From positions 798,131 to 862,130 of the forward strand of contig OY969116.1 of NCBI GenBank assembly GCA_963698075.1: a DNA stretch of 64,000 bases, written 5' to 3'. The notes under the pieces are model-generated. The model worked only from the letters and a program-made list of their open reading frames with translations, was not told where the DNA came from and did no database searches. This stretch comes from an uncultured Candidatus Berkelbacteria bacterium. Lineage in GTDB: Bacteria; Patescibacteriota; UBA1384; UBA12157; JAENIV01. A program made the translations under genes and the position numbers. Each line of letters begins with the position of its first letter. Positions within the stretch are counted from its first letter, which is position 1. This document shows positions 1 to 64,000 of this stretch, piece after piece.

Positions 1-102
1 GCTTTTCGGCTATATCTAATCAATTTTCGAATTATTCAATTAGGAATTATGAATTTATATTTAATTCTGAATTCTGAATTGTATAATTGACTAATTGATA
101 TT

Positions 103-723
103 ATGGCTTCACAGATTTTAGGCACAATTGGCGTTTTTATTATTTCGACTATTTCCATCCTGGGCTACGGTGGAATAATGTTTCTGATGGCGATTGAATC
201 CGCCAATATTCCCTTACCTTCGGAAATCATCATGCCGTTTTCCGGGTTTTTGGTCGCCCAGGGTCAGTTTAATTTATGGTTGGTTGGTTTTGTCGGCGCC
301 ATTGGTTGTGTTATTGGTTCAATTTTTTCTTATTGGTTGGGCATGGTCGGAGGCAGGCCCTTGATTGAGCGCTATGGCAAATATATTTTAATTTCCCATC
401 ATGATTTAGATTTAACCGATTCTTGGTTTAAAAAAAGAGGCGAAATCACCGTTTTTATCGGGCGCCTCCTACCGATTGTGCGGACCTTTATTTCTTTCCC
501 CGCGGGCATTGCCAAAATGCCTTTTGGCCGTTTTGTTATTTACAGTCTCTTGGGCTCTTTGCCATGGTGTTTATTGCTTGCTTTTATCGGTCAAAAAATG
601 GGCCAAAATTGGGAAAATTTACGGCCCATTTTTCACCGGTTTGATTACGTTATCTTAGGATTCATAATTCTTGGGGCTATCTGGTGGATTTGGCGCCACC
701 TAAGACAAAATTCTAAGCACTAA
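103..723 (+). CDS. DedA/TVP38 (SNARE-associated) family membrane protein
   Basis: 206 aa, several TM segments; DedA-like motifs (GGRPLIERYGKY...FIGRLLPIVRTFISFPAG). Confidence 0.75.
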   Translation: MASQILGTIGVFIISTISILGYGGIMFLMAIESANIPLPSEIIMPFSGFLVAQGQFNLWLVGFVGAIGCVIGSIFSYWLGMVGGRPLIERYGKYILISHHDLDLTDSWFKKRGEITVFIGRLLPIVRTFISFPAGIAKMPFGRFVIYSLLGSLPWCLLLAFIGQKMGQNWENLRPIFHRFDYVILGFIILGAIWWIWRHLRQNSKH

Positions 724-739
724 ATTCTAAATCCTAAAT

Positions 740-850
740 AAATTCCCACTGCCGAGGGCAAGGCATTCAATTCAAAAAATTTTAAACATTAGAGCATTGG
801 AATTTAGATATTGTTTAGAAATTAGATATTAGAAATTAGGATTTTCTTTA
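740..850. repeat. AT-rich dispersed intergenic repeat (TTAGARCATTGGAATTTAGATATT.TTTAGAA.TTAGA..AATTAGGATTT)
   Basis: Near-identical ~60-bp copy at 20235-20310 and a reverse-orientation relative at 49795-49960. Confidence 0.6.
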
Positions 851-1678
851 ATCCAGGGCCATATCTTCAGGTTCTGCCTCTTCTTTTTCCCCAGCATATT
901 GAGCTGGTGGATTTTTATCATCAGGGGCAGTTTTTTCTTTATCAGAAATTTTGCCATCGAGTCCCTTTGCCGCCATTGTCGTTTCATCCGGAGCAAATTC
1001 GACGTTTACCTGATCAAGTCCTTCAGTTTTTTCCTGAACCGGCGGTAAGGTGGTTAGAGGTTTATTCGGAATTCCCGCTGGTTCTGGCCTCGAAGGTTCT
1101 TTGGGCATGACCAGTTCTCCTGGTTCACCCTGAGGTTTCTCGAAGGGTTTTTCCGTGGTTGGTTTAGGTGGCGGGGGAATTGGACTAGGTTTTGGTGGTG
1201 GCGGCGCTGGTGGTGTCGGTTTTGGTTCTATCTTAGGTGGAGGTGGCGGCCAAGGTTTTTCTTCTTTGGGTTTTGGTGGCTGGGGAGCAGCGAACCCGGC
1301 GGGTTTACCCTGAGCAGAGTCGAAGGGCTTGGGTGGCTCGCCTCGATTCGGCGAAGCGGGTGGCGGAGGAGGCTTAACCGGCGGTGTCATTGGTTTCGGT
1401 GGTGGTGTGGGAACAGTCGAAGGCGGGTGCTCAACCATCGGCGGTAGGCCGACTTTTTCCGGCGCCTTTTTAATTTCTTCCTTGATGTCGGCTTTTTGAA
1501 TCTGACCGCCAGTAATTAATTCTAAATATTTGGCATCAATAATCGCCACCGCCGGCTTACCGCCCTTAGTTAGAACAAAAAGCTTATCTTTTTGAACTTC
1601 AGCTACAATTTGCGAAAAATGATCTCGGGCGTAGGTTAGGGGAATGATGTTTTCTAAAGAAACCTTGAGTTCGTTCAT
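848..1678 (-). CDS. Phd/YefM-family antitoxin-like domain fused to a long Pro-rich low-complexity tail
   Basis: N-terminal ~80 aa resembles Phd/YefM antitoxins (VSLENIIPLTYARDHFSQIV...KGGKPAVAIIDAKYLELI). C-terminal ~190 aa are PPPKP-type repeats. No cognate toxin is adjacent. Confidence 0.5.
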   Translation of the reverse strand: MNELKVSLENIIPLTYARDHFSQIVAEVQKDKLFVLTKGGKPAVAIIDAKYLELITGGQIQKADIKEEIKKAPEKVGLPPMVEHPPSTVPTPPPKPMTPPVKPPPPPASPNRGEPPKPFDSAQGKPAGFAAPQPPKPKEEKPWPPPPPKIEPKPTPPAPPPPKPSPIPPPPKPTTEKPFEKPQGEPGELVMPKEPSRPEPAGIPNKPLTTLPPVQEKTEGLDQVNVEFAPDETTMAAKGLDGKISDKEKTAPDDKNPPAQYAGEKEEAEPEDMALD

Positions 1679-1818
1679 AAACCCTCCTTAATGATACAGC
1701 CAATAAAATGCGGCCAATAAAATGCGGCCAATATAATGCGCCCAGTATAATGGTCATTTTAATCATATCAGGGATGTATTTTGACTGTCAAATGTGTCCC
1801 GTGGAGACATCCATACCC

Positions 1819-1848
1819 TTGACATTTGAGTGTTTTTATGGTATAATA
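1819..1848 (+). promoter_or_regulatory. sigma70-type promoter (TTGACA-17-TGgTATAAT)
   Basis: TTGACA at 1819-1824 and extended -10 tggTATAAT at 1839-1847, read directly from the sequence. Confidence 0.5.
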
Positions 1849-2040
1849 TGAATTACCTAAAGATAGGAAACTCTTGAGGATAGAACTGAAACGTGCTAAA
1901 CTCAAGAGCGAAGTTGACACTGAATCGGGGACGGAAAGGGGTTTGCGGTGTTGAGGCGTCTGATAGTGTTACTGGCCTGCGCTTGGGATTGGTGGGCCAA
2001 GACCGTCTTGAGCTGAAAGGATCGAAAGGAGACAAGCAAC

Positions 2041-2310
2041 ATGGCAGTCGACGGTTACGCTGCAGAGGACGAAGACATCTTCGATTGGAGCGATCTGGCC
2101 CGCTGGTATCGGGGCCATCGCTGGTTCGTCTGGGGATTCATCGGCCTGTTTTTCGGCTGGTGCATCCGCGCCGGGTTTGGCCAAGGTGGCTGGTACCAGC
2201 TCCACGCCACTTGGTACCACTACCCGCCGTCGTTGTTCTGGGGGCTTCTGGGCTGGGCGATTCAAACTCTCGGAGGGCTTCTGCTTCTCTGGGGGTTCGC
2301 GAAGAGGTAG
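2041..2310 (+). CDS. small Trp-rich membrane protein (GC-rich island A), hypothetical
   Basis: 89 aa, ~60% GC in an AT-rich background. AGGAG RBS 9 nt upstream, ~190-nt 5' leader, intrinsic terminator downstream. W/G-rich hydrophobic sequence. Confidence 0.4.
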   Translation: MAVDGYAAEDEDIFDWSDLARWYRGHRWFVWGFIGLFFGWCIRAGFGQGGWYQLHATWYHYPPSLFWGLLGWAIQTLGGLLLLWGFAKR

Positions 2311-2436
2311 GCTGCGTCGTTCACGGAGGGGATTTCGATCCCCACCACGGCCCCGCTCATCGGGGCCAAAGAGCAAGTTGTGGCTGTTGGCTCCGTTCAC
2401 AGCGGGGCAGGAGGTCGCAATTTGCTCTGTCGTACG

Positions 2437-2475
2437 GGGCCGTTCGGCGTGCAGCCGAACGGCCCGCTTTTTTAA
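2437..2475 (+). terminator. rho-independent terminator
   Basis: 12-bp GC stem GGGCCGTTCGGC/GCCGAACGGCCC, then TTTTTT. Confidence 0.6.
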
Positions 2476-2531
2476 TTTTTAGACCTGTTAATATGATTGA
2501 CATTTACCTCAAAATAGAATGCCTAAAATCC

Positions 2532-2560
2532 TTGACTTACAAGGTATTTTATGGTATACT
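2532..2560 (+). promoter_or_regulatory. sigma70-type promoter (TTGACT-17-TGgTATACT)
   Basis: Same architecture as the promoter at 1819; precedes two small ORFs. Confidence 0.45.
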
Positions 2561-2604
2561 ATATAAATAATCGGGATACTAAAAATAAAAACAAAGGAAA
2601 AGCG

Positions 2605-2790
2605 ATGAGTGAAAAATCAATCATTTCCTTCGAGCAAAAAGCAATTTTGACCGAGGAGCAAAAAAGATATCTTGGCCAAAGAGCCAGGGATTTGACCGAA
2701 GAAGAATCCGAATATATTGACTGGCAAACTAATGATCCAGAAAGACAAGAGAGAATTTCTGCTCGACACCGAAAGATGGAGACCCATTAA
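2605..2790 (+). CDS. hypothetical small acidic protein (61 aa)
   Basis: ATG at 2605 with a GGA-rich RBS; E/Q/R-rich, no recognisable domain. Confidence 0.35.
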   Translation: MSEKSIISFEQKAILTEEQKRYLGQRARDLTEEESEYIDWQTNDPERQERISARHRKMETH

Positions 2791-2800
2791 GGAGAACAGA

Positions 2801-2959
2801 ATGCCCGAGAAGGCTCCAATAGACGAACAATTAGATGAAAAGACTAAAAAGGAGATAAAAGATCTCCAAAAAGATTATACTATTGCCCCTGACGGCACAG
2901 TTGTCAAAATTAATGATTATTTTGCCAATCCCGAAACTCCAGAGAAGCAGTTAAGTTAA
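2801..2959 (+). CDS. hypothetical small protein (52 aa)
   Basis: ATG at 2801 preceded by AAGGAG; hydrophilic, no recognisable domain. Confidence 0.3.
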   Translation: MPEKAPIDEQLDEKTKKEIKDLQKDYTIAPDGTVVKINDYFANPETPEKQLS

Positions 2960-3113
2960 TAGTCCGCGGGTTAAGGTGAGGATGCTGGTTTGGGTAAAGT
3001 CATTAGTTGATTGGCAACAATACCTAAGACCTAACCTATTGACCATACTAGCTTCTTTACCCTAACCCAATAACTTTTTGCATTTTGCATTTCTAATCTG
3101 ATATAATCAGAGC

Positions 3114-4412
3114 ATGTTAGACTACCAATTGTCTACTTTTAATAATGGGCTAAAATTAATTACCGCCCCTCTGGCGAATACCCGAGCGGTCACGGTTTTG
3201 TTTTTGGCTGGTGTCGGCTCACGTTATGAGCCCAAAACGCTTAATGGTCTTTCTCATTTTCTGGAGCATATGTTTTTCAAAGGCACCGAAAAGCGCCCCA
3301 CCAATTTAGAGATCGCCAAAGCCCTGGACGCGGTCGGCGCCAGTTACAATGCTTTTACCGCTGAAGAATATACTGGTTTTTACGTCCGTGCCTCCTCCGT
3401 CCATTTTGATCTGGCCCTAGATATCTTGTTTGATATCTTGTATCAAAGCAAGTTCAGCGAAAAAGAAATTGAAAAGGAGAAGGGGGTCATTGCTGAAGAA
3501 ATTAATCTTTATCAAGATACCCCGCCGAGCTACATTGTTGATGTCGCCAAAAAACTCTTTTATGGGGAGCAGCCCCTCGGCTGGCCAGTCACCGGCGAAA
3601 AAGAGACTCTAAAAAAATTTGCTCGAAAAGACCTTTTGGCGTATCGAGATAATTTTTTCACACCTGATAATCTAATCATTGCCATCTCCGGCGGCCCTTC
3701 GACAGGCTCAGGGCAAGGCAAAAACAACCTCAATTGGCAAGAAAAAATCCATCAATTTTTCGATAAAATCACGACCAAAAAACAAGGTGATTATCTTCGA
3801 ATCAAAGAAGGACAAACCAAACCAGCAATGCTTATTCATCACAAAATTACTGACCAAGCTCATCTGATTTTAGGTTTCCGCACAATCCCGCGCACTGACG
3901 AGCGTCGGCCGATTCTTAAGGTCTTAAATAATTTGCTGGGTGAAAATATGTCTTCAAGGCTATTTAGCGAGGTGCGAGAAAGACGGGGATTGGCCTACTA
4001 TATTTCTTCGGAAATGGCGGATTTTCAAGATGCCGGCGTCTTTGGCGTTTCGGCTGGGGTTGATCTTAGCCGAGCCGAGGAAGCCATTAAAGTCATTTTA
4101 GAAGAATTTAGCAAGCTTAAAACTACCTTGGTCGGCGGCGACGAACTTAGATGTGCCAAAGAAAACCTTAAAGGCAAGCTCTATTTGAGTCTAGAAGAAT
4201 CCTTCGCCGTTGCTGATTTTTTGGCTGAACAGACGCTCTTTTGGGACAAAATTGATGATCCTGACGAATTGGTCAAAAAATATGAAAAAGTTACGGCTCA
4301 AGATATTCAAAAATTTGCCAGAAGATTTTTTATTCCTAAAAATCTTAATTTAGCCATGATTGCTCCTTTTAAAGAGTCCAATAATTTTCAAAAAATCCTA
4401 GAAAGGTTTTGA
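3114..4412 (+). CDS. M16-family zinc peptidase (insulinase-like)
   Basis: HxxEH zinc motif (HFLEHMFFKGT); 432 aa; TTGCAT-17-TATAAT promoter at ~3085-3110. Confidence 0.85.
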   Translation: MLDYQLSTFNNGLKLITAPLANTRAVTVLFLAGVGSRYEPKTLNGLSHFLEHMFFKGTEKRPTNLEIAKALDAVGASYNAFTAEEYTGFYVRASSVHFDLALDILFDILYQSKFSEKEIEKEKGVIAEEINLYQDTPPSYIVDVAKKLFYGEQPLGWPVTGEKETLKKFARKDLLAYRDNFFTPDNLIIAISGGPSTGSGQGKNNLNWQEKIHQFFDKITTKKQGDYLRIKEGQTKPAMLIHHKITDQAHLILGFRTIPRTDERRPILKVLNNLLGENMSSRLFSEVRERRGLAYYISSEMADFQDAGVFGVSAGVDLSRAEEAIKVILEEFSKLKTTLVGGDELRCAKENLKGKLYLSLEESFAVADFLAEQTLFWDKIDDPDELVKKYEKVTAQDIQKFARRFFIPKNLNLAMIAPFKESNNFQKILERF

Positions 4413-5014
4413 TGAAAAACAATGAAAAAACTCTTATTGCCATCAAACCCGAGTCCATCCAGCGTCATCTTATCGGTGAATTTATTTCTAAATTTGAAAA
4501 AAGAGGTCTGAAGTTGGTTGCCTGTAAGATGGTTGTGCCCACGAAAGTTCAAATTGAAAAACACTATCCCGATGATGAAGCCTGGTACGTTTCCTCAGGC
4601 ACCAAAACATATGAAAACTATCAAGAGCGGGGGATTGATCCCGGGATGACGCCGATTGAGTTGGCCAAACGCACTCGCCAAAGATTAATCGAGCATTTGT
4701 CGGATCGGCCGTTGTTGTTGATGGTTTGGGAAGGGCCGCATGCCGTGGCTTTGGGAAGAAAAACTGCTGGCGCCACCAATCCTTTGATCGCGGATATTGG
4801 CTCGATTCGAGGTGATTATAGCGCTGAAAGTTATGAACTGGCCGATGACATTGAACGTGCCATTCACACTCTCATTCATGCCTCTGGTTCTCCCAAAGAG
4901 GCTGAGACGGAAATTAAGCTCTGGTTTTCCAAAGACGAAATTCTCGATTATGATTTAATCACCGAAAATGTTTTTTATACCAAAGAATGGGGCAAAGTCA
5001 AAAAGAAGAAATAA
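4409..5014 (+). CDS. ndk: nucleoside-diphosphate kinase-like protein
   Basis: NDK-like N-terminus (TLIAIKPESIQRHLIGEFISKFEKRGLKLVA) with insertions; ATGA overlap with the upstream gene. Confidence 0.65.
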   Translation: MMKNNEKTLIAIKPESIQRHLIGEFISKFEKRGLKLVACKMVVPTKVQIEKHYPDDEAWYVSSGTKTYENYQERGIDPGMTPIELAKRTRQRLIEHLSDRPLLLMVWEGPHAVALGRKTAGATNPLIADIGSIRGDYSAESYELADDIERAIHTLIHASGSPKEAETEIKLWFSKDEILDYDLITENVFYTKEWGKVKKKK

Positions 5015-5026
5015 AGTGGTTAAACT

Positions 5027-6118
5027 ATGTTAAGAGCTTATTTACCACCTTTAATTATTTCTGCCTTGATGGTTTTTGGGCTGACTTATTACGTCAAAAT
5101 CCTGGCGGAAAAATTTAAAATTTTTGATTGGCCGGCTCCCAGAAAAATCCATCCCAAACCGATTCCACGTTTGGGTGGGATGGCGATTGTGGTCGCTTTT
5201 TTAATTTTGGTCATCGGCTATTCCTTGGCCTCTCACCGGCTCAATTTCTCCGGGTTTGAGATTTTAAAGGTTGATAAAAGACTAGTCGGCGTGATTTTGG
5301 GTCTTTTGATTTTACTGACTGTTGGCATTTTTGATGATATTCGGGGGATCAGGCCCTGGAAGAAATTGTTTTGGCATATTTTAGCCGCCGCCATGGTTGT
5401 CCTTTTCGGTCTTTCGGTCAGTTATGTCCGTTTGCCCTTTGGTGAACATCTTGATTTGACGACTTTACAAATCCCGATCTCGCTCTTCGATCACGGTTTT
5501 AACTTTGTCGTCTGGGGCGATTTGTTGACCATTTTTTGGATCGTTCTTTTGATTAATACTTTTAATTTTCTCGATGGACTCGATGGTTTATCTTCGGGGA
5601 TTGCCGCCATCACCGGAGGGGTGATTTTTTTCTTAAGTTTAGCCTTAGTCCAAGACGCCAATGCCTTGTTGGCCGTTTTAATTACGGGGGTATGTCTTGG
5701 TTTTTTGCCCTGGAATTTTAACCCAGCCAGAATCTTCTTGGGTGATTCCGGTTCGATGAGCCTGGGTTTTTTAATCGGAGTTTTATCAATCATTTCCGGC
5801 GGGAAACTGGCAACCGCTTTTTTGGTTTTGGGAATTCCGGTTTTGGATGTTGGATGGGTAGTGTTAAGGCGATTATTTAGTGGGATTTCGCCTTTTGCGG
5901 CGGATAAAAAACATCTTCACCATCGCTTATTAACCGCCGGTCTTTCCCAGCGTCAGGCAGTCATTGTCTTGTATTTGATTGCGATTGTCTTTGGTTCGGT
6001 GGCAGTGGTGGCTTCCACCCAAGCAAAAATTAATGCCATTTTGATCCTTTCGGGGCTGATGGCCGCTTTAGCTTTGGTTTTAGTTAGATTAGAATGGAGA
6101 AAGAGAGATAAAATCTAA
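5027..6118 (+). CDS. WecA/TagO/MraY-family polyprenyl-phosphate N-acetylhexosamine-1-phosphate transferase
   Basis: PRLGG, DDxxG, NxxNFLDGLDGL and GDSGS motifs in a multi-TM protein. Confidence 0.8.
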   Translation: MLRAYLPPLIISALMVFGLTYYVKILAEKFKIFDWPAPRKIHPKPIPRLGGMAIVVAFLILVIGYSLASHRLNFSGFEILKVDKRLVGVILGLLILLTVGIFDDIRGIRPWKKLFWHILAAAMVVLFGLSVSYVRLPFGEHLDLTTLQIPISLFDHGFNFVVWGDLLTIFWIVLLINTFNFLDGLDGLSSGIAAITGGVIFFLSLALVQDANALLAVLITGVCLGFLPWNFNPARIFLGDSGSMSLGFLIGVLSIISGGKLATAFLVLGIPVLDVGWVVLRRLFSGISPFAADKKHLHHRLLTAGLSQRQAVIVLYLIAIVFGSVAVVASTQAKINAILILSGLMAALALVLVRLEWRKRDKI

Positions 6119-6228
6119 GGAAGGGAAATGGAAAAGAGATCTTGTCAACGGACTTTACTAATCATTCTTATAATTTTAGTTATTTTAGGCATGGTTGGCG
6201 TCTTCGTCGGCCAGATTTGGAAGTAGAT

Positions 6229-6984
6229 TTAGTTTTTCTTTGCCATTCTCCAGGCCATTTCAAAGAAATTTCGATATGAGTTCGCAATATTTTCGCTCTC
6301 AATTAAGATCACAAAAACCTCTTTTCTAAGCGAGAAAATCGCCAGTTTATTGCCAAAAATCATATTATCGTTTTCTTGAAATTCAATCCCTCTGGGAAAA
6401 AACCTGATTTGATGGTTTGGATTGGCATTTTGGCTAATTTTTTTAAGATAATCAGAATCTTTCAGTTCTTCTTTCATCAAAATTTCTCGGGCTTTGAATC
6501 TTTTATTTTTCATCGCCCGAACCCACATATCGAGCAAATCTTTATATTCCTCCAAAAAATGCTTGGTAGAGCCAAAGTAGAGGACTTCTTTGCCGGTTTT
6601 AAGATTTTCTGCCATCTCTCGGTAGATTAACTCCACGCCCGCCCGGCCCTCAAAAACCTGAATCGAGGGCTTATGGGGCTGCTCATGATAAAACCTGTCT
6701 AATTCAGGTAGGACTTTTTCCAGGGTATCTTTTTGTTTTTCGATTTTCAAGAGTAATTTAGTCGGGGAAATAACTGAATAAAAGGTAACTTTGGGAGTTT
6801 TTTTGATGGCAACTAAACCGTGTTTTTTGAGTTTTTCTAAGATAAAATAAACGGTTGAGCGCTTAAGACCGCTTCTTTGGGCGAGATTGTAGGCCGTCTC
6901 CTGACCCATTTTAAGGGAGGCGAGATAGACCTTCGCCTCCTTTTCATTTAAACCGATTGTCTCCAAAACCTCTTCAATCCTCAT
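6229..6984 (-). CDS. TrmB-family transcriptional regulator
   Basis: N-terminal TrmB winged HTH (LNEKEAKVYLASLKMGQETAYNLAQRSGLKRSTVYFILEKL). Confidence 0.75.
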   Translation of the reverse strand: MRIEEVLETIGLNEKEAKVYLASLKMGQETAYNLAQRSGLKRSTVYFILEKLKKHGLVAIKKTPKVTFYSVISPTKLLLKIEKQKDTLEKVLPELDRFYHEQPHKPSIQVFEGRAGVELIYREMAENLKTGKEVLYFGSTKHFLEEYKDLLDMWVRAMKNKRFKAREILMKEELKDSDYLKKISQNANPNHQIRFFPRGIEFQENDNMIFGNKLAIFSLRKEVFVILIESENIANSYRNFFEMAWRMAKKN

Positions 6985-7099
6985 ATCTTAAGTATACCAT
7001 AAATAGGAGCCAGTGTCAATATTTTCGACAACACTATAAACGACATAAGATTACAATACTTCAATAAACCATATAAACACGCATAAATAGTCTAAAGTA

Positions 7100-7128
7100 T
7101 TGACAATATCGAGGGCATATGGTATACT
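7100..7128 (+). promoter_or_regulatory. sigma70-type promoter (TTGACA-17-TGgTATACT)
   Basis: TTGACA at 7100-7105 and TATACT at 7123-7128, directly upstream of GC-rich island B. Confidence 0.5.
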
Positions 7129-7170
7129 CTATAGTTGTAAAATCGAACCTTGACAAGAAGGGAGAAAAGG

Positions 7171-7392
7171 GTGTCATATTCCGTTGATATGTGCTTATTG
7201 TTACTGGTTAGTTGCTTCGTCATCTTGATATTGGTTGTAGTCGGATTCGGCATCTGGTTTGATTTGCGGCATGAAGCGGGTAAGAAAATCCCACCTTTTT
7301 GGTTTCGTGTCTACCTGCTGCTGGTCTGGTGCTGGTTGTTTATTACTGTTTGGGTTCTAGCGGCAAAACACATAAAGGAGTGTTTCCGATGA
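7171..7392 (+). CDS. small two-TM Trp-rich membrane protein (island B), hypothetical
   Basis: GTG start with a GGGAG RBS. Its stop overlaps the downstream start in an ATGA junction, so the two genes are translationally coupled. Confidence 0.4.
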   Translation: MSYSVDMCLLLLVSCFVILILVVVGFGIWFDLRHEAGKKIPPFWFRVYLLLVWCWLFITVWVLAAKHIKECFR

Positions 7393-8795
7393 AAGATGCT
7401 CTGATTTCCCCTCAGGAATTCAAGGCCAATCCGTATCTCGATCCGGACTGGGAGGAATCGACCGGACTGGGTTATCTCGGAGCCGTAGCCCAAGAAATGG
7501 GCCATGAGGTCAAGCTCTTTGTGCCAACTACCGAGACGCTGTCCGAACTCTGCCGCGAGGTGATCGCCTGGAAGCCGGATGTCGTCGGTCTGCAACTCTA
7601 CACCTGCCAAGTGCCTGACGGACTGGCGATGACCAAGAGAATCAGAAAGGCTTTGCCTAGCGCGCTTATCGTGGCCGGAGGGCCTCACCCGAGCGCCCTG
7701 CCGAATGTCATCTCTGAATCAGCTATTGACCTGGCCGTAATCGGTGAGGGCGAAGAGACCTGGCGCGAGATTCTAAGAGTCTGTGAGGCCGGAAGTCGGG
7801 ATTTCAGTCAGATTCAAGGGCTCGCTTACAAGGACAGGGGCGGAAGAGTAACTCGGACTGAGTCAAGACCAAGAATTGATGATCTCGGAAAGTTGCCCTC
7901 GTCACCAATGAGGATTGACCCGCGCCAGTTCCGATACCAGCCAGGCGATCCTTGCAGTCTCTACTATCCGGAACCCTCGAGAGTCATATGTATTTCGGAT
8001 GTGGCTGGTAGGGGTTGCACCCACAACTGTCGTTTCTGCAGTTCCCCGAAGCTCTGGGAACGTTGCTACAAGGTTCGTTCTTGTGGTGACGTAGCTGAGG
8101 AGAGCTTCGTTGGTCCCAAAGAGAAATGGGGAGTCAACCTAGTTTTCATGGAAGACCTGACATTTTCGCTGGCTCCAAAATGGGTTGAGTTGTTCTGCAA
8201 GCAGCTTCTCGTGCGGAAGATTAACATGAACTGGTGGTGCCAGACAACGGTGCGATCAGTCACGCCAGAACTTCTGGCGTTGATGCGAAAGGCTGGCTGC
8301 CGGACGGTCGCCTGGGGAATTGAAGCAACAGATGAAGCCAGCCAAAAGTGGATGGGCGAGAAGCAATCTCTAGAGGAGACGAGGTTGGTGCTAGATGCGG
8401 CGGCCAAGCTCGGCATCATCAACTGGGGCTACGTGGTATTTGCTTGGCCTACCCAGACGCTCGATGCGGTCTGGAGAAATGCGATGGAACTTCGAAAACT
8501 CAACCTCCACCGCATCCGGCTTTCAATCGCCACCCCATTGCCTGGTTCGGAATGGTTCGACGATTTCCATGCTGGTGAGCTCTCGACCGACTGGCGGCTC
8601 TTTGACACCGACCACCTCGTCTTTGACCACCCACACATCGGTCCAACCGAGATCCGTGAGGTCCGGGCCGAGATCTTCAGCCAGTTCTACTCGTCGAAGG
8701 CATATCGAGGGCGCGTCGAGCAGTTCGTGGCCCGTTTTCCGGAGCTCGAGCAGAGCTTCACCGAATTCTTCGCCTACACCATGAAGTTCGTGTAG
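7389..8795 (+). CDS. B12-binding domain radical SAM enzyme
   Basis: N-terminal cobalamin-binding domain (DVVGLQ...IVAGGPHPS) and radical SAM cluster motif CTHNCRFC; ~57% GC. Confidence 0.8.
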   Translation: MKDALISPQEFKANPYLDPDWEESTGLGYLGAVAQEMGHEVKLFVPTTETLSELCREVIAWKPDVVGLQLYTCQVPDGLAMTKRIRKALPSALIVAGGPHPSALPNVISESAIDLAVIGEGEETWREILRVCEAGSRDFSQIQGLAYKDRGGRVTRTESRPRIDDLGKLPSSPMRIDPRQFRYQPGDPCSLYYPEPSRVICISDVAGRGCTHNCRFCSSPKLWERCYKVRSCGDVAEESFVGPKEKWGVNLVFMEDLTFSLAPKWVELFCKQLLVRKINMNWWCQTTVRSVTPELLALMRKAGCRTVAWGIEATDEASQKWMGEKQSLEETRLVLDAAAKLGIINWGYVVFAWPTQTLDAVWRNAMELRKLNLHRIRLSIATPLPGSEWFDDFHAGELSTDWRLFDTDHLVFDHPHIGPTEIREVRAEIFSQFYSSKAYRGRVEQFVARFPELEQSFTEFFAYTMKFV

Positions 8796-8801
8796 GTTTG
8801 G

Positions 8802-8836
8802 GCCCCGTCTAGATGTTTAGACGGGGCTTCTTTTTT
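8802..8836 (+). terminator. rho-independent terminator
   Basis: GCCCCGTCTA-gatgttt-TAGACGGGGC, then a T-run. Confidence 0.6.
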
Positions 8837-8865
8837 AACTGAAGAATTGATAAGATAGAATTAGA

Positions 8866-9399
8866 ATGAAAGACCAATCTCAATTTACTTTTGAAGGTCA
8901 GCGGACGGATGAGGATGTGATTTTTGTTTTAAAACAACATCCCTGGGTACTTTCGAATGCTGGTTTTATCGGGGTTGTTTTGGTTATTGTGTTGATTTTA
9001 GCGATCTTATTTTGGGGTCTTTCGGCCATTACCAGCATCGTAATTATTTTGATCGTGCTCTTTGTTTTTGTCTATGGTGGCTATCGTTGGTTTTTATATA
9101 ATAATTCACTCTATATCTTAACCAATCAAAGAATGATTATCATGGAGCAGGCCAACCTTTTTTCTAGACGTTTAAATGAAACCGAATTAGATAAAATTCA
9201 AAATATGGTGGCCGAAATTAAAGGTCCAATTAAAACTTTCTTAAATTTCGGCAACATAAAAATTACCACCGCTGGCGTTGATCCGATCATCATAATTAAA
9301 AATGTCGAAAACCCTTACGAAGTTCAGCAGAAAATCATTAAATATAGTAAGAACATTCCTACGCTTTCATCACCGCCGAATAAAAATATTATTCGATAA
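8866..9399 (+). CDS. membrane protein with bacterial PH (bPH_2/YdbT-like) domain
   Basis: FTFEGQRTDEDVIFVLKQHPWVL motif followed by TM helices. Confidence 0.5.
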   Translation: MKDQSQFTFEGQRTDEDVIFVLKQHPWVLSNAGFIGVVLVIVLILAILFWGLSAITSIVIILIVLFVFVYGGYRWFLYNNSLYILTNQRMIIMEQANLFSRRLNETELDKIQNMVAEIKGPIKTFLNFGNIKITTAGVDPIIIIKNVENPYEVQQKIIKYSKNIPTLSSPPNKNIIR

Positions 9400-9400
9400 A

Positions 9401-9646
9401 TTAGAGTACTTTTTCGATCTCTTTCTCGTCGAAACCAATAATCACCTGCCTGCCGGCAGGCAGGCCTTGACGCTCGATCACAATTACTGGCACACCCATT
9501 TGACCGGAAAGCTTGACCATTTCCTCGGCTTTCTTTTGGTCACGAGAAACATTAATATCCTCAAATGGTAGTTTTTTGGAGCTGAAATATTCTTTGGCCA
9601 TCTGGCAATTGGGGCAAGTCGGGGTAGTATAAATAGTGATTTTCAT
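9401..9646 (-). CDS. glutaredoxin-like (NrdH/thioredoxin-fold) protein
   Basis: CPNC active-site motif; 81 aa. Carries an in-frame GC palindrome encoding LPAGRQ. Confidence 0.7.
   Translation of the reverse strand: MKITIYTTPTCPNCQMAKEYFSSKKLPFEDINVSRDQKKAEEMVKLSGQMGVPVIVIERQGLPAGRQVIIGFDEKEIEKVL
9445..9464. repeat. perfect 20-bp GC-rich palindrome CCTGCCTGCCGGCAGGCAGG inside the glutaredoxin CDS
   Basis: In-frame; encodes LPAGRQ. Confidence 0.7.
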
Positions 9647-9725
9647 AATATTTTCAATTTCTAATTTTCAAAATTGAATCATTGAAAATTCAATGAAAAT
9701 TGAGAATTGATAATTGAAAATTAAA

Positions 9726-10065
9726 TTATTGGCTATTTTTATCGGCAAAGTCACCAATCAACGGCAGTTTATATCTTTCGCCATTGTAGGCTTTAACCAT
9801 CATCACCACAATCAAGACCACGTACAGCGGCCAGAGTAACCAACTAAAGAAGTTAATGACGGGGATAAAGCCCAAAACCAAGGTGATGATAAACCAGGCA
9901 ATCCCCAAAAATATCGATTGCAGCGCATGAAACTTAACGAACTTGTCTTTAGAAATCAAAAGAAAGACAAGCCCGACAATCCAAATGTAACAGAGCAACG
10001 CTGCTAATTTGGGGTCAATGCCCTCGGTGCCCCCATCGCCACCCCCTTGTTGTACTTCGGCCATA
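9726..10065 (-). CDS. small multi-TM membrane protein (DUF4870-like)
   Basis: Start placed at MAEVQQ because it has a perfect AAGGAGG RBS; hydrophobic core with a KFHALQSI motif. Confidence 0.45.
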
Positions 10066-10133
10066 AAAACCTCCTTTTTATACATTTTACCTATCCCCAT
10101 CATAACGAGGAAAGATTTATTTGTCAAACCCTT

Positions 10134-13100
10134 CTACTTTTCACAGGCGATATTGCGTTTGCCGACAATATTCGCCAATTTTTGAAGCATTAATTTATCG
10201 GCGGACACTTTAGTCTTGGTTTTAACTTCGCGAAAATTATCCACCGCATGCTTATGGGGGATTTTCAGCCACACCGGTAGTTCGCCAGGAAAACCCACGA
10301 GGACCTTTTTGATCTCCAGCAGCTTTTCTTTACCTACTCCATTGTTTAATGTGATCGTTAATTTTGGTTCCCCGCCTGCCGGCGAGGCAGGCCTTTTTTC
10401 GATTGTTTGTTGGACGGCCAATTCTTTAGCTTCCTCGGCAATAATTTTTAAGGCACCATCTTTGGTATTGGTTCTCCCTTCGACTAAAATAATGTTATCG
10501 ACTTGCCAAACAAAAGTGTCTTTTTTCAAGACTTTTGGAAAAACTAAGATCTCTGTTCGCGCCGAAGTATCTTCAACGGTGGCAAAAAGCATCGGTTCAT
10601 TAGAGCGAGTAATAATTTTGGAAATGGAGGTAATAATGCCGGCGACTTTGACTTTGGCGCCCGGCAAATTGCCGCTAATCTCTCCGATGGGGTTGGCAAA
10701 AGAAAGCAAGGTTTCCTCCATGCCTTTGAGGGGATGCTCGCTCACATACATGCCCAAGAGCTCTTTTTCCCAAGATAGTTTTTGTTTTTTCGTGGCGGGT
10801 TCAATCTTGATGAGTTCTAAACTCATAACTTGAATATCCGCTGTCCCAAAAAGTCCCATTTGGGCCGACGAGGTTTCTTTGCCTGACGAGCTCAAAAATT
10901 TCAAAATATTTTCCATACTGGCCAGAATTTCATTTCTTTCGCCAAACTTATCTAAAGCCCCAGCTTTAGTTAAAGCTTCAATGACTTTTTTGTTTAAATT
11001 TTTAGAGCCCAAACGTAAGAGAAAATCATCCAAATTTTTAAATAAGCCATTTTTTCTTTCTTCAACAATTGATTCTGCCACTCCCACCCCCACATTTTTA
11101 ATCGCCGCCAGGCCAAAGCGAATGTTTTGAGTGTCCCGGACAACCCCAAAATCAACAAAAGATTCATTAATATCTGGTGGCAAAACGGCGATTCCGAGGC
11201 GTTCGCATTCAGCAATCGCCACCGCGAGTTTTTCCAAATTGCTTTGCTCAGAGGTCATTAACGCTGCCATGTATTCGTAAGGATAATGAGTTTTCAAATA
11301 AGCGGTTTGGTAGGCAATTTTGGCGTAACAAGTAGCATGAGCGCGATTGAAACCGTATTCGGCGAAAGGCTCAATAAAGCGGAAAATTTTGGTGGCAATA
11401 GAGCGCGTCACCCCTTTTTTGACCGCCCCGGCAATGAATTTCATTTCCTGCTCCATTAAGAGTTTTTTGATTTTTTTGCCGACCGCCTTGCGTAAAATAT
11501 CGGCTTCACCTAAAGAAAAACCAGCAATCTCGCGGGCGATTTGGAGGACTTGTTCTTGATAAACAGCAATACCATAAGTTTCGGAGAGAATCGGCTCTAA
11601 TTTTGGATGTAGGTAGGTGACTTTTTTACGGCCGTGTTTGCCAGCAATATAGTCAGGGATAAGTTCCATTGGCCCGGGTCGGTAAAGCGATACCATGGCA
11701 ATAATATCTTCGAATTCAGAGGGCTTAAGTTCTTTGAGATACCTTTTCATGCCGTCAGATTCCAGCTGGAAAACACCGGTGGTCGCTGCCCGCGAAAGGA
11801 GGGCATAAGTTGGTTTGTCGTCTAATGGAAGGGTATCGATATCGACGTCGTGCGCGCGGGTTTTTCTCACGATCCGGATACAATTACCCATGATGGAAAG
11901 ATTCGCCAAACCCAGAATATCCATTTTAATTAGACCAATATCCTCGAGTTCGTTCATGGCATATTGGGTGATGATTTCATTGTTACCTCGAGGTGCAAAT
12001 TGCAAAGGCACATGGAGGACGAGCGGATCTCGGGAGATAACAATGCCGGCAGCGTGAGTTGAAGCGTGCCGCGCGACGCCTTCAAGACGCTGAGCCATAT
12101 CCAAGAGTCTTTTCACTTGTGTGTCTTTTTGGTAGAGATCTTTTAATTCATCAACCGCCTCAAGTGATTGGGCCAAGGTCAGGCCAAAAGGGATCAGTTT
12201 GGCAATTTTATCAACATCGGAATAACTCATTCCTAAGGCTCGGCCGGTATCGCGCACCGACCCGCGGGAAGCCATGGTGCCAAAAGTAATAATTTGGGCC
12301 ACATTTTCCGAACCGTATTTAGAAGAAATGTAGCGAAGGACTTCATCGCGCCGGTTATCGGCGAAATCGAGATCAATGTCCGGCGGGGCGATTCTTTCGG
12401 GATTTAAAAATCTTTCAAAGAGAAGGTTGTATTTGATCGGGTCAACATCGGTAATATTAAGGGCGTAGCTTACCAGAGACCCGGCGGCCGAACCTCGTCC
12501 CGGGCCAACCAAAATTCCATTGGTTTTGGCAAAGTTAACGTAATCGGCGACGATTAAAAGATAATCTTCAAAATGAGTTTTTTCGATTATCCCGAGCTCA
12601 AATTTGAGACGTTCTTTAAGCTCCGGGGCAACTTTGGGGTAGCGTTTTTTTAAACCCTCCCAAGCCAATCTTTCCAAAAAGGTTTTGGAGGTCTCGCCTG
12701 GGGGGAGGGAAAATTTAGGTAAAATCGGTTTGCCAAACTCAAGTTCTAAATTACACATTTTGGCAATCTTGGCGGTGTTGGCGACAATATCTTTGCCAAA
12801 TATTTTCGTCATTTCCTCCGGGGACCGCATTGATAGATTAGTCTCTTTTAAAGACATCCGTGTTTCATCATCAAAGTTTTTTCCTGTCTGAACGGCCAAT
12901 AAAACTTCATGTGGCTCGCGATCTTCGAGCTGAATATAATGTATGTCTGCCGTGCAAATAAGCGGAATTTTTAATTCTTCGCTTATCCTCCGAAGCCCTT
13001 TATTAACCTTGCTTTGTTCAGGCACTTCCGGATGGTCCTGGAGCTCTAAATAGAAATTGTCTTGGCCAAAAATTTCTTGATATTCTTTGGTGATCTTCAG

Positions 13101-13565
13101 AACTTTTTCCCAAGAAGAATTAATGATGGCTTGAGGAATCTCGCCAAAAAGACAAGCCGTCGAGGCAATTAAACCTTCAGAATGATTTCGTAATATTTCC
13201 TTATCAATTCTTGGTCGATAATAGTGACCGAGAAGATGGGCTTGGGTGATTAAATAAAGAAGATTTTGATAGCCGGTTTTGTTTTTGACTAATAAAATTA
13301 AATGGTAGGGATTAGCATCAATTTTCGGCTGTTTATCAGTCATTTGGCGCCGAGCGACATATGTTTCGACGCCAATAATGGGCTTGATGCCTTGGTTTTG
13401 ACATTCTTGATAAAAATCAATTACGCCATACATGGCGCCATGGTCAGTTAAAGCCAAAGCGTCCATGCCCAATTCCTTGGCGCGCGAAACCAGCTCGGGA
13501 ATTTTCCCGAGGCCGTCAAGAAGGGAATAATGAGAGTGGGTGTGTAAGTGGACAAAATTAGTCAT
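10134..13565 (-). CDS. dnaE: DNA polymerase III alpha subunit
   Basis: PHP N-terminus (HLHTHSHYSLLDG); 1143 aa with DnaE architecture. Confidence 0.95.
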   Translation of the reverse strand: MTNFVHLHTHSHYSLLDGLGKIPELVSRAKELGMDALALTDHGAMYGVIDFYQECQNQGIKPIIGVETYVARRQMTDKQPKIDANPYHLILLVKNKTGYQNLLYLITQAHLLGHYYRPRIDKEILRNHSEGLIASTACLFGEIPQAIINSSWEKVLKITKEYQEIFGQDNFYLELQDHPEVPEQSKVNKGLRRISEELKIPLICTADIHYIQLEDREPHEVLLAVQTGKNFDDETRMSLKETNLSMRSPEEMTKIFGKDIVANTAKIAKMCNLELEFGKPILPKFSLPPGETSKTFLERLAWEGLKKRYPKVAPELKERLKFELGIIEKTHFEDYLLIVADYVNFAKTNGILVGPGRGSAAGSLVSYALNITDVDPIKYNLLFERFLNPERIAPPDIDLDFADNRRDEVLRYISSKYGSENVAQIITFGTMASRGSVRDTGRALGMSYSDVDKIAKLIPFGLTLAQSLEAVDELKDLYQKDTQVKRLLDMAQRLEGVARHASTHAAGIVISRDPLVLHVPLQFAPRGNNEIITQYAMNELEDIGLIKMDILGLANLSIMGNCIRIVRKTRAHDVDIDTLPLDDKPTYALLSRAATTGVFQLESDGMKRYLKELKPSEFEDIIAMVSLYRPGPMELIPDYIAGKHGRKKVTYLHPKLEPILSETYGIAVYQEQVLQIAREIAGFSLGEADILRKAVGKKIKKLLMEQEMKFIAGAVKKGVTRSIATKIFRFIEPFAEYGFNRAHATCYAKIAYQTAYLKTHYPYEYMAALMTSEQSNLEKLAVAIAECERLGIAVLPPDINESFVDFGVVRDTQNIRFGLAAIKNVGVGVAESIVEERKNGLFKNLDDFLLRLGSKNLNKKVIEALTKAGALDKFGERNEILASMENILKFLSSSGKETSSAQMGLFGTADIQVMSLELIKIEPATKKQKLSWEKELLGMYVSEHPLKGMEETLLSFANPIGEISGNLPGAKVKVAGIITSISKIITRSNEPMLFATVEDTSARTEILVFPKVLKKDTFVWQVDNIILVEGRTNTKDGALKIIAEEAKELAVQQTIEKRPASPAGGEPKLTITLNNGVGKEKLLEIKKVLVGFPGELPVWLKIPHKHAVDNFREVKTKTKVSADKLMLQKLANIVGKRNIACEK
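10372..10392. repeat. palindromic element CCGCCTGCCGGCGAGGCAGGC inside dnaE
   Basis: Identical 21-mer at 61801-61821 in pcrA; in-frame, encodes PASPAGG. Confidence 0.7.
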
Positions 13566-13737
13566 CTTTTTGCGTTTTTATCTTAGCATAATCTTATTTA
13601 ATGTTAAAACTTAAATGGTAAATGTTAAAGCTTCAACTTCAATGAAAAAGTAAATCGCAATCTTGACATCCTTCCTGCTTTATGTTAATCTTTTATTGTT
13701 GTTTTAACTTTTGAGTTTTAAGCTTTGAGTTATTATC

Positions 13738-14010
13738 ATGGCTCACACAAAAGCTAAGGGAACCAGTAAATTAGGTAGAGATAGTCGTTCAAAACGCTTA
13801 GGCGTTAAAGTTTTCGGTGGTCAAAAAATCAATGCCGGTCAAATAATTATCCGCCAGCGCGGTTCTAAATATTATGCGGGGGCGGGAGTCGCTCGAGCGA
13901 ATGACGATACTTTATATGCCAAAAAAACAGGGGTGATACGCTTTGACAATCGTCTAAGCCGTCGTTTCAGCGGCCGACTGTCGGATAAAACCGTCGTTTC
14001 CGTGGCTTGA
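13738..14010 (+). CDS. rpmA: 50S ribosomal protein L27
   Basis: MAHTKAKGTSKLGRDSRSKRLGVK... L27 signature. Confidence 0.9.
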   Translation: MAHTKAKGTSKLGRDSRSKRLGVKVFGGQKINAGQIIIRQRGSKYYAGAGVARANDDTLYAKKTGVIRFDNRLSRRFSGRLSDKTVVSVA

Positions 14011-14035
14011 GATTTCAAGAAAGTCTGGTGATCTG

Positions 14036-14058
14036 CCTGTCGGCAGACAGGTTTTCTT
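14036..14058 (+). terminator. terminator hairpin after rpmA
   Basis: CCTGTC-ggca-GACAGG followed by TTTTCTT. Confidence 0.5.
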
Positions 14059-14258
14059 GAGGGCTCAAGCAGTACCTTGAACAACCGAATAGAGCTCCCA
14101 AATTCCTTGGCGAAGGGAGGGATGCGTATCGAAGAGGTCACCGTCTTCTCCGAGAGGAGACCGGCGACATCATTAGTTCTAGTGTGTCAAAGGCCTTCTC
14201 CACACAGCAAACCCCGCAAGCCCAGGGGCGATGGGCTAGTCACAGTCAGGAGAGGCAG

Positions 14259-14633
14259 ATGGAAGAAGGAGCCGATTCAGCCGAAGTGAGGCCAGTGTGC
14301 CTCATGGTTGTCTCCGACAATGGCAATGGCCAGAAGCGCGTAGGCAAGGAAGCCGAGCCAACGTGCTTCAGTCGCGTCGTCTTTCCCCTGGGGGTCAAAA
14401 TGCAGTTTTCGCCAAGCGCGATCCCCCAACCGATCCGTTGCTGGACTGGTTTGGATCCAAGCGATCCATGCCAGAAAGGAGATCTCGTCGTTCCCCCTGA
14501 AGGCAGCGGAGTCCTCGCTTTCTCAAGTGAGGTCTCCGTGAACGTCGGTGATGAGTTCTGGCGCCAGGGCATCAGGCTGATGCCAGCCGATATCCAGGCC
14601 GCCAAGGCCTCAGGGGTGCAGTTCATCGAGTGA
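14259..14633 (+). CDS. hypothetical protein in GC-rich island C (weak call)
   Basis: ATG with AGGAGAGG RBS; stop is immediately followed by a strong terminator. Overlapping ORFs exist on both strands of this GC-rich block, so coding status is uncertain. Confidence 0.2.
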   Translation: MEEGADSAEVRPVCLMVVSDNGNGQKRVGKEAEPTCFSRVVFPLGVKMQFSPSAIPQPIRCWTGLDPSDPCQKGDLVVPPEGSGVLAFSSEVSVNVGDEFWRQGIRLMPADIQAAKASGVQFIE

Positions 14634-14655
14634 TGGACGCGTCGATCAGTCGGAT

Positions 14656-14692
14656 GGGCCGTCCCCCTGCGGGGGGACGGCCCAGTTTTTTT
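14656..14692 (+). terminator. rho-independent terminator
   Basis: GGGCCGTCCCCC-tgcg-GGGGGACGGCCC, then TTTTTTT. Confidence 0.55.
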
Positions 14693-14743
14693 CTTCTAAA
14701 GCTTGAATAAACTTTAATTATATGATAAATTAAATCCGTTAAA

Positions 14744-15265
14744 ATGCTTTTACAAGATTTAACCCAACAATTTGGTAAGAAAAATATTCCGGAAATTCGA
14801 CCGGGAGATACTGTCCGCGTCTCTTTTAAAATTACTGAGGGTAGTAAAACTCGACTTCAGTCTTACGAAGGAATTTGTATTGCCAAAAAGCATGGGAACA
14901 GTTTGGATGGTAGCTTGACGTTGCGAAAGATTTCCGGCGGCATTGGTGTTGAAAGAAGTTTTCCTCTTCATTCCCCTTTAATCTCAAAAATTGAAAAAAT
15001 CAAATCTCGAAAAACTCGCCGCTCCAAACTTTATTTTATTAGAGATCTTGTTGGTAAAAAAGCCAAAAAAGCGCGCGAGCTCAAAGATTATAAAATGTGG
15101 GAAGAAGCTCTTTCTGAGGAAGAGATCGCTCAAATTGAGGAAGAAAAACATCAAGCGGCTCTCAGGAAAGAAGCTGCCAAAGAAAAAGAAAAAGCTGAAT
15201 TAGAAAAGAAATTTGAAGCCGCCGCCGCCGCCCACGAAGAAGTCAAATCCCAAGAAAAAAAGTAA
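14744..15265 (+). CDS. rplS: 50S ribosomal protein L19 with K/E-rich C-terminal extension
   Basis: PEIRPGDTVRVSFKITEG...GGIGVERSFPLHSP is the L19 core. Confidence 0.9.
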   Translation: MLLQDLTQQFGKKNIPEIRPGDTVRVSFKITEGSKTRLQSYEGICIAKKHGNSLDGSLTLRKISGGIGVERSFPLHSPLISKIEKIKSRKTRRSKLYFIRDLVGKKAKKARELKDYKMWEEALSEEEIAQIEEEKHQAALRKEAAKEKEKAELEKKFEAAAAAHEEVKSQEKK

Positions 15266-15276
15266 AATATATTCCT

Positions 15277-15621
15277 ATGAAAGATGCTCGGCAAGAGCTC
15301 GGCAACATAGGCGAAGATCAAGCACTCCAATATTTGAAAAACAAGGGTTATGTTTTAATCGGCCGCAATCTTCGTCTTTTTTGTGGCGAAATCGATCTTT
15401 TAATGCGGGATAAAAAGGATTTGGTAATTGTTGAAGTTAAAACCAAATCGAGCAAAGATTTTGGTTTGGCCGCCGATATGATAACATATAAAAAGAAAAG
15501 GAAACTTTTGCAACTTGCCAAAGCCTTGTGGCAAAAATTTCCTAAAAAAAAGATTAGAATCGATGTTGTCGCCCTTGATGAGGAAAAAATCGCCCACATT
15601 ATTTCTGCGGTAGAGGAATAA
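15277..15621 (+). CDS. YraN-family (UPF0102) endonuclease
   Basis: GEDQALQYLKNKGY...GEIDLLMRD...VIVEVKTK motifs. Confidence 0.8.
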   Translation: MKDARQELGNIGEDQALQYLKNKGYVLIGRNLRLFCGEIDLLMRDKKDLVIVEVKTKSSKDFGLAADMITYKKKRKLLQLAKALWQKFPKKKIRIDVVALDEEKIAHIISAVEE

Positions 15622-15639
15622 TTCGTAGGAAAAAATATT

Positions 15640-17097
15640 ATGGATGAAATTAGAACAAGAATCGCGCCTTCACCAACCGGCCCCTTGCATATTGGCACGG
15701 CCCACACATCTTTGTTTAATTGGCTTTTTGCGCGGCAAAAAGGGGGGAAGTTTATTTTAAGAATTGAAGACACCGACAAAACGCGTTCCAAGGACGAGTT
15801 TGTTGTTGATATTGTTGATGGCCTAACTTGGTTGGGCTTGGACTGGGACGAAGGTCCGGAAAGAAATGATGCTTATGGTCCTTATCGTCAGAGCCAGCGC
15901 CTCTCAATTTATAAAAAATACGCTGATGAGCTTCTTGGCGAAAAAAAGGCCTATTATTGTTATTGCACCGCTGAAGAATTAAAAAAGGAGCGCTCTGCCC
16001 AAGAAGCTAAAAAACAAGCACCAAAATATTCTGGTCGCTGCCGAAATCTTTCCCCGACCCAAATTGCTAAATGTCAAGCTGAGGGCCGTCGGCCATCGAT
16101 AAGATTTATTGTTGAACCTCAAAAAGTTAAATTTAAAGACTTAATCAAAGGCGAATTGGATTTTGACGCCGCTCTTTTTGGGGATTTCGTCATTTTAAAA
16201 TCCGATGGCGTACCCACTTTTATCTTTGCCGGGGTTATCGATGATTTTTTAATGAAGATTTCCCATGTGATTCGCGGCGAAGATCATCTTCCCAATACCC
16301 CGCGGCAAATTCTTCTCAGTCAAGCCCTCAATTTTACTATTCCCGAATATGGCCACCTGTCGCTTATTCTTAATCCTGATCGAACCAAGCTTTCCAAACG
16401 TAAAAATCCAACCTCTATCAAAAAAGATTTCCGCGCCCACGGATATTTACCCGAAGCCATGATTAATTTCCTTGCCTTAATGGGTTGGTCGCCTCACAGT
16501 GACTCCGCCAAAAAAGGAAACGAGATCTGGCCTCTAAGCGAGCTCGTTAACGAATTTAATTTAGCAGACGTTGGTTTGAGTCCTTCAATTTTTGACCAAA
16601 AGAAACTTGATTTTCTTAACGGGTATTATATACGCAAGATGACTGTCGGCGAATTAACCAAAGCCGCTGAACCTTTTCTACATTCCGCCGGACTCGATGA
16701 TGAGAAAGAGAAAATCTTGATCGCCCTTTCGCTTGTCCAGGAAAGAGTCAAGAAATTAGCGGAAATCCCCCAATTAATAGACTTCTTTTTCAAGCCCCCG
16801 ACTGATTTTAGTAACATTTTGGTTCAAGAAGGATCGACAAAAGAAAAGACAAAAGTCGCCCTTGAACAAGCCTTTAAATATTTAAGTCAAGAAGAAGATT
16901 TTGGCCGCGACTCTTTAGAGCAATTACTTCGGGCGGTGGCCCAAAAAAATAATCTGTCGGCTGGAGAAGTTCTTTGGCCGATAAGAGTCGCCCTAACTGG
17001 CAAAGAAGCCTCCCCTGGCGCCTTTGAAGTTTTGGAAGCCCTCGGTAAAGAAGAGAGTCTCGCGCGTATCCAAAAAGCCATCGATATGATAAGATAA
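15640..17097 (+). CDS. gltX: glutamyl-tRNA synthetase
   Basis: HIGTAHT (HIGH) and KLSKRK (KMSKS) class I motifs. Confidence 0.95.
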   Translation: MDEIRTRIAPSPTGPLHIGTAHTSLFNWLFARQKGGKFILRIEDTDKTRSKDEFVVDIVDGLTWLGLDWDEGPERNDAYGPYRQSQRLSIYKKYADELLGEKKAYYCYCTAEELKKERSAQEAKKQAPKYSGRCRNLSPTQIAKCQAEGRRPSIRFIVEPQKVKFKDLIKGELDFDAALFGDFVILKSDGVPTFIFAGVIDDFLMKISHVIRGEDHLPNTPRQILLSQALNFTIPEYGHLSLILNPDRTKLSKRKNPTSIKKDFRAHGYLPEAMINFLALMGWSPHSDSAKKGNEIWPLSELVNEFNLADVGLSPSIFDQKKLDFLNGYYIRKMTVGELTKAAEPFLHSAGLDDEKEKILIALSLVQERVKKLAEIPQLIDFFFKPPTDFSNILVQEGSTKEKTKVALEQAFKYLSQEEDFGRDSLEQLLRAVAQKNNLSAGEVLWPIRVALTGKEASPGAFEVLEALGKEESLARIQKAIDMIR

Positions 17098-17099
17098 AA

Positions 17100-18215
17100 T
17101 TGAAGAACATGCGAAAAATCAAGGTCTTAGAAATTATTGGTGACTCCACTCTAGCCGGGGCACCCCGACATCTTTTAAGTTTATTAGAGAATTTAAAGCC
17201 GAAAAAATTTTCTCTTTTTGTCATTTGTCCGCCTGGCCCCTTAGCGGGAGAGATTAGATCTTTGAAAAAAAACATTGATCTAGAAATCGTGCCGATGCAA
17301 TCTAAGTTGGATTTTTCAAGCATTTACGAAATTCGAGCCAATATTAAACATATCAAGCCCGACATCATTCATATTCATGGCACCCGAGCGGGTTCTGTTG
17401 GTAGGTTAGCCTCAATCAATTTAGGTTATCCGGTGATTTACACCGAACACCTTTGGACAAAGCATTACCGATTGCCCAGCCGGCTTAGTCACGGCTTGCA
17501 AATTGCCGGTCTCTGGTTTTTAGATATGTTTACGACTTTAAACATTGCTGTTTCTCAAGCGGTTAAAGATTTTATGGTTTCCAGCCAAATTTCAAGAGAC
17601 GAAAAAATTATTGTTGTCTATAATGCCACCGAAATTACTAAAAATAAAGCCAAGATTTTTTCCGGAAAAAATTTCCAATTGGGCACCGTCGGTACTTTAA
17701 ACTTTCAAAAGGGCATTCAATATCTTATCCAGGCCATGCCAAAAGTATTGAAGGAATTTCCGCAAACTCATTTAGAGATCGTCGGCGAAGGTAGCTATCG
17801 ACGAACCTTGGAGAAATTAACCACAAGACTGAAGCTGGGAGGAAAAATAATTTTCTCTGGATTCGTCAACGAAATTGATGATAAGATGAGAGAGTTTGAT
17901 GTCTATATCCAACCATCACTTTCGGAAAGTTTCGGCCTGGCAATTATTCAAGCGATGAATTTAGGCATTCCCATCGTCGCCACTAATGCCGGCGGTATTC
18001 CTGAGGTCGTCACGACCGGCAAAAGCGGCCTTTTGGTAGAACCAAGTAACCCCACGGCGTTGGCTGAAGCCATCATTAAGATTCTAAGAGATCCTAAGAG
18101 AGCCAAAGAAATGGGTGATTTGGCCAGAGAGGAAGTCAAAATTAAATTTAATCTGCCCGATATGATCAAAGAAATGGAGCAAATCTATGAGACGCTGGCT
18201 AAAAGTCGCCCTTAG
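17100..18215 (+). CDS. GT4-family glycosyltransferase
   Basis: C-terminal GT4 motif (SLSESFGLAIIQAMNLGIPIVATNAGGIPEVV). Confidence 0.85.
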   Translation: MKNMRKIKVLEIIGDSTLAGAPRHLLSLLENLKPKKFSLFVICPPGPLAGEIRSLKKNIDLEIVPMQSKLDFSSIYEIRANIKHIKPDIIHIHGTRAGSVGRLASINLGYPVIYTEHLWTKHYRLPSRLSHGLQIAGLWFLDMFTTLNIAVSQAVKDFMVSSQISRDEKIIVVYNATEITKNKAKIFSGKNFQLGTVGTLNFQKGIQYLIQAMPKVLKEFPQTHLEIVGEGSYRRTLEKLTTRLKLGGKIIFSGFVNEIDDKMREFDVYIQPSLSESFGLAIIQAMNLGIPIVATNAGGIPEVVTTGKSGLLVEPSNPTALAEAIIKILRDPKRAKEMGDLAREEVKIKFNLPDMIKEMEQIYETLAKSRP

Positions 18216-18987
18216 TCTTAATACCTTAAGAAAAACGCTTGGTTTTGGACAAATCTATGCCGCGACAAAATTCGATCTGAGCTTTCAAACTTTAGATAAA
18301 ATTCCTTTCAAAAATGTTTTGGTTCTCTCGCCTCACCCCGATGATGATGCCTTTGGGATGGGTGGTTTTATTAAAAAAATGACGACGACGGGCACAAAAG
18401 TGACGGTAGCCTATTTTTGTGACGGTTCAAGAGGCGTGCCCGAAGGACGGCCAGTGGGTGAGGAATTAGGCCTGCCCCGGAGGGATGAAAATTTAATTGC
18501 CATCCGGAACACTGAAGCTAAAAGATCAGGTGAAATCTTAGGAATTAGCGAATCAGTTTTTTGGAGTTACCCCGATGGCAAGCTGGCGTCAGGGACTTCG
18601 GCGATTCGAGCATTAACTGACTTGATTTCTCGTCTAAAACCTGAGATAATTTTTCTTCCTTCTTTTTTGGATAATCACGGCGATCATCGGGTCACCAACG
18701 AGATTTTTATCAATGCCGCCAAAACCTTAAAAGATGATTTTCCCATCTGGGCGTATGAGCTTTGGACACCGATTTTCATCAATCGTCTTGTCGATATATC
18801 ATTTTATATCAAGACCAAAACCGAGGCGATTTTGGCTCATGAGTCGCAAATGAAAAGTCGTCGCTATGATAAAGCCATTGTTGCCCTAAATCAATACCGG
18901 GCGGAAATTAACAATCAATCGGGCTTCGCCGAGGGTTTTTTCGCCGCCCCGCTCAAAATTTATCGCGAATTATATCGGAAAAGTTAA
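18187..18987 (+). CDS. PIG-L/LmbE-family N-acetylglucosaminyl deacetylase
   Basis: VLVLSPHPDDDAFGMGG motif. The start may lie somewhat downstream of 18187, because the ORF overlaps the upstream gene. Confidence 0.8.
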   Translation: MRRWLKVALSLNTLRKTLGFGQIYAATKFDLSFQTLDKIPFKNVLVLSPHPDDDAFGMGGFIKKMTTTGTKVTVAYFCDGSRGVPEGRPVGEELGLPRRDENLIAIRNTEAKRSGEILGISESVFWSYPDGKLASGTSAIRALTDLISRLKPEIIFLPSFLDNHGDHRVTNEIFINAAKTLKDDFPIWAYELWTPIFINRLVDISFYIKTKTEAILAHESQMKSRRYDKAIVALNQYRAEINNQSGFAEGFFAAPLKIYRELYRKS

Positions 18988-18991
18988 TATT

Positions 18992-19061
18992 GCGAGATAG
19001 TTTAATGGTAGAACACCAGGCTCTGGACCTGGTAATCCTGGTTCGAGTCCAGGTCTCGCAG
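18992..19061 (+). tRNA. tRNA-Gln(CTG)
   Basis: Cloverleaf with acceptor GCGAGAT/GTCTCGC, anticodon loop CT-CTG-GA and T-arm CCTGG-TTCGAGT-CCAGG. Ends are approximate (±2 nt). Confidence 0.75.
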
Positions 19062-19067
19062 CCAAAT

Positions 19068-19140
19068 GGCGTGTTCGTCTAGTGGTTAGGACGCAGGGTT
19101 CTCAGCCCTGTAACACGGGTCCGACTCCCGTACACGCTAT
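19068..19140 (+). tRNA. tRNA-Glu(CTC)
   Basis: Acceptor GGCGTGT/ACACGCT, anticodon loop TT-CTC-AG, D-arm TAGTGGTTAGGA. The T-loop (TCCGACT) is non-canonical. Confidence 0.7.
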
Positions 19141-19165
19141 ATCATCAGACATTAGAAATTATTTA

Positions 19166-19846
19166 ATGCAACATTCATTACTATATTTAGTCATTACCGC
19201 TGGACTCGTGGACAGCTTTAATCCTTGTGCTATTGCGGTGCTCTTGATTTTTATTGCCCTCATGTTTACCTTCAAAAAATCACGAAGGCGCATTTTCTTT
19301 TTGGGTCTAACATATATTTTTGCCATCTATTTTACCTATTTAGCCATTGGTGTCGGCTTACTAAGGGCTGTTTATTTATTCGCCATCCCGCGCTATTTTA
19401 CGATTGTTATTGGCTGGGGTTTGATTGTTTGGGGAATTTGGGGTTTTAAAGATTATTTTTTCCCAAAACTTCCATGGCGACTTTCAACCTCACTTAAATC
19501 AAGACAAATAATTGCTTCTTGGGCCGATAAATTTACCATTCCAGCGACTTTAGTTATGGGTTTTTTCGTGGCGATTTTTGGTTTCCCTTGCACCGGGGGA
19601 ATATATTTGGCAACCCTTGCTTTGCTTTCGGCGAAAGAAACTTATCTTAAAGGAATTTTTTATCTTTTAATTTATAATTTAATGTTCGTTCTGCCCCTAA
19701 TTGTGATTTTTACCGCGACCGCTAACAGATTTATGGCTGAAAAAATAATCAATTGGAACGAGAAAAATAACCCCATATTTAGGTTAATTATTTCCACCAT
19801 CACCTTGATTTTAGGGACAGTCTTGGTTTTTTATTTAACTAAATGA
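19166..19846 (+). CDS. CcdA/DsbD-family transmembrane thiol-disulfide transfer protein (putative)
   Basis: Multi-TM protein with single Cys in TM1 (NPCA) and TM4 (FPCTGG), as in CcdA. The ORF-track start at 19082 overlaps the tRNA, so the start is moved to MQHSLLY at 19166. Confidence 0.5.
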   Translation: MQHSLLYLVITAGLVDSFNPCAIAVLLIFIALMFTFKKSRRRIFFLGLTYIFAIYFTYLAIGVGLLRAVYLFAIPRYFTIVIGWGLIVWGIWGFKDYFFPKLPWRLSTSLKSRQIIASWADKFTIPATLVMGFFVAIFGFPCTGGIYLATLALLSAKETYLKGIFYLLIYNLMFVLPLIVIFTATANRFMAEKIINWNEKNNPIFRLIISTITLILGTVLVFYLTK

Positions 19847-19944
19847 TAAAATGGATACGAAATACAAAAAGTTACGAAAATACAGAATCTTTCTTTTTCG
19901 TATTTTTGTAATAATTTCGTAGTTCGTATTTTAAGCGAGGAATA

Positions 19945-20190
19945 ATGGATAACCAACCGCAAAAACAAGAACCAACAAAAAAAGTCATCGCTGTTGATCA
20001 AGCCCGATGCATTGGTTGCGGACTTTGCGTCACCACCTGTGGAGATGTTTTTGAGCTTGGCGAAGATGGTAAGTCTCATGTCAAAAATGCAGTCGGCTGC
20101 CAAACTTGCAATTGCCAGCAAGCACTTGACGAATGTCCAGCCAACGCAATTTCCTGGCAGGAAATTGAAAATCCGAAATTCGAAGCATGA
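19945..20190 (+). CDS. 4Fe-4S ferredoxin
   Basis: CIGCGLCVTTC ... C..C cysteine motifs; 81 aa. Confidence 0.8.
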   Translation: MDNQPQKQEPTKKVIAVDQARCIGCGLCVTTCGDVFELGEDGKSHVKNAVGCQTCNCQQALDECPANAISWQEIENPKFEA

Positions 20191-20234
20191 AATCCTAAAT
20201 AAATGAACGCCTAAAAACAAATTTTCAAAATTAA

Positions 20235-20310
20235 AAAAAAATTTAAATATTAGAACATTGGAATTTAGATATTATTTAGAATTTAGAAATTAGGATTTAG
20301 AGTTTAAATT
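20235..20310. repeat. AT-rich dispersed intergenic repeat, copy 2
   Basis: attagaacattggaatttagatattatttagaatttagaaattaggattt versus the copy at ~768-845. Confidence 0.6.
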
Positions 20311-20325
20311 TTCCGAAGGAAAATT

Positions 20326-21246
20326 ATGTATGACTCAATCATTATTGGCGCGGGTCCAGCTGGTTTAACTGCCGCTATCTATTTAATCCGAAAAAAATTG
20401 AAAATTTTGGTTTTAACTCAAAAATTAGGCGGTCAAATTATGGACGGACCCTTAATTGAAAATTATCCAGGGATAGAAAAAATTTCCGGAGCCGACTGGG
20501 TGGACAAAACATTCAAGCAGGCTAAAGCATTGGGAGTGGAAATAAAATCAAACGTTGAAGTAAAAAAGATCAAACAAAAAGATGATACCTTCGAAGTTGA
20601 AATTATTGGTGGGAGGTTTGAAGCCCGTTCAATCATTGTTTGCTCAGGTAAAAGTCCTCGTAAGCTTGGCGTCCCGGGTGAAGAAAAATTTATTGGCAAA
20701 GGGCTTTCGTCCTGCGTCACTTGTGACGGCCCCTTGTTTCGTGACAAAGAGGTTGCCGTTATTGGTGGGGGTAATTCGGCGATTTCGGCCGCTTTAGAAC
20801 TCGAAAAATATGCTCGAAAAATTTACATTATTAATTTGGGGCAAGATTTAATCGGCGAAGAAATAAGAATTGACAAAGTTAAAAAATCGACCAAAATTGA
20901 AGTTATTGCTTCGGCCAAAACGACCGCCATCTTGGGATCCAATTTGGTTGAGAGTCTCAAATACCAAGATTTAAAAACCGGCGAAGCTTCAGAAATTAAA
21001 ATCCAAGGCATTTTTGTGGAAATCGGCTGGGTGCCCTCAACCGCTTATTTGGAGAATTTTGTCGAATTGACTCCCGCTAAAGAAGTTAAAATTAATAAAG
21101 ACAACGCTACCAGCATCCCGGGCGTTTTCGCCGGCGGAGACATCACTGATATTGGCTATAAACAATTAGTCATTGCTTGCGGCGAAGGTGCCAAAGCCGG
21201 CCTAAGCGCTTGGGATTATTTAACTTTAAACAAGGAGACAAAATGA
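20326..21246 (+). CDS. trxB: thioredoxin-disulfide reductase
   Basis: FAD site GAGPAG, redox-active CVTC, NADPH site GGGNSA. Confidence 0.9.
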   Translation: MYDSIIIGAGPAGLTAAIYLIRKKLKILVLTQKLGGQIMDGPLIENYPGIEKISGADWVDKTFKQAKALGVEIKSNVEVKKIKQKDDTFEVEIIGGRFEARSIIVCSGKSPRKLGVPGEEKFIGKGLSSCVTCDGPLFRDKEVAVIGGGNSAISAALELEKYARKIYIINLGQDLIGEEIRIDKVKKSTKIEVIASAKTTAILGSNLVESLKYQDLKTGEASEIKIQGIFVEIGWVPSTAYLENFVELTPAKEVKINKDNATSIPGVFAGGDITDIGYKQLVIACGEGAKAGLSAWDYLTLNKETK

Positions 21247-21614
21247 AAGTCCTAATCGTTGATGATGAAAAGGGAATTTTAAAGATGTATAGTGAGTTTT
21301 TAACTGGCACTGGCATCGAAGTTTTACAGGCGACCGATGGTCAAACAGGGATTAGATTGGCCAAAGAGCAAAAGCCAGATGTCATTTTGCTCGATATCAT
21401 CATGCCGCGATATAATGGCCTTGATGTCTTAAAAGATCTTAAAGCCGATCAAGAAGTTAAAAATATACCGGTTTTCTTACTAACTAACCTTCCGGCCGAA
21501 AGTTCCGAGGGCAAGGCCAAAGAATTAGGCGCCGCTGGTTATTTAGTCAAAGCGGAATACGAGCCCAAGATGATTTTGGATGTTATTCAAGGCGCCGTCA
21601 AAAGTCCTCGTTAA
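21243..21614 (+). CDS. response-regulator receiver domain protein (CheY-like)
   Basis: VLIVDDE...LLDIIMP...K motifs. Start at MKVLIV; the earlier in-frame ATG overlaps trxB. Confidence 0.8.
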   Translation: MKVLIVDDEKGILKMYSEFLTGTGIEVLQATDGQTGIRLAKEQKPDVILLDIIMPRYNGLDVLKDLKADQEVKNIPVFLLTNLPAESSEGKAKELGAAGYLVKAEYEPKMILDVIQGAVKSPR

Positions 21615-22873
21615 TTAGGAATTTCAAAGGTGAAAGTTGCCCCTCTTCTTCCGCCGGCTGGCGGATTTTTCTCGGCCCAGATTTTACCACCATGCTTTTC
21701 AATAATTAAGCGTGTGATATAGAGACCCAAGCCAGTGCCTTGGTTATCGAGCTCTAAAATATCTTTACCTCTAAAAAATGGCTGAAAAAGCTTTTCCCGG
21801 CCTTCTTCTTTAATTCCGACGCCTTCATCAATAATTTTGACGGTGGTAACTTTTTCATTTTGTTCTGATTCGATACGAATTTTACCCTGCGGAGTGTATT
21901 TAATCGCATTATCTACGAGATTATAGATACAATTGCGAATTTTATCAGCGTCGACATTAATTGGCTTGGTATCATGAGTTTGACAAATAAGGAGAACGTT
22001 ATTTTTCGGTCGAGTTTTTTGAAATTGATCGACGACATTTTTTAAAATATCACCGATCTTTGTTGAAGTTTTTTTAAGCTCGAAAGTGCCACTCTGAATT
22101 CGTGAAATCGAGAGTAATTCCGAAACTAAATTTATCATCCTTTTTGTGTTGGCATAAACTTCCCCGACTGCCGCCTTCTGCTTCGGCTCAAGCTTACCGT
22201 AGTTTTCATCATTAAGCATCGAAACAAATCCTCGAATAATTGAAAGTGGGGTAAAAAGCTGATGGGAAGTCAACGATAAAAATTCTTTTTGACGCCCCGC
22301 CTCCTCCTCCAACACTTTTTGACGAGCCAAAGATTCCTCTTTGGCCATTCTTTCTTGGCGGATTTGGAGGGCCAAGGCTCGACAGAAAATTGTCATCAAA
22401 AGGATCAAACCAATCTGCCAGGCGCCTTGATAAAGAGCTTGAGTTTGCGGCAAAAGCTCTTGAGAGCCCAAAAATACTTCGAAAGCGACAAAAACAGAGG
22501 CGATGGTGGCAATGAGTAAAGCATTGATAAATTCTAGTTCCAAAGCAGCAGCGGCAATCGGCAAGAAATAAAGAGCGAAAAAATATTGACCATAATCTTT
22601 AAGCACATGGATTAAAACACCAATTAGAACAATGTCGGCAATGGTCTTGAGATAAAAACGATTTGAGCGCGAGAAATATTTATAAATGACTAAATAATAG
22701 ACGAGAACAAAAGAAATCAATCCCCCGATTAAATAATAAACTTGATCGTTTTCAATCAGTTTTAATGGTAAAAACCGGACGCCGAAAATGATGAGAACCA
22801 TCACAATCCAAGTTGAGACCTCAATTATTTTCTCATAGCGACCAAAACGGCGACGATTATTTTGTTCAGGCAA
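21611..22873 (-). CDS. membrane sensor histidine kinase
   Basis: N-terminal TM helices, H-box LSLTSHQLFTPL and a C-terminal HATPase_c domain. Confidence 0.85.
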   Translation of the reverse strand: MPEQNNRRRFGRYEKIIEVSTWIVMVLIIFGVRFLPLKLIENDQVYYLIGGLISFVLVYYLVIYKYFSRSNRFYLKTIADIVLIGVLIHVLKDYGQYFFALYFLPIAAAALELEFINALLIATIASVFVAFEVFLGSQELLPQTQALYQGAWQIGLILLMTIFCRALALQIRQERMAKEESLARQKVLEEEAGRQKEFLSLTSHQLFTPLSIIRGFVSMLNDENYGKLEPKQKAAVGEVYANTKRMINLVSELLSISRIQSGTFELKKTSTKIGDILKNVVDQFQKTRPKNNVLLICQTHDTKPINVDADKIRNCIYNLVDNAIKYTPQGKIRIESEQNEKVTTVKIIDEGVGIKEEGREKLFQPFFRGKDILELDNQGTGLGLYITRLIIEKHGGKIWAEKNPPAGGRRGATFTFEIPN

Positions 22874-22974
22874 TTTACCCTCCTTTTTTCATTGTAGCAT
22901 TTTTTGATTGATATTGTCAGAATGATCTTTTAAGATTGAAACTAGGGGAAGAACGTTGACAAGGAGAAAAGACC

Positions 22975-24417
22975 ATGACCCGACGGTCTTTCTTGGCCGG
23001 AGTGATTTTCGGTCTTTTTGGCCCCCGTTTCGTTTGTCGGCTGCTGGCTGATTCGATAAAAGGTGGTCGATGGTATCCAGGTATCATCCATGTCCATTCG
23101 ACCTTCTCCGATGGTGACCGTACCCCAGCCATGCTCAAAAATGCTGCTGTTGCCAATGGCTTGGCTTTCTTGATTGTCACTGATCACTGGGAGCAGATTC
23201 CGAAAGAAAAAAAGCTCTCGGGCCTGGTAACTGATGACTTTGGTTTTGATAAGTATTTGGCGAGTTTCCAAAGCACGCCCAAACTTATCATCATTGCCGC
23301 CGCCGAGATCGCGGTTCCTCGTCAAGGGGCTTCCTCGCATGTTCTGGCCATCGGCGATCTTCGGAAAATCATCGGCCAAACATATTCCTCTCCTAAAGAT
23401 CTTATCGAGAACTTGAGCCGGGCTGGACTGTTGGCAGTCGCGGCCCATCCCGATCTCAACGAGAAGGGTCGAAACTTCATTTTTGACCTTTCAATGGCAC
23501 CCTCCATCGCGGGCATTGAGTTTTACAATCAGAGCCGAGACGCGGACCGAAAGACCTTGGGGCGGCTTCTGGATTTGATTGCCGCCGGCGCCGCCGGCCG
23601 AGACATTTTTGTCACCTCCGGCTGTGACAGCCATATGTCTGTTGATCCTACCAGTTTGGATCTCGCTCGCTGGACTCACAAGACTTACGTCTGGGTTGAG
23701 GATAAACTAACGGATGAAAACCTGCTCGCGGCTCTGGCTAATGGTCGGACCTACGCCGCCAACGACGGAGCCCAGTTAGTCTCAATCAACCATCTGCCCG
23801 GATTTACGCCGCAGTCTGTCAACCGGCCGGAGTTCTTCTTCACCATCAGTTTGCCAGATAAGGCCTCATGGAAAAAGGCCAAACTCTATCGTGACGGTCA
23901 ATTCTTAGGTTTTGCCGCCCCGGAGAAGACGAGCGATGGTCAGCGCTATCATTTTCATGACACACAATGCTCCCAAGGGACTCATCGTTATATCATCGAA
24001 ATCGAAGACTATCTCGTAACCTCGCCAATCATCCTTGATGTCAAAGATGATTCCTTGCCACGCGTGGGTTTTGGGACGGACCGACGCGATCGTGATGGTC
24101 TCTGGCCCGAAAGGGTTTGCCGTAATTTTCTTGCCAGTGCTGGCACCCAACTCCCCATTGCTAGCAACGCCCCCGTCACCAAAAAGACTCTCCAGAACTT
24201 TATCGCCTTGGCCAAAAAGGCGAAAGCAGGAGCCTTTGGTTCCGGCAAAGTCTATGAAATCGATGGCACGACTCGATGCGATGTCCATGTCGAAGTGGAT
24301 ACGACTAACAATCCCTTGAGTAAGACAGAAGACCGTGACCACAGCACTTGGATCCTGGTTCTCGAGAACAACCAATGGAAAATCTGGGACATTGTCGAGG
24401 GTTACGTTAACTGGTAA
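22975..24417 (+). CDS. PHP-domain metal-dependent phosphoesterase with twin-arginine signal (GC-rich island D)
   Basis: MTRRSFLAG TAT-like signal; PHP motif IIHVHSTFSDG...VTDHW; ~58% GC. Confidence 0.65.
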   Translation: MTRRSFLAGVIFGLFGPRFVCRLLADSIKGGRWYPGIIHVHSTFSDGDRTPAMLKNAAVANGLAFLIVTDHWEQIPKEKKLSGLVTDDFGFDKYLASFQSTPKLIIIAAAEIAVPRQGASSHVLAIGDLRKIIGQTYSSPKDLIENLSRAGLLAVAAHPDLNEKGRNFIFDLSMAPSIAGIEFYNQSRDADRKTLGRLLDLIAAGAAGRDIFVTSGCDSHMSVDPTSLDLARWTHKTYVWVEDKLTDENLLAALANGRTYAANDGAQLVSINHLPGFTPQSVNRPEFFFTISLPDKASWKKAKLYRDGQFLGFAAPEKTSDGQRYHFHDTQCSQGTHRYIIEIEDYLVTSPIILDVKDDSLPRVGFGTDRRDRDGLWPERVCRNFLASAGTQLPIASNAPVTKKTLQNFIALAKKAKAGAFGSGKVYEIDGTTRCDVHVEVDTTNNPLSKTEDRDHSTWILVLENNQWKIWDIVEGYVNW

Positions 24418-24432
24418 GACCGAACTTTTCAG

Positions 24433-24467
24433 GCCCGCCTTCGCTTCACGCGAAGGCGGGCTTTCTT
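24433..24467 (+). terminator. rho-independent terminator
   Basis: 12-bp stem GCCCGCCTTCGC/GCGAAGGCGGGC followed by a T-run. Confidence 0.6.
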
Positions 24468-24473
24468 GAAGGG

Positions 24474-24508
24474 TTGACATGATTTATTGCCTATGTGGTA
24501 TATTAAAT
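24474..24508 (+). promoter_or_regulatory. sigma70-type promoter (TTGACA-19-TGgTATATT)
   Basis: TTGACA at 24474 and TATATT at 24499; followed by AAAGGAGG and the ATG at 24538. Confidence 0.45.
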
Positions 24509-24537
24509 ACACACTAATAATCTATAAAGGAGGCAGG

Positions 24538-24861
24538 ATGGACCCAAGAGAAAAAAAGGAAATGGCCGGCATTGTCGGTGAGGCGATCGACCAAAAGGTT
24601 GTGCCGCGGTTGGCAAAGTTAGAAACAATGATTCCCAAGGTGGATAAAATTGGAGAATCAGTAGAATTTATAAGGGAGCAGGTGGCGGAGAATTCTATTG
24701 ATATTACGGAAATGAAGGAAGATCTCAGCGATTCGAAATTCACAATCGAAAGAATAGAAACTCGTTTGCATACTGTCGTGAAGGACCAAGATAGTATGGA
24801 CTTGAAGACCAAGCAAATGAATCGTCGCGTCCTCCGACTAGAATCAAAAAAGGCGAGTTAA
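24538..24861 (+). CDS. small coiled-coil protein, paralog of 28276..28527
   Basis: Shares N-terminal EAIDQKVVPRL and C-terminal TK.MNRRVLRLESKKAS with the 28276 ORF (DALDKVVIPQF / TKLNTRVLKLEKSKA). Confidence 0.45.
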   Translation: MDPREKKEMAGIVGEAIDQKVVPRLAKLETMIPKVDKIGESVEFIREQVAENSIDITEMKEDLSDSKFTIERIETRLHTVVKDQDSMDLKTKQMNRRVLRLESKKAS

Positions 24862-24971
24862 TTTATCCAAAATTTTTAATTGAACTCAGTAATTATCAAA
24901 GCTTTTTTGATTGTTTTTTTAAGCTTTATCTGTTAGAATAATCTTAACTCGAAGTGGGGAGGACGTTGAGA

Positions 24972-25778
24972 ATGGCACGTGCGGCCTGGATTGTCATTAT
25001 CGCTGTCGTCGTCTGCACTTTCATAGGCGTACAAGTGTACGACAACCAGATGGTTCCAACGATGAAGAAGATCCAGGTTGTCTGTGATGATCCCAAACAC
25101 CAAGGCAACCGAGTCGTCTTGACTGATGAGAAACCGACTATCGCTAAAAGAAAGGATGCTCGTCACGAGATTGTCGAAGTCCAGCGTACCTCTGCCTGTC
25201 TGCAATGCCAGAAGCGCAAAGAGCAAGAATTCCAGATTGCCAGATCAAGAGCCGAGACAGATGATCTGATAAGGCATCTTGATTATCATTTCGCGTTCGA
25301 GCTAGCTTTCGCCACTGAATATGTTCGAGAGAAGTCATTGCCACCAGGCGGCGGGATCACCTTCCACGTTGATGTTAAGAATAAAGGATCTAGCGTCATC
25401 GAAGGGTTGCGGTTTATTGTTCAGCCCGTAAGCTATCTCTATTTGACGCCATTCCGGGAGGTTTCGGTATTCGACCGGGCATTACACGATGTTCACGTTG
25501 GCTACGACAAGAAGGACGCCGCGCTCTTGAAGAATCTGACGACCACTGGCTTGGCCGTCTGCGACTACCAAGGACGCAGCAAGCTTTTCCCTCAGGGTAA
25601 TCCCTATTATCCGGAAAACGTGGGTTATTGTGACACGGCGTTTATGTTGCGCGGTCGATTGGCGTTGAGTCCTAAACTCCAACCTGGTCAGGATGTCCAG
25701 TTCCAGGGATACCTCATCTACAAGAATAAGAAGATTCCCCTCGGTACCCTGACGGTCCACGTTATGTATCCTGGCTAA
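24972..25778 (+). CDS. membrane-anchored hypothetical protein (GC-rich island E)
   Basis: GGGAGGA RBS; N-terminal TM helix (AAWIVIIAVVVCTFIGV); no recognisable domain; ~57% GC. Confidence 0.4.
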   Translation: MARAAWIVIIAVVVCTFIGVQVYDNQMVPTMKKIQVVCDDPKHQGNRVVLTDEKPTIAKRKDARHEIVEVQRTSACLQCQKRKEQEFQIARSRAETDDLIRHLDYHFAFELAFATEYVREKSLPPGGGITFHVDVKNKGSSVIEGLRFIVQPVSYLYLTPFREVSVFDRALHDVHVGYDKKDAALLKNLTTTGLAVCDYQGRSKLFPQGNPYYPENVGYCDTAFMLRGRLALSPKLQPGQDVQFQGYLIYKNKKIPLGTLTVHVMYPG

Positions 25779-25802
25779 CCCCCACCACCAGTCATCATCA
25801 AG

Positions 25803-25829
25803 GCGGTCGGAAGTTTTCGGCCGCTTTTA
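25803..25829 (+). terminator. terminator hairpin
   Basis: GCGGTCGG-aagttt-TCGGCCGC (G:U wobbles) followed by TTTT. A second hairpin follows at 25829-25858 and shares GCGAAGGCGGG with the island D terminator. Confidence 0.45.
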
Positions 25830-25919
25830 CCCGCCAGTAGCTTTATGCGAAGGCGGGTTTCGTTATCCATTGAAAATTTAAGAGAACTTTGAGAGAATAA
25901 GACAAGAAAGAGAGAACTA

Positions 25920-26726
25920 ATGTCTAAAATTGATAAAACTGCCTTCCACCTCGAACATCATTCCCGCGATTTGGGGCTTTTAACCGAAGAAGAACAACAA
26001 AAAATTGATGACACAACGTTGCTTATCGCCGGTTGTGGGGTTGGCTCGCTGATTGCTATCTCTGCCGCTCGGCTCGGTTTTGAAAAATTCGTCCTCGTCG
26101 ACGGCGACAAAGTGGAATTATCTAATATCAATCGTCAGGGATATAGTTCTCACGATGTCGGTAAATTCAAAGTCAATGCTTTAGCCAAAAGACTCCGTCA
26201 AATTAATCCCCACATTCAAATCAAAAAATACCCGGTTTTTGTTGATCTTGGAAACGCCGCCCGATTAGTCCACAAGGCCGATATTATTATTGATACAATT
26301 GATCCTACTGCGGCCCAAGCCGTCATTGCCATGCACCGGGCGGCCCAAAGAGAACATAAAACCATTATTGGGCCGATGGATGTTGGCTGGGGGGGATTGC
26401 TTCAAATTTTTACCCCCGATTCAATTTCCTATGAGAAAATGATTGGTCTTGATCCAGAAACGCCAGTGGAAAAAATCAGCAACGAAGAGGGCTATGGTAA
26501 ATTCGTCCAATATTTCATCAAATTTTTGCCGGAATATGTGCAGAAGATGGCGATGGAAGTGGTTGAGGGCAAGCGTAAACATTATCCACAGCCCGTTTCC
26601 GCCGCCTATATTTTATCTGCCATGACGGTGATGGCCGCCAAGCGAGTGGCCAATGATGAGCCAATTATTACTGCTCCCGATTATATTTCTTTTGATCCCA
26701 ACGAGGTTTTAAAGCCAAAAAAATGA
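25920..26726 (+). CDS. ThiF/MoeB/HesA-family E1-like adenylyltransferase
   Basis: LLIAGCGVGSLIAISAARLGF...LVDGDKVELSNINRQ nucleotide-binding motif; 268 aa, with no N-terminal peptide-clamp domain. Confidence 0.85.
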   Translation: MSKIDKTAFHLEHHSRDLGLLTEEEQQKIDDTTLLIAGCGVGSLIAISAARLGFEKFVLVDGDKVELSNINRQGYSSHDVGKFKVNALAKRLRQINPHIQIKKYPVFVDLGNAARLVHKADIIIDTIDPTAAQAVIAMHRAAQREHKTIIGPMDVGWGGLLQIFTPDSISYEKMIGLDPETPVEKISNEEGYGKFVQYFIKFLPEYVQKMAMEVVEGKRKHYPQPVSAAYILSAMTVMAAKRVANDEPIITAPDYISFDPNEVLKPKK

Positions 26727-28030
26727 ACAAGAGATCCTTAACCCTCATCTTAATCGGCTTGGCAATTGCTGATCTTTTAGGCGCGATTGATGCCACCGGC
26801 GTTAACATTGCTTTGCCGAAAATCACTCGCGATTTGGCCATCCCCATCACCATTTCCCAGTGGATTCCCAACGCTTACACTCTAGTCCTCGTTTCTACCT
26901 TGTTATTTTTCGGCAAAATCGGCGATTCAATTGGGGTCAAAAAACTTTATCTTTTTGGCCTAATATTGTTTGGTCTGGCTTCAGCCATCTTGGGTTTTAT
27001 TAATAATCCTTATCTTCTCATCGCCATTCGCGGACTTCAGGGGTTGGGAACCGCGATTTTATACACTATGCCAATGGCCATCATTGCTCATCTTTGGCAA
27101 GACCGCGAAAAAGCTTTTTCAGTCACCGCCTCATTTTTTGCCGGCGGCATGCTTGTTGGCCCATTAATCGGCGGCGTTTTTACCAATTTAAATTTTGGCA
27201 ATTTCCACGGCTGGCATTTAATTTTTTTACTTAACATTCCCTTTATTATTTTTGGTCTGATTGTCGCTACCAAATTTATCCCGGAATTGCCTTCCCAAAA
27301 AATCAAAATCGATTTTTTGAGCGTCTTAATGCTTTTGGTTGGCCTGGCCCTTATCATTCTTTCTTTGACGATTATTAGTAAATGGTATCTGCTCGCCGGA
27401 GTGGGGATCTTGCTTTTGCTCTTTTTCTATGAAAAGAAAGTCGCCAATCCATTATTGGATTTTTCTTTATTTAAAAACCGCACTTTTACGGCCTTCAATA
27501 TCGTCAGCGCTTTGGCAATGGTAACAATTATTGGCATGAGTTTTGTTTTAACTTTTTATTTGCAGGATATTTTGAAATGGAATTCTTTGCAGGCGGGCTT
27601 GGCTCTCTTGCCCGTGCCAGCAGCTACCGGCGTGGTCTCGATTTTGGCGGGCCGAATGAAAAACTGGAAATTGGCGGCGTTTTTAACTAGCGGCTTGATT
27701 TTGGCCGGGATTTTACTTTTAACCCAAATTCATCCGTCCATTTCCTACTACAAATTGATTTTGCCGGCGATGGTTTTAATCGCCGCTGGTTCCGGCTTTT
27801 TGATGACCGTTGGTTTTGCCGCTATTTTGGGCTCGGCCCCAACTGAAAAATCCGGTAGCGCTTCGGGAATTTTGAATACCCTACAGCAATTAGGCGGTTT
27901 GATCGGCATCGCTTTAGTGGCGGCCATTGTCTTAAACTATTCTTTGGCTTTTTATATTCTGGTGATCGCCGCCTTGATAGGACTAATTGCCGCCTTTTTT
28001 GTTAAAAAGGCAGAAAATATTTCAATTTGA
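26723..28030 (+). CDS. MFS transporter (EmrB/QacA-like efflux)
   Basis: ~12-14 TM helices with MFS motifs; ATGA-overlap coupling with the upstream ThiF gene. Confidence 0.85.
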   Translation: MNKRSLTLILIGLAIADLLGAIDATGVNIALPKITRDLAIPITISQWIPNAYTLVLVSTLLFFGKIGDSIGVKKLYLFGLILFGLASAILGFINNPYLLIAIRGLQGLGTAILYTMPMAIIAHLWQDREKAFSVTASFFAGGMLVGPLIGGVFTNLNFGNFHGWHLIFLLNIPFIIFGLIVATKFIPELPSQKIKIDFLSVLMLLVGLALIILSLTIISKWYLLAGVGILLLLFFYEKKVANPLLDFSLFKNRTFTAFNIVSALAMVTIIGMSFVLTFYLQDILKWNSLQAGLALLPVPAATGVVSILAGRMKNWKLAAFLTSGLILAGILLLTQIHPSISYYKLILPAMVLIAAGSGFLMTVGFAAILGSAPTEKSGSASGILNTLQQLGGLIGIALVAAIVLNYSLAFYILVIAALIGLIAAFFVKKAENISI

Positions 28031-28075
28031 CAATCCTAAAAATTCAGGATATAATTAAAGCCGAGGACAAAAGAA

Positions 28076-28260
28076 TGGAAATAAATTTTATTACTCAAAT
28101 TTGGCAAGAGGGGAAAATGTATGTTGCCTATGCTCCCGAATTAGACGTCTCTTCTTGCGGAAAAACCGCCCGAGAAGCTCAAAAAAATCTTCATGAAGCA
28201 GTCGAGATTTTCTTGGAAGAGACAGCTAAGAATTTGACACCGAAAGTAGTACTTGTATAA
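28076..28260 (+). CDS. HicB-family antitoxin-like protein (UPF0150)
   Basis: QEGKMYVAYAPELDVSSCGKTAREAQKNLHEAVEIFLEE matches the HicB N-domain pattern. No HicA is adjacent. Confidence 0.55.
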
Positions 28261-28275
28261 AATGAGTTTGGAGGG

Positions 28276-28527
28276 ATGATGAATTCTAAAGATAAGAAAG
28301 ATATAAGTTTAATAATTTTAGATGCTCTGGATAAAGTTGTGATTCCTCAGTTTGATAAAATGTATGAGAAATTCGAAGAGCATGATGAGAGATTCGGGGA
28401 TATTGATAATTCTTTAACCCGGATCGAACTAAAACTTGATAACGAAGTCAAGAGAAACGATGAACAAAGTATTAAAATTACGAAATTAAATACACGCGTT
28501 CTCAAATTGGAAAAATCCAAAGCGTAA
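28276..28527 (+). CDS. small coiled-coil protein, paralog of 24538..24861
   Basis: See 24538; conserved ends. Confidence 0.45.
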   Translation: MMNSKDKKDISLIILDALDKVVIPQFDKMYEKFEEHDERFGDIDNSLTRIELKLDNEVKRNDEQSIKITKLNTRVLKLEKSKA

Positions 28528-28610
28528 CCAATTTATTCCTAATCTATTGGAAAAGCCCGCTTTTTGTTATAGAATTTAATGTAGAGGGGGTAATTTTAGG
28601 AGTTTTTATT

Positions 28611-30191
28611 ATGGATCAAAAAAAGCCATCAGGTCCGCCACCAGGTGCGGCCGGACAAAAACCACCGGATATGCGTGAAATCATGGCTGATTATAATAAA
28701 GCGGTGAAGTTTTTTGCCAACACGCCGGCCGAAGCGTGGGAAGGGTTAGCGGTTAAAACCGCGATGGGGGTGTTTTCGGAAACGGCTCAAACTATACCTG
28801 CCTATCAAGAATTTTTAAAATTACAAAAATTCAATCCGGAAACAATCAAATCCATCGAAGATTTTTACAAAATCCCGGTGATGGATAAATATAATTACAT
28901 CCAAGCCTACGGCTTTAACGAAGTCAACTCGGCTAAAGCCGGCAAAGATCTGTATAGTGTCTCTCTAAGTTCAGGAACAATTGATGAACCAACCATTTGG
29001 CCACGCTATTACCAATACGAGGAGTTCCTTCCTTTGGTTTTTGATCTTTTAATGCGGCTCTATTGGCAAATTGATAAAAAATCAACTCTTGCCGTTAATG
29101 CTTATGCGATGGGACCTTGGATGGCGGGATTTTCCGTTCATTCAGCAATCAGGCCTTTAACGCAAAAATATAAATTAACTTTAGCCACCCCTGGTGCCGA
29201 TATTGATTCAATCGTTTATACAATTGTTAAGCTTTCTAAATTCTATGATCAAACTATAATTTTTTCTTACGCGACGTTTGCCAGAACCATCCTTGATCGT
29301 TTAGAAGAGGCAGGCCTGAATCTCAAAAAACTTAATCTTAAGATGTTCCTTGCCGGCGAAGGCCACACCGTTGAATGGCGCCAGTATATAAATAAGCTAG
29401 CCACCGGCGATCCGGAAAATTTGACCTGTATCATTGATGGATATGGTGTTACTGATACTGGTCTCTCTGGCCAAGGATCAGTTCTGACTAATTTGATCAG
29501 AGATCTGGCCCAGAAGAACGAAAAATTATGCGAAGATTTATTTGGTAGAACCGATTGTGTGCCATCTCTTTTCCAATACAATACTGGCACTTATTTTATC
29601 GAGGAAGTTAATGGTGAAGTTGTCATTACGACCAAAAGTACTACTCCACTCGTTAGATATAACCTTCATGATCACGGGGGGGTGATTAAATTTCGAGAAA
29701 TGACAGAAGTTCTTAATAAACATGGTTATGATTACAAAAAACTTTTGCGTAAAAAGAAACTAAATCCCGATGAAGTTGTTTGGCAACAGCCGTTTGTTTA
29801 TTGTTTCGGTAGGCGAGACGACACAGTGATCATTGGTGGCGCCAATGTTTATCCCGAGCAAATTGCTCCAGTTCTATTCAATGAGAAAGTCCGCGATATT
29901 CATAGCTTTAAACTGGCAACCGACTATGACAAAGAACAACATCAAATATTTTATATTTTACTCGAGCTCAAAGGTGGAATTTCGTATAGCCAAAAACAGA
30001 TTGAGAAAATGGAAAAGAAATATCACGATTGGATTATGGACAGATTGTTGAAGGTAAGCAGTGATTATGCCGTGTCTTACAAGGCTGATCCGGAATATGC
30101 CGATTTCATTATTAAAATATATAACAACGGTGAAGGTCCGTTTGAGAATGACAAAACAAGGACAAAACCAAGATTGGTTTTAAAGAAATAA
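28611..30191 (+). CDS. adenylate-forming enzyme, PaaK/CapK/F390-synthetase-like (ANL superfamily)
   Basis: SSGTIDEPT resembles the SSGTTGKP adenylation motif; 526 aa; PaaK-like arrangement. Confidence 0.45.
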   Translation: MDQKKPSGPPPGAAGQKPPDMREIMADYNKAVKFFANTPAEAWEGLAVKTAMGVFSETAQTIPAYQEFLKLQKFNPETIKSIEDFYKIPVMDKYNYIQAYGFNEVNSAKAGKDLYSVSLSSGTIDEPTIWPRYYQYEEFLPLVFDLLMRLYWQIDKKSTLAVNAYAMGPWMAGFSVHSAIRPLTQKYKLTLATPGADIDSIVYTIVKLSKFYDQTIIFSYATFARTILDRLEEAGLNLKKLNLKMFLAGEGHTVEWRQYINKLATGDPENLTCIIDGYGVTDTGLSGQGSVLTNLIRDLAQKNEKLCEDLFGRTDCVPSLFQYNTGTYFIEEVNGEVVITTKSTTPLVRYNLHDHGGVIKFREMTEVLNKHGYDYKKLLRKKKLNPDEVVWQQPFVYCFGRRDDTVIIGGANVYPEQIAPVLFNEKVRDIHSFKLATDYDKEQHQIFYILLELKGGISYSQKQIEKMEKKYHDWIMDRLLKVSSDYAVSYKADPEYADFIIKIYNNGEGPFENDKTRTKPRLVLKK

Positions 30192-30378
30192 ATCAAGTTC
30201 TCTGTTTAGCTTAAACCTTAGGTGAAAACTGGGCACTTTTTTAATTATTTTTCCATTACAATATTTGGTAATTTGGGTTAGCTGAATTATTTAGATTATA
30301 TAGTAAATCGGTCTCACTTAACGCGTAGTAGTAAAATGAGAGCAGTCATCGAGACGCTCTCATTTATATTTTGTAGGT

Positions 30379-31779
30379 TTAGATCCTTTTGATAACAGGT
30401 CCGGATTTGCTGTCTTGAACTTCATATCCGTGTTTGAGTAACTCTTCGCGAATCGTGTCGGCTCTTGCCCAGTCGTGGTTGGTTCGGGCTCTTGATCTTT
30501 CTTCGATTAGAACACGAACTTCATCTGGTATAGTTTCTTCTCTGATTCTGAACGGGTCTATGCCCAAGACTTGGTCAAAGGATCCCGCTATCTTGATCTT
30601 CATAGCGGGAGCGATTCTCGGGCTATCGACGACTCCCCAGAGTACGGCTAGGGCTTTCGGCGTATTGAGGTCATCGTTTATGTTTTGGAGGAAGCGTGTC
30701 CTGTACTCGTCGAAAATTGGATCGTTCGCTTTCACTTCACCCTGGTTTTGACCCCTCAGGTCGATAAACTTCTGTCTTAGTCTTTTGAGGGCGTTCTTGG
30801 CTCCGTCCAGCCCCTCAAATGTGAATTCGAGGGGACTACGATAATGTGCTCCCAAAAGGTAATAACGGTAGTCAAGCGGATCGTAGCCTCGGTCGATAAG
30901 GCTTTGGAGCGTCAGGAAACCACTACCTGACTTCGCCATTTTTTCGTCACCACCGACGATCAAAAAATCGTTGTGTAGCCAGTAGGAAACCCATTGGTGA
31001 CCAAGGGCGCCTTCGCTCTGGGCGATTTCGTTGGTGTGATGAACGGGAATGTGATCAATTCCCCCTGTGTGTATGTCAAATCTTTCGCCGAGGTATTTGC
31101 TTGCCATGGCTGAGCATTCGATGTGCCAACCTGGAAAGCCTCGTCCCCATGGCGAATCCCAGAGCATCGCATGACTGGAGTACTTATAGAAAGTAAACCA
31201 GAGCACAAAATCATGGGGAGACCGCTTATTGGGATCTTTCTCCACTCGAGCAATGTTTGAGGATTTGCTTAGATTTAGCCTTGCCAATCTTCCGTAATCC
31301 GGGAACTTAGAGGTGTCGAAGTACACATTGCCACCCGCGACGTACGCCAACCCGCGTTCTTCCAGACGCCTGATCATGGCGATGATTTCGGGAATATGTT
31401 GAGTTGCTGGGCATATGATGTTAGGCCGCTCGACTTGCAATAACTCTAAATCGTGAAGAAAAGCCTGAGTGTAGAAATCGGCGATTTCCCAAACAGTTTT
31501 CCCTTCTCGGGTTGCACTTTTCTCGATTTTATCTTCGCCTTCATCGGCGTCACTAGAAAGATGTCCTACGTCGGTGATGTTCATAACATGTTGAACATCG
31601 TAACCATTTACGCGAAACATCTTCTTAAGTGTATCGGCAAAAACGTAGGCCCTCAGATTGCCTATGTGGGCATAATTGTAAACTGTCGGGCCACAGGTGT
31701 ATATCCCGACTTTTCCAGGGACAAAGGGTCTGAAAACCTCTTTCTTTCGACTCATCGTGTTTGTGAGCTTAATCTCCAT
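30379..31779 (-). CDS. cysS: cysteinyl-tRNA synthetase
   Basis: [13 protein letters not shown] and KMAKSGSG motifs. Start placed at MEIKLTN, which has a GAAAGGAGG RBS. Confidence 0.95.
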
Positions 31780-31888
31780 TTTGTAACCTCCTTTCGCAAG
31801 GTGGGACTGAAGTATGTTATCCCTGAATACAAGGGATGATGAATGATCCATCCCTCTTGCATAATTTTATAATAAAATTATGCTTATG

Positions 31889-32899
31889 TCAATCACTAAT
31901 CTCCGAGAGCTTAGAAAACATTTTGTTGTTTAATAATTTTCTCGCCATTGAATTTGTGAGGACCTGTTTTAATTCTTGTTTTGATTTTACTAAGAAAAAG
32001 GATAGAAAGCCGTGGACATCACTTTTTTCTTGGGCATTGAATTTATTTTCAATCAATCGGAAGAACCTATCAATGTATGGGTCTTTTATTAATTGATATG
32101 AATCAAGATTTTTATAAGAATATTCATAAGGATTTTCGGGAAAATTTTTAATATTCTTTTTTACATACATAGATATTTCTTGATAAAGTTTATTTAAAAA
32201 TCTGATTCTTCTTTCAACATCTTCTTTCAGATAACTTTTAATTTTCATAGCCTCTTTTAAATTATTAAGACAATCCTGCGGCACAAAGGGAAAAGTTGCC
32301 AGAAAAGGTATGCTCCATTTTTTATGAGGCATAAATTGTTTATTAATGAGAAACAAGAGCTCAATTATTGAATCTACGCCATCGTTAATTAAATAATGAG
32401 CTGTCTCTGGGAATCCTCTTTTAAGTGCTCTTCGGGTGTGTATATTGACGTGCCAATTATATTGTCCCATTATCTTGATGATTCTGTTCTTTCTGTATGT
32501 TTCATCATGTTGAATTTTTCTTTCAATGAATTTTTTAACTTTTTCATTTTTATCGTAGACCAACAATCCATTAGCGAAAACAGCCTTTTTCCCTTCGGGC
32601 CATTCATTCCATTTATTTATCAGGTTTTCCTGATGTATATTAAATTCTAAAACTCTATTTTTATATTTGAGGTGAAATTCAAAACCTGGAAGATAGTCTG
32701 GAATGTTCTTTGTGTTGATAAAAATTGCCATATCCAAATCAGAAAATTTATCAATAAATCTTCGTTTCCCGAGTCCTCCGAGTAATACAATTCCTTCAAT
32801 CTCTTTCTTGGATTGAAAATTGGATACTAACAATTCGATTAATTCGTCGTATTGTTTTTTAATATTGAATGTTTTTAATTTTAACGTCATTTTGGACAT
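31889..32899 (-). CDS. Pol-beta-superfamily nucleotidyltransferase-like protein
   Basis: GGLGKRRFIDKFSDLDMAIF fits the minimal NTase motif (G[GS]x9-13DxD); lies in a very AT-rich island. Confidence 0.45.
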   Translation of the reverse strand: MSKMTLKLKTFNIKKQYDELIELLVSNFQSKKEIEGIVLLGGLGKRRFIDKFSDLDMAIFINTKNIPDYLPGFEFHLKYKNRVLEFNIHQENLINKWNEWPEGKKAVFANGLLVYDKNEKVKKFIERKIQHDETYRKNRIIKIMGQYNWHVNIHTRRALKRGFPETAHYLINDGVDSIIELLFLINKQFMPHKKWSIPFLATFPFVPQDCLNNLKEAMKIKSYLKEDVERRIRFLNKLYQEISMYVKKNIKNFPENPYEYSYKNLDSYQLIKDPYIDRFFRLIENKFNAQEKSDVHGFLSFFLVKSKQELKQVLTNSMARKLLNNKMFSKLSEISD

Positions 32900-32900
32900 G

Positions 32901-33737
32901 TTATCTAATTTTAATGTGTCTAATTTTTACACTTTGCCCGAAAACTATCTTCGCCAACGAATTTATGTTTCTTGACCATTCTTTTATTTCACCCGTGGTG
33001 TAGAATATTACATTTTCTAATTTTTTATTTGATTCGTCGAAGGGTCTCTTCTGTCTAAAAAATTCTGTAATCATATTACCTGGATCTAAATAAATTAAAT
33101 TTTTCCCAAATTCTATTTTTATCTCCTCTTGTATAAAACAAAAGCAGGTGCATCCCAGTAATACACCGTCTAAACTGTATTCTTTATATGATTTTAAATT
33201 TTTTAATATTCTATTTTTTCCCTCATTCGTATTGTGTTGTCCTCTTGCGATAACCGCTTCGCTTTCTGTTAAAATAAAATTTACCATTTTTTGGGGTTTG
33301 GCCATTTTAATGAGTTTAAAATATAATCCTGAATTTATTGTGTATTTAGTACCCAATACACCAATATTTCTATTACCTATAAAAACGGCAGAGTCTTTTA
33401 AAAGCAATTTTAACAGATCTACCATAGTTATAATTGTTATGTTGTATTTCTTTGAAATAATATTTTTAAAAGAATTTATAGCTATTGACGCTGTATTGCA
33501 GGCGACAACCAATAAAGTGAGTTTACTAATTTTGTTAAAATATCTCAGCCAACCGTCTACAATATTTATAATCTCTTTTTTAGATTTCAATCCGAATGGG
33601 TTCATCTCACCGTCAGCAAGAAATATAACATTATATTCTCCAATTTTATCTGAAAGATTTTTTAAGACAATGATACCACATGCGCATGAATCGGCAATTA
33701 ATATGGTTTTTTTAGTTTTGTCTAGTTTCTTATTCAT
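32901..33737 (-). CDS. Asp/Glu/hydantoin racemase family protein (MurI-like)
   Basis: Both catalytic-cysteine motifs are present: VVACNTASI and LLGCTCF. Confidence 0.65.
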   Translation of the reverse strand: MNKKLDKTKKTILIADSCACGIIVLKNLSDKIGEYNVIFLADGEMNPFGLKSKKEIINIVDGWLRYFNKISKLTLLVVACNTASIAINSFKNIISKKYNITIITMVDLLKLLLKDSAVFIGNRNIGVLGTKYTINSGLYFKLIKMAKPQKMVNFILTESEAVIARGQHNTNEGKNRILKNLKSYKEYSLDGVLLGCTCFCFIQEEIKIEFGKNLIYLDPGNMITEFFRQKRPFDESNKKLENVIFYTTGEIKEWSRNINSLAKIVFGQSVKIRHIKIR

Positions 33738-34920
33738 ATCCTTTTTTATTATAAGAATCCAATAAGATTTTTGCCATTCCGTTCATGGTTATTTGCATTT
33801 CTAAAGCGGGGCTACTATTACCCTCAATAACAATCGCTCCATCGGGAGTAAGTGTTATATCCCAGCCAATACAAGTAATAGTTGGAAAAAGATTGGCACA
33901 TTTAATCGCTAGATTGGTGACTTGCTTAATCTGTTTTACTTTTTTATTTCTAAATACGTATCCAGAGTTAATGTGAGCAGAATAAGTGTCTAATTTTCCA
34001 TCGTAAGCAATATTAGCCATTGAACCATCTTTAATATCAATCTGAAGATGTAGTCCACCTCCATGAACATTATCAATAAAAGATTTATTTATTCCACATC
34101 GCAGCGTACAAGCTAAAACACTAGTCCCTGTAAAGTGAGAGAAGTATGTTAGGACTCTGAAGGTATTTACCGAGGAGGAGTTAATTTTTTTTAATTCTTC
34201 GATTTGTTCTATACCTTCTTGTAATATCCAATCTCTAAAAGATAAGGTTTGCAGATATTCAATATCAAGCTTGATCTTTTTATCATTTTTAAAGATCATT
34301 TTACTTTTATCATACAAGAAAAGCATTATTTCATTACCGCCGCTTCCGGCATCAGCCGGCTTCATGAAGATTCTCTTTGATTTTGTAGAACTTAATGTTT
34401 TATTTAATTCAGCATTATTTTTAATTATTTCACAATCTTTATTGAATATTGTTCCTCTTTTTATTTTTATTAATGTGGTTGGTATTGGTATTTTGTAACC
34501 CCTGCAGATTTCCTCAAATATATTTTTGTCGTCAAGAAGCCATATATTTTTGTTTATTTTAGGCAAAATTTTGTAATACATAACTGTTTCGGGCATAAAG
34601 TTTAGTACCTCTTTATATGAGAAACTTTTGTCATACAACTTGTACCTGAAATAGTGAAACGGAAGGCATCGCCATGCTAAGGTTAACTTAATAAGCTCTA
34701 ATAGGGTCCCAATGAACCCCTTTTTGTTTTTATATTGTGAGAATTGAGCGATTTGATTATTTTTAAAATCTTTAACTTGGTATAAAAGCCATTTTGGCCA
34801 GGCATAAAATCGCAATCCCAGCGCTTCCATTTTCTCATATGAGATTTGGATGTTTTTATTAAAACTCATCGATTTATTATTTTTCATTTTCGAATTCGAC
34901 TTTAGAAAAAATAAGTACAT
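33730..34920 (-). CDS. ATP-grasp-like ligase (sugar-transfer-associated ATP-grasp family, putative)
   Basis: FMKPADAGSGGNEI P-loop-like motif; ~396 aa; overlaps the racemase gene. Confidence 0.4.
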   Translation of the reverse strand: MYLFFLKSNSKMKNNKSMSFNKNIQISYEKMEALGLRFYAWPKWLLYQVKDFKNNQIAQFSQYKNKKGFIGTLLELIKLTLAWRCLPFHYFRYKLYDKSFSYKEVLNFMPETVMYYKILPKINKNIWLLDDKNIFEEICRGYKIPIPTTLIKIKRGTIFNKDCEIIKNNAELNKTLSSTKSKRIFMKPADAGSGGNEIMLFLYDKSKMIFKNDKKIKLDIEYLQTLSFRDWILQEGIEQIEELKKINSSSVNTFRVLTYFSHFTGTSVLACTLRCGINKSFIDNVHGGGLHLQIDIKDGSMANIAYDGKLDTYSAHINSGYVFRNKKVKQIKQVTNLAIKCANLFPTITCIGWDITLTPDGAIVIEGNSSPALEMQITMNGMAKILLDSYNKKGYE

Positions 34921-35029
34921 CTTTCTTTGGAGAATATTATCAGGTTATTTATTCTTTGTCAAGCTATCCCTGAAAATGTAAGTCTAAAGTTATAAAAAAG
35001 AAGAATCCGTCCCGGAGTGGGACGGATGA

Positions 35030-35371
35030 CTAGAACTCGAGTTCTGAAAGGTGAAAGTCTTGGACGGTAGAGAAGGCTCCAACCATCCAGGCTCGAAGAT
35101 TAGTGGTAACGAACTCTCTAAGGATGACGCAGATGGCCTCCTCGATCTCATCCTTGTTTGTTTGGGCGTTTGCTTCCTTGGTATCGATGTGGATCTGGGC
35201 GAAGAGACCAGCGCTGTCGGATAAGTGGGATGGAACGATCTCGACGAAAATCGGTTTGACGATGGTGTCGATATTCAGTATCTCAGCAACCTTGCTCTGA
35301 ATATTGTCTCGCAGAGCTTTCTGTTCGTCTGGGCTGATGGTGTCAGGTATGCCGTAAATGTGGATGAGCAT
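35030..35371 (-). CDS. tandem tautomerase-fold-like small protein, paralog A
   Basis: Two beta-alpha-beta halves resembling 4-OT (LIHIYGIP...DEQKALRDNIQSKVAEIL...PIFVEIVP). ~90% identical to 43375..43716. Has its own promoter and terminator. Confidence 0.35.
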   Translation of the reverse strand: MLIHIYGIPDTISPDEQKALRDNIQSKVAEILNIDTIVKPIFVEIVPSHLSDSAGLFAQIHIDTKEANAQTNKDEIEEAICVILREFVTTNLRAWMVGAFSTVQDFHLSELEF

Positions 35372-35560
35372 CGGTTTCCTCCAGTGAGACGCTTTAGGGT
35401 TATTATCTCACATTTTATAGAGATGTCAATGTTTTTGAACCTTTCTCATTTCCTGCTATAATGAAAATAAGTCTAATCTTTTTATATATGGAAAATAAAT
35501 CAATTCCGATTATTAATTCATATAATGAATGGGATCCTTTAGAAGATAACGGAGGGGTTT

Positions 35561-37384
35561 TTGGAATTAGTTTACATTAGTTTAACTGGGATAATCTCGT
35601 TATTAACTTTAATTTTTGGGATAAGAGTACTATTGGCAGACCGAAAATCAGTCATTAACCGCGCTTTTGCAATATTTTCCGTATTAACTGTGATGTGGCT
35701 GATAATAGACTTTAGTACTTACGAGCAAAGCCTTGCTGATTATCAGACTATACTTTGGAAAATAATTTTCCTGGTCATAATTCTAATGGTTTTTTCTTTG
35801 ACTTATTTTATTAATTATTTTCCTAGGACATATATAAATTTTAGCTCCCTAGGGAAAATAATAATTTTTTCGATTACAATTATCATCGCAGTACTAAGTC
35901 TTTTACCAAATTTTATTGTCGATTATGCTTACATGCAGGATTATGGCTCAAATTTTCAGCAAGGTAAATATTTTATTGTATTTGTATTATATGTATCTAT
36001 TCTCTCTATCTTTATACTGATTGCCCTAATTAACAAATTTATTAAGTCTCGAGGGCAAGAAAGACAGCAATTAAAATATTTACTCTATGGTTTATTGGTG
36101 TTCGTTTTATTAAACTTATCATTTAATATGTTTATTCCTATGATCACTAAGACCTTTCTTTTAGCAAGGATCGGCAGTTATTCTTCGATAATTTTTGTAG
36201 GTTTCCTTGCCTACGCAATCTTAAAAACCCATCTTTTCAATATCCGCATTATCTTAACCGAATCCGCAGTTGTGATTATTGATGTTATTTTGACGGTTCA
36301 GATATTTACTTCGCATTCAACAATGGAGGCATTATTAAGAGCAATGTTTGCTGTTTTTGTGTTTTACGGAAGTTATATTTTAGTTAGATCAGTGAGGCGC
36401 GAGATTAAATTTAGGCAAGAGTTACAGGTCATGACCGAACAGTTAGCCCGGGCCAATGAGCATCTTAAGGAACTTGATGCGATGAAGACGGAGTTTGTCA
36501 GTTTGGCCAGTCACGAGTTGTTAACACCCGTCTCCGCCATCGAAGGATATTTAAGCATGCTTTTGGATGAGCATATGGCCAAAGTGGAAGATCCAACAGC
36601 CCAAAAGTATATGGACCGTGTTTATTCTTCCGCAAAACGATTAGCGCGTCTCGTCACCGATATGCTTAATGTATCAAGAATCGAGGAAGGACGGCTCCTC
36701 GTTGAGAAAAAAGAAATTGATTTATCAAAACTCATTAACGAGGTCATCGAAGAGATTAAATTTAAGGCCGAAGAAAATAAGCAAAAAATTGTTTTTGAAA
36801 ATCCTGACGGCTGGAACACTTTCGGTGATCCTGACAAACTCAAAGAAGTGGTGCTTAATGTTATCGGTAATTCAATCAAATATTCCAAAAATCCCGGCAC
36901 CATTACAATCAAAATCGAAAAAGTCCCGACCGCGCGGGTCGCCGAAAAATGGAAAAAAGTGGAGGATGAAATCAAAGCCCGGCCATTGGACGATCAAGAA
37001 GCAATTAAATCGGCGGTTGATGAACATTTCCACGCTTTAGTCGGGTCCCAACAACTAATAATTTCCGTTCAAGATCAAGGCATTGGCATACCCAAAGAAG
37101 AATTGCCGCGTTTGTTTAAAAAATTTCATCGCGTTGGCGACTACACCACTGCCGAATCGCAGGGCACAGGCCTCGGTCTCTACATTTCTCGCGCTTTAGT
37201 CGAGCTCCATCACGGCCGAATCTGGGCCGAATCCGAAGGTCCTTCCCACGGCTCAACCTTCACTTTTTCTCTGCCGGATATATCTTCCAAAGATGAACTC
37301 TTAAAAATGGAAGCCCAAGCTCCGCAGCCGAAGGAGCAATTAAAACCTTTGGCAAAGCCAGTGAAAGAAGCGGAAGAGATCTAG
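35561..37384 (+). CDS. sensor histidine kinase with N-terminal 7TM receptor domain
   Basis: Seven N-terminal TM helices, H-box LASHELLTPVSAIEGYL, HATPase_c (GTGLGLYISR). Confidence 0.85.
   Translation: MELVYISLTGIISLLTLIFGIRVLLADRKSVINRAFAIFSVLTVMWLIIDFSTYEQSLADYQTILWKIIFLVIILMVFSLTYFINYFPRTYINFSSLGKIIIFSITIIIAVLSLLPNFIVDYAYMQDYGSNFQQGKYFIVFVLYVSILSIFILIALINKFIKSRGQERQQLKYLLYGLLVFVLLNLSFNMFIPMITKTFLLARIGSYSSIIFVGFLAYAILKTHLFNIRIILTESAVVIIDVILTVQIFTSHSTMEALLRAMFAVFVFYGSYILVRSVRREIKFRQELQVMTEQLARANEHLKELDAMKTEFVSLASHELLTPVSAIEGYLSMLLDEHMAKVEDPTAQKYMDRVYSSAKRLARLVTDMLNVSRIEEGRLLVEKKEIDLSKLINEVIEEIKFKAEENKQKIVFENPDGWNTFGDPDKLKEVVLNVIGNSIKYSKNPGTITIKIEKVPTARVAEKWKKVEDEIKARPLDDQEAIKSAVDEHFHALVGSQQLIISVQDQGIGIPKEELPRLFKKFHRVGDYTTAESQGTGLGLYISRALVELHHGRIWAESEGPSHGSTFTFSLPDISSKDELLKMEAQAPQPKEQLKPLAKPVKEAEEI
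37292..37384 (+). repeat. direct repeat copy 1 (native 3' end of the 7TM histidine kinase)
   Basis: gatgaactcttaaaaatggaagcccaag...aaagaagcggaagagatctag. Confidence 0.65.
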
Positions 37385-37435
37385 CCCCTTGACAAACATA
37401 CAAAATTTGTATATTATAACATTAGAGGTAAAAAA

Positions 37436-37660
37436 ATGGCAATTAAAACTGTCAACATCTCATTCCCAGACAATGTTCTTAAGCAAATTGACGAGTTTGC
37501 GAAAAAAGAAGCTTTAAGCCGAAGCGATGTTTTAAGAATTGGTGCCAAAAAATATATTCGTAATTTTACCGAATGGCAGCTTTTGCAGGAGATTGGCGAA
37601 AAACAAGCTAAAAAACTTGGTTTAGACACGGAAGAAAAGGTCGTTAAAATCTTGCAATGA
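37436..37660 (+). CDS. ribbon-helix-helix (CopG-family) antitoxin
   Basis: 74 aa with RHH N-terminus; TTGACA-17-TATATT promoter immediately after the HK stop; 4-nt overlap with the PIN gene. Confidence 0.6.
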   Translation: MAIKTVNISFPDNVLKQIDEFAKKEALSRSDVLRIGAKKYIRNFTEWQLLQEIGEKQAKKLGLDTEEKVVKILQ

Positions 37661-38076
37661 AAATTGTCATTGATAGTTCGGTTTGGATTGCGGGGATTGG
37701 TTCTCGTACCGGCTTTGCTAGCCAGATTATTTTTAAATCATATAAAAGTTCTCAAATTGAAATTTTTATCTCAAATAAGATTTTGGATGAAATTTCGATT
37801 AATTTAGAAAAAAAGTTAAAATTCGACACCTCAACTAGTCATCGAGCCCGACAAACTGTCAGAAATCTATGTGACTTTGAAGTCGAAGTGAGCTCCAGAG
37901 ATGAGAAAACAATTAGCAAGAGATATCCTGAAGATAAACATATTCTTGCTTTATGCCGAAAGATTCAAGCTGATTATTTGATCACATTTGACCGCAAACA
38001 TTTGTTACCTTTGAAAAAATTCGATCGAACTTTAATTTTAGAACCCAAGGATTTTGTCAAAGTGATGAACTCTTAA
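37657..38076 (+). CDS. PIN-domain toxin (VapC-like)
   Basis: MKIVIDSSVWIA N-terminus with the acidic D and a later LITFD motif; overlaps the RHH gene. Confidence 0.7.
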   Translation: MKIVIDSSVWIAGIGSRTGFASQIIFKSYKSSQIEIFISNKILDEISINLEKKLKFDTSTSHRARQTVRNLCDFEVEVSSRDEKTISKRYPEDKHILALCRKIQADYLITFDRKHLLPLKKFDRTLILEPKDFVKVMNS

Positions 38077-38156
38077 AAATGGAAGCCCAAGTTCCCAAAA
38101 CCAAAGAAGCCCTCAAGCCTCTCGCCCGTCCGGTCAAAGAAGCGGAAGAGATCTAA
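38064..38156 (+). repeat. direct repeat copy 2 (after the RHH-PIN cassette)
   Basis: 28-nt identical core plus a conserved ...aaagaagcggaagagatctaa end. Confidence 0.65.
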
Positions 38157-38182
38157 AAGTCGTTTTCCAGTATAATAAATTC

Positions 38183-38737
38183 ATGACATTAGTTGTTATT
38201 AGCTACCCTAAAATTGACGATAGACAATTCAGATGGATTCAATCTGTAAGAAAAGAGTACGATGAACTCTATTTTAACGTGATCAACCCCCACTTTACCT
38301 TTGTATTTCCTTTAACATCTGTATCGCAAGGACAATTGATACAACATATAGCGAATCAATTAATTGGGCAAAAACAAATAGATTTTATTCTTACGAAAGC
38401 GATAGTTGAGAAAGATGCTTTCATTGACTATACCCATACTTTTCTTGTTCCCGATAAGGGTTATGATACAATTGTTAAATTACATGATAAATTATACACA
38501 GGCATTCTAGAACCAGAGCTCAGGAGAGATATCCCTTATATTCCACATATAGGTATTGGTAATGACAAAAATCCACAGGTTTGCAAAAAGTTAACCAACG
38601 AAATTAATTGGAAAAAAATTTCTATTGCCGGTAGAATTGGAAATATAGACATTGCCGAGTACAAAAATGATGAAGTCGTTACTATAGAGAGATTAGAACT
38701 CTTCAAGAGGAATCCGAAGTTTCCCAAGACCCAATAA
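38183..38737 (+). CDS. 2H-phosphoesterase-superfamily-like protein (LigT-like, putative)
   Basis: Two H-x-[TG]-x motifs (PHFTFVFP and PHIGIG) at LigT-like spacing; 184 aa. Confidence 0.35.
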   Translation: MTLVVISYPKIDDRQFRWIQSVRKEYDELYFNVINPHFTFVFPLTSVSQGQLIQHIANQLIGQKQIDFILTKAIVEKDAFIDYTHTFLVPDKGYDTIVKLHDKLYTGILEPELRRDIPYIPHIGIGNDKNPQVCKKLTNEINWKKISIAGRIGNIDIAEYKNDEVVTIERLELFKRNPKFPKTQ

Positions 38738-38785
38738 GCTCTTAAGCCACTCGCCTGGTTAATGAAGCAGGCGGAAGAGATATAA
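38736..38785 (+). repeat. direct repeat copy 3, decayed (after the 2H-phosphoesterase-like gene)
   Basis: aagctcttaagccactcgcctggttaatgaagcaggcggaagagatataa. Confidence 0.5.
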
Positions 38786-38869
38786 AATTATTTATTTGAT
38801 CTACAAACTATTGATTTTTAAATCATATTCTTTTAGAATTAGACTAACCAGTTGAACCAGGAGACAGAC

Positions 38870-39139
38870 ATGGAGCGATTCGTCAAGATTGTTATTGAAG
38901 GCGAAACCACTGATAACCTGTGGTCCCAGATCGACTCAATCGATGGTATCCAGATGGTTGAGCGCATCCGTACTTCCTCCCAGGCAGTAGCGTTTTACCG
39001 TATCGAGGCCAGCAAGTTTGACTGTGCCTCAGAGAGATTGAGGACCTATGGGGAGATTTCTGAACTGGACGCCGACGAGCAGAAAAGGTTGTTGGTAAGA
39101 TACAATACCATGCAGCGAATTGCAGCTGCAAGGCTATAG
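38870..39139 (+). CDS. hypothetical protein (GC-richer mini-island)
   Basis: Own TTGATT-17-TAGAAT promoter, CAGGAGA RBS and a terminator hairpin at ~39165-39195. Confidence 0.3.
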   Translation: MERFVKIVIEGETTDNLWSQIDSIDGIQMVERIRTSSQAVAFYRIEASKFDCASERLRTYGEISELDADEQKRLLVRYNTMQRIAAARL

Positions 39140-39268
39140 TTCTCCAACCAGAGCATTAAACAAAGGATTCTGGCCGACACCAGAGTCCTTTTCAAAATCA
39201 TAACTCGGGACCAAGGCGATGTGATAAAAACTCTTGCTAGAATTACTTCTACGTGCTAAAATCGAATC

Positions 39269-40975
39269 ATGGAATCTCAAGAAAAATTGGAAATTTTAAG
39301 GCATTCCTGCGCTCATTTATTGGCGGCGGCCATTCACGAAATTTATTCTGGCGCCAAATTTGCGATTGGGCCTTCAATCGAAAATGGTTTTTATTATGAT
39401 TTCGGTTTGCCAAAAACTTTAACCCCTGAAGATCTAAAAAAAATCGAAGCCAAAATGCATGAGCTTTCCAAAAAGGACTTGCCGTTTGAAAAATCGGAAT
39501 TGTCTAAAAAAGAGGCGATTGATAAAGAGAAAAAAGCCAAGCAAAACTACAAAGTTGAACTCATAAACGATATTCCCGATGAAAAAGTCATCTACTTTAC
39601 GACGGGTGATTTTGTTGATCTCTGTCGTGGTCCGCATGTAAAGTCCACTGGCGAGATTGGACATTTCAAGCTTTTAAATATTGCCGGTGCCTATTGGCGG
39701 GGCGATGAGAGAAACCCGATGCTTCAAAGAATCTACGGTACCTGTTGGGAAAGCGAAAAAGATTTAGAAAAGTACCTTGAAATGCTTGAACAGGCAAAGC
39801 TCCGTGACCACCGAAAGATCGGCCAGGATTTGGATTTGTTCTCTTTTCATCCCGAAGCCCCGGGGATGGTTTTCTGGCATCCCAAAGGCAAAGTGATTTT
39901 TGATTTATTGGTAGATTTTTCCCGCGAGAAATCAAAAAAATTTGGCTACCAAGAAGTTTTGACGCCCAACGTTTTAAACATCAATATTTGGAAGGTTTCT
40001 GGTCATTGGGATCATTACAAAGATGCGATGTACTTTGCCGGCGGCAATGAAGCAAAGGAGCAAAATTTTGGAATTCGTCCCATGGGTTGTCCTGGCTCGA
40101 TTTTAATTTACAAAACCAAAACTCATTCTTATAAAGATCTGCCGATTCGTTACTCTGAGTTTGATACTTTGATGCGTAAAGAACTTTCGGGGACTTTACA
40201 CGGATTGTTTAGGGTCCAACAGTTAACACAAGACGATGCTCATTTGTTTTTACGCGAGGATCAGATTCTTGAAGAGATCACTTCAGTTTTAAAACTGGTA
40301 GATGAAACTTATAAAGAATTAGGGCTTCGATACACGATTAATCTTTCCACCCGACCATCTGATTTTATGGGCAAAATCGAAACCTGGGAAAAAGCCGAAA
40401 AAGACTTAAAAGAGGCACTTAAGAAAAGTGGTTTTGAGTATAAAATCAAAGAGGGCGACGGAGCATTCTACGGTCCGAAAATTGATATTGATGTTCTGGA
40501 TGCTTTAGATCGAGCCTGGCAGTGTTCGACGATTCAGCTTGATTTTCAAATGCCGGAGAAATTTGATTTAGACTTTGTCGACGGAAAGAGGAAAAAGGTT
40601 CGGCCGGTGATGATTCATCGCGTGATTTTGGGTTCAATTGAAAGATTCACTGGCATTCTGCTTGAGCATTTTGGCGGCGCTTTACCGACTTGGCTTTCGC
40701 CGACCCAGGCCATTGTCCTGCCGGTTTCCGATAAGCACATTGAATATGCGAAAAAAGTAGCCGAAGACTTTAAGGGTTTCCGGGTAGCAGTTGACGAACG
40801 GAACGAATCGCTCGGTAAAAAAATCCGCGATGCCGAACTTCAAAAAGTCCCATTTATAATTGTGGTTGGCGATAAAGAGATAAGCGACAAAAATATCACC
40901 ATTAGAACGCGCGGCTCAAGGGACCTCAAAGTCTCTAATATCGAGAAATTAATTAAGCTCATAGGCGAAAAATAA
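39269..40975 (+). CDS. thrS: threonyl-tRNA synthetase (short form)
   Basis: Class II aaRS with ThrRS editing/catalytic motifs (HSCAHLLAAAI..., FRVQQLTQDDAH). Confidence 0.95.
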   Translation: MESQEKLEILRHSCAHLLAAAIHEIYSGAKFAIGPSIENGFYYDFGLPKTLTPEDLKKIEAKMHELSKKDLPFEKSELSKKEAIDKEKKAKQNYKVELINDIPDEKVIYFTTGDFVDLCRGPHVKSTGEIGHFKLLNIAGAYWRGDERNPMLQRIYGTCWESEKDLEKYLEMLEQAKLRDHRKIGQDLDLFSFHPEAPGMVFWHPKGKVIFDLLVDFSREKSKKFGYQEVLTPNVLNINIWKVSGHWDHYKDAMYFAGGNEAKEQNFGIRPMGCPGSILIYKTKTHSYKDLPIRYSEFDTLMRKELSGTLHGLFRVQQLTQDDAHLFLREDQILEEITSVLKLVDETYKELGLRYTINLSTRPSDFMGKIETWEKAEKDLKEALKKSGFEYKIKEGDGAFYGPKIDIDVLDALDRAWQCSTIQLDFQMPEKFDLDFVDGKRKKVRPVMIHRVILGSIERFTGILLEHFGGALPTWLSPTQAIVLPVSDKHIEYAKKVAEDFKGFRVAVDERNESLGKKIRDAELQKVPFIIVVGDKEISDKNITIRTRGSRDLKVSNIEKLIKLIGEK

Positions 40976-40981
40976 AAAACA

Positions 40982-41908
40982 TTGAAAATACTTAAGAATC
41001 TTTACGGTAAAGAAAAAAACGATGAGTATTTCAAGTTGCTTTTATCGGCCGGGGAAGGGTTTTTAGTAGAAACGTTGATTGGTAAATGTGTCGTTTCAAA
41101 AAAAGGACTTTTTCCTAAACTAAATCTCCCAGATAGTTCTTTAAGAAAAACACACGTGTTCTGTTGTGTTTCTACTCAAATTGGCTGCGTCAACACTTGT
41201 CGTTTTTGCAATAATCGAAAAAAGCGCTTCGTAAGAAATTTAAGTCTGTCAGAAATAAAACAAGAGGTAGATGAAGCTCAAAAAATCTCCCGAAAATTCT
41301 TTGGTCAGAGACTGGAGGAAATTCAATTCGGGGGGATTGGTGAGCCGCTTCTGAATTTGGAAAATGTTATCCGGACAATCGAAATCTTTCACAAGGAAGA
41401 CCAAAATGTCTTTTTTGGGTTTCCGACAACTGGCTTACCGCTAAAAAATTTTCAAAAATTGATTAGAAAATTTTCTGACAAACTCTTGCCAATTTACTTA
41501 CAGATCTCTTTGCACGCCTCAAATGATATTCTTAGGAAAAAAATAATGGGTGTGGGAAACATCCGTCAGATTATACAACTGGCCCAAGAATATTCGGAAA
41601 AGGTTAAATCTCCTGTTATTATTAACTACTTAATGATTCGACAAGTTAATGATCAAATCTGCTTTGCGGATGAGCTCATCCGTTTGTTAGACCAACATTC
41701 GTTAACAAATAAGGTGGTTGTCAAACTATCAATACCAAATGATACAAACACGAAATTTAGCTGTCCGTCGGATGAAAAAAGAATAGACGAATTTAAAGAA
41801 AGACTCGTATCGGCTGGAATTGATGTGGCTGTCTTCGTTAGCGGGGGGAAATCTGTGAAAGCCGGGTGCGGTCAACTTACGGTTTCCCATCAAAAAATCC
41901 AAAAATAA
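40982..41908 (+). CDS. RlmN/Cfr-family radical SAM RNA methyltransferase-like protein
   Basis: CVSTQIGCVNTCRFC cluster motif, GIGEPLLN, and C-terminal GGKSVKAGCGQL, which matches the RlmN second catalytic Cys. Confidence 0.7.
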   Translation: MKILKNLYGKEKNDEYFKLLLSAGEGFLVETLIGKCVVSKKGLFPKLNLPDSSLRKTHVFCCVSTQIGCVNTCRFCNNRKKRFVRNLSLSEIKQEVDEAQKISRKFFGQRLEEIQFGGIGEPLLNLENVIRTIEIFHKEDQNVFFGFPTTGLPLKNFQKLIRKFSDKLLPIYLQISLHASNDILRKKIMGVGNIRQIIQLAQEYSEKVKSPVIINYLMIRQVNDQICFADELIRLLDQHSLTNKVVVKLSIPNDTNTKFSCPSDEKRIDEFKERLVSAGIDVAVFVSGGKSVKAGCGQLTVSHQKIQK

Positions 41909-42010
41909 CAGCAAAAATTGTTTTTTTGTTCTAATTGTGTTTTAATGGATGTGCGAAACGTGTGCAGTGTCGTTCTGCCATGTTTTGTAGAACATTGAAA
42001 GGAGAAGGGC

Positions 42011-42067
42011 ATGAAGAGGTACGTACGCCCGACCATCAGGCGGATCGCCCGCATCACGACCACCTAG
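42011..42067 (+). CDS. candidate RiPP precursor peptide (18 aa, MKRYVRPTIRRIARITTT)
   Basis: AAAGGAGAAGGG RBS then ATG, located 5' of a PqqD-like RRE and an rSAM-SPASM gene; highly cationic, no Cys. Confidence 0.35.
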   Translation: MKRYVRPTIRRIARITTT

Positions 42068-42144
42068 GGGCGATTCGCCGGAAGCCGCACAAGAGGAGGA
42101 GGTTTACACAACTCCTCCTCTATTCGTAGTAAAGGAGAAAGGAA

Positions 42145-42390
42145 GTGTTGAAAACCGCCGAAGGAGTCAGATTCAGTCCCACGGAACCTCTGGTCTACCA
42201 CGATCAGGATTTGTTTGAGGCTAACGAAGTCACCTTGCGGATTCTCGATCTCTGTCAGCAGCCGCAGGACCAGGAGGATCTAGTCGCCCGGCTCGGTTGC
42301 GAATATCAGGTCGCCGAGAACGAATTGGCAGATGATGTTTCCGCTATCGTCTCCGACCTGGTTCAATGCGGCATTCTGGTGGAAGTGTGA
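42145..42390 (+). CDS. PqqD-family RiPP recognition element protein
   Basis: 81 aa with the PqqD pattern (EANEVTLRILDLC...QEDLVARL...DVSAIVSDLVQCGIL); GTG start with AAAGGAGAAAGG RBS. Confidence 0.65.
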   Translation: MLKTAEGVRFSPTEPLVYHDQDLFEANEVTLRILDLCQQPQDQEDLVARLGCEYQVAENELADDVSAIVSDLVQCGILVEV

Positions 42391-43292
42391 TGGCCAGCGT
42401 CTATCCCGTCACCGTCATGTGGAACTTCGGCTATCAGTGCAATATGAATTGCATCCACTGCTACTCAAGACAAGACGCCAGGGCAAACATCGAACACGAA
42501 ATGACACTGGTGCAGGCCGAGCACATTGCTGCCGAGATAATCGCCGCCAAAGCCGTCCATACCCATTTCGGAGGGGGTGAGTCCTTGATGAGACCAGACT
42601 TTGGTCCGATCGCTTCCTCACTGACGAGCACCGGCATTAACGTGAGTCTAAGTTCCAATGGGGCGTTTATCGATGAAAGCACAGCGAATCTCCTTCGAGT
42701 TATACCTCTCGATTTTGTTTCCTTGAGTTTTCACGGTATCAAAGCCGCAACGCACGACGCATTCACCCGTCATCCGGGTTCTTTCGACGGTTTGCTACGA
42801 GCGGCTACCATTCTCAAGGCGGCCGGCGTGAGGACGAAGATCGTTTTCTCGCTCCACGCTCGTAGCAGAGATGAGGCCCCCGGGGTCTTTGATCTGGCGC
42901 GAGAGTGCGGTGTTACCTTCGTGCAGTTTGCCTATGTCAAAGCCGTGGGAAACGCGGCCGAAAACCTCACAAGTTTGCAGTTGAGTCCTTCAGAATGGGT
43001 AGCTTTGTATTCGGCAATCCGCACCCAGGCCGAATCTTACCCTGATCTGAATATTCACTTTGGTCTAGACAACAATCCCATAATCGCAGGCTATGTGGGG
43101 CAAACCATTCTCCCATGTCCGTGCGGAAGATATTCGATCGCAATCAAGCCCAATGGGGATGTCTCCCCGTGCAATGTCGTTACTACCGTCGTGGGAAACG
43201 TCTATCGCCAATCCCTGCTCGATATTTGGCAAGAGGCACCGGAGCTTATCAAAATCCGCTCCGGGACGGCAAATCCCTGCGCCTCCTTTTAA
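42390..43292 (+). CDS. radical SAM enzyme with C-terminal SPASM/twitch domain (PqqE-like peptide maturase)
   Basis: CNMNCIHC cluster motif near the N-terminus and a C-terminal CPCG...SPC auxiliary-cluster Cys motif; 1-nt overlap with the PqqD-like gene. Confidence 0.8.
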   Translation: MASVYPVTVMWNFGYQCNMNCIHCYSRQDARANIEHEMTLVQAEHIAAEIIAAKAVHTHFGGGESLMRPDFGPIASSLTSTGINVSLSSNGAFIDESTANLLRVIPLDFVSLSFHGIKAATHDAFTRHPGSFDGLLRAATILKAAGVRTKIVFSLHARSRDEAPGVFDLARECGVTFVQFAYVKAVGNAAENLTSLQLSPSEWVALYSAIRTQAESYPDLNIHFGLDNNPIIAGYVGQTILPCPCGRYSIAIKPNGDVSPCNVVTTVVGNVYRQSLLDIWQEAPELIKIRSGTANPCASF

Positions 43293-43374
43293 CGAATCCG
43301 ATCCAGTAGAGGGAGTTCATACTCCCTTTTCGTTTATATAAAGAAGAATCCGTCCCGGAAGGGGACGGATGATG

Positions 43375-43716
43375 TTAGAACTCGAGCTCCGAAAGGTGGA
43401 ATTCTTGGACGGTGGAGAAGGCTCCAACCATCCAAACTCGAAGATTAGTGGTTGCGAATTCTCTTAGGATGACGCAGATTGCCTCTTCGATCTCGTCCTT
43501 GTTTGCTTGGGCGTTTGCCTCCCTGGTGTCGATATGAATCTGAGCGAAGAGGCCAGCGCTGTCGGAGAAGTGGGATGGGACGATCTCGACGAAAATCGGC
43601 TTGATCATCTCGGTAATGTTCAGAATCTCAGCGACTTTGCTCTGAATCTTATCTCGCAGAGCTTGCCGTTCATCTGGGCTGATGGTGTCAGGTATACCGT
43701 AAATGAGGATCAGCAT
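43375..43716 (-). CDS. tandem tautomerase-fold-like small protein, paralog B
   Basis: ~90% aa identity to 35030..35371, with matching promoter and terminator flanks. Confidence 0.35.
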   Translation of the reverse strand: MLILIYGIPDTISPDERQALRDKIQSKVAEILNITEMIKPIFVEIVPSHFSDSAGLFAQIHIDTREANAQANKDEIEEAICVILREFATTNLRVWMVGAFSTVQEFHLSELEF

Positions 43717-43817
43717 GCGATTCCTCCGCGCGGCGTTGTTAGAACTATTATGACACCTTTTAAATAAATGTCAACTGTTGACAAAATTTCTAGTTATTAT
43801 ACAATTAAAATACCAAA

Positions 43818-44040
43818 TTCAAAACCAATGACCAGGAGAATGGGCCTGCGAGGTGCAAGGTGAAAGCTTTAGCCAGTAGCCAATGCCGGGCGTTCCCGTG
43901 AAAGAACAAAGGTATGTCGGTTGAAAATACCGGAGTGCCTAAAAGAGGTCTCGCCTCGGCGGGGCAATGAAGGTGGTACCGCGGAAGAGAGGTCTTTCGT
44001 CCTTCTAAACTCATTTTAGAAAAACGAGAGACCTTTTTTC
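43818..44040 (+). promoter_or_regulatory. T-box riboswitch leader with intrinsic terminator
   Basis: Canonical T-box sequence AATGAAGGTGGTACCGCGG at 43966-43984, overlapping the 5' arm of the terminator GGTCTTTCG...CGAGAGACC-TTTTTT (43988-44040). GGTGAAAG distal-loop-like motif upstream. Confidence 0.65.
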
Positions 44041-44055
44041 ATTAGAAAGGGAAAA

Positions 44056-45153
44056 ATGGAATTTAAAGATTATACCTACAAAGAGCCAAAAATTAAAACC
44101 AATATTGATGAAATTTTAAAGACCAACCGTCATGAACAATTAATTTTCGGGTTTGATCAAAAAACCGGCATGAGGGTGGTTTTAGCCATTCATGATACAA
44201 CTTTGGGACCAAGTACTGGTGGCATCAGAATGGCAGACGTCAATGAAGAAGAGGCCATCGAAGAAGCCCTGCGTCTTTCTTACGCGATGACTTTTAAAAA
44301 TGCAATTATTGACGAACCATTTGGCGGCTCAAAAGCAGTCGTCATTGGTGATCCGGACAAAGATAAATCTAAAACATTACTCTATGCGATTGGTGATTTT
44401 ATTCAATCAATGCGGGGGGCTTTTTTAACCGGCGTTGATATGGGTTTGAGTTTAGATGATGCTAAGATTATTAGAGAACGGACTGAGTATATTTTTAATA
44501 GTAGGGGTTGTTCTGGGGTAACCACGGCTCACGGAGTTTATAAAGGCATAAAGCAATGTCTAAAAGAGGTTTATGGCAATGATAATTTAGAGGGTAAAAC
44601 AGTCGCTGTCCAGGGATTAGGTTATGTCGGCGGTACTTTGGTTAAGTTATTAAGCAAACACAAGGTCAATTTGATTGTGGCTGATACCGATCCGGAAGCT
44701 CGAAAAGAAATACAATCAAAATACAAAGTTACGGTGATTGACACCAAAAAAATCTATGATGCTCATTGTGATGTTTTTGCACCATGTGCCGTCGGGGAAA
44801 TTCTCAATGATGATACCATTCCAAGATTAAAGTGTAAGATCGTCGCTGGTGGTGCCAATAATCAATTGGAAGACGAGATCAAACATTCAAAAATGTTGAT
44901 GGAGGCGGGAATTTTACATGCTCCTGACTTTATTATTAATGCTGGTGGGGTTTGCCATGGTATGGCCGAGGTTAAAGGGCAAGATTTATCGGTGGCCATG
45001 AAAAAAACTGATTTAATACCAGGACTATTAGCCAAAGCTTTTAAATTAGCCAGACAAAACAAAATCCCTCCAATGATGGTTGCCTATAATATGGCAGCGG
45101 AGAAAATTCTAAAGAAAAAAGAAGATTATGGAAAAAATCGCCGAAAGAACTAA
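44056..45153 (+). CDS. Glu/Leu/Phe/Val-family amino-acid dehydrogenase (LeuDH-size)
   Basis: PSTGGIRMA and FGGSKAVVIG motifs; Rossmann GLGYVGG; 365 aa. Confidence 0.8.
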   Translation: MEFKDYTYKEPKIKTNIDEILKTNRHEQLIFGFDQKTGMRVVLAIHDTTLGPSTGGIRMADVNEEEAIEEALRLSYAMTFKNAIIDEPFGGSKAVVIGDPDKDKSKTLLYAIGDFIQSMRGAFLTGVDMGLSLDDAKIIRERTEYIFNSRGCSGVTTAHGVYKGIKQCLKEVYGNDNLEGKTVAVQGLGYVGGTLVKLLSKHKVNLIVADTDPEARKEIQSKYKVTVIDTKKIYDAHCDVFAPCAVGEILNDDTIPRLKCKIVAGGANNQLEDEIKHSKMLMEAGILHAPDFIINAGGVCHGMAEVKGQDLSVAMKKTDLIPGLLAKAFKLARQNKIPPMMVAYNMAAEKILKKKEDYGKNRRKN

Positions 45154-46231
45154 ACAAATTAATGTTTCAGGAATCAGAGAGGCCTTTAAATTGGCCGATC
45201 AAATTAAAGGCCCAATTGATTTAAGTATTGGTCAGCCAGATTTTGATGTCCCTGCTCTCGTGAAAAAAGAAGCCATAAAAAATATTAAATCTGGATTCAA
45301 TCATTATACAATGACGGCTGGAATATTAAAGCTAAGAAAGAAAATTGCTGAAAAATTGGCCAAAAGAAATTCGATTAAAGTTTCGTCTGATGAAGTTATT
45401 GTGACGTCCGGCACTTCGGGCGGAATTTACCTATCCTATTTGACCTTGCTTAATCCCGGCGATGAAGTAATAATCTTTGAGCCATACTTTGCAAGTTTCA
45501 AAGAATTAGCAGTTTTAGTTGGCGCCAAACCAAAATTTGTCAGCACTTTTCCTGACTTCCAGCCAAAAATCGATTTACTGAAAAAAAGCATCAGTTCAAA
45601 AACTAAAATCATTGTTCTTAATAGTCCAAATAACCCAACTGGAGCAGTCTATCCCGAAAAAACAATCCGCGAAATTGTCAAAATCGCTCAAGAAAATGGA
45701 ATATATATCCTTTCAGACGAAGTTTATGAAGACTTTATTTATGAAGGTAAACATTTTAGCCCAGCAAGTATTTATAACAAGGTGATTACTTTAAATGGCT
45801 TCTCTAAATCGGCCTCAATGACTGGTTGGAGAATTGGATACGCAACCGGCCCTCAAGAAATTATTGCCCAAATGGCAAAATTGCAACAATTTACTTATGT
45901 TTGCGCTCCTTCTTTTGCTCAAAAAGCGGCAATCAAAGCCATCGATCTTGATAATTCCAATAACATCAAAGCATATAAGATTAAAAGGAACATTATTTAT
46001 AATGGCTTAAAAGATCAATATAATATTGTTAAACCCCAAGGCGCCTTCTATGCTTTTGTCAAAACTCCTATTTCTGAAGACAAATTTTTTAAAAAATTAA
46101 TCAAAAATAAAGTGATTGTTGTTCCTGGGAGTGCGTTCTCTAAATCAAAAGAATACCTTAGAATCTCATTTGCCAACAGTAACGAAAACCTCAAAAAGGC
46201 AGTCCAAATTTTCAACAAACTGAGCGTTTGA
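45128..46231 (+). CDS. class I/II PLP-dependent aminotransferase
   Basis: SFSKSASMTGWRIGY PLP-lysine motif; AspAT-like N-terminus. Confidence 0.85.
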   Translation: MEKIAERTKQINVSGIREAFKLADQIKGPIDLSIGQPDFDVPALVKKEAIKNIKSGFNHYTMTAGILKLRKKIAEKLAKRNSIKVSSDEVIVTSGTSGGIYLSYLTLLNPGDEVIIFEPYFASFKELAVLVGAKPKFVSTFPDFQPKIDLLKKSISSKTKIIVLNSPNNPTGAVYPEKTIREIVKIAQENGIYILSDEVYEDFIYEGKHFSPASIYNKVITLNGFSKSASMTGWRIGYATGPQEIIAQMAKLQQFTYVCAPSFAQKAAIKAIDLDNSNNIKAYKIKRNIIYNGLKDQYNIVKPQGAFYAFVKTPISEDKFFKKLIKNKVIVVPGSAFSKSKEYLRISFANSNENLKKAVQIFNKLSV

Positions 46232-46333
46232 TTTAATGCACCGTTCGTTTTTATTTGACTTGACACAGAAATCTATGTACAATAATTTTAGGAATCAAAA
46301 AAGCGAGGGGATTTTTGTATAGAAAGGGGCCTT

Positions 46334-47146
46334 ATGCCAAAGGGGACAAAAGTTTTGCTAGTTGACGATGACAAGATGCTTGTTGAACTCTATAAAGAAC
46401 GATTGGAGCTGGCTGGTTATCAAGTGGAAATTTCCCGCGATGGCGAAGAAGGCTTGGCCAAGATTCATCAGGTCAAGCCGGATTTAGTCCTTTTAGACAT
46501 TATGATGCCTAAGGTCAATGGCTACGAAGCTTTGGCCTCAATTAAAAGTGATCCCGCCACCAAGAATACTCCTGTCATCATCCTTTCCGCGTTAATGCGC
46601 GATATCAATAAAAGCAAGGCCATTGAATCAGGCGCCGACGATTACATTATCAAATCTGAAGCCATGCCGGCCGATGTCATTAAAAAAATTGAAGCAGTTT
46701 TAAAGAAATACAATAAATCAGTTCCCACTACCCCCTCGACTACGCCGGAGGAGCCTGAAAAACCGACTGTTGTCGAACCCCCACCAACGCCAACCACTCC
46801 CGGGCCACCGCCAGCTCCAATCGAACCGCCCCCCGTCGTGACTCCTCCTGAACCACCCAAAACAGAATCACGGCCCCAAGAAATTCAATTTGAACCCTTC
46901 GACTCCCTCGACTCAACTCGGGATAAATCCGCTCAGGGCAAGCCTGCCATTGGCGGACCAGATCTCAGTGTCCCAGCCGCTCCCCAAGCCGTGCCTCCGA
47001 CTCCCATAACCAATCAACCAGCTACCAATACACCGGCCGTGGAAACAAAACCCTCAGCGGTTGTTGTTTTCTTTTTGATTCTCATCGTCATTTTAATTTT
47101 AGGAAGCGACCTCTTTTTCTATCTGAGATATATGGCGGTAAGATAA
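46334..47146 (+). CDS. receiver-domain protein with Pro/Thr-rich linker and C-terminal TM anchor
   Basis: N-terminal CheY-like receiver (LLVDDD...LLDIMMP...K), a PPTPTTPGPPP linker and a terminal hydrophobic helix. Confidence 0.7.
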   Translation: MPKGTKVLLVDDDKMLVELYKERLELAGYQVEISRDGEEGLAKIHQVKPDLVLLDIMMPKVNGYEALASIKSDPATKNTPVIILSALMRDINKSKAIESGADDYIIKSEAMPADVIKKIEAVLKKYNKSVPTTPSTTPEEPEKPTVVEPPPTPTTPGPPPAPIEPPPVVTPPEPPKTESRPQEIQFEPFDSLDSTRDKSAQGKPAIGGPDLSVPAAPQAVPPTPITNQPATNTPAVETKPSAVVVFFLILIVILILGSDLFFYLRYMAVR

Positions 47147-47170
47147 ATCCGATAATTTACAAGGAGCAAT

Positions 47171-47551
47171 ATGGAAAATAACAAAACAATTCTCTTGGTC
47201 GATGATGATTTGACGCTTAGAGAAATGTATGAAGAACGCATGAAGGTGGAGGGATTTAAAATTATTCAGGCCACCAATGGCGAAGAGGCGCTTGGGAAAG
47301 CTCGCGAAAACAAGCCAGACATCATTTTACTTGATATTATGATGCCTAAAGTCAATGGCTTCGATGTCTTAAAAGAATTGAAATCAAATCCTGAACTCAA
47401 AGATATTCCCGTGATCGTTCTGACTGCCTTAATTCAGGACGTTGATCGTGTTCAAGGTAAAAAATTAGGAGCAGCCGATTATATTGTTAAATCAGAAACC
47501 ATGCCCGGAGAAGTCATTGCCAAGATTAAAAATGCGATAGGACAGAAATAA
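47171..47551 (+). CDS. single-domain response regulator (CheY-like)
   Basis: Receiver-domain motifs; paralogous to 21243 and the N-terminus of 46334. Confidence 0.8.
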   Translation: MENNKTILLVDDDLTLREMYEERMKVEGFKIIQATNGEEALGKARENKPDIILLDIMMPKVNGFDVLKELKSNPELKDIPVIVLTALIQDVDRVQGKKLGAADYIVKSETMPGEVIAKIKNAIGQK

Positions 47552-48292
47552 CTAATAGTTCTCAAAGGGATTTGATCTCCCAAATCCCGATTCAGCTGGT
47601 AAGTTTATGGGCGCGCCATAAGTTTTCAGATTAAGAAATTTTCTGATGGTATCATCAGAAACTCGAATATTATCTAAAGTATTGGCAATAGAGACATTAC
47701 TTTTATAGAAAGCTACCCCGCTGATTTGGGCAATAAAGACTGTCTGTTTCTCTTTTTGAGTTATTTGTAGGCTGAGGTTTTTTAGACTAATGAGACGGCT
47801 ACTAGAATCAATGGCTCTAAGAAAATTCATAAAATCGGAAAATCCACCGGATAATTTCATTGTGAATTCTACTTCTTTTGCACCACTTGAAGGAGAGGTA
47901 CTAGTGCTTGGTTTGGGAGTGGGAGAAGCTTTTCCCGTTGTTGTCTCTTCAGAGGTCTGACTACTTGTTTTCGTTTTCTCCATCGAAGTTTCTTCAACTT
48001 TTAGATTATTAGCGCTGGCCATGGCGGTGAGTTCAATCACTAGCTCACCCGATTCCTGCTCGGTGGGAATGTAGTTTAAGGCGATCTGACCCACATTGGA
48101 AAGGTTTGGATTTTTCTTCAATTCTTCAAGAATTTTTTTCTTTTCTTCGACTTGGTTGAGGTCTCCTTTGGCCCGCTCCAAATCTTTCCAGGCTGACCAG
48201 ATAGATGTTACTACCGGTTTAATCGCCAAAAAACTAATCGCTCCGACGAGAATGATGGTGATACCTAAAATTGTAATTGGTCTTGTTTTCAT
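47552..48292 (-). CDS. pilO: type IV pilus assembly protein PilO-like
   Basis: N-terminal TM helix, coiled-coil, position after pilN in a pilMNO arrangement. Confidence 0.55.
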   Translation of the reverse strand: MKTRPITILGITIILVGAISFLAIKPVVTSIWSAWKDLERAKGDLNQVEEKKKILEELKKNPNLSNVGQIALNYIPTEQESGELVIELTAMASANNLKVEETSMEKTKTSSQTSEETTTGKASPTPKPSTSTSPSSGAKEVEFTMKLSGGFSDFMNFLRAIDSSSRLISLKNLSLQITQKEKQTVFIAQISGVAFYKSNVSIANTLDNIRVSDDTIRKFLNLKTYGAPINLPAESGFGRSNPFENY

Positions 48293-48855
48293 TGCGACAA
48301 ATTTACTTTTTCTAAATCAAACTCCAAAGTAAATCTCAATTTTTGGGCCTGGGCCGTTTGATCGGTTTGAAGACTAGAGCTTTTAAAATTAACATTCTTA
48401 AAGACAGGTGAATTTTCGAGCTTTTCCTTGAATTTAATAATTTCTCTTTCTGTCGTGGTATTACCCTGCAGAATAAAATTAGGAGACTTGCTCGTGTTGG
48501 CAGTTAAATTATCAAATTGAACATCAGAAGGGGCGCTGTTGGCCAATTCTTGCATCACTTGAGACCAAATAACACGAGTTTTATTAATAGTGTCTGTTGT
48601 ATTGGCGCGATCGTTGATGAGCAGTGCCAGATCTTCAAGATCCTTTGACTCTTCTAACTGACCAGTATTTTTTTCAACATTGCTTTTGGCGGCTGAAAGC
48701 CTATCTTTAATCGTGGCTTCAAGCGACCGGCCGATAATGGCGATGACAACAATCACAAGGGTAATCACAATACAAATCCCAATCAAGGAAGCATTGCGTT
48801 TGGCTTCAATTCGTCGAAGCTTAAGCTCGGGAGACAAAAGATTAATGTTAATCAT
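48289..48855 (-). CDS. pilN: type IV pilus assembly protein PilN-like
   Basis: MININLLSPE... with TM helix, typical PilN N-terminus; overlaps pilM and pilO. Confidence 0.6.
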   Translation of the reverse strand: MININLLSPELKLRRIEAKRNASLIGICIVITLVIVVIAIIGRSLEATIKDRLSAAKSNVEKNTGQLEESKDLEDLALLINDRANTTDTINKTRVIWSQVMQELANSAPSDVQFDNLTANTSKSPNFILQGNTTTEREIIKFKEKLENSPVFKNVNFKSSSLQTDQTAQAQKLRFTLEFDLEKVNLSQ

Positions 48856-48861
48856 GATTTC

Positions 48862-49788
48862 TCATATTTTCTTCATCGCCAATCCAATGACACTTGCGAA
48901 TTTTGGATTGTAAGTTTTTGTCTTAATTAATGGCCAACCAATTTCTGTCTTAATTTTTGTTGATTGTTCTATTGCCGAAGTAATGTTGGGAGTATTGGCA
49001 CCGCCTCCCGCTAAAATAATTTTTCTAAAGATTGTCGCTTGCCCTATACGATTTTGATAATATTTAATCAAATGAATAATTTCCGAGACTAAATTATTAA
49101 TGATGGGTTGAAAATCTTTGGCCAAATCATCGCCGCCACTCGATATCGTTGAAGTCAATTTAATGGTTGCTTGGTCAAAGCAGATGATGCTCGAGGTTTT
49201 GGCGCCAATATCTAAAATTAAATAGGGTCCAGCATCATTTTTACCAATCAAAGCCCTGACCACCGAAACCGGTTTGGTCTCCAGGCTCGAAAGTTCCAAT
49301 CCCGCCTGCTTCATCACCTCCGCAAATGAGTCGACAATTTTTTTGGGGGCGGCGACGACCAAGACATCAATGAGATTTTTACCTGGTAATTGACCGACAA
49401 TTTGCCAATCCATATACATTTCATTAGCGGGAATAGGGAAGAATTCGCCAGCCTGATAGGGAATATTTTTGTTGATTTCTTCAATTTTCATTGCCGGTAA
49501 ATCGATTGATTTAGTAAAAACCAATGATTCGGGTAGGGCCGCTGAGACTACTTTCGAAGAAATTGGGTGAGGCTTGGCTGATTTCATTGCCTGCCAAATT
49601 GCCTCGGTTGCTTTCTTTTGATCTTTGATGCCATCCTTACCTAAAGTTTTAGACTCAATTTTAACCTCTGCCACGCCCAAAAGTTTAGCGCCGGCACCCT
49701 CGCCTTTAAGCTGCATTACTTTTAAGCTTGAATAACCAATATCTAGACCGAAAATGGGCTTTTTTAATCCTAGAATTCCCTCGTACAA
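48862..49788 (-). CDS. pilM: type IV pilus assembly protein PilM (actin-like ATPase)
   Basis: GLDIGYSSLKV... actin/FtsA-like fold; 308 aa. Confidence 0.85.
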   Translation of the reverse strand: MYEGILGLKKPIFGLDIGYSSLKVMQLKGEGAGAKLLGVAEVKIESKTLGKDGIKDQKKATEAIWQAMKSAKPHPISSKVVSAALPESLVFTKSIDLPAMKIEEINKNIPYQAGEFFPIPANEMYMDWQIVGQLPGKNLIDVLVVAAPKKIVDSFAEVMKQAGLELSSLETKPVSVVRALIGKNDAGPYLILDIGAKTSSIICFDQATIKLTSTISSGGDDLAKDFQPIINNLVSEIIHLIKYYQNRIGQATIFRKIILAGGGANTPNITSAIEQSTKIKTEIGWPLIKTKTYNPKFASVIGLAMKKI

Positions 49789-49794
49789 AAATCC

Positions 49795-49960
49795 CTCCTC
49801 AACTTCGATTATATCATAATCGAAGAAATCCTAAATTCTAAGCACTAAATTCGAAACAATATCTAAATTCCTAAATCAGAATTTTAAAAAACATTTTGAT
49901 TTTTGGATTTGTTATTTGGAATTTGTTTGGGATTTCGGATTTAGGATTTCGGATTTCCCG
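49795..49960. repeat. AT-rich intergenic repeat region related to the 740/20235 family (reverse orientation)
   Basis: aatcctaaattctaa / ggatttcggatttaggatttcggattt motifs. Confidence 0.4.
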
Positions 49961-49969
49961 CGAGGCGGG

Positions 49970-51241
49970 CTAGTATTCTTCTTCCCAATGATTAATTTCG
50001 ATTACTGGCGTTTCCGTAGGATTATCTAAAGCCGTATTAACAATGTCACTGTCGAAATGGATATTGACCGTACGAAAGCCAGAGATCCAGACCCTTCTGG
50101 CGATAATGCCACCGGTCAAATTGAGGATGTAGGGAATGGAAGAATCAATCTCGACTCGATCACCGGCATAAACCAAGCCAGTACCTTGAAAATTACCGGC
50201 AGTGCCAATGACAATATCGCGGCTACTCAAGACTCCTGCCGGACCTCCAGCAGGTACATTAACAAAAAGTTGTCCCAGGGTAATAGTAATGCTACCCGAA
50301 GCAGCAATTATCCCATTCATGGTGATGGTTCTTGCCCAATCAATATCCAAGGGTCCATCAATGAAGACCACTCCAGAAAAAGTATGGCTACCCAATTTGG
50401 GAATTAAATCTTTAAAATCTTTTTGCTTGGCAAAGTATTGATTGCCTTCAGGACTTTCGCCGGGAATATTTTTGGCTATATTTTTATAATATTCGAAATC
50501 AATTTCCGGAATTTTCTTGGTTTCCGCCCCTTCAAGAGGAGCACAACCCGGATTATCACCACATTGAGGCGTTTCCGGATCGCTATCGTCTTCAAACAAA
50601 CAATTACAATTGACAGTTGAATTTTTATTAACTACTTGATCACCGGCTTCAACCGTTTTTTCAACGTTAATAATTGATCCAAATTTAAAATTAATATCGC
50701 GATTGCTCAAGACACCGCCATTATAGATATTAACTGGGGCATACCAAAAATCACTATCAGCGATGGAAGAACCAGCGCCTGAACCAGTGGCATAAATCCC
50801 GCCATCATAGGGATAAGTTCGGTCATTCGCCTGGGCAATACCGACCTTAATTTCTCGCCTGGCGGTCCGTAAAGTTCCGATATGATAAGTCCCAATAGCA
50901 GTGACAATGGCCGAACCCCAAGCATTATTTTGAATCCTGACCTCATAACCACCTTGGGGAATCAGGGCTGTCTCGTGAGAAAAAATGGTCAAACCATCAG
51001 TGGTGGTCATAAATCGCTCTCGAATGTCGGGATCATATTGAACAAGATAAATTGCTTCTTGGACACCAGCTTCGGCCAAAGAAAAAGCCACTGCTGCCCC
51101 TTTATTGTTACGGGCAATGGTTAACTCACTAAATAAAGAACTAGCATAAAAATAAGTGGCAGTCACTAAGACCATCATCAAAATTAAGACCACAATACTG
51201 ACATAACCCTGTTGCCAATTTTGAATTTTTTTACTGTACAT
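49970..51241 (-). CDS. PilX-like pilus assembly/minor pilin protein
   Basis: PilX_N-like hydrophobic N-terminus (QQGYVSIVVLILMMVLV); large secreted domain. Confidence 0.4.
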   Translation of the reverse strand: MYSKKIQNWQQGYVSIVVLILMMVLVTATYFYASSLFSELTIARNNKGAAVAFSLAEAGVQEAIYLVQYDPDIRERFMTTTDGLTIFSHETALIPQGGYEVRIQNNAWGSAIVTAIGTYHIGTLRTARREIKVGIAQANDRTYPYDGGIYATGSGAGSSIADSDFWYAPVNIYNGGVLSNRDINFKFGSIINVEKTVEAGDQVVNKNSTVNCNCLFEDDSDPETPQCGDNPGCAPLEGAETKKIPEIDFEYYKNIAKNIPGESPEGNQYFAKQKDFKDLIPKLGSHTFSGVVFIDGPLDIDWARTITMNGIIAASGSITITLGQLFVNVPAGGPAGVLSSRDIVIGTAGNFQGTGLVYAGDRVEIDSSIPYILNLTGGIIARRVWISGFRTVNIHFDSDIVNTALDNPTETPVIEINHWEEEY

Positions 51242-51902
51242 TTCTTCCTAAAACTTTGGTTTGAAAAGGATAGGTGGTGGTACCATCAGAAATTTCTAAA
51301 TTGATTGTAATTACTTCTTCTCCCCAAAATTGTAAAGTGGTCATCTGTTGGGCTTTAATTTGATCCCTATCAATATATTCAGTTGGTTGCCCCCCGCCGG
51401 GAGCGAGCGTTGACCACAAAACCCAATTGGTGTCGGAAGCGCCACCGAAGGCATAATGGCTTAATATTCGATGAAGATCGGTCCCAACTAGTTTATAAGT
51501 GACATATTGAATTTTCCCCACCGCCTCACCCGAGGGTGAAGGCGAAGGGACCGGCGATGCGACGCCCACCGGCCAAAAATTATGGCCATCTTGAAATTTC
51601 AACTCCGAAGATGGTGTTCCCGAATCTGGATCAGCCGGCAGCACGGTCCAAATCTCGACGGCTTGGCGGATATCTCGCGTCATTCTTTCTAAGGCAATGC
51701 GGCCATTTTGGGTCAATTCCGCACTGACTAAATTTTTCTTGAAAGATTGGTAAGACATTGAATAAATAGCATAACCGGCCATCACAATTATTACCGACAA
51801 AAAAACGACCGCTAAAATTTCAACTAACGTAAATCCTTTTCTTTTTTTCATTTTAATGTTTTGCTTTGATTGAGGCTGTCTTAAAACTTTTATCTTGACC
51901 AT
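51231..51902 (-). CDS. prepilin-type minor pilin (PilW-like)
   Basis: Class III signal GFTLVEILAVVFL. Confidence 0.7.
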   Translation of the reverse strand: MVKIKVLRQPQSKQNIKMKKRKGFTLVEILAVVFLSVIIVMAGYAIYSMSYQSFKKNLVSAELTQNGRIALERMTRDIRQAVEIWTVLPADPDSGTPSSELKFQDGHNFWPVGVASPVPSPSPSGEAVGKIQYVTYKLVGTDLHRILSHYAFGGASDTNWVLWSTLAPGGGQPTEYIDRDQIKAQQMTTLQFWGEEVITINLEISDGTTTYPFQTKVLGRNVQ

Positions 51903-52290
51903 TTTCTTTCCAGGAAATGGTCACCGTGATTTGTTTCATATTACAAGGCAGTTCTTCAGTACAGATTCCTCCCTGATTGACATCGAGCAGATTAGCGTCA
52001 ATTAGCGAGATAACGATTTGTTTATTCCAATTGTGGAAAGGATTATCAAGGTCATCAGAATAGGGTGCGGGCGCGGGAGCGGGCGAACTAACTACCAAAT
52101 TATCATAGGAGATTGCCGATTCTTCATCCAAAAGTCCACTGGCAAGATTAGAGGCAATGGTCTCGTTGCGCGCTGTTTTGATAATCTTGATACTCGAGGC
52201 ATAAAAGCCGGCGATACCCAAAAGCCCAACTTCTAAAATAAAAACGGCCAATAAAACTTCAATTAGGGTGAAAGATGAACGCTTTTTCAT
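51853..52290 (-). CDS. prepilin-type minor pilin (PilV-like)
   Basis: SFTLIEVLLAVFIL prepilin cleavage/methylation motif. Confidence 0.7.
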   Translation of the reverse strand: MKKRSSFTLIEVLLAVFILEVGLLGIAGFYASSIKIIKTARNETIASNLASGLLDEESAISYDNLVVSSPAPAPAPYSDDLDNPFHNWNKQIVISLIDANLLDVNQGGICTEELPCNMKQITVTISWKENGQDKSFKTASIKAKH

Positions 52291-52715
52291 TGCAAATTAA
52301 TCACTCCTGCCGGTAAGATATTAATAGTTTTTGTGGCTCCTCCTAAATCAAGAATAATTGAACCATTATAATCAGGGGCGCCATCAATTCTAAAAGTAAT
52401 CGGATTAGAAATATTTAATTGCAAGGTGATATTCTCCGGCAGGATGATGGTTTCTAATTCATGATCGCCACCATCGACTTTAACTAATTGATAACTCACG
52501 GGTGGTGCGGTTGACTTGAAATAAATCCGATGTGGTTTTTGGGTGGTCACTGCTTCTTCTTGAGCTTGGCGAAGTTTGCTGGTTAATAACCTGGCTGCCC
52601 CCGAAAGTTGCCAACTGGGTAGAAAACTGTTTATTCCCATCACGGTTACTGCCGCCAAAATTCCGATTATCGCCATGACGATTAACATTTCCATTAAAGA
52701 AAAAGCCTTTTTCAT
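52287..52715 (-). CDS. prepilin-type pilin (FimT/GspH-like)
   Basis: AFSLMEMLIVMAIIGILAA prepilin motif. Confidence 0.7.
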   Translation of the reverse strand: MKKAFSLMEMLIVMAIIGILAAVTVMGINSFLPSWQLSGAARLLTSKLRQAQEEAVTTQKPHRIYFKSTAPPVSYQLVKVDGGDHELETIILPENITLQLNISNPITFRIDGAPDYNGSIILDLGGATKTINILPAGVINLQ

Positions 52716-52719
52716 ATCT

Positions 52720-53949
52720 CTAAATAACGTTTACTAAGGAATATATCGGCATAATTACCGAGGCCACCACAAAACCAACACCGGTTCCGATAAGGATTAT
52801 TAAGATAGGCTCAACCAGAGTCGCTAGATTGGAGGTGATGTTTTCCACTTCTTTATCAAAAAAATTGGCCATGGAAAGAAGAACATAATCCAATTTGCCG
52901 CTTTTTTCACCGACGGCAATCAAGTGATAAATCATTGGCGGAAAGATTTTTTGTTTATCGAGCGTTGTGGAAAGTTGGACGCCGTTTTCAATATCTTTGG
53001 AAATTCTTTTGAAGGCATCTTTATAAAGGCGATTATTAATCACGCCTGAAACTGTTTCCACAATTTCCAACATCGGCAGTCCTGAAGCCACTAAAGTTCC
53101 CATCGTTCGAGTGAATCTGGCCATATAAATTTTGCGTGTCAGCGGTCCAATGAGAGGAATTTTAAGTTTAAAATTATCCCAGATCAGGCCGCCCGCAGCT
53201 GTTCTGGCCCAAAAACGAATGCCGAAAATTAAACCTAAAATCACCACCAGGAAAATGTACCAATAATTTATAATGGCATCGCTCGTCCCTAAAACTATTC
53301 GAGTGGTTATAGGCAATTCGGCGCCTAAATCCTGGAAAATGTTTTTAAGTTCCGGCACCACAAAAATTAACATTAAAATTACGATTGCCACTAGAGCGGA
53401 AACGACGACAATCGGATAGGTGACTGCCGCTTTAATTTTGGAAATCAAATCATAATCCTTTTGTAATTGTTCAGCCAAGCGCTCCAAAACCTCATCGAGT
53501 TTGCCGCTTTTCTCTCCCGAGCGGACGATGGAGATATAAAGTTTATTAAATATTTTTGGAAATTTCGCTAAGGTCTCTGAAAGGGCCTTACCTCCCTTGA
53601 CCTCACTGGCGATCTCGGCGATAGTTCGAGAAAAATAATCATTTTCGGTTTGTTCCTCTAATGCCGTAAAAGCCTCAACTAAGGGCAGACCGGCTTTAAT
53701 CATCATTGCCAACTGTTGGGTGAAAATGATTTTATCCTTCAAAGGAACGCGGTTGGAAATAAAAGGAATTTCAATCGATTTTTTGCTAATGCCGGGTAAT
53801 CCTGCTTCTTCTTTTTTCACATCCAAAACAAAAAGTTGGTGATTTTTGAGAATTTTTGCCGCCTCAGCTTCTGAACCTGCTTCAATCATACCTGTTTGAA
53901 TTTGGCCTTCCTTAGTTTTGGCACTTTTTGCATGATAAATATATTTCAT
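52720..53949 (-). CDS. pilC: type IV pilus inner-membrane platform protein PilC (GspF family)
   Basis: Two GspF repeats; 409 aa. Confidence 0.9.
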   Translation of the reverse strand: MKYIYHAKSAKTKEGQIQTGMIEAGSEAEAAKILKNHQLFVLDVKKEEAGLPGISKKSIEIPFISNRVPLKDKIIFTQQLAMMIKAGLPLVEAFTALEEQTENDYFSRTIAEIASEVKGGKALSETLAKFPKIFNKLYISIVRSGEKSGKLDEVLERLAEQLQKDYDLISKIKAAVTYPIVVVSALVAIVILMLIFVVPELKNIFQDLGAELPITTRIVLGTSDAIINYWYIFLVVILGLIFGIRFWARTAAGGLIWDNFKLKIPLIGPLTRKIYMARFTRTMGTLVASGLPMLEIVETVSGVINNRLYKDAFKRISKDIENGVQLSTTLDKQKIFPPMIYHLIAVGEKSGKLDYVLLSMANFFDKEVENITSNLATLVEPILIILIGTGVGFVVASVIMPIYSLVNVI

Positions 53950-53955
53950 AAAATC

Positions 53956-55812
53956 CTAATCTTTGGTGACTCGCCAGATTTCTTCAAGGGTGGTTAAACC
54001 ATCAATCGCTTTGAGAATTCCATCTTGTTTCATTGTCACCATCCCATTTTTAACTGCTTGGGCTCCCAAATTTGTTCCGGAAGCTCTTTTGGCGACCATT
54101 TCCTTTAAATCGTCAGTTAATTGGAAAATCTCAAAAATCCCGATCCTTCCTTTGTAGCCCGATCCGCTACAATTATCGCAGCCTTTGCCGTGGAAAAATT
54201 CGACTTTGGTAGGCTGCTGGGCACCAGGTGGTAGGTTTTTGAGTTCTTTTTCGGCGACGTCTTTTTCCCCGGTCTCAATTTGGAGGGCTTCTTTGCAGTT
54301 TTCGCAGATTCTCCGACAAAGTCTTTGAGCAACCACACAGTTTACGGATGAATTGACGAGGAAGGGTTCGATCTTCATATCGATAAGCCGGGGAATGGCT
54401 CCCGCCGCATCATTGGTGTGTAAAGTTGACAAAACAATATGACCAGTTAAGGCGGCGTGGACCGCCATGTCAGCCGTTTCATAATCACGAATTTCGCCAA
54501 TCATAATGACATTGGGATCCTGACGGACAATCGATCTTAGACCATTGGCAAAAGTAAAACCAATTTGGGGATGAACCTGAGCCTGGTTGATGGTTTGCAT
54601 GCGATATTCCACCGGATCTTCTAAAGTAACAATATTGATACCGACATTTTTAATTTTATCGATGACGGCATATAAAGTGGTAGTTTTGCCTGAGCCGGTC
54701 GGGCCAGTAACCAAAATCATTCCATGAGCCTTGTGAATGTTTTCGTCCAAAACCTTAAAAGCTGTTCCTCTTAAACCAAGTTGTTCCAAAGTTAAAATGC
54801 CAGATGATTTATCTAAAATTCTGGCCACCACCTTTTCGCCATTAACCGTCGGTAAAGTTGAGACTCGAAAATCAACCTCGGCACCATCAACCACAGTTTG
54901 AAAACGACCGTCTTGGGGAAGACGAGTTTCATCAATTTTAAGGTCCGACAAAATTTTTATTCTCGAGACAATCGCCGGTTGTATTTCCTTGGGCAAAGAG
55001 ATTATTTTTCTCAAGATGCCGTCAATCCGGAAGCGAACAGTGACTTGATCTTCCTCGGGTTCAATGTGAATATCAGAAGCTTTTTCGCGAACCGCTCGTT
55101 TATAAAGAGATTGGACGATTTTAGCTGCCGGCGCCGTTTCCTCAATTTCTTCTTTTTTAATTACCGGCCCCTCTTTTTTTGTCGGTTTTAACTCTTCTTC
55201 CTCTTCTTCGGCTGACTCAACAATTTTTTTGAGCTCTCCGGAAAGCGCCGAGTATTGATCCAAGACATGATTGAGATCGGCCTGGGTGCAGATTCGAATA
55301 TCTAATTCTTTGCCTGTTTTCTTTTTGACGAATTCAATCGCCTCACGATCCTCAGGATCAATCATTGCCACCACCAGCCGTCCTTCTTTTTCTTCAATGG
55401 GTACAATTTGATAATGACGAGCAATGTGTTCGGGAAGAAGACTTAAGACTCTTTTGGGAACAGTCGTTTTTGAGAGGTCAATATAGGAGATATTTATCGC
55501 CGGGGTAAAGACGGCTTCGCCGGTCACTTTTTTACCGCCAGCAATTTCCTCTTTAAATTCTGGGCTGGGCCGGAAGCGGGGAATGGTCTTTTCCAAAGAT
55601 AAATAGGTCTTGGAAGGGTTACGGACATCCTTGACGGTTCTTGAAGGATATTTAATCATTACAAAATTACCAAAACCAGGGATATTGACGCTCCGACCGG
55701 CTAAAAGCTCTTTAGAAATAGTATTTTGGATTGAATCTAGGGTTTTTGAAACACTTTCTAAATCAATATTGGAGTTTTTTGCCACCAATTTTTTGAGTTC
55801 TTTCGATGTCAA
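53956..55812 (-). CDS. pilB: type IV pilus assembly ATPase PilB/GspE with N-terminal HU-like domain
   Basis: Walker A GPTGSGKTTT plus Asp/His boxes; GspII N-domain. The first ~90 aa resemble HU/IHF (GFGNFVM...RNPSKT...IPRFRPS). Confidence 0.9.
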   Translation of the reverse strand: MTSKELKKLVAKNSNIDLESVSKTLDSIQNTISKELLAGRSVNIPGFGNFVMIKYPSRTVKDVRNPSKTYLSLEKTIPRFRPSPEFKEEIAGGKKVTGEAVFTPAINISYIDLSKTTVPKRVLSLLPEHIARHYQIVPIEEKEGRLVVAMIDPEDREAIEFVKKKTGKELDIRICTQADLNHVLDQYSALSGELKKIVESAEEEEEELKPTKKEGPVIKKEEIEETAPAAKIVQSLYKRAVREKASDIHIEPEEDQVTVRFRIDGILRKIISLPKEIQPAIVSRIKILSDLKIDETRLPQDGRFQTVVDGAEVDFRVSTLPTVNGEKVVARILDKSSGILTLEQLGLRGTAFKVLDENIHKAHGMILVTGPTGSGKTTTLYAVIDKIKNVGINIVTLEDPVEYRMQTINQAQVHPQIGFTFANGLRSIVRQDPNVIMIGEIRDYETADMAVHAALTGHIVLSTLHTNDAAGAIPRLIDMKIEPFLVNSSVNCVVAQRLCRRICENCKEALQIETGEKDVAEKELKNLPPGAQQPTKVEFFHGKGCDNCSGSGYKGRIGIFEIFQLTDDLKEMVAKRASGTNLGAQAVKNGMVTMKQDGILKAIDGLTTLEEIWRVTKD

Positions 55813-55924
55813 AAGCCCCTCCTACACATAAAACGATAACGTTTGCACGTTTAAATTTATTGTAGCACAATTTGAATTTACTTAAAATAAATGTTAAAAC
55901 TTAAATGTTCTTAAAATTATAACT

Positions 55925-57457
55925 ATGGTCCTTTATCGAAAATATCGTCCCCAAAAATTTGCTGACATTGTTGGTCAGGAGCACGTCACCAAGACCTTAT
56001 CGAATGCTTTAGCTTCCTTGAAATTTGGCCATGCTTATCTTTTTGCTGGGCCGAAGGGTTCAGGAAAAACGACCATCGCTCGGATTATGGCCAAAGCTTT
56101 AAATTGTACTGGCCGAAGATTAGCCAAAGACTCATTCGAACCCTGCAATCGTTGTCTCTCTTGCAAAGAAATTATGGCGGGCAAATCGCTTGATTTAATT
56201 GAAATTGACGCTGCCTCCAACCGCGGCATTGATGAAATAAGGGAGTTGAGGGAGAAAATCCGTTTTGCCCCGACAAGCTCCCAATTTAAAATCTATATTA
56301 TTGATGAAGTTCATATGCTCACCAAAGAAGCTTTCAACGCCCTTTTAAAAACCCTTGAAGAGCCGCCAAAGCATGCCATTTTTATCATGGCAACAACCGA
56401 ACCGCAAAAAATTTTGCCCACAATTCTCTCGCGAGTCCAAAGGTTCGATTTTCACAAGGCCACTCTCGAAGAAATCAGCAAATTATTAGAAAGGGTTACA
56501 AGAAACGAAGGAATAAAAATCAATGAGGATGCTCTAAAACTTATTGGTCAACTGGCTTTTGGTTCTTACCGCGATGCCCTTTCCATCATGGAACAGATCT
56601 CATCTTTGCGGCAGACCGCAGCTTCAAGGGTCACCCTTGAACAAGTTCAAGAAATCTTGGGTCTGGCTCAAGAAAAAACGGTCTTTGATTTTATCGAATT
56701 GCTCTCTAGGAAAGACCGTCAAAAAGCTTTTCGCCTGATTGATAGGTTGTATTATCAAGGAATTGATCTAGAAAATTTCACCATCAAACTCATCGAAGTT
56801 TTAAGAAAAATCGCTCTCTTAAAAATTGGTGAGGACCAGCTATTTGATTTAACCCGCGAACAACAAGTTCAAGTAAAAGTTTTGTCTCAAAAGTTTTCGA
56901 TTGAAGAATTAATGGGTTATATTGCCAAATTTACCGATAGTATCCACAAAATTAAATCCGCCCATCTGCCGGCTTTGCCCTTGGAGATGGTGGTTTATGA
57001 GATAACGCAATCTTCAAATAAAACTGATGAAGGCCGAGGGGATGCCCCGAGCGAAGTGGCGGTGTCCCGAACGAAGTTCGAGACTAGGCTGGCTAGGGTG
57101 CCCGAGAGCGAGGGGCGACCCGAGGCCGACAAAAGTTCTTTCTCCAAAAATTTATGGCCTCAAATCATTCAAGAGGCCCGCACTCATAACCATTCGTTGG
57201 GCGCTTTGCTTCGCGACGCTACAATCGCCGGTTGCCAGAGTGGCATCGTTACCTTAGCTTTTAAATTCAAATTCCATGCGGACGTGGTTTCGGGCAAGAA
57301 AAACACTCAAATGGTGGAGGAAATCATTTCGAAAATCACTGGTTCTCAATATAAAGTCTCTTGTGTTGTTGACCCTGCTCTCGTGATCCAAAAACCCCTC
57401 GACCCCGATGAAGAACTCTTAAATGGGGCAAAGGAAGTTTTTGAGGTGGAAGAGTAA
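55925..57457 (+). CDS. dnaX: DNA polymerase III subunit gamma/tau
   Basis: AAA+ clamp-loader motifs (GPKGSGKTT, zinc module CNRCLSC). Confidence 0.9.
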   Translation: MVLYRKYRPQKFADIVGQEHVTKTLSNALASLKFGHAYLFAGPKGSGKTTIARIMAKALNCTGRRLAKDSFEPCNRCLSCKEIMAGKSLDLIEIDAASNRGIDEIRELREKIRFAPTSSQFKIYIIDEVHMLTKEAFNALLKTLEEPPKHAIFIMATTEPQKILPTILSRVQRFDFHKATLEEISKLLERVTRNEGIKINEDALKLIGQLAFGSYRDALSIMEQISSLRQTAASRVTLEQVQEILGLAQEKTVFDFIELLSRKDRQKAFRLIDRLYYQGIDLENFTIKLIEVLRKIALLKIGEDQLFDLTREQQVQVKVLSQKFSIEELMGYIAKFTDSIHKIKSAHLPALPLEMVVYEITQSSNKTDEGRGDAPSEVAVSRTKFETRLARVPESEGRPEADKSSFSKNLWPQIIQEARTHNHSLGALLRDATIAGCQSGIVTLAFKFKFHADVVSGKKNTQMVEEIISKITGSQYKVSCVVDPALVIQKPLDPDEELLNGAKEVFEVEE

Positions 57458-57458
57458 A

Positions 57459-58070
57459 CTATTGACTTAACTTAAAGCTGGCGATTATGCCGGCTGTATC
57501 ATTATCTAAATTAAAATCACTTGGAGGATTACCATTAGCATGACTCCAACCAAAGGCATACTGACTATTTTTAGTAATTAAGGTATCGTGTGGTCCATCG
57601 GATGCTTCGACGTCATTCCATTGAGAAAGGGTATAAACGCTAATGGCAAATGGTGAATAAAAACCAGCATCTGCCGTGCTATCCCCGGTGGCATTTTTGT
57701 CAGTGGTTGGGACATTTATATAATAAGTTATCTCCGCGCCGGCGATATTTGCTTCTTTCATTTTGTAGCCCTCCCAAGTTGCCGGGAAAGTTAAAGTAAA
57801 ACCATATTTGGTGTTGGTGTAAGTCAGATCTGATGACGAAGATTTACTGGGAGAAGATGTTGGACTAGCACTAGTTTTAGCGCTGGGTGAAGCTGTGATT
57901 GATTTTGTTGGACTTGGGCTAGCAGTGACTGTTGTTTTGGATCCCTTATAGATTCCAAAGTAATAGTATAAACCGCCGCCAATAATCACGATTGCTAAAA
58001 CAATCAACAGCCATTTTAGATTGCTTTCCGGCGCTGGTGCCACCGGTTTAGATGGTTGTGGTTGATTCAT
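57459..58070 (-). CDS. membrane-anchored secreted protein with Ser/Thr-rich linker, hypothetical
   Basis: N-terminal TM helix, a TASPSPTKS... low-complexity linker, and a C-terminal globular part. Confidence 0.4.
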   Translation of the reverse strand: MNQPQPSKPVAPAPESNLKWLLIVLAIVIIGGGLYYYFGIYKGSKTTVTASPSPTKSITASPSAKTSASPTSSPSKSSSSDLTYTNTKYGFTLTFPATWEGYKMKEANIAGAEITYYINVPTTDKNATGDSTADAGFYSPFAISVYTLSQWNDVEASDGPHDTLITKNSQYAFGWSHANGNPPSDFNLDNDTAGIIASFKLSQ

Positions 58071-58094
58071 AATTCCTCCTTAGTTGAATATTTC

Positions 58095-58376
58095 TTATGG
58101 TGTTGCTGATGGTGTTGGAGTAGGTGGGGATGTCGGCGATGGCGAGGGAGTAGGTGTGGGAGAGGGCGACGGGCTCGGCGATGGCGAGGGAGTAGGGGTT
58201 TTTGTTGGCGTCAATGACGGGCTGGGACTGGGTGAAGGTGATGGCGATAGTGAAGGTGTGTGAGTAATCGTAAAAGAAGGACTTGGACTTTCCGAAGTCT
58301 CTGCCTTGGCTCCGATTTTATTTTTTAAATAAAAACCTCCCAGTGTTAAGATAAATGAGCCGACAGCAACAATCAT
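58095..58376 (-). CDS. membrane-anchored protein with (PS/PT)n repeat tail, hypothetical
   Basis: Start placed at MIVAVGSF, because the longer ORF overlaps the dnaB start. The tail is [15 protein letters not shown] repeats. Confidence 0.35.
58135..58200. repeat. coding tandem repeat (GGCGATGGCGAGGGAGTAGG x2) specifying (SP/TP)n
   Basis: Direct read. Confidence 0.5.
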
Positions 58377-58570
58377 AAATAAAAGCCATTTGGGAAATCT
58401 TGGCTTGGCTGGAATCGCTGGTCGGATTGTTTGATAGGACTGATTCAAATTATTCCTACTATATATAGTATACACTTTTTCCACTGAATCCACATCTTCC
58501 ACACCGTTGACAGCATTGATAGCATTATAGCAATATGCAATTGTGGATAAAATCTTTTTCAAGGAGACGA

Positions 58571-59917
58571 ATGGCTGATCTTGTTGCCAAAATTCCACCG
58601 CAAAACATTGAAGCTGAACAATCAGTTTTGGGTTCTCTTTTAATGGATAAAGATGCCATTATTAAAGTCGCTGATATTTTGAGAACCGATGATTTTTATC
58701 GTGAAGACCACGCCACCATTTACGGTTGTATTTTGAAGCTTTTTGAAAAGCGCAAACCGATTGATGTCGTTACTTTAACTGACGAACTCGAAAAAGATAA
58801 AAAGCTCAAAGATGTCGGTGGTGCTTCTTACATTACCACTTTAGTCAATTCGGTGCCGACGTCAGCCCATGTGACGACCTATGCCAATATTGTTCATCAA
58901 AAAGCCACTTTAAGACGTCTTATTTCTGCCGCCGCCTCGATCACAGAGATCGGTTTTGATGAAACCGCAGATCTAGAAACGATTTTAGATAAAGCCGAAA
59001 GTACTCTTTTTAGCGTTTCTCAGAAATATGTCAAGCAATATTTTACGCCGATTAAGGACGTCCTAGAAGAATCATTCGATCGAATTGATAAACTTCACAA
59101 AGAAAAAGGCGTTCTCCGCGGAGTGCCGACAGGTTTCCGGGATTTGGATAATCTCTTGGCTGGTCTCCAACGCTCGGATTTAATAGTGCTGGCTGCCCGG
59201 CCTTCGATTGGCAAGTCATCACTGGCTTTAAATATAGCTGATCATGTGGCTTGCGAGGCAAAATTGCCAGTCGGTCTTTTTTCTTTGGAAATGTCCAAAG
59301 AGCAGGTGATTGATCGCTTTTTGTGTTTGCGCGGTTCAGTTGATTCTTGGAAACTAAGAACCGGCAATTTAGAAGATGAAGATTTTGGCAAATTAAACTA
59401 TGCCATGGGCGTACTTTCCGAGGCGCCGATTTTTATTGACGACTCGCCCTTTTTAAACGTGATGGAAATTAGAACCAAGGCCCGCCGTCTCCAAGTTGAA
59501 CATGATTTAGGACTAATTATTATTGATTATATGCAGCTTATGTCTGGCATGGGAACGCGCAATGTTGATAACCGTGTCCAAGAAGTTTCGGAAATTTCTC
59601 GCTCTTTGAAAGCCCTGGCGCGGGAATTAAATGTGCCGGTTTTAGCGATTTCTCAACTTTCTCGGGCGGTTGAACACCGTCCCGACAAACGGCCGATGCT
59701 CGCTGATTTGCGTGAATCTGGCAGTATCGAGCAGGATGCTGATGTCGTGATGTTCATCTATCGCGACGATTATTACGACAAAGATTCCGACAAAAAAAAT
59801 CTCGCCGAGATTTTAATCCGTAAACATCGCAATGGTCCGACTGGCGATATTGAGCTCTATTTTAAACCCGAATTTATGAAGTTTGCCTCAGTTGAGAAAA
59901 AAATAAAAGAAGAGTAG
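58571..59917 (+). CDS. dnaB: replicative DNA helicase
   Basis: [17 protein letters not shown]-terminus, Walker A GKSSLALN, no intein. Confidence 0.95.
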
Positions 59918-59935
59918 GTGGCCTTGACTTTTGTT

Positions 59936-59965
59936 CTCAAATGGTGTATACTATTTTAATATTGA
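59936..59965 (+). promoter_or_regulatory. sigma70-type promoter (TTGACT-17-TGtgTATACT)
   Basis: Consensus elements read directly; precedes a structured non-coding region. Confidence 0.5.
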
Positions 59966-59974
59966 GAATTTAGA

Positions 59975-60255
59975 CGTTAGGGAAAAGGTTAAGAGGAGGG
60001 GATGTTCTCCTAGCCTTATCCCTGCCGTTACCGAAAACCCCGCAAAACTCGCTTCGCTCGTCGCGGGGCAAGCAAAAACAAAAATAAAATGTACTTTACC
60101 AATTACGGCAGGAACGACAGGGTGAAGTTATGCTTTCCTTACTGCAACGCTTAGCGTTGTGGTAGGGACAAAGCCAATTACTTTGCCCTTACCACAAAGG
60201 CGCGACGCGCGGTCAATAATTAAAGTTTATTTGGGCCGATAGCGATCGCGCCTTT
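59975..60255 (+). ncRNA. candidate structured ncRNA of unknown class (~280 nt)
   Basis: Own promoter and terminal hairpin/T-run (GGCGCGA...TCGCGCC-TTTTTTT). Several long hairpins (CCCCGC..GCGGGG; GTGGTAGGG..CCCTTACCAC; CAACGC-tta-GCGTTG). No convincing ORF. Confidence 0.35.
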
Positions 60256-60288
60256 TTTTATCCAAAAATTTTGTTACAATATGTCTAC

Positions 60289-62166
60289 ATGAACTCCAAA
60301 ATTTTTGAAGGACTAAATGAACGTCAGATCGAAGCAGTCAAAACTACTGAAGGGCCTGTTCTAATATTGGCTGGGGCTGGCTCTGGTAAAACTAAAGCCT
60401 TGACACATCGCGTCGCCTATTTAATCCGACATAAAAAAGTTTCGCCCTACAATATTTTAGTCGTTACTTTTACTAACAAGGCGGCCGAAGAAATGATCGG
60501 TCGTATTAATAAACTCCTTGGCCAACAAAAACAAATTCTTCATCAAAAGATTCCCAAATTATTGCCTTGGGCGGGCACTTTCCATTCAATCTCAGCCAAA
60601 ATCCTTAGAAAAGAAATTGAACCATTAGGTTTCCGACGCTCCTTTTTAATTTATGATGAAGACGATTCTTTAAATGCGATCAAACACGCCATGGATACTC
60701 TCGAGATTGATAAAAAACAATACAATCCGACGGCCATAAAAAACTTCATTTCCGGCGCCAAAAACGAACTCATCACATCGACTCAATATCAAAAATATGC
60801 CCAGGGCTACTTTGGCGAGATTGTCCAAAAAGTTTATGCCGAATATCAGAAAGATCTTAAAGCGGCCAATGCTTTAGACTTTGACGATTTGATTATGAAA
60901 ACCGTCCAACTTTTCCAAGAATTTCCCGAAGTGCTCCAGCGCTGGCAAGTATTATTCAAATATATTTTGGTTGATGAATATCAAGACACCAATCACGCCC
61001 AATATATTTTGATTAATCTTTTAGTAAAAAAACATCCCCAGCATGCGAATCTTTTTGTCATTGGCGATGATTATCAAGCCATTTACGGTTTTCGCGGCGC
61101 CAATTTCCGCAACATTTTAGACTTTGAAAAAGACTACCCAAAAGCCAAAGTAATCAAAATGGAGCAAAATTATCGTTCGACCAAAAATATCATCACTGCC
61201 GCCCAAAACGTGATTGAAAAAAATATCTTGCGTTCTGAAAAAGGTCTTTGGACTGAAAATGAAGAAGGGCTACCGGCCACCATTTTTGAAGCCCAAAATG
61301 AAATTGAAGAGGCGGAGTTTATCATTGACGAAATTAATGCTCTCCGGCACATTGGTCGCTACAACGACTTTGTAATTTTATATCGCACCAATGCCCAATC
61401 GCGCATTTTTGAGGAAGTTTTAATGCAGAATAATTTGCCGTATCGGTTAGTCGGAGCCTTGCGGTTTTATGAACGCAAAGAAATCAAAGATATTTTGGCT
61501 TATTTAAAATTAATCGCCAATCCGGCCGACAAAGTATCTTTGCGAAGAATTATCAATGTCCCCCCGCGAGGCATCGGCAAGATGACGAATTATGAATTAC
61601 GAAGCCCGAAAACAGAAAAATTTTATCAAATGTTAGAGGATTTAAGAATATCCGCCAGGCGATTAAAACTGCCCGAACTCATTGATCTGGTGGCAGAAAA
61701 ATCCAGTTATCGCGATTGGGTTTTAGACGGCACCGAAGAAGGAGAGATGAGGTATGAAAATATTTCAGAGCTGAAGTCCGTGGCATCTCGGGCGGATAAC
61801 CCGCCTGCCGGCGAGGCAGGCTTAGAAACGTTTTTAGAAAATGTCACTTTGGTTTCTGATATTGATAATTATGACCGGGCAGCTGATGCGGTCACACTCA
61901 TGACTTTACATAACGCTAAGGGTTTAGAATTTCCAATTGTCTTTATGGTGGGGATGGAAGAAGGTTTGTTTCCTCACGCCCGCTCAATGTTTGAACCTTC
62001 TGAACTTGAAGAAGAACGACGACTCTGCTACGTCGGCATGACCCGAGCCCAGAAACGACTTTATCTAACCTATGCGGCGGCGCGGATGATCTACGGCACC
62101 ACCTCGGCCAATCAACCTTCAAGATTCATCTCAGATATCCCGAATGAATTGACGGAAAGGATCTGA
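60289..62166 (+). CDS. pcrA: ATP-dependent DNA helicase PcrA/UvrD
   Basis: UvrD motifs (AGAGSGKT, DEYQDTN, QNYRST, ...). Contains the in-frame palindrome encoding PPAGEAGL. Confidence 0.95.
   Translation: MNSKIFEGLNERQIEAVKTTEGPVLILAGAGSGKTKALTHRVAYLIRHKKVSPYNILVVTFTNKAAEEMIGRINKLLGQQKQILHQKIPKLLPWAGTFHSISAKILRKEIEPLGFRRSFLIYDEDDSLNAIKHAMDTLEIDKKQYNPTAIKNFISGAKNELITSTQYQKYAQGYFGEIVQKVYAEYQKDLKAANALDFDDLIMKTVQLFQEFPEVLQRWQVLFKYILVDEYQDTNHAQYILINLLVKKHPQHANLFVIGDDYQAIYGFRGANFRNILDFEKDYPKAKVIKMEQNYRSTKNIITAAQNVIEKNILRSEKGLWTENEEGLPATIFEAQNEIEEAEFIIDEINALRHIGRYNDFVILYRTNAQSRIFEEVLMQNNLPYRLVGALRFYERKEIKDILAYLKLIANPADKVSLRRIINVPPRGIGKMTNYELRSPKTEKFYQMLEDLRISARRLKLPELIDLVAEKSSYRDWVLDGTEEGEMRYENISELKSVASRADNPPAGEAGLETFLENVTLVSDIDNYDRAADAVTLMTLHNAKGLEFPIVFMVGMEEGLFPHARSMFEPSELEEERRLCYVGMTRAQKRLYLTYAAARMIYGTTSANQPSRFISDIPNELTERI
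61801..61821. repeat. palindromic element CCGCCTGCCGGCGAGGCAGGC inside pcrA
   Basis: Identical to the dnaE copy; encodes PPAGEAG. Confidence 0.7.
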
Positions 62167-62285
62167 CATCCACGAATCTTTTACACGCACACCGAAGGTA
62201 GGCATGCATAGACGCGAATTGATATTTAAGATAGAATAGAAATGCTATTGGAGGATATATAGTCGTATTTATTATTGCCATTTGG

Positions 62286-63158
62286 ATGGTGCTGGCCAAT
62301 CAACATCCCAACCTTGAACCCACGGTCTCCGGCGTAGTTGATTCTTCTGACCCCAATCATCCGGTTGAGGTTTATTACGGTTCGCCCACCGACCATTCTT
62401 TAGCAGATATGCTTTCTGATCTGGGGATAAGAATTTATGACCAAGATAAATCCAGGGTTTTTCCCGCCCCAGAATTAGGCCTTGGCAGTAAAATTACCAT
62501 TGAGAGAGCTTTACCCGTCGCCGTTGATGATGCGGGTAAGATCTCCATTTTTCGTACTTGGGCAACCCAGGTTAAAGATTTTTTAGGCGAACAAAACATT
62601 ATTTTGGGCGATAAAGATAAAATCAGCCCTGATCTTAATACCTGGTTAAGACCAGAGACGAAAATCACTATTGTCCGAGTCGCGGAAACCGAACTCAAAG
62701 AAGAAGAATCAGTCCCTTTTAAAACTATCAGTAAAAATGATCCGAATATGGACAAAGGCCAGACACACGTCGAGCAGGCAGGTAAAAATGGCACTAAAAT
62801 AAAAACCTATCTTGTGCGTCGCGAAAATGGAATAGAGGTCGCGCGAACGCTTGAAAAAGAAGAAGTCACTCAGGAATCCCAAGATAAAATTGTTTATGTA
62901 GGCACGCGCGTCGTTGTTTTAGGACAAGGAATGGCCAGTTGGTATGATTGGATTTCCGGTATGACCGCCGCCCATAATTCCCTACCGATGGGTTCCTTCG
63001 TTCGCGTCACCGCGGTCAATTCTGGTCGTTCAATTGTCGTCAAAATTGTGGATCGGGGAATCCAGACAGACGCCATCATTGATTTATCCGCCGATGCCTT
63101 TTCGCAGTTGGCACCGCTAGGGGCGGGAATTATCCCCGTGGTTTTGACAAAGGAATAA
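62286..63158 (+). CDS. RlpA-like DPBB domain protein with G5 domain (YabE-like cell-wall protein)
   Basis: G5 domain (KITIVRV...) and C-terminal DPBB (GMASWYD...VRVTAVNSGRSIVVKIVDRG). The true start is probably upstream at a non-ATG codon that adds a TM anchor. Confidence 0.7.
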   Translation: MVLANQHPNLEPTVSGVVDSSDPNHPVEVYYGSPTDHSLADMLSDLGIRIYDQDKSRVFPAPELGLGSKITIERALPVAVDDAGKISIFRTWATQVKDFLGEQNIILGDKDKISPDLNTWLRPETKITIVRVAETELKEEESVPFKTISKNDPNMDKGQTHVEQAGKNGTKIKTYLVRRENGIEVARTLEKEEVTQESQDKIVYVGTRVVVLGQGMASWYDWISGMTAAHNSLPMGSFVRVTAVNSGRSIVVKIVDRGIQTDAIIDLSADAFSQLAPLGAGIIPVVLTKE

Positions 63159-63159
63159 A

Positions 63160-63957
63160 ATGTTTCGTCCTAAAAAAGCCCTGGGGCAAAATTTTTTAAT
63201 CAACGAATCAATCTTACCTACTATTATTAATGCGGCTGAAATCAAAAAAGGCGATATCATTATTGAGATAGGTCCTGGATTAGGAATCCTCACAAAAGCA
63301 CTTTTAGACGCCGGGGCCAAAGTTTTTGCGATTGAAAAAGATTTTGATTTAATTGCCAAATTAACGCAGACTTTTGGCGACCGCAAAAATCTCAAAATCG
63401 TTCACCAAGATGCTTTGTTTTTCGATTTTTCCCATTTTAAGCGCTATAAAGTTGTCTCTAATCTGCCGTTCTATATTGCCTCACCGATAATTAGAAAATT
63501 TTTAGAAAGCCAAAACCAGCCGGAGCTGATGGTTCTGATGATTCAAAAAGAAGTGGCCGAGAAGATTCTCGCCAAGCCGGGGAATTCGGAAAGGGGAATT
63601 CTGACATTATCAGTCGAATTTTACGGCAATGCCGAAATCATCGCCGAAGTCTCAAAAAATAGTTTTCGTCCTCAGCCCAAAGTTGATGCTGCGATTATTA
63701 GGATTAAACCATTAACCCACCCCAGGGGTGGGATAGAACAGGTTGAGCCAAAACAATTTTTTCGCATTGTTAAAGCCGGTTTTTCCGCTAAACGCCAGCA
63801 GATTCATAATTCTTTAACGGCGACATTAAGATTGCCAAAAGACGAAATCGAAAAATGGCTAAAAAAATCCAGCATTGATCCGCAACTCCGCGCCGAGGAT
63901 TTGAGCCTAGAAGATTGGCTGAGACTGAGTCAAAATTGTATACTTAAATTAAGATAA
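63160..63957 (+). CDS. rsmA: 16S rRNA (adenine1518/1519-N6)-dimethyltransferase
   Basis: ALGQNFLIN start and SAM-binding motifs. Confidence 0.9.
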   Translation: MFRPKKALGQNFLINESILPTIINAAEIKKGDIIIEIGPGLGILTKALLDAGAKVFAIEKDFDLIAKLTQTFGDRKNLKIVHQDALFFDFSHFKRYKVVSNLPFYIASPIIRKFLESQNQPELMVLMIQKEVAEKILAKPGNSERGILTLSVEFYGNAEIIAEVSKNSFRPQPKVDAAIIRIKPLTHPRGGIEQVEPKQFFRIVKAGFSAKRQQIHNSLTATLRLPKDEIEKWLKKSSIDPQLRAEDLSLEDWLRLSQNCILKLR

Positions 63958-64000
63958 ATGATGTCAGAAAAAAATGAAATTGAGAAACTTACTGAGACTG

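Follow-up and report, generated by a model that had tools for sequence, protein, structure and literature searches.

The locus examined here raises the question of why three AT-rich genes lie next to cysS, the gene for cysteinyl-tRNA synthetase (CysRS), and what these genes might do together. The window, which is the whole stretch of 64,000 nucleotides analysed, had been described in a first-pass annotation that read the three genes as a D-amino-acid ligation or nucleotidylation module flanked by cysS. The encoded proteins belong to known superfamilies without characterised close relatives. As evident from the results below, the compositional oddity is now a defined and testable cassette, present in CPR bacteria and actinomycetes, whose constant partner is Cys-tRNA synthesis.

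Composition and boundaries of the low-GC island

The genes for an ATP-grasp ligase, a MurI-like racemase and an ANT-type nucleotidyltransferase occupy positions 31889-34920 on the minus strand (Table 1). The GC content of this region was 0.301, near the earlier estimate of approximately 28% and far below the 0.477 of cysS, and the single genes ranged from 0.287 to 0.313. They were the three lowest-GC genes among the 48 of the window (z = -2.3 to -2.9), compared with a mean of 0.429 (sd 0.050, minimum 0.335) for the remaining 45 ORFs that are 150 aa or longer, and GC was reduced at codon positions 1, 2 and 3 alike. Overlap had been noted for all three genes; it amounts to 8 nt between the ATP-grasp and racemase genes, but a gap of 1 nt separates the racemase gene from the nucleotidyltransferase gene.

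Table 1. Features of the island and its immediate surroundings in the window.
Feature	Position	Strand	Description
ATP-grasp amide ligase gene	33730..34920	-	396-aa ORF; PF14397 (ATPgrasp_ST) subfamily
MurI-family (glutamate-racemase-like) racemase gene	32901..33737	-	278 aa; cassette-specific subfamily
ANT/KNTase-type nucleotidyltransferase gene	31889..32899	-	336 aa; Pol-beta NTase, DUF4037 helical domain and C-terminal helical extension
cysS, full-length cysteinyl-tRNA synthetase	30379..31779	-	466 aa from an ATG after a GGAGG ribosome-binding site
Terminator-like hairpin	35005..35027	-	9-bp stem with 6 GC pairs, then a T run
Promoter-like site 5' of the ATP-grasp gene	34934..34962	-	TTGACA, 17 nt, TAATAT, with TG
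Promoter-like site upstream of cysS	31864..31892	-	TTGACA, 17 nt, TAAAAT; 11/12 matches

Both edges of the island are sharp. At the upstream edge the terminator-like hairpin closes an unrelated 113-aa ORF (GC 0.491), and GC falls from 0.49 to 0.30; at the downstream edge the promoter-like site of cysS (GC 0.477) overlaps the nucleotidyltransferase stop codon. The 113-aa ORF was rejected as a cassette member, as it has no homologue in the other loci, differs in GC and ends in the hairpin. The trio is tightly packed and has its own promoter-like site, which is a consensus match alone, in a region where promoter-like sites are overall no more numerous than expected from shuffling. The interval between the nucleotidyltransferase gene and cysS is 37-109 nt, depending on the cysS start chosen, and a scan of it revealed no terminator-like site, so that read-through from the trio into cysS is possible.

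The foreign low-GC origin proposed in the first-pass annotation is supported by the composition, and we tentatively regard the trio as a recently acquired, horizontally transferred copy of a mobile accessory operon. No convincing direct or inverted repeats of the kind left by integration bracket the island, and no tRNA gene lies near it within the window. PADLOC defence-system models gave no match to the trio, cysS or the 113-aa ORF, and a defence-system identity for the trio was dropped.

Domain architecture of the three proteins

The three domain assignments made earlier held up. The ATP-grasp protein matched the PF14397 ATPgrasp_ST profile with an E-value of 2.4e-43 (148.8 bits against a cut-off of 31.4). 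Its true start is probably ATG 34869, giving 379 aa, since the homologues begin opposite M18; in the public gene call the start is placed further downstream still (288 aa). In an alignment of 29 homologues the catalytic residues are kept, with K187, G195, R255, D354, E366 and N368 invariant. In the AF2 model (pLDDT 89.5), the nearest solved folds were RimK and D-Ala-D-Ala ligase (Ddl) (Foldseek, E 2e-8 to 1e-6), with a query-normalised TM score of just 0.42-0.44 for RimK, and a sequence-level PDB search returned RimK alone, marginally. The protein shares with these enzymes the ATP-grasp fold and a catalytic set of Lys / Gln-Glu / Arg / Asp / Glu-x-Asn; in contrast, its conserved, family-specific N-terminal helical domain of approximately 125 aa with a WRCLPFHYxRY motif is lacking in RimK and Ddl. 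The ATP-grasp proteins are basic (pI approximately 8.5-9.9), most of those from actinomycetes included, as would suit a polyanionic substrate. No glycosyltransferase gene lies beside the PF14397 gene at the window or actinomycete copies, whereas a weakly GT2-like protein and the sugar deacetylase YdjC were found at the cassette end in approximately 10 CPR loci; both are absent from the window copy. The plasmid-borne annotated relatives are only distant PF14397 proteins (24-33% identity). Campylobacter Cj1438C was set aside as a characterised homologue, as it is described as a TupA-like ATP-grasp fold, not PF14397, and offers an analogy only.

The racemase just passed the PF01177 Asp_Glu_race profile (34.6 bits against 31) and fell below the MurI equivalog cut-offs, scoring 96.4 against 146.65 bits for TIGR00067 glut_race and 83.8 against 328 for NF002035. 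The top PDB match was Bacillus subtilis glutamate racemase (1zuw, 3.6e-15), and aspartate racemase scored 5.5e-4. Both catalytic cysteine motifs are retained, and VVACNTAS and LGCTCF align with the RacE motifs. However, the window racemase has DSCACG in place of DSGVGG and GCTCF in place of GCTHYP, and the cassette racemases carry DSC[AS][CG]G, ADxxxNP[FL]G and [GA]CTCF where DSGxGG, GDxxRxPYG and GCTHYP are canonical; canonical MurI proteins in the same alignment (L089, L091) have the standard pocket motifs. The cassette racemase therefore represents a divergent MurI subfamily whose substrate-pocket motifs have changed, and a housekeeping MurI role in the window is unlikely because these motifs are subfamily-specific. 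The supply of D-Glu or D-Asp that had been ascribed to the enzyme is thus not established.

The nucleotidyltransferase matched DUF4037 (33.2 bits against 22.1), a domain grouped with the C-terminal domains of aminoglycoside nucleotidyltransferases (PMC3710099), and scored under the cut-off for the Polbeta NTase profile PF18765 (21.4 against 26.9 bits). The catalytic motif is LLGGLGK...SDLD, with GG replaced by SS in actinomycetes; among 65 unique homologues, S53-D54-x-D56 is invariant and E85, N87 and H89 are nearly so. The AF2 model (pLDDT 92.7) gave ANT(4'), ANT(4')-IIb, ANT(6) and LinB as its top Foldseek matches (E 3e-7 to 2e-5), with target-normalised TM scores of up to 0.61; the ANT(4') structures 6nmk and 1kan matched at E 3e-7, with TM scores of 0.47 (query-normalised) and 0.60 (target-normalised). 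The Pol-beta NTase domain, the helical substrate-binding domain and the catalytic carboxylate motif are therefore shared with these KNTase-fold enzymes. Unlike them, the cassette protein is 12-16% identical, adds a C-terminal helical extension and stands in a CysRS-linked, biosynthetic-looking context, not among resistance genes; a sequence-level PDB search found no relatives for it, and none for the GT2-like protein. An N-terminal xylose-isomerase-like TIM barrel is fused to the nucleotidyltransferase in five cluster representatives, and a GT2 domain and a PhnW-like aminotransferase in one each. DAHP synthase, an aminotransferase, an adenylating enzyme, an asparagine-synthase-like enzyme and an MshC-like ligase occur among its neighbours. 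The fusions, together with the YdjC, GT2-like and MshC-like genes of other loci, point to sugar chemistry.

Association with Cys-tRNA synthesis across genomes

A nucleotidyltransferase homologue followed the ATP-grasp homologue within 4 kb at all 28 well-flanked ATP-grasp-centred genome loci (3 kb or more of sequence to either side), and a full-length CysRS lay within 4 kb at 26 of them, in a sample that was gathered by sequence patterns and is partly redundant (near-identical Streptomyces and groundwater contigs). At nucleotidyltransferase-centred metagenome loci, CysRS was present within 4 kb in 13 of 15 well-flanked cases and 39/51 overall, even where ATP-grasp was missing. The hosts include Streptomyces, Kitasatospora, Kibdelosporangium, Glycomyces, Saccharibacteria, Parcubacteria and other metagenome lineages. 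More than 20 gene orders were found, with nucleotidyltransferase and CysRS adjoining in either order, and the complete order ATP-grasp, racemase, nucleotidyltransferase, CysRS recurred at 8 further loci. The trio thus co-occurs elsewhere, but two parts of the first-pass annotation have to be revised: cysS, taken there as a mere flank, encodes the most constant partner of the nucleotidyltransferase, and the racemase, taken as a core member, is present at only 2/28 of the ATP-grasp-centred genome loci and in no actinomycete copy, its place being filled by an asparagine-synthase-like gene or by nothing. As a control, window-type cysS genes in Mesotoga and in another Patescibacteria genome had no cassette alongside, so the association runs from cassette to cysS and not the reverse. 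Our provisional view is that an ANT-type nucleotidyltransferase beside a Cys-tRNA-forming enzyme may be the constant core of the operon, to which ATP-grasp is a frequent and the racemase a lineage-specific addition. Fuller cassettes add the GT2-like protein, YdjC, an MshC-like cysteine ligase, an asparagine-synthase-like enzyme and 2OG oxygenases. No published description of the cassette was found in the literature searched.

The window CysRS is full-length (PF01406, DALR_2 and CysS_C), with intact zinc ligands (C/C/H/E), HIGH and KMxKS motifs and 63-65% identity to Mesotoga CysRS. From the recurrence elsewhere, the window cysS looks like part of the system; its adjacency to the trio could also be an integration accident or recombination relic, because cysS is of housekeeping type, has its own promoter-like site and differs in GC (0.48 against 0.30). 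The analysis also brings to notice a divergent CysRS clade, comprising the actinomycete cassette copies and several CPR copies, in which the zinc ligand C209 is replaced by Asp. Five actinomycete loci contain an extra truncated CysRS paralogue, whose best model was MshC TIGR03447, at 388.6 bits against a cut-off of 485. In Parcubacteria DG_74_2, SepRS-like and SepCysS genes (SepCysS model 500.9 bits against 365) precede the cassette in the CysRS position; the cassette is a possible reason why this Parcubacterium retains an otherwise mostly archaeal route. SepRS and SepCysS have been shown to make Cys-tRNA(Cys) (PMC5424206), and the SepRS papers make no mention of neighbouring cassette genes.

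A candidate cysteine-conjugate pathway and its alternatives

The recurrence of CysRS beside these genes in very different bacteria suggests an undescribed pathway to a cysteine-linked small molecule. Our leading explanation, held with some reserve, is that the cassette builds or decorates a small cysteine-bearing conjugate independently of NRPS, with cysteine drawn from Cys-tRNA. The racemase would supply a D-amino acid, possibly D-Glu-like. The ATP-grasp enzyme, as its fold and catalytic residues indicate, would turn a carboxylate of a presumed substrate into an acyl phosphate and form an amide bond. Given its fold, active site and sugar-chemistry fusions and neighbours, the nucleotidyltransferase may move an NMP onto a hydroxyl group of an acceptor or intermediate that resembles a sugar. 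Cysteine would enter as Cys-tRNA(Cys) from the co-located, probably co-transcribed CysRS, which we infer because SepRS-SepCysS, making only Cys-tRNA, takes the CysRS position in one genome. Fem/GNAT, CDPS and LanB/PEARL Pfam domains were absent from every cassette gene examined, so with no known aminoacyl-tRNA-using fold, Cys-tRNA could be used only by an enzyme of a new class. No tRNA gene, including tRNA(Cys), was found in the cassette at the 29 loci scanned, and additional aminoacyl-tRNA synthetases in the clusters of actinomycetes more often serve resistance; both points count against the leading explanation. A cysteine-bearing conjugate could be a new low-molecular-weight thiol or natural product.

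The closest parallel in logic is mycothiol and bacillithiol synthesis (MshA-D, BshA-C). There, too, a CysRS-family enzyme (MshC) serves a small-molecule pathway, and the glycosyltransferase, deacetylase and cysteine-ligase steps are resembled by the fuller cassettes with their GT2-like protein and sugar N-deacetylase YdjC. In contrast, the CysRS that regularly accompanies the cassette is full-length and retains its anticodon-binding domains, MshC-like paralogues occurring as extras only, in the five actinomycete loci. The cassette has neither an LmbE-type deacetylase nor MshD, its ANT-like nucleotidyltransferase and ATP-grasp have no counterpart there, and the sugar genes are missing from the window copy. 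Synthetases are known from other accessory clusters, in which the SerRS VlmL supplies aminoacyl-tRNA (valanimycin) and self-resistance copies occur with mupirocin, albomycin and agrocin 84. The cassette is similar in conserving a synthetase in a mobile, biosynthetic-looking context and differs in its companion enzymes; furthermore, in small genomes its synthetase is probably the housekeeping copy, unlike those examples. The literature searched held no cysteine example of such a cluster.

The main rival is that the cassette makes a CysRS inhibitor or protects against one. On this rather unlikely account, the trio would build or mask an aminoacyl-adenylate-like compound or prodrug, and the linked Cys-tRNA-forming gene would be an immune, extra or over-expressed target, with SepRS-SepCysS as a natural bypass. 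Reviews treat the duplication of targets within gene clusters as an established phenomenon. The actinomycete cassette CysRS copies pass the cysS equivalog model and would be additional, as actinomycetes normally have housekeeping cysS and mshC, and the D209 clade, the TyrRS that replaces CysRS beside a Saprospiraceae homologue, the relaxase, TrwB or resolvase genes near cassettes, and the exporters, transporters and type-I phosphodiesterase flanking the nucleotidyltransferase at several loci (an exporter also lies in the larger cluster L068) all agree with it. However, the CysRS of the window is of the ordinary type seen in Mesotoga, its zinc ligands are canonical and no exporter lies close by, CPR bacteria with their small genomes probably rely on a single CysRS, and the literature searched gave neither a natural CysRS inhibitor nor a matching cluster; as far as that literature shows, a CysRS-targeting system would be the first natural one. 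A pure resistance module seems very improbable: the ANT-like enzyme would nucleotidylate an incoming antibiotic, CysRS would be a replacement target alongside efflux, and ATP-grasp and racemase would, by analogy with VanA/VanT, further remodel drug or target. The mobile contexts, the minimal loci with only CysRS, nucleotidyltransferase and transporter (L069-L072, L081-82) and the nearest solved folds, all antibiotic nucleotidyltransferases, favour it, whereas the low identity to ANT enzymes, the biosynthetic-looking neighbours and the fusions (the TIM barrel being sugar-isomerase-like) speak against it.

We consider it quite improbable that the trio works on its own in ligating D-amino acids or modifying the cell envelope, in the manner of the enterococcal D-Asp ligase and racemase pair or of capsule amidation, with its place beside cysS incidental. 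The overlap of the ATP-grasp and racemase genes, the RimK and Ddl folds, the association with sugar transfer to which the PF14397 name refers, and the distinct composition and promoter-like site of cysS would fit. The Enterococcus faecium D-Asp ligase with its racemase, and VanC with VanT, are such pairs in cell-wall metabolism, in which ligase and racemase genes likewise adjoin. But the cassette racemase is MurI-like with altered pocket motifs, unlike housekeeping MurI, and is absent from most cassettes; the pair is embedded with nucleotidyltransferase and CysRS, and CysRS lies alongside in different phyla and gene arrangements. The conserved neighbours of the trio include no mur/fem, glycopolymer-synthesis or RiPP precursor gene, which also leaves the cell-wall, polymer or RiPP module of the first-pass annotation unsupported. 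Unrecognised aminoacyl-tRNA-dependent chemistry, also unlikely, could take two forms. The basic ATP-grasp, the ANT-like nucleotidyltransferase or both might act directly on Cys-tRNA(Cys), as a new enzyme class using aminoacyl-tRNA outside translation and an ATP-grasp counterpart of PEARLs. Alternatively, the C209D CysRS versions might charge tRNA(Cys) with a non-cysteine residue that is converted on the tRNA, as with SepRS/SepCysS. Canonical CysRS, D209 CysRS and SepRS-SepCysS at one position would then reflect a need for a tRNA(Cys)-bound substrate. PEARLs such as TglB form amides with ATP and Cys-tRNA. The pyl operon (PylS, PylB, PylC, PylD) joins a synthetase with an ATP-grasp ligase and an enzyme that forms a D-amino acid. 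Both are analogies of logic only, as the cassette contains no LanB-like domain, scaffold-peptide gene or dedicated tRNA gene. The compact four-gene versions of the cassette in Streptomyces should be easily expressed and tested.

Architecture and composition of the island

The three minus-strand ORFs were found exactly where the first-pass annotation had placed them, and its description of an AT-rich island was confirmed, as 31889-34920 has a GC content of 30.1% with sharp edges. The three genes have 28.7-31.3% GC, the lowest three values among the 48 window ORFs of at least 150 aa (the remaining ORFs have a mean of 42.9%, an sd of 5.0 and a minimum of 33.5%), and their GC is depressed at each of the three codon positions. 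At the edges, the values rise to 47.7% in the downstream cysS and 49.1% in the upstream 113-aa ORF. The end of the ATP-grasp gene runs 8 nt into the racemase gene, which is separated from the nucleotidyltransferase gene by 1 nt. No terminator-like site was seen between the trio and cysS in the window sequence. The cysS gene probably starts at 31779, with a GGAGG ribosome-binding site ahead of it, and, judging from its homologues, the predicted ATP-grasp protein probably starts at the ATG at 34869, giving 379 aa; its public gene call (288 aa) is too short because invariant N-terminal residues are removed.

Coordinates of the island features and of other window features discussed in the text
Feature	Position	Strand	Remarks
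ATP-grasp ORF	33730-34920	-	396 aa
Racemase ORF	32901-33737	-	278 aa
Nucleotidyltransferase ORF	31889-32899	-	336 aa
Terminator-like hairpin, strong	35027-35005	-	island starts just past the hairpin
Promoter-like site TTGACA-17-TAATAT	34962-34934	-	also lies just before the island's start
Promoter-like site TTGACA-17-TAAAAT	31892-31864	-	island's end; overlaps nucleotidyltransferase stop codon, precedes cysS
cysS	30379-31779	-
113-aa ORF	35030-35371	-	ends in strong terminator-like hairpin
526-aa protein	28611-30191	+	convergent with cysS
74-aa gene, then overlapping PIN-domain gene (139 aa)	37436-38076	+
Radical SAM gene	40982-41908
PqqD-like gene	about 42145-42390
Radical SAM/SPASM gene	42366-43292		GC 0.53, far over its neighbours

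The GC content of related cassettes in other genomes matches that of the host (0.24-0.69); therefore, the low GC belongs to the window copy and not to the family. The contrast in composition between the trio and cysS shows that the two were not recently acquired together, and their adjacency may have arisen by insertion or recombination at cysS or by in-situ replacement of the synthetase gene. The 113-aa ORF (GC3 0.63) matches neither Pfam nor NCBIfam models, and among the related loci its only homologues are in L001 and L042, which are retrievals of the same contig.

Predicted activities of the three enzymes

The ATP-grasp protein matched PF14397 with an E-value of 2.4e-43, and the catalytic set K187, G195, R255, D354 and E366-G-N368 was invariant across 29 homologues. 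Its AF2 model (pLDDT 89.5) revealed RimK, D-Ala-D-Ala ligases and other peptide-forming ATP-grasp enzymes as the nearest folds, though loosely (E about 2e-8, TM 0.42-0.58); at the sequence level, RimK was the sole relative, and a marginal one. A conserved, subfamily-specific helical N-terminal domain of ~125 aa carries the motifs WRCLPFHYxRY, PETVxYY and LLDDK, and the protein is basic in most lineages, including the high-GC actinomycetes. The nearest homologues come from Parcubacteria, Saccharibacteria and metagenome bins, with many actinomycete homologues more distant.

Judged from its sequence, the predicted racemase is clearly of the MurI type, with E-values of 3.6e-15 to 6.4e-7 against glutamate racemases and 5.5e-4 against aspartate racemase, a TIGR00067 score (96 bits) under the cut-off, and both catalytic cysteines kept. 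However, the pocket motifs common to all cassette-linked racemases are altered, reading DSC[AS][CG]G, ADxxxNP[FL]G and [GA]CTCF in place of the DSGVGG, GDTARSPYG and GCTHYP of a canonical MurI aligned with them; the substrate need not be free glutamate.

The nucleotidyltransferase combines a Pol-beta motif (GG...SDLD) with a DUF4037 domain, which a survey of the HEPN superfamily (PMC3710099) placed among the helical domains at the C terminus of aminoglycoside nucleotidyltransferases. Among 65 unique homologues, S53-D54-x-D56 was invariant and E85, N87 and H89 were nearly so, and the closest folds to the AF2 model (pLDDT 92.7) were ANT(4'), ANT(4')-IIb, ANT(6) and LinB (E 3e-7 to 2e-5). The motif, the invariant residues and the ANT-like model together suggest that the protein is most likely an active small-molecule nucleotidyltransferase. 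The family is small: of 1.84 billion cluster representatives, 257 matched at E <= 1e-10. Five of these are fused at the N terminus to a xylose-isomerase-like TIM barrel, and single representatives carry a GT2 glycosyltransferase or a PhnW-like aminotransferase.

Genomic linkage to Cys-tRNA formation

In every neighbourhood inspected, the ATP-grasp gene lay beside a gene for a nucleotidyltransferase homologous to the 336-aa protein and beside a class-I CysRS gene. When one genome of each species was scanned for the ATP-grasp protein, 33 loci emerged, mostly from Streptomyces, Kitasatospora, Kibdelosporangium, Glycomyces, Sphaerisporangium and Actinophytocola, and also from Saccharibacteria and metagenome bins. 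Where at least 3 kb was available on each side, the nucleotidyltransferase lay within 4 kb in 28/28 loci, CysRS in 26/28 and the racemase in 2/28. A metagenome search centred on the nucleotidyltransferase gave 51 loci, in which CysRS was found at 4 kb or less in 39 (13 of the 15 that were well flanked). Sequence patterns were used to retrieve the loci, some of which are redundant with one another, and ORFs in the related loci were called mechanically. The recurrence of CysRS with the nucleotidyltransferase argues against the earlier treatment of cysS as a mere flank, and the real unit appears to take in cysS, not the trio alone. As a control, the window-type cysS genes of Mesotoga and of another Patescibacteria genome adjoin unrelated genes.

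From these counts, the core of the cassette is the nucleotidyltransferase with CysRS, to which the ATP-grasp ligase is a frequent and the racemase a lineage-specific addition; other lineages have an asparagine-synthase-like enzyme, or nothing, in place of the racemase. ATP-grasp-free loci are still CysRS-linked, as in CysRS-nucleotidyltransferase-transporter-rubrerythrin, CysRS-nucleotidyltransferase-phosphodiesterase-transporter and CysRS-alanine racemase-nucleotidyltransferase-phosphodiesterase. We found more than 20 gene orders, with the nucleotidyltransferase and CysRS adjacent in both orders, and the order of the window recurs in eight other loci. The compact actinomycete cassettes consist of ATP-grasp, nucleotidyltransferase, a full-length CysRS that passes the cysS equivalog model (442.7 bits vs 340) and a small 2OG-Fe(II) oxygenase; a truncated, MshC-like CysRS paralogue is also present in five actinomycete loci, four of which have a second ATP-grasp as well.

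The CysRS genes adjoining the nucleotidyltransferase are polyphyletic in a simple neighbour-joining tree with E. coli as the sole outside reference. The window enzyme belongs to the canonical group, with standard Zn ligands (C28/C209/H234/E238). Its identity to Mesotoga (Thermotogota) CysRS is 63-65%, compared with about 56-57% to the named Patescibacteria matches, and the GC3 of its gene (0.51) exceeds the window mean (0.42); cysS may therefore itself be a xenologue. A cross-phylum clade with 34 of the 58 unique CysRS sequences, outside which the window enzyme falls, has the zinc ligand Cys209 replaced by Asp (D209, E. coli numbering; WHIEDTA vs WHIECSA) together with W198L, S210T, N237A and S242M. 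These full-length paralogues, which retain HIGH, KMSKS and the anticodon-binding domains, comprise all actinomycete cassette copies, the CPR loci L006, L007, L009, L053 and L059, and also L084 and L086/L088; D209 genes lie beside a nucleotidyltransferase homologue in the listed range L006-L039 and in L053, L059, L084 and L086.

In the Parcubacteria DG_74_2 cassette (radical SAM, ATP-grasp, asparagine-synthase-like, nucleotidyltransferase and racemase), SepRS-like and SepCysS genes (SepCysS 500.9 bits vs a cut-off of 365) precede the set in place of CysRS. The SepRS/SepCysS pair has been found experimentally to make Cys-tRNA(Cys) (PMC5424206); neither that paper nor a later review mentions the neighbouring cassette genes. 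The linked function is thus Cys-tRNA formation and not a single CysRS lineage. One Saprospiraceae homologue of the nucleotidyltransferase (L045/L046, GCA_016712145.1) sits with TyrRS instead, near PhyH, PLP decarboxylase, a 133-aa ORF, an AlaDH-like protein, HAD and GNAT; resolvase, TrwB-like and Fic genes flank this set, which is on a mobile element. Relaxase, TrwB or resolvase genes also lie near several cassettes.

Interpretation of the cassette and neighbouring genes

No description of the CysRS-linked nucleotidyltransferase/ATP-grasp cassette was found in the literature searched, and the cassette is akin to aaRS-associated biosynthetic cassettes. The first-pass annotation had proposed a D-amino-acid ligation or nucleotidylation module; its observations held, its interpretation did so in part, and the trio is more aptly viewed as one copy of this cassette. 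The fuller versions resemble the glycosyltransferase/deacetylase/cysteine-ligase logic of mycothiol and bacillithiol. About ten CPR cassettes terminate in a YdjC carbohydrate deacetylase and a 307-aa weakly GT2-like protein. In L068 (metagenome contig Ga0206844_10098, 2007-16524), a long co-directional cluster that looks like a secondary-metabolite cluster contains an ABC exporter, HlyD, BtrH_N/BtrH-like, aminotransferase, xylose-isomerase-like TIM barrel and nucleotidyltransferase (here adjoining separate genes), DAHP synthase, alanine racemase, Zn-dehydrogenase, an AMP-binding adenylating enzyme and CysRS. The common thread, as we read it, is a mobile accessory pathway that is independent of NRPS, would act on sugar-like and amino-acid substrates and is tied to cysteine activation.

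The reading that we tentatively prefer builds on the observed folds, catalytic residues and gene linkage, from which we infer the substrates and the role of the tRNA. The racemase would supply a D-amino acid, the ATP-grasp ligase would make an amide bond through an acyl phosphate, the nucleotidyltransferase would nucleotidylate an acceptor hydroxyl, and the neighbouring synthetase would deliver cysteine in the form of Cys-tRNA(Cys). In the main rival, which we consider rather unlikely, the pathway would yield an inhibitor directed at CysRS, and the host would protect itself through the synthetase linked to the cassette or through the SepRS bypass. Mobility, transporters, the divergent D209 clade and the extra CysRS copies presumed in actinomycetes would all follow naturally from this model, but the ordinary CysRS of the window and the lack of an exporter there suit it less. 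A cell-envelope module independent of cysS, set beside the recurrent synthetase genes, appears improbable, and a pure resistance module slightly more so.

The fullest version of the cassette was observed in L043/L044, a bin labelled 'Nanoarchaeota archaeon' (GCA_030648155.1), with an N-terminally short CysRS-like gene, a 51-aa ORF, ATP-grasp, an asparagine-synthase-like gene, PhyH, nucleotidyltransferase, CysRS, 2OG-Fe_Oxy_2 and racemase. Cpn60_TCP1/Cpn10 chaperonin and IF-2 genes lie beside it, and the archaeal label may be wrong. Radical SAM/SPASM genes adjoin the cassette in L002 and lie nearby in L005, two related loci. In the window at 39269-43292, ~6 kb from the island, thrS is followed by the radical SAM, PqqD-like and radical SAM/SPASM genes, which look like a RiPP-maturase-like set. 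The 526-aa protein has weak, below-threshold similarity to PaaK-type phenylacetate-CoA ligase (47 bits vs 646) and may be a divergent adenylate-forming enzyme. The 74-aa and PIN-domain genes, flanked by a histidine kinase and a 2'-5' RNA-ligase-like gene, are probably a VapBC-type toxin-antitoxin pair.

What the first reader, a model, noticed from the sequence alone, without database searches (positions are those of the whole stretch)
37292..38785. Serial cassette insertion at the 3' end of a histidine-kinase gene, marked by three decaying direct repeats of the HK tail
The last ~90 nt of the 7TM-HK gene (…gatgaactcttaaaaatggaagcccaag…aaagaagcggaagagatcta[ga]) recur after the RHH-PIN toxin-antitoxin pair (38064-38156) and, more degraded, after the 2H-phosphoesterase-like gene (38736-38785). 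Each inserted gene's own 3' end runs into the repeat: PIN ends …KVMNS* inside it, and the 184-aa protein ends …NPKFPKTQ*. So each cassette arrived carrying, or regenerated, the attachment sequence. This is the signature of site-specific integration into a gene 3' end, akin to tRNA/tmRNA-targeting islands or integron-like cassette arrays, but using a protein-gene tail and no visible integrase.
Basis: seen in the sequence. Interest (0 to 1): 0.6.

Follow-up and report, generated by a model that had tools for sequence, protein, structure and literature searches.

The report
Displaced kinase-gene tails mark gene insertions
Behind a sensor-kinase gene of a tiny candidate-phylum bacterium, small gene cassettes have piled up one after another, each leaving behind a fossil copy of the kinase gene's last ~90 bases; comparison with relatives points to ordinary plus sloppy recombination, not a dedicated integrase, as the cause.

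Summary
The last ~92 nt of the 7TM histidine-kinase (HK) gene (t1, 37292-37384) recur ungapped after RHH-PIN (t2, 38064-38156) and, in frame, at the end of the 2H gene (t3, 38693-38785), and nowhere else in the 64 kb.

The integrase/integron-like reading is not supported. In 17 related Patescibacteria (Berkelbacteria-like) loci, the gap between HK and its response regulators is a gene-insertion hotspot:
- Two loci are empty.
- Four other species carry displaced HK tails; one array has four.
- Left edges of the copies vary from -35 to -181 nt.
- Copies continue past the stop codon into native spacer.
- No recombinase lies in any array or among 29 window ORFs scanned with Pfam, and there is no attC-like hairpin.
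- The same RHH-PIN pair follows HK in three other species with no repeat after it.
- The joins clip the cargo genes, with a 6-nt microhomology at 2H/t3.
- The copies are allelic HK ends, differing mostly at synonymous sites, not decayed duplicates.
- t3 with its downstream gene is the native HK junction in another species.

Best explanation (confidence 0.68): 3'-end displacement by homology-anchored plus illegitimate recombination, as at rhs and T6SS effector loci. This is a new variant of a known kind.

One feature is unexplained: the 5' block of the tail has the highest synonymous-site conservation in the whole HK gene.

The parts
28611..30191 (+). Conserved 526-aa gene that abuts HK in most relatives. 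It is the left backbone marker of the locus.
   Evidence: Homologous ~510-526-aa gene lies directly upstream of HK in L007, L009, L010, L011, L020, L028 and L031. No Pfam match.
30192..35560 (.). Upstream variable interval of 5.4 kb: cysS, DUF4037/NTase, racemase, ATP-grasp and copy A of the 113-aa gene, all on the minus strand.
   Evidence: Pfam. This interval is absent in relatives where the 526-aa gene abuts HK. The GC content of the 31.9-34.9 kb block is 27-33%.
35561..37384 (+). 7TM histidine kinase (HisKA_7TM, HisKA, HATPase_c) with a conserved C-terminal tail peptide. Its conserved 3' half is the proposed homologous anchor.
   Evidence: Pfam. 280 homologues, with the tail conserved as ..KMEAQxPxxKExLKPLA[RK]PxKxAEE[ILM]*. 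Mosaic HKs have a breakpoint just before the H-box.
37292..37319 (+). 5' block of the tail (GATGAACTCTTAAAAATGGAAGCCCAAG). It is identical in t1 and t2 and has the highest synonymous-site conservation in the HK gene.
37292..37384 (+). t1: the resident, functional HK tail including the TAG stop.
37389..37417 (+). Promoter-like site (TTGACA-17-TATTAT) of the RHH-PIN cassette, starting 5 nt after the HK stop.
   Evidence: 11 of 12 matches. The same spacer is conserved upstream of RHH in L029 and L033.
37436..37660 (+). RHH (CopG-type) antitoxin, 74 aa.
   Evidence: Pfam RHH_1 / HicB_lk_antitox. A 74-aa homologue precedes PIN in L029, L032 and L033.
37657..38076 (+). PIN_3 toxin, 139 aa. Its last 4 codons and stop (VMNS*) are encoded by t2 in another frame.
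   Evidence: Pfam. The family's native C-terminus is ..EPKDF[IV]K plus 2-8 aa.
38064..38156 (+). t2: a displaced HK tail, intact in the HK frame and allelic to t1.
   Evidence: It is closer to the tails of L031, L024 and L025 (0.77-0.79) than to t1 (0.71). A t2-like peptide is the functional tail in P0003/L020.
38183..38737 (+). 2H phosphoesterase (2_5_RNA_ligase2), 184 aa: a native ~173 aa plus 11 residues read from t3.
   Evidence: Pfam. 110 homologues, modal length 174 aa, covering 94% of the query and ending ..TIE[RQ]I.L.
38693..38785 (+). t3: the oldest displaced HK tail, degraded (in-frame TAA at 38735-38737). It is joined to 2H at a GAACTC microhomology.
38786..39139 (+). Native spacer with a promoter-like site (38811-38839) and an 89-aa gene (38870-39139). 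This stretch follows the functional HK tail in L008.
   Evidence: 38733-39140 aligns continuously with L008 1647-2053 (68.5% over 410 nt, E 3e-55). Promoter scan.
39269..46333 (.). Rest of the variable HK-RR interval: thrS, rSAM, PqqD-like, rSAM-SPASM, 113-aa gene copy B (minus strand), Glu/Leu dehydrogenase and aminotransferase.
   Evidence: Pfam. Absent from the empty sites in L007 and L010.
46334..47551 (+). Two response-regulator genes (270 aa and 126 aa). They form the right backbone flank of the hotspot.
   Evidence: Pfam. Orthologous RR pairs follow HK in all loci that reach that far.

Best explanation
The interval between this HK gene and its response-regulator genes is a gene-insertion hotspot in a clade of Berkelbacteria-like Patescibacteria. 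The repeats are fossil HK 3' ends left by successive '3'-end displacement' events.

Inferred mechanism. DNA from a related lineage carries the conserved 3' part of HK, its tail and stop, and whatever gene lay downstream of HK in the donor. It pairs with the resident HK through the highly conserved catalytic half, which acts as the homologous anchor. The non-homologous far end is joined illegitimately, at a few bases of microhomology, back into the resident HK's last 35-181 nt. The mirror-image event is equally possible, with the anchor in the downstream flank and the illegitimate join at the cargo gene's end.

Outcome. HK stays intact with an allelic tail, the cargo sits behind it, and the former tail with its native downstream spacer is pushed distally. 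There it is no longer part of HK and decays. Once an array exists, ordinary homologous recombination between tail copies and between conserved flanks can move, delete and reshuffle cassettes.

Proposed order of events in the window:
1. HK-t3-spacer-89aa-thrS, a junction that is still native in L008.
2. Arrival of t2 with 2H.
3. Arrival of t1 with RHH-PIN.

Shown: hotspot, empty sites, arrays in five species, variable edges, allelic origin of the copies, clipped cargo genes, mosaicism.
Inferred: the recombination pathway, its polarity, and DNA entry by natural transformation.
For: 1. Hotspot. Empty sites occur in L007 and L010, and unrelated insertions of 0.7-9.3 kb between HK and RR occur in the window and 13 other loci.
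2. Displaced tails occur in five species: window (2), L002 (1, E 3e-7), L008 (2), L024 (1, 89% over 83 nt), L025 (4). P0132 is a further PIN-tail fusion.
3. Left edges are -35, -45, -57, -57, -70, -79/-83, -89, -92, -134 and -181. The right side runs through the stop codon into native-type spacer.
4. The copies are allelic coding ends. Differences from the resident tail by codon position total 23/12/58 (chi-square p = 8e-9). L024 copy 2 has 7 of 8 differences synonymous. L025 copy 3 is an intact 45-codon fragment from another HK subclade. Most copies are nearer to another species' functional tail than to their own HK.
5. t3, its spacer and the 89-aa gene form the attached, functional junction in L008.
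6. The RHH-PIN cassette follows HK with no repeat after it in L029, L031 and L033. In L033, PIN's stop runs into the spacer that follows HK directly in L019.
7. The joins clip cargo genes. PIN's last 4 codons come from t2. 2H has a native end ..ERLEL followed by 11 residues from t3, with GAACTC shared by both partners.
8. Homologous exchange is active here. L024 and L025 are about 98% identical in backbone, but their HK sensor halves are ~45% identical, switching to 96-99% just before the H-box. They also differ by 104 nt versus 2.27 kb inside the array. L025 copy 2 is a mosaic of two other copies.
9. No recombinase or transposase is found in any array or among 29 window ORFs, and there is no hairpin.
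10. Known precedents show the same architecture (PMC2935791, PMC5361080). Patescibacteria are reported to carry homologous-recombination and competence genes (PMC12455944). Integrase-free hotspots with recombination at flanking core genes are common (PMC5635113).
Against: - The pathway is inferred from end products; no intermediate or event was observed.
- Homology-facilitated illegitimate recombination is rare in the species where it has been measured (PMC5361080), yet at least 8 independent joins are seen here.
- Cargo genes always abut the displaced copy (0-13 nt or overlapping). Random illegitimate joins would not predict this without added selection or compaction.
- The 5' block of the tail is the most conserved stretch of HK at synonymous sites, and 3-4 of about 10 left edges fall in it. 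That would fit a specific recombination site.
- Only 64 kb of a 929-kb genome was inspected for recombinases.
- Clear microhomology is shown for only one join (2H/t3).
- Polarity (anchor on the left or on the right) is not resolved.
Confidence: 0.68

Rival explanations
1. Site-specific integration by a recombinase encoded elsewhere (a tyrosine/serine recombinase or Xer-like enzyme acting in trans). The conserved 5' block of the HK tail would be the attachment core. Small integrase-less cassettes carrying a replacement tail would integrate there one after another, as at tRNA or gene 3' ends or in integrons.
For: - The same gene end is hit in five species.
- The 5' block is the most conserved stretch of HK at synonymous sites, also after correcting for codon bias.
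- Left edges of t2, t3 and L024/L025 copy 2 fall within that block.
- Cargo is rich in toxin-antitoxin pairs, which are typical integron or island cargo.
- The replaced tail keeps HK intact, as integrative elements do for their target genes.
Against: - Left edges span -35 to -181, with four different ones in a single array.
- Repeats continue 35-70 nt past the stop into native spacer.
- The same RHH-PIN cassette has no repeat after it in three species.
- The joins clip cargo genes and fuse reading frames.
- No recombinase is found in about 45 kb of inserted DNA across the loci or in the window.
- There is no hairpin.
- The 19-mer of the block is absent from 2.9 million viral contigs.
- The bases around the stop codon differ between species.
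Confidence: 0.12
2. Campbell-type homologous recombination of small circular intermediates, which is Jackson's rhs model. Recombination between two tail copies excises a circle (tail fragment plus cassette). After transfer, the circle integrates by a single crossover into another genome's HK tail, duplicating the fragment. This is a sub-variant of the best explanation that needs no illegitimate join for spread, only for the first event.
For: - Variable-length core fragments are expected under this model (PMC2935791).
- There are direct repeats of 80-180 nt with identity blocks of 28-65 nt at their 5' ends.
- Gene conversion between copies is seen.
- L024 and L025 differ by a block bounded by conserved segments.
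Against: - It does not explain how each distinct join arose (at least 8 different cargo/tail joins).
- It does not explain the clipped cargo genes.
- Transformation delivers linear single strands, not circles (textbook knowledge).
- No circles were observed.
- The identity blocks are short for RecA-type crossovers.
Confidence: 0.12
3. Decay of tandemly acquired whole HK genes. Complete second HK loci were inserted in tandem, and the redundant HK copies were then whittled down by deletion until only short 3' stubs next to the following gene's promoter remained.
For: - The copies are allelic HK ends from other lineages.
- Stub lengths vary.
- Long HK repeats would be unstable, so only short stubs would survive (inference).
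Against: - All of about 10 stubs are 181 nt or shorter out of a ~1.8-kb gene, with no long HK pseudogene in 17 loci.
- The young L024 copy (89% identical) is already only 83 nt and abuts PIN.
- The 6-nt microhomology and in-frame fusions fit a single join better than serial deletions.
Confidence: 0.05
4. Artefact or generic repeat: a chimeric metagenome assembly of strain variants, or a dispersed REP/MITE-type element unrelated to HK.
For: The sequences come from metagenome-assembled genomes.
Against: - The window and the Logan assembly L001 are identical over 18,204 nt.
- L022/L023, L026/L027 and L031/L032 are identical across samples.
- The same architecture appears in five species from different projects.
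- No copy lies outside the HK-RR interval in the window or in any locus.
Confidence: 0.02

Closest known systems
rhs 'C-terminal displacement' arrays (Jackson et al. 2009, PMC2935791), and the analogous orphan modules at mafB and cdiA loci
   Same: - A full-length gene is followed by dissociated 3' fragments.
- Each fragment begins with a piece of the conserved part of the gene, and the length of that piece varies.
- Incoming DNA supplies a new 3' end and shunts the old one downstream.
- A given end is attached to the gene in some genomes and unattached in others.
- No integrase is involved; homologous recombination in the conserved region is invoked.
   Different: - Here the anchor gene is a two-component sensor kinase, not a polymorphic toxin.
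- The exchanged 3' end is a conserved tail peptide with an equivalent sequence, not a variable toxin domain, so the protein's function does not change.
- The cargo is unrelated free-standing genes with their own promoters (toxin-antitoxin pairs, 2H phosphoesterase, rSAM+CYTH, thrS), not cognate immunity genes.
- The fragments are much shorter (35-181 nt).
Sequential displacement of T6SS effector-immunity modules in Vibrio cholerae by homology-facilitated illegitimate recombination (Kirchberger et al. 2017, PMC5361080)
   Same: - Arrays grow because an incoming module is anchored by homology upstream and joined illegitimately downstream.
- The old 3' end and its downstream gene are pushed back.
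- Complex arrays then spread by ordinary homologous recombination.
- The authors note the parallel to integrons and the absence of any integrase.
   Different: - There is no effector/immunity logic here and no evident selection for retaining the displaced genes.
- The host is a CPR/Patescibacteria bacterium.
- The microhomology join and the clipping of cargo genes are documented here at sequence level for 2H/t3 and PIN/t2.
Integrative islands that target the 3' end of tRNA, tmRNA or protein genes and carry a replacement 3' end
   Same: - The target gene is kept intact by a replacement 3' end.
- Direct repeats of the gene's 3' end flank the insert.
- Tandem accretion gives several repeats.
   Different: - Those elements encode, or depend on, a specific integrase, and the displaced fragment starts at a fixed crossover point.
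- Here no integrase is found and the edges vary within one array.
- Units are only 0.6-0.8 kb.
- The same cassette occurs without any repeat in other species.
Integron cassette arrays
   Same: - A one-directional array of small, mostly single-operon cassettes lies next to a fixed site.
- Toxin-antitoxin cassettes are prominent.
- A repeat follows each cassette.
   Different: - There is no intI, no attI, and no attC-type imperfect palindrome (folding z-scores about 0).
- Cassettes have their own promoters.
- The repeats are coding-gene fragments of allelic origin.
Integrase-free HGT hotspots between core genes (Oliveira et al. 2017, PMC5635113)
   Same: - A variable interval between conserved neighbours shows rapid gene turnover, no recognisable mobile element, and recombination in the flanking core genes.
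- The paper reports over-representation of hotspots with fewer mobile elements in naturally transformable bacteria.
   Different: That general description does not include serial duplication of a flanking gene's 3' end. The fossil tails here give an unusually explicit record of individual insertion events.

Membership tests
Integron | An intI tyrosine recombinase gene adjacent to the array, with attI | tested here: not met
   Pfam scans of 29 window ORFs, including every ORF from 28 to 48 kb, and precomputed Pfam or own scans for all genes in the arrays of L002, L008, L024 and L025 found no Phage_integrase or any other recombinase.
Integron | Each cassette ends in an attC site: an imperfect inverted repeat that folds into a hairpin as a single strand | tested here: not met
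   DNA folding of t1 and t2 on both strands gave z-scores from -0.54 to +0.32 against shuffles. The homologous RHH-PIN cassette has no repeat after it in L029, L031 and L033.
Integrase-mediated island at a gene 3' end | Integrase gene inside or next to the inserted element | tested here: not met
   None in any of the inserted intervals examined. An enzyme acting in trans from elsewhere in the 929-kb genome cannot be tested with this window.
Integrase-mediated island at a gene 3' end | The displaced 3' fragment starts at a fixed crossover position, giving a constant repeat edge | tested here: not met
   Left edges are -35, -79, -134 and -181 within L025 alone, and -45 to -92 elsewhere.
Integrase-mediated island at a gene 3' end | The insert supplies a replacement 3' end, so the target gene stays intact | tested here: met
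   HK keeps a complete conserved tail in every array, and the displaced copies are allelic tails.
3'-end (C-terminal) displacement array (rhs/mafB/cdiA/T6SS type) | A full-length gene followed by dissociated 3' fragments of the same gene | tested here: met
   Window t2 and t3; L002 copy 2; L008 copies 2 and 3; L024 copy 2; L025 copies 2-5.
3'-end (C-terminal) displacement array (rhs/mafB/cdiA/T6SS type) | Each fragment retains a conserved-core piece of variable length | tested here: met
   35-181 nt of the HK 3' end. Copies 3 and 4 of L025 reach into the HATPase-coding region.
3'-end (C-terminal) displacement array (rhs/mafB/cdiA/T6SS type) | The same end is attached to the gene in some genomes and unattached in others | tested here: met
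   t3, its spacer and the 89-aa gene are unattached in the window but form the functional HK end in L008 (E 3e-55). The t2-type peptide is the functional tail of P0003/L020.
3'-end (C-terminal) displacement array (rhs/mafB/cdiA/T6SS type) | The exchanged end encodes a variable toxin domain followed by its cognate immunity gene | tested here: not met
   The exchanged end is a conserved 30-residue tail. The cargo genes are unrelated to HK (RHH-PIN, 2H, rSAM+CYTH, MNT-HEPN, thrS). This locus works like these arrays but is not a polymorphic-toxin locus.
Homology-facilitated illegitimate recombination | One end is integrated through a homologous anchor | tested here: inconclusive
   The L024/L025 mosaic has a breakpoint just before the H-box and shares [HK 3' half + PIN cassette + copy 2] at 96-99%. 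This shows crossovers in conserved HK sequence but does not tie one to a specific insertion.
Homology-facilitated illegitimate recombination | The other end is joined at a short (3-10 nt) microhomology | tested here: inconclusive
   At the 2H/t3 join, GAACTC is shared by the native 2H end (family consensus ..IE[RQ]I.L) and the HK block. At PIN/t2, only AAAG/CAAAG is possible. For the other joins the donor sequences are unknown.
Homology-facilitated illegitimate recombination | Uptake of linear DNA by natural transformation | not testable with these tools
   Type IV pilus genes (PilM/N/O, T2SSE/F) flank the locus, and the literature reports comEC and pili in Patescibacteria (PMC12455944).
REP/MITE-type dispersed repeat | Many copies scattered in intergenic regions, unrelated to a particular gene | tested here: not met
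   No copy lies outside the HK-RR interval in the 64-kb window or in 17 loci. The copies keep the HK reading frame.
Transposon target-site duplication | Identical short duplication created from one template at insertion | tested here: not met
   The copies differ mostly at synonymous sites (23/12/58 by codon position, p = 8e-9), so they are alleles from different lineages, not one duplicated template. No transposase is present.

The most novel reading that the evidence does not exclude
The 16-28-nt block at the start of the tail (core AAAATGGAAGCCCAAG) is conserved at synonymous sites beyond anything else in HK across 13 species. It could be a genuine recombination site embedded in coding sequence and used by an unidentified enzyme encoded elsewhere. 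That would make this an integrase-remote, integron-like cassette platform specific to CPR bacteria.

A second untested reading: the internal ATG of that block starts a 25-residue micro-protein (MEAQ...AEEI). This ORF remains intact in t2, L024 copy 2 and L025 copy 4, and begins 3-11 nt after the PIN stop. The displaced tails could therefore still be translated.
Probability: 0.1. Interest if true: 0.8.

Novelty: new variant of a known kind. Interest (0 to 1): 0.45.

Why it matters
CPR/Patescibacteria have tiny genomes, few recognisable mobile elements and no genetic tools, so how they acquire genes is largely inferred.

- This locus gives a base-level record of successive acquisitions. Each fossil tail is a time-stamp that also carries the allele of the lineage it came from, and no integrase is involved.
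- It extends the '3'-end displacement' architecture, known from polymorphic-toxin loci, to an ordinary signalling gene with arbitrary cargo. Any gene with a highly conserved 3' half next to a tolerant spacer may therefore act as a landing pad.
- It is a ready-made place to look for accessory and defence genes in these bacteria, and a candidate neutral insertion site if genetics becomes possible.
- It also warns against reading direct repeats of a gene end as proof of site-specific integration.

Tried and rejected
- attC-like folding of the repeat: no structure beyond shuffles.
- Further copies elsewhere in the window (nhmmer --max, blastn, tblastn): none. No other duplicated gene end in the 64 kb.
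- Recombinase hunt by Pfam in 29 window ORFs and in all array genes: none.
- tRNA, tmRNA or Rfam element at the site: none. The only hits are tRNA-Gln and tRNA-Glu near 19 kb.
- Viral-contig scan for the 19-mer of the 5' block, as a possible attP on a phage: 0 hits.
- L011's odd HK tail was first taken for an insertion scar. It is a lineage-specific long tail shared by P0004, P0012, P0028 and P0045, so that idea was dropped.
- L019's 2H gene upstream of HK was considered a relocated copy of the window's cassette. It is only 24% identical, a distant paralogue, so that idea was dropped.
The predicted donor arrangement 'HK-tail-2H' was therefore not found.
- The identity blocks could not be used to fix the polarity of insertion. 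The 5' block is conserved across species anyway, and gene conversion between copies occurs, so polarity stays open.
No near-identical strain of the window organism lacking one cassette was found.

Full report
**1. The observation**

The window holds three ungapped, in-register copies of the HK gene's last ~92 nt:
- t1, 37292-37384: the real end of the 607-aa 7TM histidine kinase (ORF 35561-37384; HisKA_7TM, HisKA, HATPase_c).
- t2, 38064-38156: after an RHH antitoxin (37436-37660) and a PIN_3 toxin (37657-38076).
- t3, 38693-38785: merging in frame with the end of a 2H-phosphoesterase gene (38183-38737, Pfam 2_5_RNA_ligase2).

Identities over 95 nt are 70/95 (t1/t2), 65/95 (t2/t3) and 51/95 (t1/t3). 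blastn E-values are 6e-16 and 2e-13, and a profile search finds no further copy in the 64 kb. No other gene end in the window is duplicated in this way. An independent assembly of the same organism is identical over 18.2 kb.

**2. The copies are alleles, not decayed duplicates**

In the HK frame, t2 is an intact tail (DELLKMEAQVPKTKEALKPLARPVKEAEEI*), and 14 of its 23 differences from t1 are at third codon positions. The same holds in other genomes. L024's extra copy differs from the resident tail at 8 positions within the repeat, 7 of them synonymous. L008's copies still read KEALKPLARPTKAAEDI* and KKESLKHLARPTKAAEDI*. L025 copy 3 is an intact 45-codon fragment of a different HK subclade. Pooled over intact copies, differences by codon position are 23/12/58 (chi-square p = 8e-9).

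The tail is a conserved peptide across at least 30 HK homologues, and both t1-like and t2-like versions serve as functional tails in close relatives. Most copies are somewhat closer to another species' functional tail than to their own HK. This excludes a target-site duplication.

**3. Comparative anatomy: a hotspot with empty sites**

HK orthologues (40-83% identical) come from Berkelbacteria-like Patescibacteria. The backbone is a ~520-aa gene, HK, two response regulators, then type IV pilus genes on the opposite strand.
- In L007 and L010 the first regulator starts about 100 nt after the HK stop, so these sites are empty.
- Elsewhere the interval holds 0.7-9.3 kb of unrelated genes.
- In the window it is 8.9 kb (37385-46333).

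Displaced tails occur in four further species:
- L002: one copy, after rSAM+CYTH genes.
- L008: two copies, the first overlapped by the end of thrS.
- L024: one copy.
- L025: four copies, one after each of PIN, PBECR2-DUF2283 and MNT-HEPN, plus a 35-nt remnant.

**4. Evidence against a site-specific mechanism**

- Left edges lie at -35, -79, -134 and -181 within L025 alone, and at -45 to -92 elsewhere.
- Copies do not stop at the stop codon. L025 copies 2 and 3 and L024 copy 2 continue into the native-type spacer that follows HK in L019.
- Window t3, its spacer and the 89-aa gene align continuously with L008's functional HK tail, spacer and 89-aa gene (E 3e-55).
- The homologous 74-aa RHH + PIN cassette, with the same promoter spacer, sits right after the HK stop in L029, L031 and L033 with no tail copy behind it. 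In L033, PIN's stop runs straight into the native spacer. The cassette therefore does not carry the repeat.
- The joins cut into the cargo genes. PIN's family ends ..EPKDF[IV]K plus 2-8 residues, and the window's VMNS* is read from t2 in another frame. 2H homologues are about 174 aa and end ..TIE[RQ]I.L. The window protein has that end (..TIERLEL) followed by 11 residues read from t3, and GAACTC is common to both partners at the join. P0132 is a PIN fused in frame to a tail at about -45.
- No integrase, transposase or other recombinase is present in any array or among 29 window ORFs.
- The repeat does not fold better than shuffles. No RNA gene lies at the site. The block's 19-mer is absent from viral contigs.

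**5. Evidence for homologous exchange at the locus**

L024 and L025 are about 98% identical in backbone segments but are mosaics. Their HK sensor halves are ~45% identical. Identity jumps to 96-99% just before the H-box and runs through the tail, the PIN cassette, copy 2 and 70 nt of spacer. Then 104 nt in one genome faces 2.27 kb (two cassettes and three tail copies) in the other, and HD_4 is again 98% identical. L025 copy 2 carries a central patch matching copy 4, which indicates gene conversion between copies.

**6. Most likely mechanism**

The pattern matches 3'-end displacement. Incoming DNA from a related lineage pairs through conserved HK sequence and brings its own tail and downstream cargo. 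The non-homologous end is joined illegitimately into the resident HK's last 35-181 nt. The mirror image, with the anchor downstream, is equally possible. The old tail, with its native downstream context, is pushed distally. Ordinary homologous recombination then spreads and reshuffles the arrays.

For the window, the proposed order is HK-t3-89aa-thrS, then t2+2H, then t1+RHH-PIN. The pathway, its polarity and the route of DNA entry are inferred. Patescibacteria are reported to have recombination and competence genes (PMC12455944), and pilus genes flank the locus.

**7. Comparison with known systems**

The architecture is that of rhs C-terminal displacement: a full gene followed by dissociated tips with core fragments of variable length (PMC2935791). 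It also matches sequential displacement of T6SS effector-immunity modules by homology-facilitated illegitimate recombination (PMC5361080). It fits the class of integrase-free hotspots with recombination at flanking core genes (PMC5635113).

It differs in three ways: the anchor is a signalling kinase, the exchanged end is functionally equivalent, and the cargo is unrelated free-standing genes. It fails the defining tests for integrons and for integrase-borne islands.

**8. What remains unexplained**

- The first 16-28 nt of the tail (core AAAATGGAAGCCCAAG) are the most conserved stretch of HK at synonymous sites in 13 orthologues, also after correcting for codon bias. Its excess is 0.27, against 0.16 for the best unrelated window. 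Three or four left edges fall in it. This keeps a specific-site model alive at low probability.
- Cargo genes always abut the displaced copy.
- The first insertion of RHH-PIN directly after the HK stop has no visible scar.

**9. Verdict**

The integrase/integron-like mechanism is not supported; homology-anchored 3'-end displacement is the best explanation (0.68). This is a new variant of a known kind, of moderate interest (0.45).

Noticed in passing
window 34997-35371 and 43340-43716: A ~375-nt direct repeat (86-94% identical), consisting of a 113-aa gene on the minus strand plus its terminator hairpin. It brackets HK, the cassettes, thrS and the rSAM genes. The gene has no Pfam match and is GC-rich (~50%) relative to its surroundings. 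In L019 its homologue also sits next to rSAM/SPASM genes, so it may belong to a RiPP-like cluster (rSAM 40982-41908, PqqD-like ORF, rSAM-SPASM 42366-43292).
   Followed up: partly
window 30192-35560: A second variable interval lies upstream of HK. About 5.4 kb (cysS, DUF4037/nucleotidyltransferase, Asp/Glu racemase, sugar-transfer ATP-grasp, 113-aa gene) separates HK from the conserved 526-aa gene that abuts it in most relatives. The block from 31.9 to 34.9 kb is only 27-33% GC. No repeat of the 526-aa gene's end was seen.
   Followed up: partly
window 39269-40975 and 30379-31851; L008 4332-6053; L021 1993-4968; L022 11899-12621: Aminoacyl-tRNA synthetase genes (thrS, cysS, a pheS-like gene, hisS-like genes) lie inside the variable intervals around HK in several species. 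In L008 the end of thrS runs into a displaced HK tail. Apparently essential genes are therefore part of the shuffled cargo.
   Followed up: no
L024 10001-11887 vs L025 6086-7960: The HK genes are mosaics. Two ~98%-identical genomes carry unrelated sensor (7TM) halves (~45% identity) joined to a near-identical catalytic half, with the switch just before the H-box. The same pair also differs by a toxin-antitoxin swap upstream (HTH_3+Gp49 versus HEPN+MNT).
   Followed up: partly
window 37292-37319 and orthologous positions in 12 loci: The stretch AAAATGGAAGCCCAAG inside the HK tail is conserved at synonymous sites more than any other part of the gene (GAA in 13/13, GCC in 12/13). It contains an in-frame ATG that would start a 25-residue peptide, which is still intact in several displaced copies.
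   Followed up: partly
HK orthologues P0002, P0005, P0006, P0012, P0013, P0025 (position of FENPDGW, window residues ~412-418): Many orthologues carry 20-40-residue low-complexity inserts at the same point between the HisKA and HATPase regions. The window's HK has none.
   Followed up: no
P0132 (960-nt contig): A PIN homologue is fused in frame to an HK tail (..PKDFIRGIE|GLKPLARPTKEAEEL*). This is another independent cargo/tail join, at about -45.
   Followed up: partly
window 58111-58260: Tandem 18-24-nt repeats (4 copies of a 42-nt family) lie inside an ORF encoding a Pro/Thr-rich segment on the minus strand.
   Followed up: no
window 848-1678 (-): A 276-aa ORF has an N-terminal PhdYeFM antitoxin domain and a long C-terminal extension, which is unusual for an antitoxin.
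   Followed up: no

Follow-up and report, generated by a model that had tools for sequence, protein, structure and literature searches.

The window (the whole 64,000-nucleotide stretch of DNA analyzed here, from a Saccharibacteria-like genome) carries three tightly packed genes—a small precursor-like ORF, a PqqD-family protein and a radical SAM (rSAM) enzyme—that very probably form a self-contained, RRE-dependent radical-SAM operon for peptide maturation of the RiPP type. Judged from sequence, the trio represents, with comparably high confidence, a hitherto undescribed pathway to a modified peptide, made from an unusually short precursor. A preliminary description of this DNA had proposed a RiPP-type cassette in which a precursor-like ORF is joined by a discrete RRE of the PqqD family and a SPASM/twitch rSAM enzyme, and this proposal is supported by the conservation of the trio. 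The features discussed below are:

41998–42004, plus strand: Shine-Dalgarno (SD) sequence AAAGGAG of the small ORF, 6 nt 5' of its ATG (sequence reading)
42011–42067, plus strand: precursor-like ORF, ATG at 42011 and TAG at 42065–42067, 18 codons plus stop, MKRYVRPTIRRIARITTT
42039–42079, plus strand: hairpin H1, codons 10–13 GGCGGATCGCCC (42039–42050) pairing with GGGCGATTCGCC (42068–42079)
42092–42121, plus strand: hairpin H2, AGAGGAGGAG (42092–42101), 10-nt loop, CTCCTCCTCT (42112–42121)
42145–42390, plus strand: PqqD-family peptide chaperone, 81 aa, GTG start, own SD at 42131–42137
42390–43292, plus strand: 300-aa radical SAM enzyme whose C-terminal domain is twitch-like (a truncated SPASM)
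43308–43329, plus strand: terminator-like hairpin closing the cassette (terminator scan)
43348–43370: convergent terminator-like hairpin of a minus-strand gene of 113 aa (terminator scan)

The small ORF and its two partner genes

The small ORF was originally described as an 18-codon, cationic and Cys-free gene with one Tyr and a strong SD, and all of these traits are present: the peptide MKRYVRPTIRRIARITTT contains six K/R residues, a single Tyr, no Cys and no Glu. An in-frame TGA at 41996–41998 means that there is no longer version of the ORF. Among 14 homologous loci, most have a GGAG-type SD at the equivalent place; L014 and L016 lack it. The ORF escapes gene callers and family libraries, and a precursor search yielded no NCBIfam model matching the family peptides. 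The cassette had also been credited with its own promoter; a sigma-70 scan gave none upstream of the small ORF, and inspection by eye offered one weak candidate (TTGTTT at 41918–41923, then 17 nt, then TGnTTTAAT ending at 41946).

The gene located 3' of the H2 hairpin, previously called a PqqD-like RRE, fits that name by sequence: its product matched PF05402 over residues 21–78 with 41.7 bits (cut-off 23.4; E 1.4e-10). A profile of the PqqD family searched against the PDB retrieved TbiB1 (5v1u, E 1.7e-11) as the best match, followed by PqqD (5sxy), LppB (9x8z) and TfuB1 (6jx3), with PbaB1 also among the matches. The RREs TbiB1, LppB, TfuB1 and PbaB1 were crystallized with [Y/W]xxPx-type leaders. 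The protein in the window scores under every NCBIfam equivalog cut-off, and its single-sequence AF2 model had a pLDDT of 46.9.

The ATG of the rSAM gene (42390) overlaps the TGA of the PqqD gene by 1 nt (TGATG); both this overlap and the CxxxCxxC motif of the enzyme had been read correctly beforehand. The enzyme matched PF04055 (67.3 bits) and PF13186, the SPASM model (43.3 bits), and it has seven invariant cysteines, i.e., C17-x3-C21-x2-C24 together with C243, C245, C261 and C297. The invariant CxxxCxxC motif and an AF2 model that matches rSAM structures, with their TIM-barrel core, place it in the radical SAM superfamily. The earlier assignment of a C-terminal SPASM/twitch Cys motif holds: four conserved cysteines and the PF13186 match speak for it, but the CX2CX5CX3C block is absent, and the enzyme thus lacks the full seven-Cys SPASM pattern (CX9-15GX4C...CX2CX5CX3C...C) that binds two auxiliary clusters. 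Since just four C-terminal cysteines are conserved, the domain is best described as twitch-like, with one predicted auxiliary cluster. Among curated NCBIfam models the top match was GeoRSP_rSAM, which reached 164 bits over the full length of the protein (cut-off 400). The best PDB sequence match was PqqE (6c8v, E 5e-19), and the AF2 model (pLDDT 82.6) was nearest to SkfB, SuiB, BlsE, anSME and PqqE; by sequence and predicted structure, then, the closest solved relatives are peptide-modifying SPASM/twitch enzymes. The rSAM protein carries no fused RRE and would therefore depend on a discrete one. A role in a defence system was considered and dropped, PADLOC having given generic viperin-model matches to the rSAM core (residues 9–151) and not a system call.

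Conservation of the trio and of the peptide motif

All 16 non-redundant relatives of the cassette are Saccharibacteria/Patescibacteria MAGs or metagenome contigs, and a peptide ORF in the same register lies upstream of the PqqD–rSAM pair in 15 of these 16 loci. The preliminary description had made its case hinge on whether homologues of the pair retain an upstream small ORF, and they do. The general hallmark of a RiPP pathway—a precursor gene co-localized and co-conserved with its modifying enzyme—is accordingly seen in 15 of the 16 loci. One locus, L020, has a truncated peptide gene but retains PqqD as well as the beginning of the rSAM gene, which the contig end cuts off. The PqqD and rSAM genes overlap or abut in all loci compared, and homologous loci keep the ORF, the stop position and the hairpin at an rSAM identity of only 35–68%. 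The family is tiny within a library of 1.84 billion representative proteins, and a search for PqqD homologues matched the query alone, so PqqD relatives were drawn from the loci themselves.

The family peptides share Tyr at 0, Pro at +3, a hydrophobic side chain at +5 and Thr/Phe at +13, and all of them stop after +14, with Arg11 nearly invariant and Ile/Val12 conserved in the codon alignment. Position 6 varies (R/H/S/K/P), as do the last six residues except T/F17, the C-termini reading TTT, TTD, AFQ, VFM, HFT, RFL and others. Between 3 and 14 residues precede the Tyr, and the distance from this residue to the C-terminus is constant. The codon alignment displays synonymous changes and AGR/CGN arginine switches at a fixed Tyr-to-stop distance, and stops interrupt the other two reading frames in several loci. 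Because the motif residues persist through these synonymous and AGR/CGN changes, and start, SD and stop register are likewise kept, the aligned sequences indicate that selection on the small ORF is acting at the protein level.

We further searched 1.33 Mb in six frames with the pattern Y..P.[IVLFM][RK]R[IV], which returned 26 matches—19 just upstream of a close PqqD–rSAM pair, 4 in distant PqqD–rSAM loci and 3 chance-like. In Anaerolineaceae and other contigs, YxxPxΦ[KR]R[VI] opens Cys-rich ORFs of 50–60 aa beside PqqD–rSAM pairs, and these candidate precursors are positioned downstream of the enzyme gene in distant loci. More distant candidate peptides (L161, L162) are devoid of YxxP and of the Tyr, and they keep the penultimate T/F; distant relatives may use ORFs of 10 residues.

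Leader, core and site of chemistry

The motif [Y/W]xxPx[L/V/I/F/A] is the leader element bound by discrete lasso-type RREs and is essential for RRE binding (PMC13381572). Residues 4–12 of the peptide in the window read YxxPxΦRRΦ, and the family consensus over this segment, YxxPxΦ[RK]R[IV], matches the published motif at the sequence level. Residues 4–12 are thus proposed as the RRE-recognition motif and residues 13–18, the tail with the conserved Thr/Phe at position 17, as the core. The earlier remark that the precursor has essentially no leader is probably wrong, given that YxxPxΦ coincides with the published RRE motif and that the best solved RRE match is TbiB1. With the motif filling residues 4–12, the peptide would be mostly recognition sequence, with a core of roughly 6 residues, and its unusual trait is probably a minimal core and not an absent leader.

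Where the chemistry takes place is suggested by comparison with PQQ biosynthesis, in which PqqE takes a hydrogen from the Glu of PqqA as the N-terminus of PqqA sits on PqqD (PMC10906245). The 23-aa PqqA of K. pneumoniae has the register W(0), P(+3), F(+5), E(+13), and the family peptides have Y(0), P(+3), Φ(+5), T/F(+13) with a stop after +14 in every locus. The anchor-to-Thr/Phe spacing equals the Trp-to-Glu spacing of PqqA, which by analogy suggests chemistry at the penultimate Thr/Phe rather than formation of a Tyr-Val-Arg cyclophane; the fixed distance to the C-terminus, as in mycofactocin, likewise points to the C-terminal end. Thioether chemistry had been excluded from the outset, and this judgement extends to the family, none of whose 16 peptides contains the Cys on which sactipeptides and ranthipeptides depend.

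The Tyr-Val-Arg cyclophane had been named in the preliminary description as an example of a more plausible C-C/C-N crosslink, and it corresponds to the alternative that Tyr4 is itself a substrate residue—in a Tyr-x-x cyclophane of three residues or some other cross-link of the Tyr—with the basic C-terminal part serving as an RRE-bound follower. Tyr4 is indeed invariant and the sole aromatic residue of the peptide in the window, Arg11 is nearly invariant and could partner it, and aromatic C-C cross-links are common in Cys-free rSAM RiPPs (e.g., streptide, triceptides, ryptides and PQQ). However, Tyr4, Pro7 and Φ9 together make up the canonical RRE-binding motif, so that Tyr4 is most simply explained as the RRE anchor. 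The Y-x-x element typical of triceptides is present, but its Tyr lies within that motif and its third position, position 6, varies. The number of residues ahead of the Tyr ranges from 3 to 14, yet the spacing to the C-terminus is fixed, and distant candidate peptides that have lost the Tyr retain the penultimate T/F. We therefore regard modification of Tyr4 as unlikely, and the specific cyclophane as disfavored.

RNA hairpins ahead of the enzyme genes

Two hairpins occupy the region from the small ORF to the PqqD start, and the minimum free energy fold of this segment reached -48.7 kcal/mol (z -3.6). In H1, the 3' arm consists of the 12 nt directly after the stop codon, which itself sits in the loop; equivalent pairing was predicted in seven homologous loci (L001–L003, L005, L007, L008, L013). 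H1 overlaps the RR[IV] codons, and their conservation could partly stem from it. H2 is the perfect 10-bp-stem hairpin noted earlier between the small ORF and the PqqD gene, with a purine-rich 5' arm and a pyrimidine-rich 3' arm. A 91-nt stretch around H2 alone folded only modestly better than shuffled sequences (z -1.5). At the same site, 10 of 14 homologous loci have a stem of 9–18 bp of differing sequence, located 16–39 nt past the stop and 18–26 nt before the PqqD start, and RNAalifold recovered 8 pairs for H2, every one with compensatory double changes. A U-rich tail follows H2 in L005, L007 and L013 and is weak in the cassette of the window. Rfam searches detected no known RNA family in 41700–43800 at E up to 1. 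We propose, on the basis of these sequence features, that H2 acts as an intercistronic attenuator or a transcript-stabilizing stem.

Regulatory leader peptides show this layout too, with a terminator-like hairpin behind a short ORF. The small ORF could accordingly be a cis-regulatory element whose translation controls formation of the downstream hairpins and, through them, read-through into the PqqD–rSAM genes, with a different substrate of the enzyme pair encoded elsewhere: the ORF is short, H1 lies over its 3' end, the terminator-like H2 precedes the enzyme genes, the peptide in the window has many Arg, Ile and Thr residues, and thrS is nearby. Against this interpretation, the conserved residues (Y, P, RR, I/V and T/F) form no single-amino-acid run, and the Thr-rich tail gives way to AFQ, VFM, HFT or RFL elsewhere. 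The conserved motif is exactly an RRE-binding one and adjoins an RRE gene, the minimum free energy folds showed no alternative antiterminator pairing, and the distant loci have ORFs that open with this motif but lie downstream of the enzyme. A purely regulatory ORF is, on balance, quite improbable. Regulatory and precursor roles are compatible, as mccA is both.

Nature of the product

Could the cassette yield a peptide-derived redox cofactor or small metabolite, in the manner of PQQ or mycofactocin, instead of a bioactive peptide? The closest solved and curated relatives of the enzyme include PqqE and MftC, the very short precursor has a PqqA-like register, its constant C-terminal length is reminiscent of MftA, and an exporter is absent. 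On the other hand, residues that would form such a product are not conserved, as the last six vary except T/F17, and neither PqqB/C-like nor MftD/E/F-like genes are conserved among the neighbours. Every PQQ and mycofactocin model also stayed far under its cut-off, i.e., TIGR02109 (PqqE) with 76 bits vs 381, TIGR03859 (PqqD) with 17 vs 46, and TIGR03962 (MftC, among the top NCBIfam matches) with 105 vs 265. A cofactor is, in our estimation, a very unlikely product.

That the small ORF arose by chance or is a functionless, degenerate remnant—as its 18 codons, its invisibility to gene callers and family libraries and its loss in one relative (L020) might suggest—is effectively refuted by the comparative sequence data, register, SD, start and stop being conserved across 16 lineages with synonymous variation, and the other two frames holding stops in several loci.

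Proposed maturation mechanism

For the RiPP-type operon, the data directly show the gene content, the conserved trio, the peptide motif, the conserved RNA structure, and the family and fold of the enzyme. From these we infer, as set out next, that the peptide is a substrate divided into leader and core, where and how it is modified, what the hairpins do and what the product is for. The 18-residue ORF product would be the substrate. Its N-terminal two-thirds, M-[KR]-[KR]-Y-x-x-P-x-Φ-[RK]-R-[IV], would dock on the discrete PqqD-like RRE, much as [Y/W]xxPxΦ leaders dock on lasso B1 proteins and PqqA on PqqD. The RRE, translationally coupled to the rSAM enzyme via TGATG, could then offer the C-terminal tail, which is short, to the active site of this enzyme, where reductive cleavage of SAM would generate a 5'-deoxyadenosyl radical, and this would remove a hydrogen atom from the tail—most probably at the penultimate Thr/Phe, 13 residues past the aromatic anchor as Glu is past Trp in PqqA. 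The single auxiliary Fe-S cluster predicted for the twitch domain would finish the redox step, and the peptide might end up cross-linked, desaturated or oxidized, or epimerized. The two conserved hairpins would probably yield much more precursor than enzyme message, comparable to the mccA-mccB terminator. The modified peptide that results would be short and strongly cationic. Among the neighbours of the family loci, the trio is accompanied by no conserved gene for a protease, an exporter or immunity.

A more far-reaching and tentative possibility is that the cassette is the first of an undescribed class of rSAM-modified peptides that occurs solely in Saccharibacteria and other CPR lineages, with the shortest known RRE-dependent precursor and a new modification at the penultimate Thr/Phe. 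Such a class, equally tentatively, would be defined by 18-residue peptides with a core of about six residues, a twitch-type rSAM enzyme and a PqqA-like register without an acceptor Tyr.

Genomic setting and significance

The cassette is GC-rich, as initially reported, with a GC content of 0.54 vs 0.39–0.40 in its flanks and 0.417 in the whole window; its GC3 is ~0.60 vs 0.31–0.42 for neighbouring housekeeping genes. Signals on origin are opposed, as synteny of thrS with relatives points to long residence and GC3 to a foreign origin. A mobile element was rejected, with no convincing flanking repeats and no relatives among IMG/VR viral contigs. Family cassettes often lie beside aminoacyl-tRNA synthetase genes. 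A core matching the adjacent synthetase, as the His-rich tail of L009 next to HisRS might intimate, was also discarded, the neighbours being SerRS and a non-discriminating AspRS. Mimicry of the N-terminus of ribosomal protein L34 was set aside as well: L34 carries Y-x-P and not Y-x-x-P, and the likeness is compositional only.

In Saccharibacteria and other CPR bacteria, genomes measure roughly 1 Mb, and very few biosynthetic clusters are known from them. That such minimal genomes still keep the cassette makes it likely that it matters for their epibiotic lifestyle. The cassette would represent a conserved, secondary-metabolite-like pathway in these bacteria, of which current curated models capture neither the peptide gene nor the family, and a literature search on Saccharibacteria, Patescibacteria or CPR with RiPP or radical SAM returned nothing on the cassette family. 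If the new class is real, its product could matter in host–symbiont interaction or target translation, given that these episymbionts keep the cassette in so small a genome and often next to aminoacyl-tRNA synthetase genes. If the 18-mer is the substrate, it would mark a lower limit for an RRE-dependent rSAM maturase, with a motif of 9–12 residues and a core of ~6 residues; moreover, the whole substrate can be made synthetically, so RRE-guided radical chemistry could conveniently be studied in this minimal system.

Comparison with known systems

PQQ biosynthesis resembles the cassette in its very short precursor (PqqA, 23 aa in Klebsiella), its discrete PqqD-fold chaperone and its rSAM partner, as well as in an aromatic-x-x-Pro-x-Φ anchor near the N-terminus and a reactive position 13 residues after the aromatic. 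However, the family peptide has no Glu/Tyr pair and ends one residue past the 'Glu' position, so that an acceptor Tyr is missing; a single auxiliary cluster (4 Cys) is predicted for the enzyme vs two in PqqE, and pqqB/C/F are absent. The view that this is not a PQQ locus is therefore upheld by the missed PqqE and PqqD cut-offs, the lack of the Glu-x3-Tyr pair of a PQQ precursor and the absence of pqqB/C-like genes among conserved neighbours.

In the mycofactocin system, too, the precursor is short, the PqqD-like RRE is discrete and the rSAM enzyme acts at the extreme C-terminus, but the family peptides lack the C-terminal Gly-Val-Tyr, their last residue is variable, and no mftD/E/F genes accompany them. 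GeoRSP, the best-scoring curated rSAM family, is also paired with a PqqD-family chaperone, but its cut-offs were missed (TIGR04303, 164 vs 400; TIGR04302, 17.8 vs 100); a literature search on GeoRSP found nothing, and the distant loci inspected included no GeoRSP locus, their sequences looking AhbD/NirJ-like by eye.

Lasso peptide systems (TbiB1/TfuB1) share the [Y/W]xxPx[L/V/I/F/A] motif and supply the best solved RRE match, TbiB1. Their defining set is a B1 RRE, a B2 protease and a C cyclase acting on a YxxPxL leader with Thr at -2, whereas the partner enzyme here is an rSAM protein, and neither protease nor cyclase occurs among the conserved neighbours or in the flanks within the window. 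Moreover, 9 residues follow the motif in our peptide, whereas a lasso leader continues and is succeeded by a core of at least 15 residues. In the Cys-free rSAM RiPPs (streptide, triceptides, ryptides and epipeptides/YydG), too, a SPASM/twitch rSAM enzyme acts on a Cys-less ribosomal peptide; SuiB and SkfB are top structural matches of the enzyme in the window, and YydG is a weak sequence match. Those systems, however, use fused RREs or precursors of 30–60 aa with long leaders and different motifs, and the enzyme fell short of all their curated models.

Finally, microcin C differs in its chemistry—adenylation by MccB vs rSAM chemistry here—and the function of H2 is a prediction. The gene organization is nonetheless alike: behind a tiny precursor gene that has a strong SD comes an intergenic hairpin or terminator, which in mccA-mccB (PMC4231749) sets the precursor-to-enzyme ratio, and GNAT and methyltransferase genes lie near some family members.

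Architecture of the cassette

A sequence reading of 41700-43800 bore out the preliminary description of the cassette elements, and the features, all on the plus strand, are arranged as follows:

6 nt 5' of ATG 42011 (+): AAAGGAG Shine-Dalgarno sequence (SD) of the peptide ORF
ATG 42011 to TAG 42065-42067 (+): peptide ORF of 18 codons, MKRYVRPTIRRIARITTT
42039-42050 / 42068-42079 (+): RNA hairpin H1, pairing codons 10-13 with the nucleotides right 3' of the stop (fold, recurrent in homologous loci)
42092-42101 / 42112-42121 (+): RNA hairpin H2, perfect 10-bp stem, loop of 10 nt (fold)
42145-42390 (+): PqqD-family gene, 81 aa, GTG start with its own (second) SD; PF05402, 41.7 bits, cut-off 23.4
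42390-43292 (+): rSAM gene, 300 aa, directly after the PqqD gene; Radical_SAM and SPASM Pfam models passed
43308-43329 (+): terminator-like hairpin at the cassette end (terminator scan)

The promoter-like region also described upstream was not confirmed: a sigma-70 scan flagged none, and only a weak candidate can be picked out by eye. An in-frame TGA at 41996-41998 makes a longer version of the 18-codon ORF impossible, and the PqqD stop and the rSAM ATG have one base in common (TGATG). The rSAM cluster motif CxxxCxxC corresponds to C17/C21/C24. Since only four C-terminal cysteines (C243, C245, C261 and C297) are invariant in the alignment of 13 family members, and this alignment lacks the CX2CX5CX3C block that marks a full SPASM domain, the C-terminal domain is, on alignment grounds, twitch-like, with one auxiliary cluster.

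Conservation of the small ORF

The rSAM enzyme has few relatives: among 5.8 billion proteins, a word-indexed search returned 13 at 49-68% identity, the next standing at 28%, and among 1.84 billion representatives its profile matched a 538-bit cluster, a 343-bit cluster and none above ~260 bits thereafter. Some 20 close loci came from scans of metagenome and GTDB contigs; those with a name are Candidatus Saccharibacteria or Patescibacteria MAGs. The upstream small ORF, on whose recurrence the preliminary description had staked its interpretation, lies 5' of the PqqD gene in all close loci with enough upstream sequence, bar one (L020).

Peptides encoded upstream of the PqqD gene in close loci
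Examples: MKRYRRPTIRRIARITTD, MRRYRHPFFRRVSRIAFQ, MKHYSSPFFRRISHVVFM, MKRYTRPFIRRVAHLHFT
Further examples: MKRKYSKPFVRRILRARFL, MRVYKKPKVKRIATNTTA, MLQYQPPEVIEVGSVGFS
Additional relative: MNERYHKPYIRLVVRARFN

Counting from the conserved Tyr (0; residue 4 of the window 18-mer), the codon alignment shows conservation of this Tyr, Pro(+3), a hydrophobic residue (+5), Ile/Val(+8) and Thr/Phe(+13), with Arg(+7) kept in all loci but one. The stop codon follows +14 in every locus, 3 to 14 residues precede the Tyr, and synonymous codons are used at conserved residues (TAC/TAT, CCG/CCA/CCT, AGG/AGA/CGT/CGA/CGG). Most loci carry a GGAG-type SD before the ORF, and stops interrupt its other frames in several. 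The pattern Y..P.[IVLFM][RK]R[IV] has 26 six-frame matches in the 1.33 Mb of window and loci, 19 of which are these ORFs. This motif distribution and the codon alignment show that the peptide ORF is selected at the protein level and inherited together with the PqqD-rSAM pair. In the exceptional L020 (133-546), the peptide gene has lost its 5' portion, and the remnant '...KKDRVIFM*' is in frame with, and fused to, an upstream 109-aa ORF; the locus retains H2, the PqqD gene and the beginning of an rSAM gene cut by the contig end.

A leader-like motif and its putative recognition element

The conserved YxxPx[IVLF] of the peptides is the [Y/W]xxPx[L/V/I/F/A] motif that, according to a 2026 study, is recognised by discrete RiPP recognition elements (RREs) of lasso peptides and is essential for an unrelated RiPP leader to bind its RRE (PMC13381572). 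The best solved match of a profile built from 15 PqqD proteins of the family was TbiB1 (E 1.7e-11, full length), followed by PqqD, LppB, TfuB1 and PbaB1; the PDB entries of TbiB1, LppB, TfuB1 and PbaB1 are RRE-leader complexes. The extended motif YxxPxΦ[KR]R[VI] (Φ, hydrophobic) also opens much longer, Cys-rich ORFs that adjoin PqqD + rSAM/SPASM pairs of distant lineages, downstream of the enzyme gene; in the form M-x-K-K-x-Y-x-K-P-x-Φ-K-R-V, it begins the following candidates as well as the 18-mers.

Cys-rich candidate precursors of 50-60 aa in distant loci
L027 2561-2752, L028 3279-3440, L086 6028-6189, L071 4107-4289
Opening and a later stretch, Anaerolineaceae loci: MNKKTYVKPVVKRVDLKIKNSILAVCNASPT...GCYLP
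Opening and a later stretch, L071: MKKVRRYEKPIIKRVKKMSFPTD...CSGCHGCR

These candidates are probably thioether-type RiPPs of common leader/RRE ancestry. The match to an RRE-binding motif, the TbiB1-type profile and the recurrence of the motif in the Cys-rich ORFs together argue for homology between a leader and residues 4-12 of the 18-mer. The earlier impression of a precursor with 'essentially no leader' is probably to be reversed: the peptide would consist mainly of recognition sequence, the odd feature being a core of ~six residues.

Predicted site of chemistry

PqqE (6c8v) was the best solved sequence match of the rSAM profile (E 5e-19, end to end), and the AF2 model of the enzyme (pLDDT 82.6) superposed best on SkfB, SuiB, BlsE, anSME and PqqE—all SPASM/twitch enzymes, most of them peptide-modifying. 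Klebsiella PqqA, in a 23-residue sequence matching an annotated pqqA gene at 100%, presents the same anchor as the 18-mer family, with W(0), P(+3) and F(+5), and places its Glu at +13. It is from this Glu that the 5'-deoxyadenosyl radical of PqqE takes hydrogen, with the N-terminal part of PqqA held on PqqD (PMC10906245). Because +13 is the register of the PqqA Glu and, in family peptides that all end at +14, the sole conserved tail position (Thr/Phe), the penultimate residue would, by analogy, be placed at the rSAM active site. The same register and tail position count against the Tyr-Val-Arg cyclophane suggested at first.

Hydrogen abstraction would generate a benzylic Cβ radical on Phe or an α-hydroxyalkyl Cβ radical on Thr. 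Since the family peptides, unlike PqqA, offer no Tyr as acceptor at +17, the reaction has to end otherwise than in PQQ synthesis; cross-linking with some other residue, Cα-Cβ desaturation or oxidation, and epimerisation are all conceivable. Distant loci lend weak support to penultimate-residue chemistry: L162-L164 (about 2380-2510) carry a 10-codon MKKIGKLKTS with a strong SD, then a hairpin and a fused PqqD-rSAM, and L161 (about 80-225) an acidic 18-codon MSESEDGEFEEVCTVRFL with a strong SD, then a hairpin, rSAM and GNAT; these candidates lack YxxP and have a penultimate T or F.

Intercistronic hairpins

Folds spanning the peptide ORF through to the PqqD start had z-scores between -2.4 and -7.0 in 12 of 14 loci. 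Across loci, H2 stems are 9-18 bp long, their 5' arms rich in purines and their 3' arms in pyrimidines, and lie 16-39 nt 3' of the stop and 18-26 nt 5' of the PqqD start. The arm sequences vary by locus while complementarity is kept, and RNAalifold on a plain MAFFT alignment found 8 H2 pairs with compensatory double changes in each. A U-run 3' of H2 is present in L005, L007 and L013 and weak in the window. We also observed that the 5' arm is always SD-like (GAGGAGG, GGAGAG, GGGAGG) and the 3' arm anti-SD-like (CCTCC); rivalry with the true SDs and interaction with 16S rRNA are possibilities. The layout resembles that of mccA-mccB, in which a short precursor transcript becomes abundant through ribosome binding and a terminator between the two genes (PMC4231749); by analogy, H2 is proposed to set the precursor-to-enzyme stoichiometry. 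As H1 covers the RR[IV] codons, their conservation could be RNA-driven in part.

Genomic context and composition

The peptide-PqqD-rSAM trio is the only constant element across loci; its neighbours differ by clade, and no protease or exporter is conserved beside it.

Neighbours of the trio in homologous loci
Class-I SAM methyltransferase: L001-L004, L081, L014, L016, L162
GNAT acetyltransferase: L005-L008, L082, L161
PNP_UDP_1-like protein, possibly with a role in 5'-deoxyadenosine or MTA clearance: L009-L012
Pol-β nucleotidyltransferase: L012, L014, L016
Divergent TrmB-like regulator: L005-L007

The thrS gene (window 39269-40975) lies beside or near the cassette in the window clade (L001, L002, L081, L004) and in the distant L162-L164 clade, and serS and a non-discriminating aspS lie upstream in L009/L010. 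This proximity may be conserved CPR gene order, or could reflect a functional link, e.g., target/resistance logic. Directly 5' of the cassette is an RlmN/Cfr-like radical-SAM gene of host-like GC (40982-41908, +) without the N-terminal domain (match from model position 77; 164 bits vs an RlmN cut-off of 290). A GC-rich 95-aa ORF (38852-39139, +) had no Pfam match; homologues in L003 (150-419) and L004 (1783-2052) immediately precede the methyltransferase-peptide-PqqD-rSAM block, and in the window thrS and the RlmN-like gene intervene between it and the cassette. Farther off, a series of minus-strand genes (47552-55812) includes three for small proteins whose N-termini resemble those of prepilins (KGFTLVEILAVVF, SSFTLIEVLLAVF, AFSLMEMLIVMAI); larger genes follow, and judged by sequence appearance the series may encode a type IV or competence pilus.

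GC content is 0.54 in the cassette, 0.39-0.40 in its flanks and 0.417 in the whole window, and third-codon-position GC (GC3) is ~0.60 vs 0.31-0.42 in adjoining housekeeping genes. The cassette belongs to a GC3-rich minority (0.56-0.67) among window housekeeping genes with GC3 of 0.31-0.45:

7299-8795, 14184-14633, 22975-24417, 24954-25778, 38852-39139, 42011-43716: GC3-rich ORF class

That several non-housekeeping ORFs have this composition in common with the cassette suggests that the class is accessory or of foreign origin; neither repeats nor viral relatives were found as marks of a mobile element. Also in this class are two 113-aa paralogues (35033-35371 and 43375-43716, both minus strand; GC3 ~0.63), the second adjoining the cassette, which share 88% identity as proteins and 87% as DNA. 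Pfam, NCBIfam and PADLOC gave no match to either, and only four other relatives exist among 5.8 billion proteins. An almost perfect divergent promoter pair lies at ~43747-43805 (TTGACA-16-CATAAT / TTGACA-16-TACAAT, with the palindrome TGTCAAC-TG-TTGACA).

Relation to known systems

The comparative evidence supports the RiPP interpretation well, and the cassette is very likely an RRE-dependent rSAM RiPP cassette. Membership in PQQ, mycofactocin, GeoRSP or lasso systems was rejected: NCBIfam equivalog scores fall far below cut-off (score/cut-off: GeoRSP rSAM 164/400, MftC 105/265, PqqE 76/381, PqqD 17/46, GeoRSP PqqD 18/100), and the peptide lacks the residues that define their substrates, as the conserved neighbours lack their accessory genes. 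No NCBIfam model matched the peptide, no Rfam family covered the cassette RNA and literature searches turned up no mention of the family. Many rSAM-RiPP families still lack characterisation. Read from sequence, this one is probably a new form of RRE-dependent rSAM peptide maturation, set in CPR bacteria and using a minimal precursor that is free of Cys and constant in length, and its rSAM chemistry could be new as well; precursor size, PqqA-like register, twitch enzyme and host group make it experimentally appealing. With its short peptide, separately encoded PqqD-family RRE and rSAM enzyme, the cassette is built as PqqA/D/E and MftA/B/C are, and its putative RRE and leader would form a pair of the lasso B1 type.
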